Below, piece by piece: positions 1-37,005 of a stretch of DNA of 37,005 nt. Source of the stretch: Planctomycetota bacterium (GTDB taxonomy: Bacteria; Planctomycetota; Phycisphaerae; Sedimentisphaerales; Anaerohalosphaeraceae); assembly GCA_030637065.1 (NCBI GenBank), contig DAOVVQ010000001.1:1-37005 (forward strand), written 5' to 3'. A model generated the notes under the pieces. The model searched no databases. It was given only the letters and a program-made list of their open reading frames with translations, and was not told where the DNA came from. The stretch's first letter is position 1, and every line of letters begins with the position of its first letter. Position numbers and translations under genes: made by a program.

Positions 1-2809
1 GGCTTGGAATGGAAAGAGTGATGTCTTTCTTGTCGGTAAAGGCCGATTCCTCGCTGGAGTATATGGTCTCATTGAGGTTGTTAGAGCGGTCTCTCGCCTT
101 GACCCTGTAGGTGAACTCGGTGTCCACTTTAAGACCTGAATCCTCGTAATAGGAACTTTCCTGCCATCCGCTGTCATGTCCGTTCGGGTCGATACAGTCG
201 AAATAGTATTCTGTCCCACTAAGATCGGAAGCGACCATAGCGGCCATCGCGACAGAGTCCGTCCCCGTTCCCTTGGGAACCTGTGCCCACCCCATCGGGT
301 TCGGGTCGGGCGCGGTCAGGTCTGTCGTCGTCTTGGCGGAGGCCGAACCGGAATACTCCGTCTCGTTATGCATCAGGCTCTTGTCGCGGACCTTTACCCT
401 GTAGGTGTAGGTGGTGCCGGCATCAAGGCCGGTATCCTCGAATACCGGGCTGTCCTGCCATCCGCTGTCGTGAATGGCTATCGTTTCGTTGTTGAAGTAG
501 TATTCCACGCCGCTGTCATCCGAAGCGGTCGTTGCAGTCATGATAATGCAGTGCGCTTCCAAAGAGGCGGGCTCAACCGCCCACGTTGACGGGCTGGGCT
601 CGGGAACAACGGTTTCAATGCCCATGAAGAAGTTTCCCGAGACCAGGGCAAAGTCGCCGTAGTCAACGCTGTTGTCGCCAACGTCAAATGGCGCGATGTC
701 GGCGCCGTTACAGTCTGTCGGGGCCAGGCAGTCATCGCGGGTCCAATTGTTGATCACAAACCAGAGGTCGTCGAGATCGACGTCATCGTCCTTGTCTATG
801 TCACCTCTAAGTCCGGTAGGACTGCCGGGGACGATCTTCTTGACGATCTTCGTTATCACCACGTCGTCGATCCATACGTTTTCATCCCCCCACCACCAGG
901 AGTGCTTCAGCCGGGTCTCAAACTTTATTTTGAAGTTACTGACAAAGTACTGGCTGTCCGTTATGGTCTGGGTGTAGTGCAGCCACTGATCGTCATAGCT
1001 GAGCCTGTCCATCTTGGCCATGAGTTTGTACTTATTGCCGTCATGGAAAAAGAAGTTAAAATCGTTCGGTTCCGTATCGTCCTTCCGGAACCAGAAGTCC
1101 AACTGGATCGCCATCGCATCACTGGTGTCCATATCAGGCGTGGCCAGACTACCGTTTCTGTCGGTCTTGCCCGAGGCCAGCCCACCATGTTTTTCACTGA
1201 CATCGAGGTACCAGCCCGGAGTCTCGTCAACCCACTTGTCCGAAATATTCGGGTCGTTTTCAAAGTCGCTGGCAAAAAGCGTAACCTCGGTTATATCGTC
1301 AATTACAAAACCCTCGTCTGATGTATCTTCCGCCGAACCGGTGCCGTCATGAACAACGATCTTGACTCTGCATTTGTCCTGAGATACATCCGGCACCGTC
1401 CACATATACAATCTGGTATGGTCAATCCCTGAGGCGATTTCGTATGGGTATGTCTGCCCGTCATCCGCCGAATAGTACAGGTCAACGGAGGCAACATTGG
1501 GGTCGCCATGCGCTATCCATTTGATCTCCTGGGCCTGTCCCGGCGCCAGATACTGACCGCCATTGGGTGTAAGCAACTCAACGAACGGCATGGACGGGAC
1601 ATAGATGTTACTCCCGATCGAGTGAATGGCTCCGCCAAGGTTGATGATGGACTTACAGGGCAGTTGAACGATCTTGCAATTGGGTTTGGCCGCCTTATAG
1701 GCGTTCTTTGCATCCTCGTCATGGCCCTTGTGTTCGTCGTCGTCATCATCCTCATCGTATTTCGGAATGAAAATCTTGTTGTTGACAACTTTGGAATTTG
1801 CATAAGTATAATGTATGCCGCCGGCGGTTTTCGCTGGAGTCCGCCAGACATTAAAGCCTCTGGACTGTAAATCCGCAACCGCAGCTTCCGTTTCGGCATA
1901 ACCGTCGGAGCCCGGGAGAAATTCCGACACAATGACATCGTCGTCGGATACCGGCATCATCCACATGTCAATATGGCCCGTACGCTCAAGGCCGGGGGGA
2001 AGACGATCGTAAATGGTAACATCGCTATTGAGATAATCAAGAAAAGCGGTGGCAATGTCGTTGTCGGTTACATTCGGATTGCCCTCAATATCGTCGCGGA
2101 TCAGTGAACTTATGAACCCTTGTCCGTTCGAATCGCAAAGGAAATTTCCGCCGCCGTGTTTCAGGCCAAGATTATAAACCAGGTGGTCCCAGAGATCACC
2201 GAGAAAACCCGGGAATTTATTATCTCTCGGAAGCGGGCGGTTGTAGATATGGTCCAGAATGCGAAGGATTCCATCCTCCCAGAAAAAACGCGGCCCGTAA
2301 TCACCGATCCAGACACTATAGGAGCGATAAGGAACGAACCTGACACGGTCCATGTCGGCACCGGCATCTTCAAGAGTCGACCTGGCGCTTAGCTGTTGCT
2401 TGCCGCCGTCTTTGTCTCTGACCAGTACGAATACGATCACGTCCATGTCCGACTCTGTCAACTCGACAATGAATTCCGTAAGCAGAGGCTTGTGCGTTCC
2501 CCATCGCACCAGTATGCCGTAAACCGGATCGTATTCCGCAGAGCACTTGACGTTTCCGGTCGGCTTTCCGTTGCCTTGCTCCCCAGCCATCTCAGCGCCA
2601 CCGGCCGGCGGGTCTGACAGCTGCATCAACTCCAACTGATGGTCCGTGGCGTACTTCGGCCATGGAGCAGGCTCGTCATCTATGAGCGTGTCCAGAAACC
2701 CCGGCGGAATGTTCGATGCTCCGGCATTTATCGGAAGCAAAAATATTACCAGGCTGCACAAAGTCAAGAATGCGCCTAACAGTTTCACTGCTGTCAGTGA
2801 GCTTTTCAT
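1..2809 (-). CDS. Secreted multidomain protein, C-terminally truncated by the window edge: signal peptide + agmatine/peptidyl-arginine deiminase-like (AguA/PAD_porph-like) domain + Ig-like domain + dockerin-like module + at least two FN3-like repeats
   Basis: Absent from the ORF track because this frame has no stop inside the window. My reverse-strand translation from the ATG at 2809 (AGGAGG 7 nt upstream) stays open to position 1 (~936 codons): MKSSLTAVKLLGAFLTLCSLVIFLLPINAGA... Deiminase-family landmarks: SAEYDP..GILVRW, WIGDYGP, HGGGNF, TGHIDMWMM, HYTYANS, LGGAIHSIGSN. Later come GDIDKDDDVDLDDLW..C..C..ADI..VDYGDFA (dockerin-like) and two EYYF..HDSGWQ.S..EDxGL...TYTYRVK(V/A)RD units (FN3-like). 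All track ORFs in 1-2800 are in other frames. Confidence 0.8.
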   Translation of the reverse strand, partial: MKSSLTAVKLLGAFLTLCSLVIFLLPINAGASNIPPGFLDTLIDDEPAPWPKYATDHQLELMQLSDPPAGGAEMAGEQGNGKPTGNVKCSAEYDPVYGILVRWGTHKPLLTEFIVELTESDMDVIVFVLVRDKDGGKQQLSARSTLEDAGADMDRVRFVPYRSYSVWIGDYGPRFFWEDGILRILDHIYNRPLPRDNKFPGFLGDLWDHLVYNLGLKHGGGNFLCDSNGQGFISSLIRDDIEGNPNVTDNDIATAFLDYLNSDVTIYDRLPPGLERTGHIDMWMMPVSDDDVIVSEFLPGSDGYAETEAAVADLQSRGFNVWRTPAKTAGGIHYTYANSKVVNNKIFIPKYDEDDDDDEHKGHDEDAKNAYKAAKPNCKIVQLPCKSIINLGGAIHSIGSNIYVPSMPFVELLTPNGGQYLAPGQAQEIKWIAHGDPNVASVDLYYSADDGQTYPYEIASGIDHTRLYMWTVPDVSQDKCRVKIVVHDGTGSAEDTSDEGFVIDDITEVTLFASDFENDPNISDKWVDETPGWYLDVSEKHGGLASGKTDRNGSLATPDMDTSDAMAIQLDFWFRKDDTEPNDFNFFFHDGNKYKLMAKMDRLSYDDQWLHYTQTITDSQYFVSNFKIKFETRLKHSWWWGDENVWIDDVVITKIVKKIVPGSPTGLRGDIDKDDDVDLDDLWFVINNWTRDDCLAPTDCNGADIAPFDVGDNSVDYGDFALVSGNFFMGIETVVPEPSPSTWAVEPASLEAHCIIMTATTASDDSGVEYYFNNETIAIHDSGWQDSPVFEDTGLDAGTTYTYRVKVRDKSLMHNETEYSGSASAKTTTDLTAPDPNPMGWAQVPKGTGTDSVAMAAMVASDLSGTEYYFDCIDPNGHDSGWQESSYYEDSGLKVDTEFTYRVKARDRSNNLNETIYSSEESAFTDKKDITLSIPS

Positions 2810-3561
2810 TACCCGTCCTCCTCTTTTACTTGTCATCTTTAGACAGTAAAAATTTCAAGTTGACGCCGTCTGAGTATCGGAATTTATTGCCACACAACCG
2901 TGCGCATGCCAATCGGCATGTCCAATCGCACAACCACGACGTCATAAATCCGTACCTGCAGTAATGAGGGAAGTTTGAAATGCACCAAAACCTCACTCAC
3001 CGCTCCTCCAAGCGCAAAGTCCGCAAGCTACCTTCATTCATTTATACACGGCCAAAGCGGAAAAATCAAGAAAAATCTTCATTTTTTTTGTTTTTTTTAC
3101 TGCAATAGCGACGTAGCCGGTCAGGAAATGCCCTATTATCGGAAGGTTTTGTGTGTAGTCAAACCGGACTGTCAATGTCGGTATACGTGCTTGGCAAGGG
3201 CGACTATTGTTAACAGGGTTGCCAATAGACCTGTGTGGTTATAAATATAGATGTAGTTGCAAACACAAACAACACAAGACAGGTCTGGTATGCCCTCAAG
3301 GCAACAGCCCTGCCAGGCTCACCGAAACATTGGTGTGTCCCTTTGTTATTAGCAGAAAGGCCGGTTTTACGCCTCACTTTGCCGGTTTTTTCTTGCAACC
3401 GGGGGCCTCTTCGTGTATGATAAGTAGGTGTAACTTGGAGGGTATTTTCCAGCAGGCGTTGAGCCGGGGGCAGGCGTATGCCCTCAGCCGAGTATTTGCC
3501 TGACGGGAGCGGCACGGACGCTGACAACTGGCAAACGTAATCTGTGCCGCGGGAAAAGGTG

Positions 3562-6500
3562 ATGAAAAAGGCGATTTTAATAATCGTTTCGGTATTGTCG
3601 GCTTGCGTCGGAAACGCTCATGCAGGTAACCGGTACGTGCCAATCCAATACCCCAACATTCAAAGTGCGATCAATGCCTGCAATAATGGCGATGTCGTTT
3701 TAGTTCAGGGCGGAGCCCCACGCAGCCCCTACTCCGGTCCGGGTAACTGGGATCTTGATTTTCAGGGTAAGGCAATTAAGGTGCGCAGTTTCAACGGACC
3801 CGAAAACTGCACTATCGTCGGCAGTTCCGGCCACCGTGCTTTCCACTTCCAAAACGGCGAAGGGCCTGATTCGGTTGTCGAAGGTTTTACAATTACAGGC
3901 GGCTACATGCAAAATGATAATGGAGGGGCAATACTTTGCGAGGCAGGGACTTCGCCTACCATTAAGGACTGCATTATCATTAATAACGAGGTGACCGGGC
4001 AACTTGTCGGCGGATACGGCGGTGCGATCGCGTGCATGGATACAGCGTCTCCGACGATCATCGGTTGTACCATAGAAAGCAACAGGGCGGCCTATGGCGG
4101 CGGCATAGGGGCATATTGCAGTTCCGGTCAAGGGGGCTCTTTAACAATTACGGACTGCCCGAGCATCGCCGACAATCAGGCCGGTCGCGGGGGAGGTGTC
4201 TATTGCAGTTCCGACACCACCGCCGTAAATGTATTGACGATCACCAATTCAGTCATCTCCGGCAACTCGGCTCGTAGCGATAATTCCAATAGTCTTGACG
4301 ATTATGCCTATGGCGGAGGAGTGTACGCATCGAACTGCCAGGTAGGGATCGTAGATTCCACCGTCAGTTATAACCGGATATTTAGTGCCGACAGGGAAAG
4401 TTATGGCGTGGGCATATATTGCTATGATTCGTCGTTGAACCTTGAAAACAGCGTTCTTAAGGACAATATGGCTGAGTTTATCCCCTCAAGCTGGGACTGC
4501 TTCGGCGGCGGACTGCACTTCGAATTTGCACAGGGCCCTGCCCTTGCAATTGACAATTGCACTATTATCGGCAACTACGCCACCAAAGGAGGGGGGGTGT
4601 ATTGTCAGTCCAACGGGTCGGTGTTAGAGCCCGAGATCGTTAATTCACTGATCGCCAGCAACATGGTCGACGGTCTGGGAGGCGGGATCTATTTTCGCAA
4701 TCTTGTCGACGGCCTGATCGCAAACAGTAAGATAGTCGGCAACAATTCCGTATCGTATGGCGGCGGCATTGAGTTGGACATCCAATGTTCACCGACGATC
4801 GTCAACTGCCTGCTGGCCGGAAACAGCGTACTCTACGGCACAGGTGGCGGCGCAATTGATTGCTACGGGTCGTCGCCCATGATCGTCAATTGTACCATCG
4901 TCAGCAATTCAGCCAATATCGTAGGTGGTTTGGGTGGTGGTGTGCACTGCGAGTCGCCGACACCGGCGCCGCCGCCGCCGCTGCTTCCAATCCCGGCCAA
5001 TCCGACAATTATTAACTGCCTGTTCGCCGATAACGACAACCATGCAATATACGAGTCTAATGCAGGCGCCGACCCGAATGTCTCCTATTGCCACTTCTAC
5101 AACAACGAACCGAACGATTATGGAGACTATTATGACTTCGATCAGGATGAAACGTTTACCGGGGCGGCAAACTTAGACGGCATCGCCGACGGTTTTGTCA
5201 CCAACAGTTCCGACGGAGACCCGTCATTTGCCATGTACGACCCGGACAGGATCGTTACAGGAGCATGGCACATCGATCCTGTCTATGATCCGGTGACAAA
5301 TCGGACCGCCCTTACGGATTTTGCCGGCTCCTTTACTCCAGGGGCCCTGGTTAACAGGCTTGTCAACCCGAATACATGGCAAAAACGGCAGGTCCTGATC
5401 GCCGCAAATACCGCCACAACGATCGAGGTCGTCGGCAACGTTGCCTTGTCGCTTGGCGGGTATGTCGAAAGTTCTGACCCGTACATAATATCCGATTATC
5501 GTCTGCAAATCGTGTCTGTTTGCAGCGATGCCGGCGACAGCACTACTGTTTCCGCCGATACCGCCGACCTTGACGATGACAGCGACACCACCGAAAAGGT
5601 GCCTTACGATCTTGACGGCCTGCCGCGAATCATCGAGGACCCGTGGCATGTCAATACCGGCAACGGGCCCGGAGCGATCGTAGATATCGGGGCCTATGAA
5701 ATCCAGGTCCCCTCCCGCATCGTAGTCGACAAAGCGGCAACCGGGGCAAATAACGGTCGAACATGGGACGATGCCCTCAATTACCTTCAGGATGCGATCG
5801 AGATCGCCGACGCTTCCAACGGTGGTATCAATCAGATACAGGTCGCACAGGGCACCTACAAACCCGATGAGGGCGTTAACCAAACCGCCGGCAACCGCAG
5901 TGCTTCGTTTCAGTTGATCGATGGCGTCAAGATCAGGGGAGGCCATGTCGGCATCGTCTCCGCTGACCCGAATACCAGGGATATCAGGCAATATCCGACC
6001 ATCCTCAGCGGCGACCTCAACGATAACGACGACACCGTCGGCAATAGTGACAACAGCTACAATGTCGTTACGGGCAGCGGTAACAGCCCCAGTGCCCTGC
6101 TCGAAGGTTTTGTTATCACGGCTGGTAATGCCAACAATAACACTGGCGGCGGCGGAATGTATAACAGTTCCTCCAGCCCGACGGTGATCAGTTGCAAATT
6201 TGTCAACAACTCGACAAACGGAGGTGGCGGAGGAATTGCCAACCAGAACGGCAGTAACCCGACGATCGAAAGCTGCTGGTTTGGCAATAACCAGGCACTG
6301 GTCGGGGGCGCAATTACAAACTTTGACACTTCCAGTCCGTCCTTCGTGAACTGCACCTTTACCGACAATACAGCCATTTCCAGTGGCGCAGTCGTCTTCA
6401 ATCAGCCCCTCGGCAGTCCGCTGCTGACCAATTGCATCCTGTGGGGAAATACCGACGGCGGAAGCATCCCGGAGCTAACCCAGATATACGGCGGCATGAC

Positions 6501-6945
6501 TGTCGTCAGTTACAGTTGTGTACAGGATGACGACCCGAATGGCGCAAATGTCTACCACGGAATCGGGAACATAGACGGCGACCCGTTGTTTGCAGATGCT
6601 GACGGCACCAATGACGACGATGTGCATTTACTCGCTGCCTCACCGTGCATTGATAGTGGGGACAATTCGGCGATCTCAGCCGGATTTGGCGATTGCGACG
6701 GGTATATCCGCATCGCAAGCGCGGCAGTCGATATGGGTGCGTTTGAATGGCGGCCGCCAGCCGACTACAACAGAAACGGCGTGGTAGATTCTGACGACCT
6801 GGCCTTTTTTGCTTCTTACTGGCTGTATACCGGGTGCAATGACTCGGGCGGCAATGAAAGCGACTGGTGTTTCGGGACAGACCTGACTACGAGTGGCGAG
6901 GTCGACTACATTGACTTTGCCGACATCTCGGCAATGTGGCAATAA
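3562..6945 (+). CDS. Large secreted right-handed parallel beta-helix repeat protein (two beta-helix modules, Pmp-like GGAI/GGGVY repeats) with C-terminal dockerin-like module
   Basis: Track ORF 3544..6945. I prefer the ATG at 3562, which gives the signal peptide MKKAILIIVSVLSACVGNAHA. Many GGAI(L/A)C, GGGIGAYC, GGGVYC(S/Q)S, GGGIYF and GGGVHC turns alternate with xxN(S/N) rungs. A Pro-rich insert PTPAPPPPLLPIPANP separates the first module from a second one (VAQGTYKPDE..., GGGGMYNSSSSPTVISCKFVNN..). The C-terminus is DYNRNGVVDSDDLAFFASYW..C..C..GEVDYIDFADISAMWQ. Confidence 0.85.
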   Translation: MKKAILIIVSVLSACVGNAHAGNRYVPIQYPNIQSAINACNNGDVVLVQGGAPRSPYSGPGNWDLDFQGKAIKVRSFNGPENCTIVGSSGHRAFHFQNGEGPDSVVEGFTITGGYMQNDNGGAILCEAGTSPTIKDCIIINNEVTGQLVGGYGGAIACMDTASPTIIGCTIESNRAAYGGGIGAYCSSGQGGSLTITDCPSIADNQAGRGGGVYCSSDTTAVNVLTITNSVISGNSARSDNSNSLDDYAYGGGVYASNCQVGIVDSTVSYNRIFSADRESYGVGIYCYDSSLNLENSVLKDNMAEFIPSSWDCFGGGLHFEFAQGPALAIDNCTIIGNYATKGGGVYCQSNGSVLEPEIVNSLIASNMVDGLGGGIYFRNLVDGLIANSKIVGNNSVSYGGGIELDIQCSPTIVNCLLAGNSVLYGTGGGAIDCYGSSPMIVNCTIVSNSANIVGGLGGGVHCESPTPAPPPPLLPIPANPTIINCLFADNDNHAIYESNAGADPNVSYCHFYNNEPNDYGDYYDFDQDETFTGAANLDGIADGFVTNSSDGDPSFAMYDPDRIVTGAWHIDPVYDPVTNRTALTDFAGSFTPGALVNRLVNPNTWQKRQVLIAANTATTIEVVGNVALSLGGYVESSDPYIISDYRLQIVSVCSDAGDSTTVSADTADLDDDSDTTEKVPYDLDGLPRIIEDPWHVNTGNGPGAIVDIGAYEIQVPSRIVVDKAATGANNGRTWDDALNYLQDAIEIADASNGGINQIQVAQGTYKPDEGVNQTAGNRSASFQLIDGVKIRGGHVGIVSADPNTRDIRQYPTILSGDLNDNDDTVGNSDNSYNVVTGSGNSPSALLEGFVITAGNANNNTGGGGMYNSSSSPTVISCKFVNNSTNGGGGGIANQNGSNPTIESCWFGNNQALVGGAITNFDTSSPSFVNCTFTDNTAISSGAVVFNQPLGSPLLTNCILWGNTDGGSIPELTQIYGGMTVVSYSCVQDDDPNGANVYHGIGNIDGDPLFADADGTNDDDVHLLAASPCIDSGDNSAISAGFGDCDGYIRIASAAVDMGAFEWRPPADYNRNGVVDSDDLAFFASYWLYTGCNDSGGNESDWCFGTDLTTSGEVDYIDFADISAMWQ

Positions 6946-7009
6946 TGTGACATTCCCCAGTCCACAATGTGGCATTCCTCAGTCCATAATGTGATATTCC
7001 CTAGTCCAC
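6944..7009 (+). repeat. Three tandem 22-nt direct repeats starting inside the stop codon of the beta-helix gene
   Basis: AATGTGACATTCCCCAGTCCAC / AATGTGGCATTCCTCAGTCCAT / AATGTGATATTCCCTAGTCCAC. A partial unit AATGTGGCAAT (6933-6943) precedes them and encodes the C-terminal ..MWQ*. Confidence 0.9.
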
Positions 7010-7462
7010 CGCAACCTCGCTGTGATTAACCAAAGGCCATCAGAAGTCATCGCGAAACTCAACTCCCAGCGAATTATTATCGGACGTGCTATCCATTTAT
7101 CCGCTGATGGATATATATGCAGGACGACCGTCAATGCCGCCCCCGAAAAACCCTGCTGTAAGCGATTCTCCTAAGTGCTTGTTCTCCAGACACTTAAGAG
7201 GGTAATCCTTGTCGTCGATAGTCGGTTCGGATTAGTTACCCTGCCAGTTGGCAGGCTCTTTGTAGGCTCCGGCACTGAGGCAGCTAACGTCGGGGCTATC
7301 AAGTGCCGATGAAGCGATTATCGAACGGTTCAGGTGTGTCGGGACTGAGCAAATGCAGAAAACCGAAAATAAGGACGTTTGGGAGCTATAACTATGGGTA
7401 CTAAATGTACAACCAGACAATTTCGGCCAAGCGACAGACGGCACCAAACACATTGAGCACGA

Positions 7463-8284
7463 TTGTGGGAGGCATTAGGCGATAACGTGGCAAAAAAAAC
7501 AAAAAGTCGTGTAAATGTTCCGCAGCCGATAGATGAGGGCTTTATAATTGCCCTTTCAGAACGGATGCGGCCCTATCTCAACGCAGCAACCGGTCTAAGC
7601 CAAATAATCGCCGATGAGTTGCCCGGCAGCGAACAAAAGCAAGACCTCCTTGATATTGCCCGGGCAGGCGGCGAGATCGCCTCGCTTCTAAACGATGCTA
7701 TTGAGCTATGCCGGATCCAGTCGGGCGAAGTCACCGCCCAGGTCCGCCAGTGCAGTTTGGAGGAGTTGTTCTCGGAAATCTGCGCGATCATGCAGGCCAG
7801 GGCTGGCGGCAAGGGATTGGAATTCGCATTTGTACAATCCACAGCAATACCGACTGCGATTCAATGTGACCGTAGCCTCCTGCTGAAATGCCTCTTGAAT
7901 CTCGCCAACAGCGCAATTGCCCGGACCGAGGATGGATACGTCCATATTAAGGTCAGTGTCCTGGACGGCGATAACGGATCGAGTATATCTTTTGACTTTG
8001 TCGACTCCAGCCCGACGACATCCCTTAAAAAGGCTGGGGAGATGTTCAAGCCATTTTCCGCCGACCAGCCTGCTGATATGCTGTTTGCGTCCGGAGGGAT
8101 GGAGTTGGCGATCTGCAGCGCCCTGGTCGAAATTATGGCAGGCACGCTGTCGGTGGCCAAAAACCCCGGTCGCGGCCTTGTGATATCGCTGGTCATACCG
8201 ACCGGAGTTGATATGGTAGCTGTGGAATTGTTAGCCCAGACAGAGCCGGAAAAGGCTTTGTGCGGCGAGTTAAAGACAAAATAA
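7463..8284 (+). CDS. Stand-alone histidine-kinase-like protein (DHp + HATPase_c-like) lacking the phosphoacceptor His and with degenerate G1/G2 boxes (pseudo-kinase)
   Basis: The 273-aa ORF aligns by eye to the hybrid-HK core. SERMRPYLNAATGLSQII sits where SHE(I/L)RTPLNxIxGxxE is expected (His replaced by Glu). The N-box LLNLANSAIART is retained. DSSPTT replaces the G1 box DxGxG. The F-box FKPF is retained. SGGMELAI replaces the G2 box GGxGLGL. There is no TM or sensor domain. The start is uncertain: TTG 7463 or GTG 7487, with no in-frame ATG before the H-box. Confidence 0.7.
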   Translation: MWEALGDNVAKKTKSRVNVPQPIDEGFIIALSERMRPYLNAATGLSQIIADELPGSEQKQDLLDIARAGGEIASLLNDAIELCRIQSGEVTAQVRQCSLEELFSEICAIMQARAGGKGLEFAFVQSTAIPTAIQCDRSLLLKCLLNLANSAIARTEDGYVHIKVSVLDGDNGSSISFDFVDSSPTTSLKKAGEMFKPFSADQPADMLFASGGMELAICSALVEIMAGTLSVAKNPGRGLVISLVIPTGVDMVAVELLAQTEPEKALCGELKTK

Positions 8285-8357
8285 GTCCCGGACTTGTCCG
8301 CTCTTGAACGCCGCCGGGCCCGGTACTGCCGGATAAGGGCGACCAGCCTTTTTCCCG

Positions 8358-8386
8358 TTGGCAATTTTGACGAATGTTGTTATAAT
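8358..8386 (+). promoter_or_regulatory. Sigma70-like promoter upstream of the secretion ATPase gene
   Basis: TTGGCA (8358-8363), a 17-nt spacer, then TATAAT (8381-8386), about 85 nt upstream of the ATG at 8472. Confidence 0.45.
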
Positions 8387-8471
8387 AAAGCAGGGGTTGT
8401 ACCACGCAATAATTGCGGAGACAGCGACGTATATATTTATGTATTAATGGCCCATAGGGGTGGTTTGATAA

Positions 8472-10229
8472 ATGCAGGAAATTAAGGAAAAAGAGGGCGG
8501 TTCCTCGCGGCTTTTCTTCGGGGAATGGTTGGTTAAGCGGGGTCAGTTGACCCACCGCAAGCTGTGCGAGGCGCTGAGCGAACAAAATCAGCATGGCGGG
8601 CGACTTGGAGAGGTTCTCCAGAGGCTCCAGATGCTTGACAGCGATTCTGTCAGTCGCTCGCTGGCCGAATATCTTGGCATGGACTACATGCAGTTGGACA
8701 GTTCATTCGAGATCGATATGGACGTTGCCAAGAGAATCCCGGAAAAAATATCCAAGCGTTTTTGTCTTGTTGGAGTGGGTGACAAAGAAGGCTACATAGT
8801 TGTCGCGATGTCCGACCCCCTCAACATCGTCGCCAAGGACACTGTCGCACTGAAGATCAAACAGCCGGTAAAGGTGGTAGTCAGCCCCGCTCAAAATATC
8901 AGGAATGCCATAGATGCGGTTTACCATGGCTCTCACATAGCCGAGCAGCAGCTTCGCGATCTCGTTGAACTTGAACTCAAAAGCGGAGAGGAGATTATCC
9001 GCGAGGAAGACATCATCGAGGCCGACATCACCAGCGAAGAAGCGGCGGCAACCAAGGCCCCTGTGATACGGTTTGTCGATCTGCTGCTCAGTCAGGCGGT
9101 CAAGAGAAAGGCCAGCGATATCCACCTCGAACCGCAGGAAAAAGCAATGATCGTGCGCATGCGAATCGACGGCGTTCTGCGAGAGACGGTTCCGCCGCCC
9201 CGCAGCATGGATGTAGCCGTCATAACACGAGTGAAAATCCTGGCGGGCATGAATATCGCCGAGCGGCGACTGCCTCAGGACGGCAGGTTCAAGATCAAGG
9301 CGCCGGGCCGCGATATCGATGTTCGTGTAAGTGCACTGCCGACCATATACGGCGAAAAAGTCGTAATGAGAATATTGGACAAGAAGGCGGTAAGCCATGA
9401 ACTCGACAAACTCGGTTTTACCCAGGACTTCCTGAAAGACTTCATACGCGTATTGAGCCAGCCTTATGGAATTCTTATTGTCACCGGACCTACCGGGTGC
9501 GGCAAGACCACGACGCTGTATGCCGCCCTGAATCACTTGATCGATCCGCGAAAGAATATCACTACGGTCGAGGATCCGGTCGAATACAGGCTAAGAGGCA
9601 TCAATCAGGTCCAGATCAGGCCTGAAATAGATCTGGGATTCGCGTCATGTCTGCGAACCATCCTGCGGCAGGACCCCGATATTATTCTGATCGGTGAGAT
9701 TCGCGATAAAGAGACCGTCGAGATAGCCATACAGGCCTCGCTTACCGGCCATTTGGTCCTGAGCACCTTCCATACCAACGACGCGGCTGGGTCGATAAGC
9801 AGGTTGACATATATGGGGATCGAGCCGTTCCTGCTTGTCTCGACATTGAATATGATCGTTGCCCAGAGACTGGTCAGAAAGATATGTACCAGTTGCAAGG
9901 AACCGACCGAGGTAAGCGAGGAGGATATTGCCAGACTTCGCATGGATCCGTATGAGGCCGGTCGCCACACTTTCTATCATGGAGTCGGGTGTGCCGCTTG
10001 TGATGGAACCGGATATTTGGGCCGGCTTCCCATATTTGAACTCTTGCACATGAACGATGAGATGCGTCAATTGATAACCTCATCAGCCGATGAGGCCCAG
10101 ATTCGCCAGCGGGCTTATGAGGCGGGCGGCGGGAATCTGGTCGAAAGCGGGGTAAAGTTGATAATGGAAGGGATCACCACCGCTGATGAGGTCCTGGATG
10201 CGACATTTACGAGAGGCATGGACCTTTAG
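8472..10229 (+). CDS. gspE: Type II secretion / type IV pilus assembly ATPase (GspE/PilB family) with N-terminal T2SSE_N (MshEN-like) domain
   Basis: 585 aa. Walker A GPTGCGKTT, Walker B/Asp box DPDIILIGEIRD, His box HLVLSTFHTNDA, tetracysteine CTSC...CAAC. N-terminal helices FFGEWLVKRGQLTHRKLCEALSEQ and RLGEVLQRLQML... are typical of the GspE/PilB N-domain. Confidence 0.95.
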   Translation: MQEIKEKEGGSSRLFFGEWLVKRGQLTHRKLCEALSEQNQHGGRLGEVLQRLQMLDSDSVSRSLAEYLGMDYMQLDSSFEIDMDVAKRIPEKISKRFCLVGVGDKEGYIVVAMSDPLNIVAKDTVALKIKQPVKVVVSPAQNIRNAIDAVYHGSHIAEQQLRDLVELELKSGEEIIREEDIIEADITSEEAAATKAPVIRFVDLLLSQAVKRKASDIHLEPQEKAMIVRMRIDGVLRETVPPPRSMDVAVITRVKILAGMNIAERRLPQDGRFKIKAPGRDIDVRVSALPTIYGEKVVMRILDKKAVSHELDKLGFTQDFLKDFIRVLSQPYGILIVTGPTGCGKTTTLYAALNHLIDPRKNITTVEDPVEYRLRGINQVQIRPEIDLGFASCLRTILRQDPDIILIGEIRDKETVEIAIQASLTGHLVLSTFHTNDAAGSISRLTYMGIEPFLLVSTLNMIVAQRLVRKICTSCKEPTEVSEEDIARLRMDPYEAGRHTFYHGVGCAACDGTGYLGRLPIFELLHMNDEMRQLITSSADEAQIRQRAYEAGGGNLVESGVKLIMEGITTADEVLDATFTRGMDL

Positions 10230-10619
10230 AAAGCCACAAAAATTACCGCTGACTGACGAGCAATCAGTTGTTTCCGGGCCGGTTTATCCGTTATTTGGCA
10301 GTGTCGCTCATTGAGGATGAAAATTCACACATTCAGCCGCCCATACTGCCATAACACGGGATTTTGAGGTAGCCATTTGGAGCACGGAGGCTGCATGGCA
10401 ACCATCACATCAAATCATCACGAGGCATCCTATCCGCATTGTCCGTAAATCCTGCCTCTAATGGGATATACCCCCGCTTTGGTGTAAGCTAAGTGTGCAT
10501 TTAGTACGAAAAAACGGCGGCACGATCAGGGTTTGACCCGATAAAAGAGTATTAGGCGAGGCTCAAAGTCGCATTGTGAAAGTTTTTCTAAAAGTTGGCA
10601 GGAATTTCCAAAAAATATA

Positions 10620-10648
10620 TTGACTTTTTTGGCCGTAGAGGATAAAAT
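10620..10648 (+). promoter_or_regulatory. Sigma70-like promoter inside the 565-nt gspE-gspF spacer
   Basis: TTGACT (10620-10625), a 17-nt spacer, then TAAAAT (10643-10648). This would give a ~140-nt G-rich leader before the ATG at 10795. Confidence 0.45.
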
Positions 10649-10794
10649 GCGACTGTATATTAAAGGTTAAGAGGGAGCCTGTCTGACTATTCGGAGGAGG
10701 GCAGGTGCCTGTGGCAAGCCAAGGGTGGGGTGGCAAAGTGAAGCCGCCGGGTCTCCGTTGCAGGCGAGAAAATTGGCCTTGTAAAGGTGCCGTG

Positions 10795-12000
10795 ATGGAA
10801 AGTTTTGCATACATAGCCCAGGATATTAATGGGCGCCGCAAGAGTGGACGCAGGCGTGCAGTTTCTGAGCATGAAATTGTTGCCTGGCTTAACGAGCGCG
10901 GTCTGATTCCCGTTACCATTGAAAATGCCGATGCCGAATCGGGCAAATCGCCGACTCTTGGGCAAAAGCGCCCTAAGTATGCCGACATGGCATCCTTCTG
11001 CTGGCAGTTGGCTACGATGGTCGAAGGCGGAGTATTGATCACCGAGGCGATATCTACAGTTGCCGAAGATGTTGACGATTCTTCCTTCCGGGAAACGCTC
11101 ATGGATATTTCCGAGCATATTCAAAAGGGTGAATCCTTTTCCAGAAGTGCTTCGAGGTACCCCAAGGTTTTCGACAGGCTTTCCTGCTCCATGCTGCTGG
11201 CGGGCGAAACCAGTGGTTCTATGCAAACGATCCTGCACCGTATGGCGGATTTCTTTTCCAGCCGCGACCAGTTTGTCAAGAAGCTGCAAACAGCCCTTGC
11301 CTATCCGATCTTTGTCGTTGTATTCGTGTTTGGAATCCTTGTGATCATGATGACTCTGATCATTCCAAGGTTTCGGTCGATATTCGATCAGATGGGTGGC
11401 GAGTTGCCTGCTTTTACGCGGGCGTTCCTGAGTGTTTATGATCATATAGCCGCCAATAGCGGTTATGCCGCCGTTTTCATGGTCTTCGTCATGTTTATGT
11501 TGTACATATACAGCAAGTCCAGTGAGGGCTATGCGCGGATATGCAGGGTGACTCTTGATTTGCCGTTGTTCGGTCGGCTGATCAGACAGGCCTTCCTCTC
11601 CACTTTCTGCAAGACAATGGCCACCCTTCTTGCCGCGGGAGTTTCAATTATCGAATCATTCGATATACTTTCCGAGATGACAAACAATTACATACTGAAA
11701 GATGCTGTCGTAAGCACCAAGAACCGCACGATCGAAGGGCTAAGCGTATCCAGAGCCATGGCGATGAACGACGTCTTCCCGAACATGGTTGCCAAGATGG
11801 TTCAGGTCGGAGAAAAAAGCGGTTCGCTGCCAAAGGTTCTCAACCGCGCCAGCTCTTATTATGAAAGCAAGATGGATACCACCGTGGCGACACTCTTGAG
11901 CCTTCTCGGCCCTGTGGTGATCGTAGTGGTCGGTGCGATCGTATTGGTAGTGGTAATAGCGTTGTATCTGCCGATCTTCGCTATGTCGGATATTCATTAA
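10795..12000 (+). CDS. gspF: Type II secretion / type IV pilus inner-membrane platform protein (GspF/PilC family)
   Basis: Track ORF 10705..12000. The ATG at 10795 (AAGGTG 5 nt upstream) gives MESFAYIAQDINGRRKSG..., 401 aa. It shows the duplicated GspF-type domain architecture, three hydrophobic spans (PIFVVVFVFGILVIMMTLIIP, AAVFMVFVMFMLYIY, LLGPVVIVVVGAIVLVVVIALYLPIF) and the family-typical C-terminus ..LYLPIFAMSD. Confidence 0.9.
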   Translation: MESFAYIAQDINGRRKSGRRRAVSEHEIVAWLNERGLIPVTIENADAESGKSPTLGQKRPKYADMASFCWQLATMVEGGVLITEAISTVAEDVDDSSFRETLMDISEHIQKGESFSRSASRYPKVFDRLSCSMLLAGETSGSMQTILHRMADFFSSRDQFVKKLQTALAYPIFVVVFVFGILVIMMTLIIPRFRSIFDQMGGELPAFTRAFLSVYDHIAANSGYAAVFMVFVMFMLYIYSKSSEGYARICRVTLDLPLFGRLIRQAFLSTFCKTMATLLAAGVSIIESFDILSEMTNNYILKDAVVSTKNRTIEGLSVSRAMAMNDVFPNMVAKMVQVGEKSGSLPKVLNRASSYYESKMDTTVATLLSLLGPVVIVVVGAIVLVVVIALYLPIFAMSDIH

Positions 12001-12052
12001 AAACTTTAAGTGAGGAATTTTTGATAAGGGCATTTAGCCGGAGAAAGGCAAT

Positions 12053-12068
12053 TGGCAAAAGAAAAGCA
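12053..12068 (+). promoter_or_regulatory. Possible sigma54 (-24/-12) promoter upstream of the first pilin gene
   Basis: TGGCAaaagaaaaGCA has GG and GC with the canonical spacing (TGGCAC-N5-TTGCW pattern; the TT of the -12 element is not conserved). It lies ~36 nt upstream of the ATG at 12104. Confidence 0.3.
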
Positions 12069-12103
12069 ATAGTGCTTTGTAGTTGATGCGGTGGGGATTT
12101 GTT

Positions 12104-12511
12104 ATGCAAAAACGAAAAGGTTATACTTTGGTTGAGTTGCTGGTTGTGGTGTCCATTGTGGTGATCCTGGCTGCCGTAATTATTCCGATACTGAAAGGAA
12201 GGATCGATGCGGCCAATTGGTCGGAAGGCAAAGCTCTTATGGGTTCTATAAGCCAGGCGATCCGGACCTATACGGCGGCCAGAAATGAAACTCTTTACAA
12301 TTTCGACGAGCTTAGTCAGGCGGCACTGGGCTTTTTGGACAGCGACCTGGATGGTGTCTATTTCGACAAGGATGATTTTTCCTGGACAGGTGATTATGAC
12401 GTGAGTGAAAATCGATTGACATATACGATCATAGCGATGGCGGGAGAGGGAATATCTACCCCGTCGAAGATGACGCTTGATCAGGACGGTACATGGCAGG
12501 AGTTTCCGTAG
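12104..12511 (+). CDS. Prepilin-type major (pseudo)pilin, paralog 1
   Basis: Class III signal MQKRKG|YTLVELLVVVSIVVILAAVIIP (Glu at +5). 135 aa. About half of the residues are identical to the next gene (RIDAA.WSEGKA.MG.I, LGFL..DL.G.YF..D.F.W.G.YD..EN.L..TI.A.AGE.I..P.K.TL). No Cys pair. Confidence 0.85.
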   Translation: MQKRKGYTLVELLVVVSIVVILAAVIIPILKGRIDAANWSEGKALMGSISQAIRTYTAARNETLYNFDELSQAALGFLDSDLDGVYFDKDDFSWTGDYDVSENRLTYTIIAMAGEGISTPSKMTLDQDGTWQEFP

Positions 12512-12563
12512 CCTGACAATTGACATGTGGAGAACCGGAGTAAACGAGAAAATCGGTGATATG

Positions 12564-12592
12564 GTGGCGTTATGTGGCGCCACAGATTTTTT
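12564..12592 (+). terminator. Hairpin + T-run between the two pilin paralogs (intrinsic terminator/attenuator)
   Basis: GTGGCG (12564-12569) pairs with CGCCAC (12578-12583) across an 8-nt loop. AGA and TTTTTT (12587-12592) follow. Confidence 0.45.
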
Positions 12593-12617
12593 ATAATTTT
12601 GTAGGAAGGAGTATGTT

Positions 12618-13028
12618 ATGAGAACAAGAAAAGGGTTTACATTGGTGGAGTTGATGGTGGTGATTCTTATCGTCGCCATCCTGGCTGCTGTCGCGATTCC
12701 GATCATGCGGGGTCGAATTGATGCAGCCAAGTGGTCCGAAGGCAAGGCGATTATGGGCACGATAGCCAGTGCGCTGCGTGCCTATATTGCAGAGAAGGGC
12801 CTCGATTATCCGAATTTCGATGCGATCGATCGCACCGCTCTGGGTTTTCTCAACGAGGACCTGTCCGGAACCTACTTTAATCAGGATAACTTTACTTGGG
12901 TAGGCAGTTATGATCGCACAGAGAATGACCTGGTCTTCACGATTACAGCTACGGCTGGCGAAAGCATTAAGTCGCCCACGAAAGTAACATTGGCCGAGAA
13001 CGGCGAATGGGTGGAAACAGCACTGTAA
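12618..13028 (+). CDS. Prepilin-type major (pseudo)pilin, paralog 2
   Basis: MRTRKG|FTLVELMVVILIVAILAAVAIP. 136 aa. Strong SD GGAAGGAG upstream. Paralogous to 12104..12511. Confidence 0.9.
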   Translation: MRTRKGFTLVELMVVILIVAILAAVAIPIMRGRIDAAKWSEGKAIMGTIASALRAYIAEKGLDYPNFDAIDRTALGFLNEDLSGTYFNQDNFTWVGSYDRTENDLVFTITATAGESIKSPTKVTLAENGEWVETAL

Positions 13029-13055
13029 GCAAGTGAGTTAAGTCAGTAAAGGGAC

Positions 13056-13104
13056 AGGGGCCCCCCTCGACATGAACGAGGGGGCCTCTGATCCCCTTTG
13101 TTTC
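13056..13104 (+). terminator. GC-rich hairpin downstream of the pilin pair (probable intrinsic terminator, weak T-run)
   Basis: GGCCCCCCTCG pairs with CGAGGGGGCC (about 10 bp with one bulged C, 7-nt loop ACATGAA). It is followed by ..CCCCTTTGTTT. Confidence 0.45.
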
Positions 13105-13126
13105 GGACGGAATTGTGGGGTGAGGG

Positions 13127-13582
13127 ATGATGAATTTGGCAGGCAGAGGCAGCAGGCAAGCGCGCGGCATGACGCTGGTTGAAGTGATCATAGCCTGTGT
13201 GGTTGTAGCAATTGGCGTTGTCGGGGGACTAAGCTACGGTTACCACGGCGCCGTGCAGACCCAGCGCGCAAGAGCCTATGCCAGTGCCGTTCGCGTAGGG
13301 TATTATCTGCTTGAGGACTGGAAGGCCAATGGGGGTTCTGAGTTGTACGCCAGCGCCGCCCCCATGGTTCCAAATCCGACAACATTGGAGATAGACGGCC
13401 AGCAGTTCTCTTATAATGACGATGGATATTTTAAAATTACCGTGGAAGATGTCGATATGCGGATAGAACTTATTCGACCTTTCGGATATCGGCAGTTTAT
13501 GGACTTGTCAGCAAGAGTTAAATGGCAGCGAGGGTCGGTTACGCTTTCTACGAATGGACGAGTGGACCAGGCCGGAGACTGA
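13127..13582 (+). CDS. Minor pseudopilin (prepilin-type N-terminus)
   Basis: MMNLAGRGSRQARG|MTLVEVIIACVVVAIGVVG (Glu +5). 151 aa. Located directly after the major pilins. Confidence 0.7.
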   Translation: MMNLAGRGSRQARGMTLVEVIIACVVVAIGVVGGLSYGYHGAVQTQRARAYASAVRVGYYLLEDWKANGGSELYASAAPMVPNPTTLEIDGQQFSYNDDGYFKITVEDVDMRIELIRPFGYRQFMDLSARVKWQRGSVTLSTNGRVDQAGD

Positions 13583-13584
13583 GC

Positions 13585-14235
13585 ATGAAGACGGGCAGGA
13601 ACAAGTTGATCGGCAGACGACGCGTCAGGAAGGGGATTACCCTGATCGAACTGGCTGTGACTTGTACCATATCCGTCATTCCGCTCACTGCCATCAGTGT
13701 AATGGTTGTCGGCGGTCAACGGGATTGGGAGCGGATGTACCAGAGAGCCAACCGGATAACGGAGATCGAGGGCCATGGCGCTACGGCTATCTTTGGTCAT
13801 ATCGGAAGAATATCGTACAGTGAATATTCTCAACTGTTATCTGTCGGCGACGAGGCTCCTGTGCTATCCATGGCACCGGGCGGAGGAATGCTCGAGTCAG
13901 GGCAGGTCGTTGTATTCAGGTTTTGGGACCAGGGAGCGGTATCCTTAGGTCATGGCGGACCGGGTAATGTCGGTTCTTCCAGACTTCCCAACCGTTATGC
14001 CCGATTCTACCACGATACGCAGGAAAAAACTTTAGTTGTCGAACTCGGTTTATATCCCGGCAGCCAGCGAGATATCGTACCGCAGATCCTTGCCGAGAAT
14101 GTTACTTCTGTTCGTTTTGATCGCACAGAAATAAACAACAGCAAGCAGGGTTGTATTAGAATGGAAATGACGCTTACGGACCCTTCGGATGGCAGGAAGT
14201 CCGTCGTAATGGCGACAACACTTTTGAGAAACTGA
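13585..14235 (+). CDS. Minor pseudopilin (prepilin-type N-terminus, GspJ/PilW-like by position)
   Basis: Track ORF 13522..14235. The ATG at 13585 lies 3 nt after the upstream stop and gives MKTGRNKLIGRRRVRKG|ITLIELAVTCTISVIPL. 216 aa. Confidence 0.7.
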   Translation: MKTGRNKLIGRRRVRKGITLIELAVTCTISVIPLTAISVMVVGGQRDWERMYQRANRITEIEGHGATAIFGHIGRISYSEYSQLLSVGDEAPVLSMAPGGGMLESGQVVVFRFWDQGAVSLGHGGPGNVGSSRLPNRYARFYHDTQEKTLVVELGLYPGSQRDIVPQILAENVTSVRFDRTEINNSKQGCIRMEMTLTDPSDGRKSVVMATTLLRN

Positions 14236-14296
14236 TTCCTGCTATGGGGGCAGGCTGGGGGGCCAGGTGTCTTGAGATCGATTTCAACGGGAGATT

Positions 14297-16228
14297 GTGG
14301 GTTTGAACCACAGAGATATAATTAAGTTGCGCCGTCGCAGGTCGCAGAAGGGCTTCATACTTATTATGGTCGTCGCCGCGGTCCTTATACTGGCGATCAT
14401 CGGCCTCGGTCTGCTGAAAATATCTTACGGTGCGCGCCTCCGGGCGGTTCGCATTCAAAATGTCGCATCGGCAAAACTGGCCGCCGAAGCCGGGTACGAA
14501 AAGGCGATACACTGGATGAGTGAGCAGGAAGATCTCCTCGGTACGATGGCTCCTCTGCCGGGAAGGAACGACAGGGGTTCAAGTGCAGTCAAGGCGATAA
14601 GCGTTGAAGACGGAATTAGCTTTGCGAGCAGTAATGCCAATTATGCGATTAGTTTTGAGGATTTCAGCGACAGCCAGGCCATGTACAAGATTATTTCAAG
14701 AGGGCATTGTGGCCGGGAGGGGCATTGGGTTATCGAGGCCCTTGTAACACAGGCTGTGACAGGATGGGACATAGGCCGCACCAGGGTTCCCGCCGGATCG
14801 CACATGCTCAATGAGATACCTGCCTTCTTTATGAAAGACGATATCATTGAGATGCCTTTACATATTAATTGTCACGGTTGGCCGGTTGATTACATTTGGC
14901 CTGAAGATGGCGACGCGGATATCCGTCTCCTGGGAAAAACTGCACTGACGCATCGTGTTTCTATGGGAGAGTCCCGCTACAGAAGCTGGGGACGGGATAA
15001 GGACAAGTATGCCAGAATAATAGGGCGATTTAAAGGGGGTATCTTTTTTGACCAGCCTAACAGCAAGATAAGCGGTCCTGCCAGCCGTAGCAGTATTGAA
15101 AAAAGGGTACAGAGATTCGAACACGATACGAAAAGTGCCTTCAATTTTTCGAAAAGGACCGGCAATCAACCGAGAATCAGCCCTGTGATCCCAGCTGTTG
15201 ACGAACGTGTCAACGTGCCAGCCGTACAGTTGGAGTTCTACCTCAAATCCAACACCGGTATGGTCAGAGTTACCAATAACTGTACCGTTACCACCCTTCC
15301 CGGAGGCAAGTTTGACTACGTTCGTGACTTTGACAGCAGTTCTCATGCATACAAACCATCACTTGTCTATGGTTATCATTACGCCAGAAGCTATAACCGG
15401 TCGGTAACTTATGACGGTCCGATCGCGGGAAGCTACGTAAGCCAGAAGATAACTTTGCCTTCGGGTAAAGTGGCGGAAACTGAAAAGGGAGGGCATATCT
15501 TTGTCGATGGCAATGTAATTGTTGGCGGTGCGGTCCAAAGCATCGGTGATCAATGGCAAATTAACATTAAGCTCGTCCCAGGCTTTACAAAGTGGTATCC
15601 AAGCAAACTAAAAGGGCGACTTACGGTTGTCGCGACGGGAAACATCTGGGTTGTAAGCCCCCTGGAATACGACGGACCGCAGTTTAGCGAAACTGCCAGC
15701 GATGGAAATCTTGTTAAGAGAGCCCCTCTTTCGGATAATGACAATGTTTTGCACCTGTTTTCTCAGCATGGCACGGTAAAGATAATTGATCCTCGCCTAA
15801 GCCGGTATCTCCCGAGGCAATCGTATCAGCCTATCAAATATACGGATCAGGAAGGCGCTCAACTGGAATATCAGCCGGTTGCCGCCAAAGGTTTCGGCGG
15901 CTCTTACTTCTATCGCATCCTTCCGTCGTCAATGGTGGTCCAGGCGGCGATAACATGTGGCGGTGGCAGTTGGGGAATGGAGAATTTAGGTTCAAGTTCA
16001 AGAAGATTCGACAAAGAGGCGACTTTGATTCTCGCAGGGGCGATAGTGGAGCCTGTGCAGGGAGCAGTGCTACATGGAGCCGGGGGATATAAAAGGAACT
16101 ACTATTTTGATGAAAGATTTTTAAACGGCATTTTGTCGTGTAATATGGGATTGCAGAGCAAATATATTGTTGCTCCCGGGGGATGGAGTGATCGGGATTA
16201 TCAGGAATATGCCTTGTTAAGTGAGTAA
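14297..16228 (+). CDS. Very large PilX/GspK-like minor pilin (no Glu+5) with ~580-aa C-terminal domain
   Basis: N-terminus ..RRRSQKG|FILIMVVAAVLILAIIGLGLLKISYGARLRAV....AKLAAEAGYEKAIHW matches the PilX_N/GspK pattern (hydrophobic helix without Glu5, then AAEAG). 643 aa. The start is GTG 14297 or TTG 14303 (GGGAG upstream). Confidence 0.65.
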   Translation: MGLNHRDIIKLRRRRSQKGFILIMVVAAVLILAIIGLGLLKISYGARLRAVRIQNVASAKLAAEAGYEKAIHWMSEQEDLLGTMAPLPGRNDRGSSAVKAISVEDGISFASSNANYAISFEDFSDSQAMYKIISRGHCGREGHWVIEALVTQAVTGWDIGRTRVPAGSHMLNEIPAFFMKDDIIEMPLHINCHGWPVDYIWPEDGDADIRLLGKTALTHRVSMGESRYRSWGRDKDKYARIIGRFKGGIFFDQPNSKISGPASRSSIEKRVQRFEHDTKSAFNFSKRTGNQPRISPVIPAVDERVNVPAVQLEFYLKSNTGMVRVTNNCTVTTLPGGKFDYVRDFDSSSHAYKPSLVYGYHYARSYNRSVTYDGPIAGSYVSQKITLPSGKVAETEKGGHIFVDGNVIVGGAVQSIGDQWQINIKLVPGFTKWYPSKLKGRLTVVATGNIWVVSPLEYDGPQFSETASDGNLVKRAPLSDNDNVLHLFSQHGTVKIIDPRLSRYLPRQSYQPIKYTDQEGAQLEYQPVAAKGFGGSYFYRILPSSMVVQAAITCGGGSWGMENLGSSSRRFDKEATLILAGAIVEPVQGAVLHGAGGYKRNYYFDERFLNGILSCNMGLQSKYIVAPGGWSDRDYQEYALLSE

Positions 16229-16389
16229 GCAGGCTTAAATTATTCGATAATAACTGGTGAACCTGTGAACTGACCGTTCTAAAGAACCGAATATATGATA
16301 TGCTCTACACTAAGGTTACGTTTATACGACATGAGAGATGTAAATTTATTGTTTGTTGTCGAAGACTAAATTTTTGAGGGAGTCAGGAC

Positions 16390-17466
16390 TTGGGCTTGAA
16401 GCATATATTTATGGGCCATAAAGACATTTTTGGTCTCGATATTGGCGTCTCCTGTGTCAATGCTGTCTGGCTGCGCAAAGACGAGGGCGATTATCGTGTT
16501 ATCGCCGCTGGTCGCAAGAGGGTAGCCCATGCCAGCCGCGGTCAACTTGCCCCCGATGCCCTCATTATCAAGGCGATACGAGAATGTGTCAAATCTGTGA
16601 AGATTAAGACCAAATATGCGGTTTGCAGTTTGTCCGGCAATGACATTGCGTTGCGGCGTTTCGAATTTCCTGTCGTCAGTGACGATGAACTTGCCAATGC
16701 GGTGCTGTTTGAGGCCGAACAGGTCTGCCCGTTCGAAGAGGGCCAGTTTATAGTTGACTACCAGTTGATGAACAATAACAGGCTGGGCTCGAAGAAACTC
16801 GACGATCAGAGTTCCGATGGCCTGACATGTGGTATTCTTGTCGCGGCAATGGCGGATGTCATCGGTCACAGAAATCAACTTGTACGAAAGGCCGCTTTGA
16901 ATTGTGTACTAATGGATATTGACGGCCTGGCCCTGCTGAACTGTTATTTGGAGTGCGAAAAACAGGAGGCGGGCAAAACAACAGCGCTGCTTCATATTGG
17001 GGATAGTTTCAGTAATCTGGTGATACTTCCTGACGGTGGATTGCCGTTTGTGCGGGATATTCCACATGCAGCCACTGAGATTATCGGTCGGGTCAGCACC
17101 GAACATGTCTCGCCAGATGCGATTCGAGACACTTTTTACGGCTGGAGGCAGGATGGACGCCATGACCAGACGATACGCAGCGGTATGGCGGCGGCATGTA
17201 CACCGTTGATCGCGGAAGTTACGGAAACCCTGCGGTATTACGCACTGCATGAAGGCCAGGCGGTGGATAAGATATTTGTTTGTGGGCATCTTGGCGCCGG
17301 TCAGGATACGTGTGAATTGCTCGATGCCAGGCTTTCACCAAAAGTGGTCTTGTGGAACCCGTTCGAGAAAATGAGATGCGACAGTAACTGTCGCGGATTC
17401 GATATTATCAAGGCGCACGGCCCTTCGCTTGCTCTTGCGGCGGGTCTGGCGATGAGGACAATTTAG
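16390..17466 (+). CDS. pilM: PilM-like actin-fold assembly protein
   Basis: 358 aa. N-terminal GLDIG phosphate-1-type motif. Its size and its position immediately upstream of two small bitopic proteins match pilMNO operons. GAGGGAG lies 7 nt upstream of TTG 16390; the ATG at 16411 has no SD. Confidence 0.7.
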   Translation: MGLKHIFMGHKDIFGLDIGVSCVNAVWLRKDEGDYRVIAAGRKRVAHASRGQLAPDALIIKAIRECVKSVKIKTKYAVCSLSGNDIALRRFEFPVVSDDELANAVLFEAEQVCPFEEGQFIVDYQLMNNNRLGSKKLDDQSSDGLTCGILVAAMADVIGHRNQLVRKAALNCVLMDIDGLALLNCYLECEKQEAGKTTALLHIGDSFSNLVILPDGGLPFVRDIPHAATEIIGRVSTEHVSPDAIRDTFYGWRQDGRHDQTIRSGMAAACTPLIAEVTETLRYYALHEGQAVDKIFVCGHLGAGQDTCELLDARLSPKVVLWNPFEKMRCDSNCRGFDIIKAHGPSLALAAGLAMRTI

Positions 17467-17467
17467 C

Positions 17468-18103
17468 ATGTTAACAATAGATCTACTAAAAGGTCAGGGT
17501 ATTCCTATAAAGAGCAGACCCGGTGGGGCTACGCTCCTGGCCATCTCGATCGCCATGCCGGTCATCGTGACGATCTTCGGGCTCGGCGACTATATGCGCA
17601 GTAACATAGTACTATCTACGAAATGGCAGGATGTGGCAAGAAAGGAAAGTGAAATTTCCGAACTCGCCGAATCTATGCGGGCACACGAGGACTCTCAGCG
17701 CGAGGCGATACAGATCAACAGTTGCCTGGGCGAACTCGGCGAGATTATGGACCAGCAGTTGCAGTGGTCCCCGATCCTGGAAGTGGTGGCACGCAATGTC
17801 CCGGATGCCATTGTTCTCGAAGAGCTTGTAGTCCAGTCGGAAAACGTATTCAAGACAGTTCCGCTCCGTCGGGATACTACCAAAAATATCACCATTTCGG
17901 TCCCAAGAAGGCGGCTGATCCTGAATATTTACGGTAAGTTGGGTGTAGACAGCGATGAGGCGGTCCTGACTTTTCTTCATAAGTTGGCTGCCTCGGAGGT
18001 CCTAAAGCAGAGGGTGGCTAATATCCGCAAGTTGTCGCAAAAGACGGATGAAAAAAATGAGATCATGCATTATACGATAGAGTGCGTTTTTAAGGTCAAT
18101 TAG
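17468..18103 (+). CDS. pilN: PilN-like bitopic inner-membrane protein
   Basis: 211 aa. MLTIDLLKGQG... resembles the PilN INLLP N-terminus. Single TM LLAISIAMPVIVTIFGL followed by a coiled-coil-like region. Starts 2 nt after the pilM stop. Confidence 0.55.
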   Translation: MLTIDLLKGQGIPIKSRPGGATLLAISIAMPVIVTIFGLGDYMRSNIVLSTKWQDVARKESEISELAESMRAHEDSQREAIQINSCLGELGEIMDQQLQWSPILEVVARNVPDAIVLEELVVQSENVFKTVPLRRDTTKNITISVPRRRLILNIYGKLGVDSDEAVLTFLHKLAASEVLKQRVANIRKLSQKTDEKNEIMHYTIECVFKVN

Positions 18104-18116
18104 GTACCAGTGTTTT

Positions 18117-18698
18117 ATGAAGCCGATACATAAAAAATTTCTTGTTACGATCACAATACTCTGGGCAATGGCTGTAGCCACATTTGCCGGACTTCATTTT
18201 TTGCTTCTGAGTCCCCAGAAAGAGGCGATGCTTCTTGTCAATGAGAAACTTGCTCAAAAGGTCGAGGAACTTGAGCAGTATCAGGCTGTCGGATTGCCGG
18301 GAGTTCGCATCGAATGGGACGAGCGGATAGAAACGATGAGTGCGAATCTGGGCCAATATGTGGCCAATCCTCAAAATCTCGACAGGCTTGCCTTCAGTAT
18401 AAGCAGGATAGCCAACGAGATCGGTGTAAAAGGGTTCTCAAGCAAGGAACTGGGAGAAAAGTCATACGCCGAAATGCCGAATTATGACTATATTGGTCGC
18501 AGCAGTACATCGGTTAGTTTTATCGGTACGTTCAATCAGCTTGCCCAGTTTATAAATGCCCTCGAGCGTCACGGACCGGTCGTATTTCTTGATGAGTTTA
18601 CAATTTCAAAGGTCCGCCGCGTCGAGAACGAAAGCCAGGTTCATATCTTATACAATATGTATGTCAGAATGGAAAATGAAGAGGTCGTCCCCGAATAA
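18117..18698 (+). CDS. pilO: PilO/GspM-like bitopic inner-membrane protein
   Basis: 193 aa. Single TM LVTITILWAMAVATFAGLHFLLL, then a coiled coil (EKLAQKVEELEQYQ) and an alpha/beta C-terminal part. Assigned mainly by position after pilM/pilN. Confidence 0.5.
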   Translation: MKPIHKKFLVTITILWAMAVATFAGLHFLLLSPQKEAMLLVNEKLAQKVEELEQYQAVGLPGVRIEWDERIETMSANLGQYVANPQNLDRLAFSISRIANEIGVKGFSSKELGEKSYAEMPNYDYIGRSSTSVSFIGTFNQLAQFINALERHGPVVFLDEFTISKVRRVENESQVHILYNMYVRMENEEVVPE

Positions 18699-18758
18699 AA
18701 CAGTCAGTCCAGGGGTCGGTAGAAAGTCGAATTACTGTTAACGGTGTCAGGACAGAAA

Positions 18759-19538
18759 ATGAAAGTAATAGCGGTTGCAAATCAGAAAGGCGGATGCGGC
18801 AAGACCACCACTACGGTCAATCTTGCAGCGGCGTTTGCCCGAATGAACAAACGCGTTCTGGCGATCGATTTTGATCCTCAGGGCCATGCCGCGTTGGGGC
18901 TGGGGTACAATCTGTCGGATGCCGGGCATGGTATATATGATGCCCTGACGAACATGCAGATCCCGATATCGAGGGTTATCAGACGCACTTATATTCCGGG
19001 AGTCTATCTGGCGCCAAGTAATATCCTGCTTTCCGGGGTGGAGACCGAACTTGCCATGCGCCCCAGCCGCGAATATGTTCTCAGGCAACTGCTTGCAGAC
19101 CTCGGCGACAGCTACGATCTGTGTCTTATCGACTGCTCACCGTCGTTGGGGCTCCTGACCCTGAATGCCCTGGTTGCAAGCGATGAGGTGCTGATACCTG
19201 TTCAGACGCATTATTATGCGATCGAAGGTTTGAAGCAATTGCTCGAAACGGTAGACATTGTAAAGGGCCGTTTCAATCCTGCTTTGCAGATCAGCGGTAT
19301 GCTCCTGACGTTCGTGGAAAACAGGACGCTTTTGAGTCGCGATGTTCAGCGTCAACTGAGAGAATATTTTGGAGAGATGGTTTTTGACACGATGATTCAC
19401 AGGAATGTACGATTGGCCGAGGCTCCCAGTGCGGGCGAGTCGGTTATCACCTATGACGAAAAGAGTCGTGGTGCGAGAGAATACATGCAATTAGCCGAAG
19501 AGGTGTTCAATGGACAAGCGAAAAGCTGGACTGCATAG
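18759..19538 (+). CDS. Soj/ParA-family (deviant Walker A) ATPase embedded in the pilus/secretion locus
   Basis: Track ORF 18744..19538. The ATG at 18759 (AGGA upstream) gives MKVIAVANQKGGCGKTTTTVNLAAAFARMNKRVLAIDFDPQGHA.., plus DLCLIDCSPSLG (Walker B) and ..RNVRLAEAPSAGESVITYD... This is canonical Soj/ParA by eye. 259 aa. No parB-like gene is adjacent. Confidence 0.85.
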   Translation: MKVIAVANQKGGCGKTTTTVNLAAAFARMNKRVLAIDFDPQGHAALGLGYNLSDAGHGIYDALTNMQIPISRVIRRTYIPGVYLAPSNILLSGVETELAMRPSREYVLRQLLADLGDSYDLCLIDCSPSLGLLTLNALVASDEVLIPVQTHYYAIEGLKQLLETVDIVKGRFNPALQISGMLLTFVENRTLLSRDVQRQLREYFGEMVFDTMIHRNVRLAEAPSAGESVITYDEKSRGAREYMQLAEEVFNGQAKSWTA

Positions 19539-20343
19539 AAAGGTCTCATCTATCTTTGATGGTGTGCCCGTTCAGAAGGGTGGCGATGCAGCCGGTCCCG
19601 GTGAAAACCGCCCGAGTCAGCCGGCAGGCAGCGATGATGCCCGGCTTCAGGGTCCCGGAGATGTTTCCGGAAGTGGTGTCGGTGCATCACGATCCGATAC
19701 GCACAGGGCGACATTGGCAGAGAGGCTTATGGGCCATGGCGGAGGAAACGTTCCTTCGTCGCAGGCAGCCATTGCCAGAGGTGCCGGAAAGAAGCAATTC
19801 AAACTCTCGGGAAAAATACCCGGCGTCAGCGATGCGAAACGCAAGATAATGATTACCTTGTTGCCGATACTTTTGATAGTCCTTTGTGCAGCGCTCTATC
19901 CGACACTTTATCCCGCATCCGATCTTGCAAAAACGATAACCGATCTTGCCGGAGTGGATTCGGTGGGCCCCGGCCCGATGGTCGCAGTTAACAATACTGT
20001 TGCATGGACAGTTCCGCCGGTTTATCCGGAGGAACTTCGTGATCCTATGGATGTGCGGACGGCGGAGACGCTGGCTGGGGCGAATGTAAACCCCGAAGAT
20101 ATCGTCGGAGAAGGCGATGTTGTTGTCGGTGACGTCGGGGAAGACCAAGAGGAAGTTGATGTCGGCAAGGATATCAAAATAAAGAGCATTTATTTCAGTC
20201 AGAAAGGCAAGTCCATCGTTGTCGATGAAGAAATTCTTTACGAGGGAGACGTTTTCGCAGGCGCTACGATCCTCAAGATCAATGAGGCTGATGTCGAGTT
20301 CGAAAGGAATGGCGCCAATTTCTCCAGAAATCTTTACCCGTAG
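19510..20343 (+). CDS. Bitopic protein: basic N-terminal peptide + ~110-aa low-complexity cytoplasmic region + TM + periplasmic PilP/GspC-like C-terminal domain (tentative)
   Basis: 277 aa. The ATG overlaps the parA-like gene by 29 nt. Sequence: MDKRKAGLHRKVSSIFDG.., then a G/P/S-rich stretch, then TM IMITLLPILLIVLCAALYPTLY. The C-terminus IKIKSIYFSQKGKSIVVDEEILYEGDVFAGATILKINEADVEFERNG has the beta-sandwich pattern seen in PilP/GspC HR domains. Located immediately upstream of the secretin. Confidence 0.5.
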   Translation: MDKRKAGLHRKVSSIFDGVPVQKGGDAAGPGENRPSQPAGSDDARLQGPGDVSGSGVGASRSDTHRATLAERLMGHGGGNVPSSQAAIARGAGKKQFKLSGKIPGVSDAKRKIMITLLPILLIVLCAALYPTLYPASDLAKTITDLAGVDSVGPGPMVAVNNTVAWTVPPVYPEELRDPMDVRTAETLAGANVNPEDIVGEGDVVVGDVGEDQEEVDVGKDIKIKSIYFSQKGKSIVVDEEILYEGDVFAGATILKINEADVEFERNGANFSRNLYP

Positions 20344-20512
20344 CGTCGCAGAACCGAACCGGATCGGAACAATGATCCGCAAAACACGATTCTCTCCGGG
20401 ATACCGGATATTGTGATGGTCCTATAATAACGATTAAAGGGGTGATACGGGCTGTCGATGAATTCAGGGGTGGCTAAAAAGTATTGAAATTGGTCTCGTG
20501 GGGCGATTTTTG

Positions 20513-20541
20513 TTGATTTTTTGAGACGATCCTGTTATAAT
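20513..20541 (+). promoter_or_regulatory. Sigma70-like promoter upstream of the secretin gene
   Basis: TTGATT (20513-20518), a 17-nt spacer, then TATAAT (20536-20541), ~180 nt upstream of the ATG at 20720. Confidence 0.45.
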
Positions 20542-20719
20542 AATGCCGTCTAAGCAGGTATAGACAAAGGGTTTACGTAAGGGAGGCAGACGGTGATGAA
20601 GTGTTCCTCATTTCAGGAAGCGGTCTTCGCAAATGCTGCGATGGCGGTCTCCCTTGCGCTGGAAAAATGTTCAAACGACCAATATAGTGGGGTGAATCCG
20701 AAATAGATCGGGGGTTACA

Positions 20720-22159
20720 ATGAGTATCGGGGTGAAAAGTTTCTCTAAGAATTGTCTTTTGGCATGTGTGACAGCCTTGCTCTGTCTCGTCCCAGCCGCA
20801 GATGCGCAGGATCAATCTTCCGGCATCCATGACCAAAGGGTGATCACTGAGGCGCAGAGGAGACTACAGACCAACGTCAGTTACAAGTGCAGGGACATGT
20901 CCATAGACCTGGTACTTGACCAGTTGTCCGACCAGGCCGATATCGACATCATCAAGAGCCCAAAGGTTATCGGCAACGTAACCGTCAAGGTGACCGATGT
21001 GCCCCTGGACGAGGCGCTCAAGATCATCCTCGAGGTTCACGGATGGACTTACATACCCAGCGAAAACATGATCAAGGTAATTCCCATCGATGAAGTTGAG
21101 GTCGCTGCCACGAGGCTTGGAACGCAAATCTATCAAATCACCTATGCCGATGTCACTGAGGTTGCCTCCGCCTTAAAAGAATTCATCAAGGACCAGGGCT
21201 CGATTGCCGTAAATAAAGGCACCAGCAATATAATTGTTACCGCCAACGAAAACATGATCAAATCGATAAATCAGTTCGTCGAAGAGATCGACCGCATAAC
21301 ACAGCAGGTTCTCGTTGAGGTCCAGATATATGATGTAACAAGTACGGGTCGTCTTGACATAGGTATTGACTGGAATGCAGGGCGAACTACGACTTTTGGC
21401 GAGTCAAGTGAGGATAGTGTCCCGTTCCTTGGCAGTGATGAGGCTCGCCCGCTTACAGGCGGTGCGCATGAGCCCTACGGTAAAGCCAGTTTCAGTGGAG
21501 CGACAACGTTTACCGAGGCTGCGGAAGGCACGCTGGATATTGGCATATTGAATTCGCACATAAATGTGCGGGCTATTCTGCACTTGCAGGAAGAGGTCGT
21601 CTCGGCAACTTTGCTTGCAAATCCCCGGGTACTTGTGCTGAATAATGAAACAGCGACATTTAAGAGTGTAAGCGAGTTTCCGTATGTAGACGAGAGTCAA
21701 AGCTCCTATGGTGGGAGTCTGACTACGATCCAGTTTAAGGAGGTAGGCGTGGAACTCGATGTTACTCCGCATATTGCCAGAGATGGGATGATTCGGATTA
21801 AGATCACGCCTTCGTTCAGTGTTAAGGTCGGTGAGGTCAGCGGAGTTCCTGTCGTCGATTCACGTGAGGCCAACACAGTAACACTGGTAAGAGACGGCCA
21901 GACGGTTGTGTTAGGTGGTTTGCGAAAGAAGGAATCTACCAAACAGATCAACAAGATACCCTTGCTGGGTGATTTGCCTCTGATTGGCGGACTCTTCAGA
22001 TCCGAAGGCGAACAGGAAATAACCAATGAGCTGGTTGTCTTTATAACGCCAAGAATTATCGACGAGCCGGTACTATCCGATATTGAGGCCAGTCAGCTTA
22101 CGGAAATGAGTTTTCCCGCTCCTGAGATCACGGAGACAAAGGAGTATCATCTTGATTAG
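20720..22159 (+). CDS. gspD: Outer-membrane secretin (GspD/PilQ family)
   Basis: 479 aa. Signal peptide MSIGVKSFSKNCLLACVTALLCLVPAADA. N-domain-like repeats. C-terminal secretin signature VVLGGLRKKESTKQINKIPLLGDLPLIGGLFRSEGEQEITNELVVFITPRII. Confidence 0.9.
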   Translation: MSIGVKSFSKNCLLACVTALLCLVPAADAQDQSSGIHDQRVITEAQRRLQTNVSYKCRDMSIDLVLDQLSDQADIDIIKSPKVIGNVTVKVTDVPLDEALKIILEVHGWTYIPSENMIKVIPIDEVEVAATRLGTQIYQITYADVTEVASALKEFIKDQGSIAVNKGTSNIIVTANENMIKSINQFVEEIDRITQQVLVEVQIYDVTSTGRLDIGIDWNAGRTTTFGESSEDSVPFLGSDEARPLTGGAHEPYGKASFSGATTFTEAAEGTLDIGILNSHINVRAILHLQEEVVSATLLANPRVLVLNNETATFKSVSEFPYVDESQSSYGGSLTTIQFKEVGVELDVTPHIARDGMIRIKITPSFSVKVGEVSGVPVVDSREANTVTLVRDGQTVVLGGLRKKESTKQINKIPLLGDLPLIGGLFRSEGEQEITNELVVFITPRIIDEPVLSDIEASQLTEMSFPAPEITETKEYHLD

Positions 22160-22250
22160 TAAGCAGGTCTGGGTTGGTGCATTCTGATCGAGATGTTCAT
22201 TTCGTTGGTTGGCAGGGGGGCTGCGTTTTGTTTCGATCTGCCCGTGTAGC

Positions 22251-23759
22251 TTACAAGCCGAACTTATCCTGCCAGTATTGGAGATAGTCCTCCGGGCTGA
22301 CGCCGGCGGCGAAGCCCCGGCCCTCCATACTGTTTACATAGCCGGACTCCATGCCATCCATAACATCCTGAGTGACCTCAGTATCCTCCATCTGTTGGCC
22401 CTGATCGCCGGTCAGGGCGATCCAGTTGTCTAATTCGTCGCTCAACTGATCCTGAATGGTCTGATACTGGCCCTGGCCGGCTAAATTATTTATCTCATGC
22501 GGATCGGCGTGCAAGTCGTAAAGCTCCTCCATCGGCCTGGCGGGCGCCATGAACTTATCCTGAGCCGGCGTAAGCTGGCCGCTGTTGTGAAGGACCCACA
22601 GGACGGTCAGCGCCGGATAGGACTTCCATTTGTAGGCGTTAAACGAGGTATAAGGGCCCGGCATATAGTAATCGCCGTAGAGCGATGTGTAGGGCTGATT
22701 CGGGAAGTAATTTCGGATGTACTTGTATTGCTTGCTGCGAACGCAGCGGACGCGGTCGTATGTCCCATCGTGGCGGTCGCGTGCGGCGAAGATGTAATCG
22801 CGTTTTTCCCTGCCCTGGCCTAAGAAGTCCCGGCCCTGCATGTGCCCCGGCGGCGTAAAACCGATCGCTTCGAGACAGGCTGGGCCGAAATCGATCGCAC
22901 TTACCAGATCGTCGCTGACCGTATTGGCCCGTAAGCGCCCGGGCCAGCGGATCAAAAGCGGAACCTTGATCCCGCCGTCGTAGAGGAACTGTTTGCCGCG
23001 AACGTGGCTCCTACCGTGGTCGCCGAAGAAGAACACTATCGTATTATCCGCCAGACCGTCATCTTCCAGCCGCTGAAGGACGGCGCCGACCTTGCCGTCG
23101 AGAATCTGCGCAGATTCAAGATAGTCGGCCCAGTCCCGGCGAACGATGGGGTGATCGGGATAGTAGGGGGGCAGTTCGACCTTGTCGGGGTCGATGGGAT
23201 TGTCGGGGTCGTTTACGAAGCCCCGGTGCGTCTGCTTGAAATTGACCTGCGCATAGAAGGGCTGATCGCCGTCGCGTTGTCTCCAGTCCGTGCCGTCGAA
23301 GGGCTTGGACCATGTAAAGTTGAAATCGGTCTTTCCCGGCTGCGTCCAGTTGCCGTCCTTGCAGTTGCACGTGAAATATCCTGCCTGGCGGAAGTAATCG
23401 GTGATGACTTTTACGTTTTCGGGTATGGTGTAGCCGTCGCCGCGGTGGCTGCGATGATGGTGGGCTCCGATCGCCGTCTGGTACATCCCGGTCATAAATC
23501 CCGAGCGGCTCGTCGAGCAGACCGGCGAGGCGGTAAACGCATTGGTAAATCGCACCCCGTCGCTGGCGAGATTGTCGAGGTTGGGCGTTTTCACCTCCGG
23601 CGTGCCATAACAGCCGAGATCAGGCGAAAAATCCTCGGCGATCAGCCAGAGAATATTCGGCTTTTTGGAGGAGTTAAAATCGACTTGGAGCGACCGGTTA
23701 GAAAGCAGTGCCCCGCCTGCAACGGCTGCGGACCTTCTCAAAAAATCACGCCGATCCAT
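22251..23759 (-). CDS. Tat-exported sulfatase (arylsulfatase A family) with non-canonical C-S-T-S-R active-site motif
   Basis: Track ORF 22251..23834. The ATG at 23759 (GGGAGGA upstream) gives the Tat signal MDRRDFLRRSAAVAGGALL. Other landmarks: PNILWLIAEDF, SPVCSTSRSGFMTGMY, FFFGDHG. 502 aa. Confidence 0.9.
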   Translation of the reverse strand: MDRRDFLRRSAAVAGGALLSNRSLQVDFNSSKKPNILWLIAEDFSPDLGCYGTPEVKTPNLDNLASDGVRFTNAFTASPVCSTSRSGFMTGMYQTAIGAHHHRSHRGDGYTIPENVKVITDYFRQAGYFTCNCKDGNWTQPGKTDFNFTWSKPFDGTDWRQRDGDQPFYAQVNFKQTHRGFVNDPDNPIDPDKVELPPYYPDHPIVRRDWADYLESAQILDGKVGAVLQRLEDDGLADNTIVFFFGDHGRSHVRGKQFLYDGGIKVPLLIRWPGRLRANTVSDDLVSAIDFGPACLEAIGFTPPGHMQGRDFLGQGREKRDYIFAARDRHDGTYDRVRCVRSKQYKYIRNYFPNQPYTSLYGDYYMPGPYTSFNAYKWKSYPALTVLWVLHNSGQLTPAQDKFMAPARPMEELYDLHADPHEINNLAGQGQYQTIQDQLSDELDNWIALTGDQGQQMEDTEVTQDVMDGMESGYVNSMEGRGFAAGVSPEDYLQYWQDKFGL

Positions 23760-23849
23760 AATTGATGTCCTCCCGGTGCCTGGGCTCCGATAAATCAGGA
23801 TTCCCGATTCACAGAGGCCAAAGCAATTCTGCAAAATATTAGCATAGCT

Positions 23850-23878
23850 AATATATCATACCAGCCCCGAAAATGCAA
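23850..23878 (-). promoter_or_regulatory. Sigma70-like promoter for the sulfatase gene, overlapped by a perfect 8-3-8 palindrome
   Basis: On the minus strand: TTGCAT (23878-23873), a 17-nt spacer, then TATATT (23855-23850). The palindrome ATATTAGC-ATA-GCTAATAT occupies 23836-23854. Confidence 0.4.
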
Positions 23879-24252
23879 GTTTTGAGGGTATTGACCGCCC
23901 CAAAACCGGCTTTCGCACCCCAGCCGGTGCGATACGCGCAAGAAGAAGCGGCACCAAGGAGGAAGGTACCGCTTTTTCTCAGCCCAAGCCCGCCGAAGCG
24001 AGCCCGGCATTTCAGGAAGGAGGAGAACTCATTAAAATCCATTTTAGCCATTGTCTTAAGGTACTCGAGATCTCTGAAAAACCAAGACACCCTTGCTATG
24101 GTCGTTGTTTTTGGAACAAAAACAAACCTGGCACTGGAATACACCCTGTTTTTCAGGGAACCCACTTAATATACGTCACAGCACCAATCCGGTTCGCCAT
24201 AACCTGGAAAATAGTGGCCGGGCAACATGTTAGCCAAGTTTAACATACGTTT

Positions 24253-24335
24253 TGTCATTCCCGCGAAGGCGGGAATCCAGCATAAAACAGCATCCGCCAG
24301 AGGCGGAGTCCTGCCTCCCTGCATTTGGCTAAAAT
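24253..24335 (+). repeat. REP-like double-hairpin dispersed repeat, copy 1
   Basis: TGTCATTCCCGCGAAGGCGGGAATCCAGCATAAAAcAGCATCCGCCAgAGGCGGAgTCCTG.. The first 35 nt are identical to 35613-35647. Hairpins are TTCCCGC-GAAG-GCGGGAA and CCGCC-AGA-GGCGG. Intergenic. Confidence 0.8.
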
Positions 24336-24442
24336 GTTACGAAAATAGTATTCTGCGGGGAATATGTACCCAGCGACAGCGGAAGGATGCAAGACCCGGC
24401 TGTTACACAAGACCTGGCTGTTAACAACGACGGATGGCTGTA

Positions 24443-24480
24443 AAAAAAGACGGCGTCGCTTCCCGCAACGCCGCCTTTTA
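24443..24480 (-). terminator. Intrinsic terminator downstream of the second sulfatase gene (hairpin flanked by A7 / T4, potentially bidirectional)
   Basis: Read on the minus strand: GGCGGCGTTGCG-GGAA-GCGACGCCGTC followed by TTTTTTT. It lies ~160 nt after the stop at 24640. Confidence 0.5.
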
Positions 24481-24639
24481 TCTACGCAGGCTAACTGGTT
24501 TTAAAAGGAGGAAGATGATATTCGATTTATTATTGCCTTGCTTCCTCTTTCACCCTCATATACGAACACCACAACAGGGTGTTCAAAAAAATCTGGAAAA
24601 TTTCTTTCGATCAGGCGCAAATATGGCATGGTGCCGCTG

Positions 24640-26109
24640 TTACTTCTTTTTGCCGCGTTTCTTTGTTTCCGGTTTAGCTTTGGGGTTGTATTGCGGATTT
24701 GGTGCCTTTGGGATCGGTGCGTTGGTTTTCTTTTGCCATGCCATTAATTCTCGTAGCATCTGGTCGCGTTTTTCGGGCATGGACTGGGCGAGGTTTTTCT
24801 TTTCGCCGATGTCGGCTGTGAGGTTGTACAACTCTATTGAGTTGTTGCTTTGGCGTTTATCCCATCCGCCGTCGAGCGACCATTCTTCCATGAACATCAT
24901 CAGCTTCCAGTCGCCCTTACGAATGACCGAGACGGGCCTGGTCCTGTACAGCCAGTCTCGCGAGCCGGTCCAGCCGGACTGGTAAAGGTAGCCGGGGAAA
25001 TGCCAGAAGATGGGCCGGTCTTCGAGGGCCCTGCGGCCTTTAAGCAGGGGTACTATGGACGAACCGTCAAGCGGCTGACCCGTCGGCGGTTTGGCCCCGG
25101 CGAGATCGAGGAACGTCGGATACAGATCCGCTGCGCACACCGGCGTATCACAGGTCGAGCCCGTCCGGGTCTGCTTCTTCCAGCGGACGGCAAACGGTAC
25201 GCGAACGCCGCCTTCATAGTACATTCCCTTTAGGCCACGCAGCGGCAACTGCGAACTTATCGGGATGCCGCCATTGTCGGAAAGGAAGATCACCACGGTA
25301 TCCTCATCCAGCCCAAGTTCATCGAGCTTAGCCATGAGCCTTCCTACGCCGTCATCGGTGTGGGCGATAAAGGCCGCGTAATTGGGATTGTTCTGCCCGC
25401 CCACTCCTTTGCGGGTCTCGAACTTTTCGATCATCTCGGCGCGGGCCTGGATGCCCATGTGGATCGCATGGTGGGCAAGGTAGACCAGGAAGGGGCGGTC
25501 TTTGTTCTCTTCGATGAACTGACAGGCCTGGTTGGTATAGAGGAATATCTCCTTGGGGTCGTTGGTCTCTTCAAATTTTGTTATCTTTGGCGGGTTGGTC
25601 GGTAGTGCGGTGCCAAAGCCCTGTCCGGCTGGGCCGGTATCGCCGTCAAAATTGCCTACGTGCCACTTGCCGAACATCCCGGTCGCATAGCCGGCCTTTT
25701 TCATCGATTCGGCAAAGGTAATTGTCTGGGCAGGCAGCACTTTTGACTCTTCCACATCCGTAAGCGCCAGCCGATCGTTATACTTATTGCCGCGTCTGAC
25801 CGTGTTGACTGCATAGAGTTTGTGTCGCGGAGTGAACTGGCCCGATAGCAGGCACGCCCGGCTCGGCGCGCAGTTCGCGGCGCAGACGTAACCCTGCGTA
25901 AAGATCATCCCCTCAGCGGCAAGCCGGTCGATATTCGGCGTCAGGTAGTATTTGCTGCCGTTAAAACCGATGTCCTTATAGCCCATATCGTCGATGAAGA
26001 TGAGCACGATATTCGGTCTGGAGGCCTTGTTTTGTGCCAAAGCCCGCTGCGGCAGTCCCATTGTTGCCAGCCCGATTGACATCGTCTTGAGAAAGTCGCG
26101 TCGTTTCAT
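24640..26109 (-). CDS. Tat-exported sulfatase (canonical C-A-P-S-R motif)
   Basis: Track ORF 24640..26124. The ATG at 26109 (GAGGAT upstream) gives MKRRDFLKTMSIGLATMGLP. Other landmarks: PNIVLIFIDDMG, CAANCAPSRACLLSGQ, IFLSDNGG. 489 aa with a Lys-rich C-tail. Confidence 0.92.
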   Translation of the reverse strand: MKRRDFLKTMSIGLATMGLPQRALAQNKASRPNIVLIFIDDMGYKDIGFNGSKYYLTPNIDRLAAEGMIFTQGYVCAANCAPSRACLLSGQFTPRHKLYAVNTVRRGNKYNDRLALTDVEESKVLPAQTITFAESMKKAGYATGMFGKWHVGNFDGDTGPAGQGFGTALPTNPPKITKFEETNDPKEIFLYTNQACQFIEENKDRPFLVYLAHHAIHMGIQARAEMIEKFETRKGVGGQNNPNYAAFIAHTDDGVGRLMAKLDELGLDEDTVVIFLSDNGGIPISSQLPLRGLKGMYYEGGVRVPFAVRWKKQTRTGSTCDTPVCAADLYPTFLDLAGAKPPTGQPLDGSSIVPLLKGRRALEDRPIFWHFPGYLYQSGWTGSRDWLYRTRPVSVIRKGDWKLMMFMEEWSLDGGWDKRQSNNSIELYNLTADIGEKKNLAQSMPEKRDQMLRELMAWQKKTNAPIPKAPNPQYNPKAKPETKKRGKKK

Positions 26110-26242
26110 ATCATATCCTCGCATAAAAGTTAAATTGCCATATCACCGCCACGCATCCTACCACAAATGCCCCGAATTGCAAGAAATCACTGCTATGCGT
26201 GCCGTTTGGGCGGGTGCTGTTTGGGTCGAGACTTATTTATAT

Positions 26243-26270
26243 TTGCCCCGGGCTTTTCTTTGTGTAGAAT
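26243..26270 (+). promoter_or_regulatory. Sigma70-like promoter upstream of the PPC/DUF296 gene
   Basis: TTGCCC (26243-26248), a 16-nt spacer, then TAGAAT (26265-26270). Confidence 0.35.
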
Positions 26271-26312
26271 GTTGGCTGGTGGTAACGGTTGTTAAAGGCA
26301 GAGGAATTGGTC

Positions 26313-26747
26313 ATGCAGTATTCAGTTGGCAAACCGGGCAGGGTCATTGCGATGCGGCTTTCGGAGGGCGAGGAGCTTTACGAATCCGTTCATTCCGTGG
26401 CCCTGAAAGAGGACATACGGGCCGCAGCTGTGCTGGTTACCGGCGGCTTTCGCAAGGCCGAGGTCGTCGTCGGGCCGGAAAAGGAGCATCCTATCGTCCA
26501 CGGTTTCGAGCATTTTGCCGGGCCGGGCGAGGTGTTGGGCGTCGGCACGATCTACTGGGACGATAATGGACCGAGAATGCACATCCACGGAGCCATCGGC
26601 AAAAAAGGCCAGGTAATGGTCGGCTGTCCGAGGGGCGGAGCGCACACGTTCCTCGTATTGGAAATAACGATCATCGAGATCACCGGCGTAGACGGTATGC
26701 GAAGGCTCGACGACGACAGCCAGATGAAACTTTTGGAACTACAGTAA
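26313..26747 (+). CDS. PPC (DUF296) domain protein
   Basis: Track ORF 26289..26747. The ATG at 26313 (GAGGAA upstream) gives MQYSVGKPGRVIAMRLSEGEELYESVHSVALKEDIRAAAVL....MHIHGAIGKKGQVMVGCPRGG.HTFLVLEITIIEI, which matches the PPC/DUF296 pattern as I recall it. Confidence 0.65.
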   Translation: MQYSVGKPGRVIAMRLSEGEELYESVHSVALKEDIRAAAVLVTGGFRKAEVVVGPEKEHPIVHGFEHFAGPGEVLGVGTIYWDDNGPRMHIHGAIGKKGQVMVGCPRGGAHTFLVLEITIIEITGVDGMRRLDDDSQMKLLELQ

Positions 26748-26769
26748 CGCCCTGTGTTCTGTCCGGGCC

Positions 26770-27249
26770 TTAGGTTTTGGCTGGTGAGCCGAAGAATATG
26801 AAGGTTATCAGCACCAGTGCCGAGCCTGCGAAGAATAGTATCTTTCGGTTCTTCGTCTCGGCGCATCGGGTTACCCATCGGGGGATGTTCGCCTCGTCGG
26901 GCTTTCGATTCAAATTCTCTAACAATACCTGCTCGGCTGCGGCCAACTGCTCGTCGGACGCGGTCGGAAACGCGGTGTCGTCGGCGACCGGCTCTATGCC
27001 GAAGGTGATCGGTTCGAGTATGCTCAGTATATTCGGATCTTTACGTATCTCGCGGATCTGGGCGTCGTATTTGGCTGTGAGTGACTTGATCTGCTCGTTG
27101 TCAGCCTCGATCTGACTCAGAAGCGCCCGGTTCCTGTAATAATCGAGAATCTCAGGCTCGACAAGGATCGACAGCGCAATAGCCCCCGCCCCAGCCGCGA
27201 AGAACACGCAGAACAGGATATACTGCACAAAGGCAGCAATTTTTGCCAT
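26770..27249 (-). CDS. Membrane protein, FtsB/DivIC-like (N-terminal TM + coiled coil) with an extra C-terminal TM
   Basis: Track ORF 26770..27270. The ATG at 27249 gives MAKIAAFVQYILFCVFFAAGAGAIALSIL, then the coiled coil LLSQIEADNEQIKSLTAKYDAQIREIRKDPNILSILEPITFGIEP (compare the DivIC pattern ..ei..L..dp.yiE..AR..lG..kP). C-terminal TM ILFFAGSALVLITFIFF. Immediately downstream of eno. Confidence 0.45.
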   Translation of the reverse strand: MAKIAAFVQYILFCVFFAAGAGAIALSILVEPEILDYYRNRALLSQIEADNEQIKSLTAKYDAQIREIRKDPNILSILEPITFGIEPVADDTAFPTASDEQLAAAEQVLLENLNRKPDEANIPRWVTRCAETKNRKILFFAGSALVLITFIFFGSPAKT

Positions 27250-27290
27250 TACGAATACTCCGCGGACCACTCTGCCGCGAGATCACGACA

Positions 27291-28601
<1,311 letters not shown>

Positions 28602-28685
28602 TTAATATTAGCCATTTAGACTTACCATTTTCGCTGAATTTCTCAGTCCGCAAAGACTACCCTCATTTGCCCCCCACGTCAAGGC

Positions 28686-28714
28686 TTGATTAAATCGGCG
28701 AGTCAGTTTATCAT
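28686..28714 (+). promoter_or_regulatory. Sigma70-like promoter placed so that psd would be (nearly) leaderless
   Basis: TTGATT (28686-28691), a 17-nt spacer, then TATCAT (28709-28714). Only 6 nt separate the -10 element from the ATG at 28721, and there is no SD. Confidence 0.4.
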
Positions 28715-28720
28715 ACGTAT

Positions 28721-29386
28721 ATGAGAATACCACTGACAAAATACGGGATGCCGCAGGTCCTTGTTATGCCTGCGATACTGATCGTGATGATGATAGCGGC
28801 GATTTGGCTGCCGGGAGGCGTGATGATCGCCGTGGAGTTGGTCTTGGCGCTGGTTTTCGGATGGGTTCTGGCCTTTTTCCGGGATCCGGAGCGGATCATA
28901 CCACAGGGCGACGATCTGCTCGTTTCACCCGCTGACGGCAAGGTTACCGATATCGATACAGTCCCAGCCCCACATTTTGACGGCCAGGCCCTGAGAATCG
29001 GGATCTTTTTGAACATTTTCAACGTACATGTTAGTAGGATGCCTTGCAAGGCCAGGGTGGAGCGGATTGAATACAAAGAAGGTCAGTTTAAGAATGCAAT
29101 GGATCCGGATTCTGCAAAAGTTAATGAATCCAACGATGTGACCATAACCCGGCTTGCGGAACCTGCCGATAAGCTGTTGGTTCGCCAGATATCCGGCGCG
29201 ATCGCCCGCAGGATCGTGTGCAAGGCGACCGAAGGGCAGGAATTCGCTGGCGGTCAGCGGTACGGAATGATAAAATTCGGCTCGAGGGCGGAACTGTATC
29301 TGCCCGTTAGGGATAATGCCGTCTGTCAGGTAAAAATAGGCGATAAGGTCAAGGCAGGCCTGACCACGCTGGTGAGGTACGAATAA
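28721..29386 (+). CDS. psd: Phosphatidylserine decarboxylase proenzyme (short form)
   Basis: 221 aa. N-terminal TM segments, SPADGKV, IFLNIFNVHVSRMP, and the self-cleavage-type motif KFGSRAELYLP. Confidence 0.85.
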   Translation: MRIPLTKYGMPQVLVMPAILIVMMIAAIWLPGGVMIAVELVLALVFGWVLAFFRDPERIIPQGDDLLVSPADGKVTDIDTVPAPHFDGQALRIGIFLNIFNVHVSRMPCKARVERIEYKEGQFKNAMDPDSAKVNESNDVTITRLAEPADKLLVRQISGAIARRIVCKATEGQEFAGGQRYGMIKFGSRAELYLPVRDNAVCQVKIGDKVKAGLTTLVRYE

Positions 29387-30321
29387 TGGCCAAGCCGAAA
29401 GACCAAAGTAATAAAGCCAGAAAAAGACGCCTGCTGCGGCGGGTCAGGCGCCAGAGGCTCGAGTTCATCACGATCCTGCCCTCACTTATCACCCTGATCA
29501 ACGGTATTTGCGGTTTCGCCGCGATTGGTTTTGCAAGTAAGGGCCCGGCGACCTTCGCTATGGCTGGGTACATGATCTTTTACGCCATGATAGCCGACAT
29601 GCTCGACGGCAGGGTCGCCCGCATGAGCCAGACGACCTCCAGTTTCGGCGGGCAGCTTGACAGCATGTGCGATATGATCAGTTTCGGCGTTGCGCCGGCG
29701 TTTCTTATGTTAAAAGTGCTCGAGCATAAGCTAACCGCACTCGTCGCGCCTACGACACTGGTCGTTTCGGGCTTCCTGAGCAGGTTCATCTGGCTCACCG
29801 CCGCAGTCTACGTCGCTTGCGCGGCAATTCGCCTGGCACGCTTCAACGTCGAGAACGAAGAGGACGAAACCTCCCACATGAGCTTTATGGGGCTGCCGAC
29901 ACCCGCCGCCGCCGGCGTGCTGGCAAGCATGGTCGTATTCTATGAAGGGATGCTCGTCGCCGTAGGGCCGAAAACATGGCTGTTCCAGATAGGCGAAAGC
30001 GTGATCATGTACTCCCTGCCTTTTATCGCCGTCGGCGTCGCTGTCCTGATGATCAGCAGGATCCGCTACCCTCACATGGTCAATCAGTACCTCAAAGGCC
30101 GAAAGCCGTTCGCTCATCTGGTATGGTTTGGCGGCACCATTGGTTTGATCTATCTTTGCGGTTTGTCCAGCGCGTTATTGATCGTATTTTGCGGCTTCGC
30201 ACTGATCGGCTTTAGCAAATGGTTCTACTATCGAATAATTGTATCACGAACCGCAAAGGCCAGGGAAATAGAGCCCCCGGTCCTGAGCCTGGCCAACAAC
30301 TCCGACCAGCAGGACAGCTAA
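29386..30321 (+). CDS. pssA: CDP-diacylglycerol--serine O-phosphatidyltransferase (CDP-alcohol phosphatidyltransferase family)
   Basis: 311 aa. DMLDGRVARMSQTTSSFGGQLDSMCDMISFG matches D-x2-DG-x2-AR-x8-G-x3-D-x3-D. Multiple TM segments. TAATG overlaps psd by 1 nt. Confidence 0.85.
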   Translation: MAKPKDQSNKARKRRLLRRVRRQRLEFITILPSLITLINGICGFAAIGFASKGPATFAMAGYMIFYAMIADMLDGRVARMSQTTSSFGGQLDSMCDMISFGVAPAFLMLKVLEHKLTALVAPTTLVVSGFLSRFIWLTAAVYVACAAIRLARFNVENEEDETSHMSFMGLPTPAAAGVLASMVVFYEGMLVAVGPKTWLFQIGESVIMYSLPFIAVGVAVLMISRIRYPHMVNQYLKGRKPFAHLVWFGGTIGLIYLCGLSSALLIVFCGFALIGFSKWFYYRIIVSRTAKAREIEPPVLSLANNSDQQDS

Positions 30322-30490
30322 GCGGCAATCACGGCGAAGAACACGTGCTATTTCCCCCAAAACCACAGAATGTATACAGAAAAATCTTCCTTGATCGCGT
30401 CCGATAACCTCTTCGGGCCCAAAGTCAGCCCCTTTTTTGGACGATAGAATACTGGTGCAGGTGTATTCAATAAATAGGGATGGCAATAGT

Positions 30491-30946
30491 ATGCGCGATA
30501 TTAAAAAAGCATTCACATTAGTAGAATTAATGATAGTGGTGGCGATCCTTGGCATAATGGCTGCCATCGTAATTCCCGCGTTCCAGGGCAACAGCGAACA
30601 AGCCAGTGAGTCCGCCGCAAAGGAAACTTTGAGAACTCTCCGTCAGCAGATCGAGTATTATGCGATCGAACATACCGGCGTTGCACCCGGATACCCGGGT
30701 GATGACCCTGCGGTTGTCCCGAATTCCGCCACCTTTAATATGCAGATGAAAGACGGCGGATACATATCAGGCCTGCCTCTAAATCCCTTTAATAATGAGA
30801 CGACCATGTCGGTTTTAGCAGATGCGGATGCCTTCCCAGCCGCTGCAACAGGGGCAACCGGGTGGATATATCAGCCCAAAACAAAAATAATAAGACTCGA
30901 CTGGACGGGAACAGACTCAGCGGGCGTCTCATATTTCGCGTATTGA
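30491..30946 (+). CDS. GspG-like prepilin-type protein, paralog A (Ala at -1)
   Basis: Track ORF 30437..30946. The ATG at 30491 gives MRDIKKA|FTLVELMIVVAILGIMAAIVIPAFQGNSEQASESAAKETLRTLRQQIEYY. 151 aa. C-terminus GWIYQPKTKIIRLDWTGTDSAGVSYFAY. Confidence 0.8.
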   Translation: MRDIKKAFTLVELMIVVAILGIMAAIVIPAFQGNSEQASESAAKETLRTLRQQIEYYAIEHTGVAPGYPGDDPAVVPNSATFNMQMKDGGYISGLPLNPFNNETTMSVLADADAFPAAATGATGWIYQPKTKIIRLDWTGTDSAGVSYFAY

Positions 30947-31056
30947 AACAGGGGCATATTTTCACGTCCCATAATCATTTTGTGCAAAAGGAACCCTCAT
31001 TTCCGGACGATATCAGAGTTGTTTGTATATCGCCCTGTTTACAATGGAAGCTAAAG

Positions 31057-31428
31057 ATGAAAAAAGCCTTCACGCTCGTGGAGTTATTGATAGTAGTCGC
31101 AATACTGGGGATTCTTGCGGCTCTCGTAGTGCCGGAATTTACAACCAATTCGCTGCAGGCAACAGAGGTCGTCGCCAAAGAAAACCTGCGCATTATACGC
31201 CAGCAAATCGAACTGTATATGGTTCAGCAGGTAATAGAAGAGTCGGGACTGGATGGTTTCCCGGAGAATCCTTTTAACGGATTAAAAAACTACGATACCA
31301 TCGTGATGGGCCCAATGCCTACCGAAGCGACCGGAACTTACGGTTGGATTATGTACATGCCAACAAAGACGGTTAAACTGGACTGGCCCGGCACAGACGC
31401 CGAAGGTGTCCGTTACTTTGATTATTGA
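31057..31428 (+). CDS. GspG-like prepilin-type protein, paralog B (Ala at -1)
   Basis: Track ORF 30862..31428. The ATG at 31057 gives MKKA|FTLVELLIVVAILGILAALVVPEFTTNSLQATEVVAKENLRIIRQQIELY. 123 aa. C-terminus GWIMYMPTKTVKLDWPGTDAEGVRYFDY. Confidence 0.8.
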   Translation: MKKAFTLVELLIVVAILGILAALVVPEFTTNSLQATEVVAKENLRIIRQQIELYMVQQVIEESGLDGFPENPFNGLKNYDTIVMGPMPTEATGTYGWIMYMPTKTVKLDWPGTDAEGVRYFDY

Positions 31429-32022
31429 TCATTGCGGCGACAGACCCGATATGTCCTGCTTATAAAACGTAACTATGTCAGGATTTGCGTCCACAAACTC
31501 ATCTGACGGTGACTCCGTACCTTCGAGAGTTGCGTATGTCCGTCTCTCTGTCTCCCATGTCGTACCATTCTCGGAAACAGGTCCGGAAAAGAGGTCTGTC
31601 ATTTTCCCTTCCAGTTTGAATGTGGGTTTCTGTATCGTGTAGCTGTCCACTACTATATTGACCTCCAGCATCTCTGTTTCCGGGTCGTACACGGCATCAC
31701 AAGGTCCCATGATAAACAGAGCGAATTCGTCTTCGACCGCTCCTTCAAGTAGTTTTCCGCCTTCAGCAAGGTCTACCGGTCCGGCCAAGTAGTGAATAAT
31801 TCTCTTAACGGAACCGTCACGCTCGAACTTTATCCCCCATTTCTTTCCCGTAATGTCATTAGCCAGCGTCTCCCATATACCAACCATAATCTCCGGGAAG
31901 TCGCTGTCTTCGCTGGCGGCGGACTGCCCGGTTCGCACTTCTGTTGTCCGGTGAGGTTCGGTGCAGCCGGCAAGAGCCGACAGGCAGATAAACACTGCTA
32001 ACAGGCCTGATACATATTTCAT
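31429..32022 (-). CDS. Hypothetical lipoprotein
   Basis: Track ORF 31429..32103. The ATG at 32022 gives MKYVSGLLAVFICLSALAGC (lipobox LAGC). 197 aa. Its stop abuts the stop of the convergent pilin gene (31428/31429). Confidence 0.6.
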   Translation of the reverse strand: MKYVSGLLAVFICLSALAGCTEPHRTTEVRTGQSAASEDSDFPEIMVGIWETLANDITGKKWGIKFERDGSVKRIIHYLAGPVDLAEGGKLLEGAVEDEFALFIMGPCDAVYDPETEMLEVNIVVDSYTIQKPTFKLEGKMTDLFSGPVSENGTTWETERRTYATLEGTESPSDEFVDANPDIVTFYKQDISGLSPQ

Positions 32023-32146
32023 GGTCAAACTCCAATTAAAGGTATATACGGGCATTATAGGGAATTCCAAGGAACTTTGCAAGAAAAAAAAGAGGCAAGT
32101 CATAGACTTGCCTCTTTAATAACAAACTGTTGTTCATGACCTCGTC

Positions 32147-32710
32147 TTATTTGCGACGACGCAGGAACAGACCACCAAGACCCAGCAGAGCCATCGTCAT
32201 CGGCTCGGGAACCTGGTTGAGTACAACCGAATCCAGCAGGGCTGAGAGGACCCAGTTATCGCCACCGGTATCTGTGATTTCCCACAGCTCGATCGTAGTG
32301 TCACCATCAGCCAGAGCATTCCAGATGATGTTGTCATAGAGCACCTGCCCAGCGGGCTGAGCGGCAGCGGAAAAGAATCCGCCGAAAACACCGGTGCTGC
32401 CCGCAGGGTTGGCGACACTGGCAAAATCTTCGACCTGACCAACAAGGTTGAAGGCAACTGGGCTGGTATACCCGGTACCATCAATCGTACCCATCGTGTC
32501 GTCAACGGCGATTAGAGCGAGGTTACCCGCTGTAAATGCACCGAAACCGTCCGCAGTGTACACATCCAGAGACGCGCTTGTCATCGGGGTAGCGATAGTA
32601 CCGCTTTTCCCGGCCAAGCCCTGAATGCCGTCGATCGAAATTTCCAGTCCTGCTGTGGCCAACGAGGCCATACTAAGTACTAAGGCTAACATTACTAACT
32701 TTTTCATCAT
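32147..32710 (-). CDS. PEP-CTERM sorting-signal protein
   Basis: Track ORF 32147..32758. The ATG at 32710 or 32707 (AAGGAG upstream) gives the signal peptide MMKKLVMLALVLSMASLATA. C-terminus VPEPMTMALLGLGGLFLRRRK is a classic PEP-CTERM motif (PEP, hydrophobic helix, Arg cluster). Confidence 0.8.
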   Translation of the reverse strand: MMKKLVMLALVLSMASLATAGLEISIDGIQGLAGKSGTIATPMTSASLDVYTADGFGAFTAGNLALIAVDDTMGTIDGTGYTSPVAFNLVGQVEDFASVANPAGSTGVFGGFFSAAAQPAGQVLYDNIIWNALADGDTTIELWEITDTGGDNWVLSALLDSVVLNQVPEPMTMALLGLGGLFLRRRK

Positions 32711-32798
32711 CGTTCTCCTTTCAATAAAACTCTTGTTCGAACAAAATCTTCTTCGCATAGCGAAGTGTGTGTCAAAATTATCATTAGTTTAACATCTA

Positions 32799-33758
32799 CT
32801 ACTTAGGCGGCGGAACGATCCAGGCACTAAAGTCGATAATGCCATCGGGTCCCGATTGATCGTTTCCAACAGCATCCATCGGACAATTCGGTGTACTGGG
32901 TGACCCGTAGTTGGGCAGAAAGAGAGCCAGGTCGTCAGAGAACACCCTGACTACACCGCCGAACTGCGCTCCGTGGTCGAAATCTGCACATACACCAATA
33001 TTCCCTGCGCCCACACCGGGAGCCCCATAAACGGGAAGGAAGATGTCCAGGTCATCCGAGAAGACTGCCACTACACCACCAAACTGCGAATAACCGTCGG
33101 CATCACCGTTACACTGCCTCTCATAGCACCAGCAATCCGGCATACCAAGACTAACCCATGTTGCGTAATCCGGATGCGAAGGTAACATACATGTATCCGG
33201 GACGGGCTCGGGGATTACCACGACAGCGATTATTGCCGCACCGTCGAGGTTACTGTCCAGTGTGCTGCCTACTACGCCGCTCGAAGGTCCGCGAAGGGTA
33301 TCGGCGGTGATGGTGACATTAACTGTCGCCGGGAGTACGGCAGCCGAGAGCTGAATGGTTGCCAGGTCCGTGGCTACTGTCGGTCCGGCAAGCTGTCCGC
33401 CGCCCTGATCCAGTACGCCAAGGCTCAGTGAAAACTGGCTGGCCGGATAGGCCGGCTCGCCCGCTTGAACGGGATCGGCGATACCATGACCGTCGCCAAC
33501 ATTGTACTCTGCCGCGTTGCCGTAGGCATAGTCCATAAACGTGTTGAACGCAGCGTCGCCGGAGAAGTGAGCCTCGCCGGATTCCACATAAGCGTCGCCT
33601 GCGTCGATCGCCAGAGCGATACCGCGAGGCTCGTCACCGTCTGTGACGTAGCTGATTTGCAACTTCCCCTCGCCTGCATCTGTGGCGGAGAATGTGACCA
33701 TGGCCATTGCCGGTGTGGCAATCGCTAAGGCCATTGCAATGAAAAGTACTCTCTTCAT
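32799..33758 (-). CDS. Secreted protein with Cys-rich, internally duplicated dockerin-like C-terminal region
   Basis: Track ORF 32799..33815. The ATG at 33758 (AGGAAGGTG upstream) gives the signal peptide MKRVLFIAMALAIATPAMA. C-terminal part: PDCWCYERQCNGDADGYSQFGGVVAVFSDDLDIFLPVYG / CADFDHGAQFGGVVRVFSDDLALFLPNYG (a tandem duplication also visible at DNA level). Confidence 0.65.
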   Translation of the reverse strand: MKRVLFIAMALAIATPAMAMVTFSATDAGEGKLQISYVTDGDEPRGIALAIDAGDAYVESGEAHFSGDAAFNTFMDYAYGNAAEYNVGDGHGIADPVQAGEPAYPASQFSLSLGVLDQGGGQLAGPTVATDLATIQLSAAVLPATVNVTITADTLRGPSSGVVGSTLDSNLDGAAIIAVVVIPEPVPDTCMLPSHPDYATWVSLGMPDCWCYERQCNGDADGYSQFGGVVAVFSDDLDIFLPVYGAPGVGAGNIGVCADFDHGAQFGGVVRVFSDDLALFLPNYGSPSTPNCPMDAVGNDQSGPDGIIDFSAWIVPPPK

Positions 33759-34324
33759 AAAACACCTTCCTTTCTCTCTTTCTTCTGCTTTCCTCTTCTC
33801 TATTTTGTTCCACACAGGGTTACGCGCCCCGGGAAAAACACACTACTTTATAAGGGAATAAACAGAAAGCCTTTCCTACTGGCATCAGGCCGCTTGTCCG
33901 CGTTGCCCCCCATAGGCTACCTTAGACAATGCTCACCCTGACTCCGAGTACTTTTGGCTTTCCTGTCCGCTACTCCCTGTTAAAACCCTTTTCGCCTCAA
34001 AGGCCGATGCAAGCCCTCAATCCCCCAAAACCGCTCCAGCACACCTTATGAGCCATATTTTATCGCTCGCGGTACCTGCGTGCCGAGGAGTTGCATCTCC
34101 TCACAATTTGCATAATACAATAACCGGGTCAGAAAGGCAAGGAGAAAATCGAAAATTTTCGTAAATTTATGAAAATTTTTCAAAAAACAGGGTTTTTATT
34201 GACGAGAACCACCTTTTTGGCCCAAAAAAAACACCTCAAGCCGCTTCACTGCCCTGAAAAAACAGATATTATCGGAAAAAACATTTTGTGTCAACCCCCG
34301 TTGGCATGATAATATACCGCAGAT

Positions 34325-35581
34325 ATGCTGAAAATACTAACAGGACGTCTGATATTTGTGAGGCTTTTGATGCTGATGGCGATGGCTGGACTCATCGTCA
34401 TCGGCATAGCCACGATATATGCCGCAGGTAACCCCGCAGACCCCGATTCTGCGGCCAGTTTGTCCGTTCCCTCCGGAGCCTGGAAGAAGCAGATCATCTA
34501 CGCCACAGCCGGTCTGGCGGCCTTTGTGCTGATAAATCTCATCAATTACGGGTGGCTCGGGGCCGCAAGCTACTGGATATACGCTGTCGTATTGGCTGTC
34601 CTGTCTGTCCTGCTGCTCGACAAGATCGTCGATATCCCCTTTGTGCCCGTCATAAACTTCTCCCGGCGATGGATCAAGATCGTGCCCGGCTACGATGTAA
34701 AAATCCAGCCGTCCGAATTCTGCAAGATAGCATACATCCTCGCCCTGGCCTGGTATCTCCGCTACCGGAGCAATTATCGCAAATTCTTAGGCCTTATCGG
34801 GCCTTTCGCACTGACGCTGCTGGCGATCGTCCTGATCCTCCTCGAGCCGGACCTCGGCACGGTAATGTTGATGATGCCGATACTCTTTGCCATGCTCTTC
34901 GTCGCGGGGGCAAGGGTAAGGCACCTGCTGGTTATAATAGGCCTGGCAGTGGTCGTAAGCCCGCTGTTGTGGCACTTTATGCACAGTTATCAGCGTATGC
35001 GCATATCCAGCGTGCTGCTCCAGAACGAGAAGATCATGGAAAAGGCCCGCGACAACCCCCGGTTAGCTGAGATCCTCGCCGGAGGAACCGCAAATCTCGC
35101 TAAATGGAAGCGAAACCAGGGCTATCACCTGATGCACTCGAAGTACGCGATCGCCTCGGGCGGGGTTTCCGGCTACGGCTTTGCGAAGGGACCTTATATC
35201 AGGTATAACTACCTCCCAGAAAGGCACAATGACTTCATCTTTGCGATAATCTGTCATCAGTGGGGTTTGGTGGGCTGCGCTGTGGTCTTAGGGCTCTATG
35301 CGCTGATCGCCGGATGCGGCGTTGAGATCGCCCAGGCCAATACCGATCCGTTTGCCCGGCTCATATCGGTCGGGATCATCGCAATGTTCGCCGTCGAGGT
35401 CATCGTTAATATTAGCATGACCCTGGGCCTGATGCCGATCACCGGCCTTACCCTGCCCCTGGTCAGCTACGGAGGCTCATCCCTCGTCGTCAGCATGATC
35501 GCCGTCGGCCTGCTGAACAACATCGGCAGGTGCAGACCCTTCAGCGTGGCAGGAAAGGGATTCGAGCACATCACAGATTAA
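34325..35581 (+). CDS. SEDS-family peptidoglycan glycosyltransferase (RodA/FtsW)
   Basis: 418 aa. PSEFCKIAYILALAWYL, EPDLGTVMLMM, LPERHNDFIFAIICHQWGLVG, GLMPITGLTLPLVSYGGSSLV. I cannot separate RodA from FtsW by eye. Confidence 0.9.
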   Translation: MLKILTGRLIFVRLLMLMAMAGLIVIGIATIYAAGNPADPDSAASLSVPSGAWKKQIIYATAGLAAFVLINLINYGWLGAASYWIYAVVLAVLSVLLLDKIVDIPFVPVINFSRRWIKIVPGYDVKIQPSEFCKIAYILALAWYLRYRSNYRKFLGLIGPFALTLLAIVLILLEPDLGTVMLMMPILFAMLFVAGARVRHLLVIIGLAVVVSPLLWHFMHSYQRMRISSVLLQNEKIMEKARDNPRLAEILAGGTANLAKWKRNQGYHLMHSKYAIASGGVSGYGFAKGPYIRYNYLPERHNDFIFAIICHQWGLVGCAVVLGLYALIAGCGVEIAQANTDPFARLISVGIIAMFAVEVIVNISMTLGLMPITGLTLPLVSYGGSSLVVSMIAVGLLNNIGRCRPFSVAGKGFEHITD

Positions 35582-35612
35582 ATTGGGTGGCAGCAATTAA
35601 AGACTTGCATCC

Positions 35613-35695
35613 TGTCATTCCCGCGAAGGCGGGAATCCAGCATAAAATAGCATCCGCCAAAGCGGATTCCTGTCTTCTTCTATTTTAGCTAAAAC
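35613..35695 (+). repeat. REP-like double-hairpin dispersed repeat, copy 2
   Basis: TGTCATTCCCGCGAAGGCGGGAATCCAGCATAAAAtAGCATCCGCCAaAGCGGAtTCCTG.. It is the same element as 24253-24335 and lies between convergent genes. Confidence 0.8.
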
Positions 35696-35727
35696 GCCCA
35701 AAACATGCTTGTGCACGCACAAGCATG
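35691..35727 (-). terminator. Intrinsic terminator of the TlpA-like gene
   Basis: CATGCTTGTG (35704-35713) pairs with CACAAGCATG (35718-35727), a 10-bp stem with a 4-nt loop. On the minus strand it is followed by TTTTGGGCGTTTT. Confidence 0.6.
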
Positions 35728-35759
35728 GCACCGATCGCATTATTTTAATGGGACTGGTA

Positions 35760-36581
35760 TTAGAACCCCGAGCGGAATTGCCTTTTTAATGCGGAATACG
35801 CCGTTTTTGCCGGCTCGACCAGCTCGATGCCGCTGTATTTTGACACGATGTCGGCATAGATCCCCTGTGCCCGCGTAGGGCTGTCCGTTGCGAAGCGGGC
35901 CGCCTGGTCGATCCTGACTGCGATATTGCGATCGATCGTCTCGATTATCCGTTTGGCATGTGCCGACAGCTCCGTTTGCTTGCGGCTGGCTGCGTGAGAG
36001 CGGATCTTGTTATACGCCTGCGAAAAATCCTTGCCTCCCCAAAGCGGCTCGCGAAGATGGCCAAAAGGCCCCAACGGTACACCGGAAATCGCCCCCGCCG
36101 GTCCCGCTGCCAGTGCCTTGTCGATAGCCTTCTCAAAACCCTCATCCCACGGATACCCCTGCCAGACGACCTTGCCGTCGTGGTTGACGATAACCGCCGT
36201 CGGATACCCCCGTATCCCGAACCAGTCCGCTGTCCCGTTATCGACGGCGACGTTGTAGCTGATCTTCTTTTCCCGGACGAACTTCTCTAACTTTTTTGCC
36301 GATTTGTCTTGCGAAAGGGCGATCAGGGCAAGACCCTTATCCTTATATTTGTTATTGAGTTCGATAAGATGCGGAATGCTCTCGACGCAGGGGCGGCACC
36401 ACGTCGCCCAGAATTCTATAACGCAGACCCTGCCATCGAGATTCTCGATGTCCGGCGGATTGTCGGTGATCCACTGGCGAATGGTTAGCTCAGGAGCATC
36501 TTTGCCAACAAGGACCTCACCGTGACAGAGACCAAACAGACAACTCGTTAACACGACACTGACGATTACAGATGTTCTCAT
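35760..36581 (-). CDS. Secreted TlpA/ResA-like thioredoxin-fold thiol:disulfide oxidoreductase with ~110-aa helical C-terminal extension
   Basis: 273 aa. Signal peptide MRTSVIVSVVLTSCLFGLCHG. Redox motif EFWATWCRPCVESIPHL (CxxC). GYPTAVIVNHDGKVV (cis-Pro loop region). Confidence 0.85.
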   Translation of the reverse strand: MRTSVIVSVVLTSCLFGLCHGEVLVGKDAPELTIRQWITDNPPDIENLDGRVCVIEFWATWCRPCVESIPHLIELNNKYKDKGLALIALSQDKSAKKLEKFVREKKISYNVAVDNGTADWFGIRGYPTAVIVNHDGKVVWQGYPWDEGFEKAIDKALAAGPAGAISGVPLGPFGHLREPLWGGKDFSQAYNKIRSHAASRKQTELSAHAKRIIETIDRNIAVRIDQAARFATDSPTRAQGIYADIVSKYSGIELVEPAKTAYSALKRQFRSGF

Positions 36582-36707
36582 AGTATTCGACCCCGATTAA
36601 TTAGAAGGCGGCTTCTGCATTGAGCTGCGACCCGAATCCTTTTTCGGCTTTTTAGACCGCAGCCAATAACAAAAAGACAGCAAAGATAAAACGGTACCAC
36701 TCGCTCC

Positions 36708-36820
36708 GGAAAAAACCCTCGCTCTTTGGAAAAAAACCCTGCACCCCGGAAGAAAACCCCACTCTGGAAAAAACCCTGCACTCCGAAAAAACCCTCACTC
36801 TGGAAAGAAGCCTGCCCGAC
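36708..36820 (-). repeat. Six degenerate tandem repeats (17-20 nt) in the leader/upstream region of the TlpA-like gene
   Basis: Plus-strand units: GGAAAAAACCCTCGCTCTTT / GGAAAAAAACCCTGCACCCC / GGAAGAAAACCCCACTCT / GGAAAAAACCCTGCACTCC / GAAAAAACCCTCACTCT / GGAAAGAAGCCTGCCCGAC. Confidence 0.85.
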
Positions 36821-36839
36821 CCTCCTCAAGGCAGACTAT

Positions 36840-36868
36840 ATTATAGCTGTTCGCACATTCTATTTCAA
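36840..36868 (-). promoter_or_regulatory. Near-consensus sigma70-like promoter reading toward the tandem repeats and the TlpA-like gene
   Basis: On the minus strand: TTGAAA (36868-36863), a 17-nt spacer, then TATAAT (36845-36840). Confidence 0.5.
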
Positions 36869-36898
36869 GTGTTCGCGAAAAAAACAGTGGGTTTCTAT

Positions 36899-36940
36899 AA
36901 AAAAAAGCTGCCAGCAAAGAGTCTTTGTCGGCAGCCTTTT
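36899..36940. terminator. Bidirectional-looking intrinsic terminator (A8 - hairpin - T4), probably ending a minus-strand gene that lies mostly beyond the right edge
   Basis: AAAAAAAA, then GCTGCCAGCAAAG-AGT-CTTTGTCGGCAGC, then CTTTT. On the minus strand the hairpin is followed by T8. Confidence 0.5.
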
Positions 36941-37005
36941 ACTAAAACATTATCGTTTCATGCCAATCCGGTCGCAAAACCTTACCTCAAACCGGCACAC
37001 GCTCA

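Follow-up and report, generated by a model that had tools for sequence, protein, structure and literature searches.

We analysed positions 1-37,005 of the forward strand of contig DAOVVQ010000001.1 (GCA_030637065.1) from a Planctomycetota bacterium of the Anaerohalosphaeraceae; this whole stretch of 37,005 nucleotides is referred to as the window. It encodes a T2SS/type IV pilus-like machine, the features of which are collected in Table 1. A block of pilM, pilN-like and pilO/gspM-like genes (16390..18698, +) lies directly 5' of a parA-like gene, which is followed by a gene designated X and then by a secretin gene. A sequence-only reading of this DNA had placed a Soj/ParA-type ATPase between pilO-like and secretin genes, and both the motifs and the coordinates of that reading were confirmed. 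No AMIN domain was detected by Pfam in the window's secretin, and its NCBIfam scores, 247 bits for PilQ and 214 bits for GspD, were both under cut-off. In a scan for operon promoters and terminators, the sole notable feature was a promoter-like site within the 376-nt gap 5' of the secretin gene.

Table 1 Features of the machine locus and of the ParA-like ATPase and X (residue numbers refer to the respective proteins).
Feature	Position	Strand	Detail
Rest of machine operon	8472..16228	+	
PilB/GspE ATPase	8472-10229	+	MshE-type c-di-GMP motif
PilC/GspF	10705-12000	+	
Prepilin-type genes	12083-14235	+	four genes
643-aa protein gene	14297-16228	+	
pilM	16390-17466	+	Pfam PF11104, 1.6e-25
pilN-like gene	17468-18103	+	encoded N-terminus MLTIDLL
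pilO/gspM-like gene	18117-18698	+	weak PilO/GspM match
parA-like gene	18759..19538	+	259 aa from ATG 18759; ORF opens at GTG 18744
Deviant Walker A, K10-GGCGK-T16	18786..18806	+	signature lysine K10, P-loop lysine K15
Putative ParB-peptide-pocket segment	19146..19274	+	L130, L132, L135, I167, F172; also R171
R218	19410..19412	+	corresponds to M. xanthus ParA DNA-binding R238 (Bs R189 position); within RNVRLAEAPS
parA/X overlap	19510..19538	+	29 nt
Gene X	19510..20343	+	277 aa, predicted bitopic inner-membrane protein
N-terminal tag of X	19510..19575	+	residues 1-22, MDKRKAGLHRKVSSIFDGVPVQ
Disordered cytoplasmic linker of X	19576..19830	+	residues 23-107, G/P/S-rich, pLDDT <50
Transmembrane helix of X	19831..19908	+	residues 108-133, AF2 helix pLDDT 81-87; hydrophobic ITLLPILLIVLCAALY
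Periplasmic motif of X	20005..20049	+	W166-x2-P-x2-Y-P-x3-R-D-P-M180
C-terminal HR domain of X	20173..20334	+	residues 222-275, six strands, AF2 pLDDT ~90
Secretin gene	20720..22159	+	N0/STN, Secretin_N and secretin domains (Pfam PF00263, 6.5e-46)

The parA-like gene encodes the stretches NQKGGCGKTTT, AIDFDPQGH and LIDCSPSLG, all read from the sequence, and its product matches Pfam AAA_31 at 1e-58 and CbiA at 2e-27. [quoted passage not shown] Among proteins of solved structure it comes closest to M. xanthus ParA (8RAY, 229 bits) and T. thermophilus Soj (207 bits); by full-length similarity it further scored 171 bits against HpSoj, but only 64 bits against MinD and 61 bits against McdA. The Walker motifs are intact across the X-linked ParA clade; D39 (DFD39PQG) is present in 117/117 members, and Cys13 in 97%, whereas the ParB-linked ParAs have Val at this position.

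In ParA/Soj ATPases, a hydrophobic pocket at the edge of the dimer receives the N-terminal helix of the partner. This pocket was mapped by aligning the ATPase to 8RAY and transferring the residues named for M. xanthus ParA (PMC12462528). L130, L132, L135, I167 and F172 are equivalent to Mx L150, L152, L155, L187 and L192, and these positions are hydrophobic across the X-linked clade; Mx V116 corresponds to T96 in the window's ATPase, a position mostly occupied by L, F, I or V across the clade. Of the 117 X-linked ParAs, 113 carry R or K at the site of R218. By these alignments, the ATPase keeps both the DNA-binding arginine and the hydrophobic ParB-binding pocket, and the conserved arginine region together with the overall Soj likeness suggests that it probably binds the nucleoid. 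Some ParA-like proteins with these residues, such as ParC, have not been observed on the nucleoid (PMC11407121).

Other members of the superfamily were considered and rejected as identities for the ATPase. MinD was set aside at 48 bits for minD_bact against a cut-off of 213, and the C-terminus, ending in AEEVFNGQAKSWTA, does not by inspection resemble an amphipathic helix. TadZ/CpaE was rejected on a score of 24 bits for CpaE_hom_Actino against a cut-off of 154, on the ATPase domain standing alone in 259 aa with the TadZ N-domain absent, and on the locus type, which is PilB/PilC/PilMNO/secretin rather than tad; an FlhG-type identity was ruled out on scores and missing domains. Automated annotation labels these ATPase genes 'chromosome partitioning protein'.

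ParB signatures (GERR, GLGRGL) were found in no frame of the 37-kb window. A search of the window for the parS consensus with at most three mismatches returned one match, with three mismatches, which is at chance level because 12 of 100 shuffles also give one. Both searches agree with the sequence-only reading, in which no parB or parS-like partner was seen nearby. Judged by gene content, the locus does not belong to the chromosomal ParABS systems, with their adjacent parB and parS; in the 108 loci surveyed below, the downstream gene is X.

Gene X starts at ATG 19510, six bases 3' of a Shine-Dalgarno-like GAGGTG and inside the 3' end of the parA-like gene. The overlap had been noticed earlier and was found again at the same length, which is consistent with translational coupling. 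The X protein begins with MDKRKAGLHRKVSSIFDGVPV and continues into a G/P/S-rich stretch of about 85 aa, so that the low complexity described in the first reading was recovered but not its length, which had been put at about 110 aa. By the membrane, the linker carries a semi-conserved basic stretch, K.F..SG.IPGVSDAKRK, and its length among homologs has a median of 95 aa and a range of 72-524. In the periplasmic motif, W166, P169, Y172, R177, D178, P179 and M180 are invariant among 30 homologs.

Foldseek searches with the X model returned GspB 4wfw (probability 1.0, rmsd 1.7 Å over 56 columns) and GspC-HR 3oss_C (probability 1.0, TMt 0.73), as well as LspC, PilP and PulC. Disorder in 60% of the full-length model left the E-values weak; ranking and local rmsd agree, but the statistics are modest. 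Pfam T2SSB matched 25 of 30 X family members weakly, in every case under the Pfam cut-off. From the model we assign the C-terminus of X to the HR domains of the GspB/GspC/PilP type, with GspB as the best structural match; the periplasmic domain had previously been called PilP/GspC-like, a likeness that is now refined to the GspB/GspC HR. HR domains bind secretin N0 (PMC9239104), and by analogy that of X may do so as well. In most loci for which sequence 3' of X is available, the secretin gene follows X immediately. The genes from pilM to the secretin yielded no second HR-domain protein, so that X appears to replace GspC/PilP and to be the only HR-domain protein that this stretch of the operon contributes to the machine. 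An identity of X with PilP itself was rejected on the hydrophilic conserved tag at its start and on residues 108-133 being its only hydrophobic segment, and an identity with GspC was rejected because X ends two residues past the HR domain (residue 277) and gives no PDZ match.

The order PilM-PilN-PilO-ParA-X-secretin was kept in 108 loci of Phycisphaerae/Sedimentisphaerales MAGs. These were reached independently through an X-side search of 79 species-representative genomes and a ParA-side search of metagenome contigs, all surveyed loci being from MAGs or metagenomes. parA and X overlap in 93 of the 108 loci and are 3-6 nt apart in 13 more, and some loci hold two tandem copies. The recurrence of the arrangement in 108 independent loci shows that it is not due to chance, and the ATPase is kept in every related locus with an N-tailed X (108/108) and is therefore not a local insertion, the outcome that would have undone the sequence-only proposal.

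Two loci, L047 and L067, are without ParA, and in both PilO is directly followed by an X of only 166 and 170 aa, respectively, that begins at the membrane segment and has no tag. No locus in which ParA adjoins an untagged X was found among the surveyed loci, and the co-occurrence of ATPase and N-tail that had been predicted held with no discordant locus. The short X genes of L056, L060 and L072 were considered as extra cases of joint loss and rejected, as L060 and L072 are cut by the start of their contigs and sequence 5' of the gene is missing in L056.

In the ParA-side survey of gene neighbours, every relative of about 56% identity or more whose flanks were long enough lies between pilO and X, and identifiable ParB neighbours occur only among relatives at or below about 52% identity. 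In a neighbour-joining tree with midpoint rooting, all 117 X-linked ParAs form one clade that excludes all eight ParB-linked relatives, which served as the outgroup. The nearest relatives of the ATPase are thus X-linked and are not Soj proteins linked to parB.

[quoted passage not shown] The tag core in the window's X reads G7-L8-H9-R10-K11-V12-S13-S14-I15-F16-D17-G18, of which I15, F16, D17 and G18 are invariant and G7, L8 and H9 nearly so among 30 homologs. [quoted passage not shown] The ParB-type motif lies at the N-terminal end and consists of basic residues, hydrophobics at i, i+4, i+7 and i+8, and K/R at i+2; K3-R4-K5, L8, R10, V12, I15 and F16 of the window's X fit it. Across 89 distinct tag sequences, the consensus at these positions is L in 96%, K/R in 94%, I/V in 97%, I in 100% and F in 100%. 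L8, K/R10, V/I12, I15 and F16 of X match L11, R13, L15, L18 and I19 of M. xanthus ParB, residues for which binding to ParA has been demonstrated by experiment (PMC12462528). The pattern G-phi-x-[KR]-x-phi-x-x-phi-phi occurs within the N-terminal 35 residues in 114 of the 3450 ORFs of the loci, namely in 99 X, 8 ParB and 7 others, the last all on the strand opposite to the operon. The N-tail, described at first as merely basic, is basic indeed, but it also repeats the motif with which ParB binds ParA.

Covariation between ParA and the tag was calculated as MI with APC over the whole protein. In figures uncorrected for phylogeny, an acidic residue 17 of the peptide pairs with the oppositely charged ParA R171 beside the pocket (counts of 57/2 versus 10/27), an association that holds across 48 clusters at 80% identity. 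The top pairs of the whole-protein analysis were not enriched at the pocket; the only interpretable covarying cluster, likewise uncorrected for phylogeny, links peptide position +10 to ParA 170-173.

An unrelated, small Cys-rich protein (about 160 aa) also bears this tag, in the form MARSKGGLQKNVRSIFQDA, with the register unchanged and G7, I15 and F16 invariant. Its gene lies directly 3' of a ParA from the same branch, which shares 55-62% identity with that of the window, in L097, L122 and L160-L162; this soluble protein is encoded beside glycogen-metabolism genes. Partners of ParA/MinD proteins exert their effect with an N-terminus that is charged and disordered (PMC10241942, PMC11407121). 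Joint loss, covariation, portability, likeness to the ParB motif and the kept pocket together make the ParA-tag partnership well supported at the level of sequence, and the tag is predicted to bind ParA dimers and to stimulate their ATP hydrolysis.

The observed architecture, the co-inheritance of ParA and tag, the likeness of the tag to the ParB motif, the HR fold, and the retention of both the pocket and the catalytic residues suggest that the ATPase and X form a two-part module built into a T2SS/type IV pilus-like machine of Phycisphaerae. Positioning or number control would be its function, and the best explanation, which we hold with about even confidence, is nucleoid-based spacing or partition. 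In this model, the HR domain of X would dock on the secretin N0 ring, as those of GspC, GspB and PilP do, and many X copies would therefore sit under each secretin, each reaching across the inner membrane into the cytoplasm with a flexible linker of about 95 aa. The Soj-like ParA would dimerise with ATP and probably bind the nucleoid, and its physical binding to the tags, followed by release, would, when repeated, set the spacing of the machines along the membrane that faces the nucleoid, or divide them between the two daughter cells. ParA-type systems handle plasmids, carboxysomes and chemoreceptor arrays in this way, through binding and release.

The module might moreover belong to a Phycisphaerae family of ParABS-derived systems, in which the ParB peptide became a portable address tag on non-DNA cargo and nucleoid-bound ParA spaces or partitions the secretin machine via the tether of about 95 aa; we offer this broader proposal tentatively, with somewhat less than even confidence. 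No description of ParA in PilMNO/secretin or T2SS loci, or in Planctomycetes, was found in the literature searched, which does not prove absence. In this group of sediment planctomycetes, ParA with a tagged X may be a so far undescribed way to place or control such machines.

A secretin machine fixed in the cell wall may be too immobile for a diffusion ratchet, and the data fit equally well with control over the site or time of assembly of new machines. ParA and X could form a switch for assembly or number control that needs no nucleoid track, with ATP-dependent ParA dimers bridging or clustering the N-tails of X, which we consider less likely than nucleoid-based spacing. Such a switch might nucleate or license the ring under the secretin, limit the number of machines or help the secretin to assemble. 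FlhG limits the number of flagella, and GspA together with GspB helps secretin assembly. Synteny, coupling, joint loss, the separate clade, tag, pocket, covariation and portability would apply equally to a switch, and an envelope-fixed secretin complex would make a poor mobile cargo. The best structural match of X is GspB, whose gene is usually co-located with that for the cytoplasmic ATPase GspA (PMC9239104), and TadZ/CpaE is needed for assembly of the Tad apparatus and is not known as a nucleoid mover (PMC11407121). However, the ATPase is close to Soj, keeps the DNA-binding arginine region and lacks both the MinD-type C-terminal amphipathic helix and the TadZ N-domain, and the long flexible linker of X would suit reaching away from the membrane.

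The roles could also be reversed, with the machine as a fixed landmark whose X tags mimic ParB and capture, sequester or switch off a Soj-type ParA whose proper role lies in organisation or segregation of the chromosome or in control of its replication. We regard this as improbable: although the ATPase is Soj-like with its DNA-binding residue kept and the tag mimics ParB, parA forms part of the machine operon, with translational coupling to X in over 100 loci, ParA and tag were lost together while the machine persisted in L047 and L067, and some loci carry two tandem copies. Sister ParAs paired with a different tagged protein would rather fit one ParA per cargo, and the window is without parB or parS, the ParB-linked ParAs forming a separate group. 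An ordinary chromosomal soj inserted by chance or in recent time, with the N-tail of X as unrelated low complexity, might be read from the high Soj similarity and the automated annotation, but it is refuted by the survey and left with virtually no probability, given a position conserved in 108 loci from many species-level lineages, overlapping genes, a tag invariant at several positions, the joint loss of ParA and tag, and a separate ParA clade.

Placement of T2SS and type IVa pili is known for few cases, for example AMIN-domain secretins on septal peptidoglycan and polar landmarks of the FimV/HubP type (PMC10653833), and the ParA/MinD literature consulted names only TadZ/CpaE, BcsQ and VirC1 as members linked to secretion (PMC11407121, PMC10241942). 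If nucleoid-based positioning by ParA and X is correct, it would be the first case of ParA placing a PilMNO-secretin machine, and the principle of ParA positioning would extend to a new class of cargo, a machine that spans both membranes, in bacteria about whose cell biology little is known. The module is testable, since it offers a tag of 20 residues, predicted contact residues on either side that can be named by homology to M. xanthus ParA-ParB, and the natural 'knock-outs' L047 and L067. A 'luggage tag' has been proposed for engineered positioning systems (PMC10241942), of which the same tag on two unrelated proteins would be a natural example, and the sister ParA-tag pairs provide a system for studying how cross-talk is avoided.

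Among known systems, ParA(Soj)-ParB-parS shares with the module a type Ib ParA with deviant Walker A, catalytic Asp, pocket and DNA-binding arginine, and a partner encoded directly downstream that starts basic and continues with G-L-x-[KR]-x-[VIL]-x-x-[IL]-[FIL]. By contrast, X has neither an HTH nor a CTPase/GERR box and is a predicted membrane protein whose other end is an HR domain of the secretin-binding type, the locus has no parS, and the ATPase falls in a separate clade with KGGCGKT instead of KGGVGKT. McdA-McdB of carboxysomes, PpfA/ParC of chemoreceptor arrays and PomZ-PomXY also have a ParA-like ATPase inside the operon of the cargo and a cargo-borne adaptor whose charged, disordered N-terminus contacts the ATPase, as is predicted here; the putative cargo of the present module is instead an envelope-spanning machine anchored in both membranes, and its tag is ParB-derived or ParB-like rather than idiosyncratic, with a long tether across the membrane as its link to the cargo.

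TadZ/CpaE of Tad (type IVc) pili is likewise a ParA/MinD-superfamily ATPase in a type IV filament locus and is needed to place or assemble the secretion apparatus, but it is MinD-like, has an extra N-terminal receiver-like domain and serves as a polar hub, whereas the window encodes a plain Soj-type ParA of 259 aa in a PilMNO-secretin locus with a defined tagged partner. In GspA-GspB (ExeA-ExeB), a bitopic HR-domain protein is encoded next to a cytoplasmic P-loop ATPase, as is X; membership in this system was rejected because the neighbouring ATPase is of ParA type and not AAA+/ExeA, GspA being a membrane-anchored AAA+ protein with a peptidoglycan-binding periplasmic part and the present ParA being soluble. 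PilP and GspC share with X the gene position, 3' of pilO and 5' of the secretin, and the HR fold. PilP, however, is a lipoprotein without a cytoplasmic part, and GspC has a short cytoplasmic N-terminus and, after the HR domain, a PDZ or coiled-coil domain, whereas X has no PDZ and carries a cytoplasmic extension of about 107 aa with the predicted ParA tag.

Comparison across loci indicates that ParA, the 259-aa ATPase of the window, and the N-terminal tag (residues 1-22) of X, the 277-aa bitopic inner-membrane protein encoded directly after it, are very probably partners; all evidence for this module is comparative. The X-side survey, in which one genome per species was scanned, yielded 79 loci with the order PilM-PilN-PilO-ParA-X-secretin wherever upstream sequence was present, and the ATPase-side metagenome scan yielded 80 loci with ParA identities of 74% to 42%; nearly all surveyed loci are MAG or metagenome sequence. 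Every ParA of at least about 56% identity with enough flanking sequence was followed in the same operon by a tagged X, and at about 52% or less the identifiable partner was ParB (start M..KKRGLGRGLDALLG, GERR box). In the pooled counts, 108 loci carried both the tag and an upstream ParA and none carried ParA with an untagged X, so that the co-conservation predicted by the sequence-only reading was borne out, as was its expectation about the nearest ATPase homologs. Three tagged loci lacked an upstream ParA and are uninformative, X starting less than 300 nt from the contig end. Tag and ParA were both missing from two informative loci (L047 and L067), where the gene directly after PilO encodes a short X (166 aa in one, 170 aa in the other) beginning at the membrane-adjacent segment; these are natural minimal versions of the locus and would be useful as evolutionary knock-outs. 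Three other apparent short X genes were left out for their contig-edge positions. Of the 108 loci with tag and ParA, 93 had overlapping parA and X genes and 13 more a spacing of 3-6 nt. In a neighbour-joining (NJ) tree of 151 distinct ParAs, built with a small outgroup, all 117 X-linked sequences fell within one clade and all eight ParB-linked sequences outside it.

Tandem parA paralogs precede X in about one in eight loci, and one further arrangement reads PilO-ParA-PilO-ParA. The X-proximal copy retained an intact Walker A where copies were inspected (L088, L090 and L093), upstream and downstream copies did not separate cleanly into two clades of the NJ tree, and the paralogs might form heterodimers. 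In a high-GC lineage, same-clade ParAs (KGGCGKT, 53-55% identity) do not adjoin X, and no tagged partner was found near them in L121, L123, L125 or L127; one L121 copy, on the minus strand, lies directly upstream of pilB-pilC-pseudopilin.

The tag resembles the ParA-binding peptide of ParB. Myxococcus xanthus ParB contacts ParA via L11, L15, L18 and I19 together with a central R13, a position occupied by lysine in about half of ParBs, and the ATPase is stimulated by peptide and DNA together (PMC12462528); this study is also the source of the best PDB match to the window ParA. When 89 different X tags were set against the N-termini of the ParBs from the surveyed loci, anchored on their common G-L, the four hydrophobic positions and the basic residue at the centre showed identical spacing. 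With glycine as position 0, the tag and ParB read, respectively, basic and K, K at -3 and -2; G (100%) and G at 0; L (96%) and L at +1; K/R (94%) and R at +3; I/V (97%) and L at +5; S/A and A at +7; I (100%) and L at +8; and F (100%) and L at +9. Among 3450 ORFs of 100 aa or more in the surveyed loci, 114 had a generalised form of the motif near the N-terminus; 99 were X, 8 ParB and 7 others, and these last were all encoded on the opposite strand to the operon. Within the window, the sole other pattern match lies 51 residues into an unannotated frame and is not N-terminal. At L151, a more distant ParA (44% identity) precedes a 282-aa protein starting MTARKHLGRGLESVSHLF, which has a ParB-like tag without a GERR box and may be another non-ParB partner.

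The same peptide was found on an unrelated protein. In five loci (L097, L122 and L160-L162), a same-branch ParA with KGGCGKT and 55-62% identity to that of the window is followed, with a 14-nt overlap in L160-L162, by a soluble protein of about 160 aa with an acidic linker and a C-terminal domain containing seven invariant cysteines. This Cys-rich protein has no Pfam match and starts MARSKGGLQKNVRSIFQDA, with G7, I15 and F16 invariant and in the same register as in X. It is difficult to see why two unrelated proteins should have only the peptide and their position behind a same-branch ParA in common if the peptide were not the ParA handle. Glycogen phosphorylase, GH77 and GH57 genes lie on the opposite strand in L122 and L160-L162, and a glycogen granule as cargo of this system is speculation.

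Covariation between ParA and tag was examined in pairs from 96 distinct loci. Tag residue 17, the first beyond the invariant I-F pair, covaries with ParA residues 170-173, located around the pocket residue F172. An acidic residue 17 is accompanied by ParA R171 (57 versus 2) and a non-acidic one mostly by H or N (27 versus 10; counts uncorrected for phylogeny), a pattern that holds over 48 clusters at 80% identity (29 and 1 versus 5 and 9). Such a pattern is compatible with a salt bridge across the predicted interface; the remainder of the map was uninformative.

Among solved relatives, the ATPase scored highest against M. xanthus ParA (8RAY, 229 bits), Thermus thermophilus Soj (207) and Helicobacter pylori Soj (171), with MinD (64) and McdA (61) far lower; by these scores it is therefore Soj-type, and the deviant-Walker-A motifs claimed earlier were confirmed. 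Its sequence has the features of a type Ib ParA, and identities as MinD or TadZ/CpaE were rejected on sequence. The pocket positions (T96, L130, L132, L135, I167 and F172 in the window) are mostly hydrophobic across the clade, and the DNA-binding arginine (M. xanthus R238, window R218) is R or K in 113 of 117 X-linked ParAs. The Walker A cysteine, Cys13, occurs in 97% of X-linked ParAs and is valine in sampled ParB-linked relatives; Y152, E156, L183 and H214 are further clade-specific residues, judged against eight ParB-linked sequences only. Three ParAs carry a C-terminal extension of about 190 aa, strongly acidic, repeat-containing and D/E/Q-rich, which could modulate DNA binding.

The 56 homologs of X returned by a database search came from MAGs of Planctomycetota, Phycisphaerae and Sedimentisphaerales, and nearly all were full-length. 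Conservation in an alignment of 30 was focused on roughly the first 20 residues (consensus MAKRKxGLHKKVSSIFDGVPVP; I15, F16, D17 and G18 invariant), a periplasmic motif directly past the membrane segment (W-x2-P-x2-YP-x3-RDPM) and the C-terminal 55 residues. From this alignment, AlphaFold2 gave confident predictions for just two parts of X, a TM helix (residues 108-133) and a domain of six strands (222-275, pLDDT about 90), in line with the TM segment and PilP/GspC-like domain proposed earlier; the N-terminal 107 residues were predicted to be disordered. The best Foldseek match in the PDB was Dickeya dadantii GspB (4wfw; prob 1.0, rmsd 1.7 A over 56 columns), and the other top entries were an M. 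xanthus PilP model, the GspD-bound GspC-HR of ETEC (3oss_C; prob 1.0, TM 0.73 on target), LspC, two PilP structures and PulC-HR. Weak matches to Pfam T2SSB (GspB) were obtained for 25 of the 30 family members, and the C-terminal domain has the HR-family fold. Since the HR domains of GspB, GspC and PilP bind secretin N0, one per secretin subunit (PMC9239104), X is by analogy the probable inner membrane-to-secretin link of the machine, with the topology of GspC/GspB plus an unusual cytoplasmic extension. The disordered tether has a median of 95 aa and reaches 524. In three loci E/P/K-rich tandem repeats extend the linker to several hundred residues, with X reaching 685 aa and the tag, TM helix and HR domain all retained where the contig includes the N-terminus.

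Features of the window and of surveyed loci (window coordinates unless a locus number is given)
Feature	Location	Strand	Remarks
Type IV filament operon	8.4 to 22.2 kb	+	
PilB/GspE ATPase	8472-10229	+	N-terminal MshE-type c-di-GMP-binding motif (NF053729, residues 16-66)
PilC/GspF		+	in operon
Four genes with prepilin N-methylation motifs		+	in operon
643-aa protein		+	in operon; family not assigned
PilM, PilN-like protein, weak PilO/GspM match		+	in operon, in this order; PilN-like N-terminus MLTIDLL
parA	18759-19538	+	ATG 18759 (ORF opens at GTG 18744); deviant Walker A KGGCGKT, DFDPQG, IDCSPSLG
Walker A Cys13 of ParA	18795-18797		
X	19510-20343	+	starts at ATG 19510; GAGGTG site ahead; 29-nt overlap with parA
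Non-coding gap, X to secretin gene	20344-20719		376 nt
Promoter-like site	20513-20541		TTGATT-17-TATAAT with TG; inside the gap
Secretin		+	N0/STN, Secretin_N and secretin domains
1133-aa protein	3544-6945		just upstream of operon
Two sulfatases	22251-23834; 24640-26124	-	just downstream of operon
Two genes with prepilin N-methylation motifs	30437-31428		8 kb downstream of operon
PEP-CTERM protein	32147-32758	-	adjoins the preceding two genes
ParA and Cys-rich partner	L097:280-1474; L122:3-1266; L160:5220-6519; L161:5220-6507; L162:524-1811		
Short X, no parA	L047:2994-3509; L067:2565-3116		
Two parA genes between pilO and X	L003, L006, L014, L016, L017, L018, L032, L036, L050, L088, L090, L093		
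PilO-ParA-PilO-ParA	L055:5848-9097		
ParA not adjoining X, high-GC lineage	L121:3600-4799 (-) and 5977-6813; L123:6001-6810; L125:932-1780; L127:3517-4332		
ParA with C-terminal extension	L025:8674-10008; L075:7891-9225; L077:7957-9348		
X with expanded linker	L065:8396-10453; L072:2-1045; L075:9218-10507		
Distant ParA and 282-aa protein	L151:1355-3328		

The operon of the window has the gene order found across loci, and the placement of the ATPase between pilO-like and secretin genes and its overlap with the next gene were as the sequence-only reading had described. NCBIfam scores for the secretin (PilQ 247 bits, GspD 214, both under their cut-offs) leave pilus versus secretion system undecided, and we therefore refer to a T2SS/T4P-like machine. 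The motif in PilB/GspE scored 42 bits against a cut-off of 38, so the machine may be regulated by c-di-GMP, and the promoter-like site suggests that the secretin may have its own promoter in addition. Ordinary chromosomal genes surround the operon (two sulfatases, enolase, phosphatidylserine decarboxylase and a RodA/FtsW homolog). The 1133-aa protein has a signal peptide, right-handed beta-helix repeats and a C-terminus (DYNRNGVVDSDDL...) that is dockerin-like by eye; it and the two sulfatases could plausibly be substrates secreted by the machine, a point in favour of a role in secretion.

Collectively, these observations suggest a model in which each secretin ring carries many X subunits, each extending one tag into the cytoplasm on its disordered tether. 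The tags would serve as docking sites for ATP-bound ParA dimers, which are probably located on the nucleoid, and would turn these dimers off, and the machines would be spread along the cell or divided between daughters, by analogy with ParABS, McdAB and ParC/PpfA. Such nucleoid-based positioning is a tentative outcome, to which we give not quite even chances. The main rival, a nucleoid-independent assembly or number-control switch functionally closer to FlhG, TadZ or the GspA-GspB pair, appears rather unlikely but deserves weight, as a wall-anchored secretin is perhaps immovable and GspB, the nearest structural relative of X, normally partners an ATPase. A reversal of roles, in which a Soj that segregates chromosomes uses the machine as its landmark, is very improbable, because parA is embedded in the operon, ParA and tag are lost together, and the pattern is one of a ParA per cargo. 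A chance insertion of parA at this position is excluded.

Partners of ParA/MinD ATPases generally work via an N-terminus that is charged and disordered, and the secretion-linked family members named in two papers on these ATPases are TadZ/CpaE, BcsQ and VirC1 (PMC11407121, PMC10241942). No account of a ParA within a PilMNO-secretin or T2SS locus came up in a full-text literature search. ParAs that work with tagged partners are already established; the new elements here are the cargo, a tether that crosses the membrane, and a ParB motif that has evidently been reused. The locus differs from ParABS, an identity that was rejected, in lacking both ParB and parS: as claimed earlier, none of the reading frames of the window contains a ParB signature, and no parS site rises above chance level there. 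X likewise could be assigned to none of its structural relatives: it shares the fold of PilP but is not a lipoprotein, has the HR fold of GspC without the PDZ domain, and is closest in structure to GspB but is not partnered by GspA.
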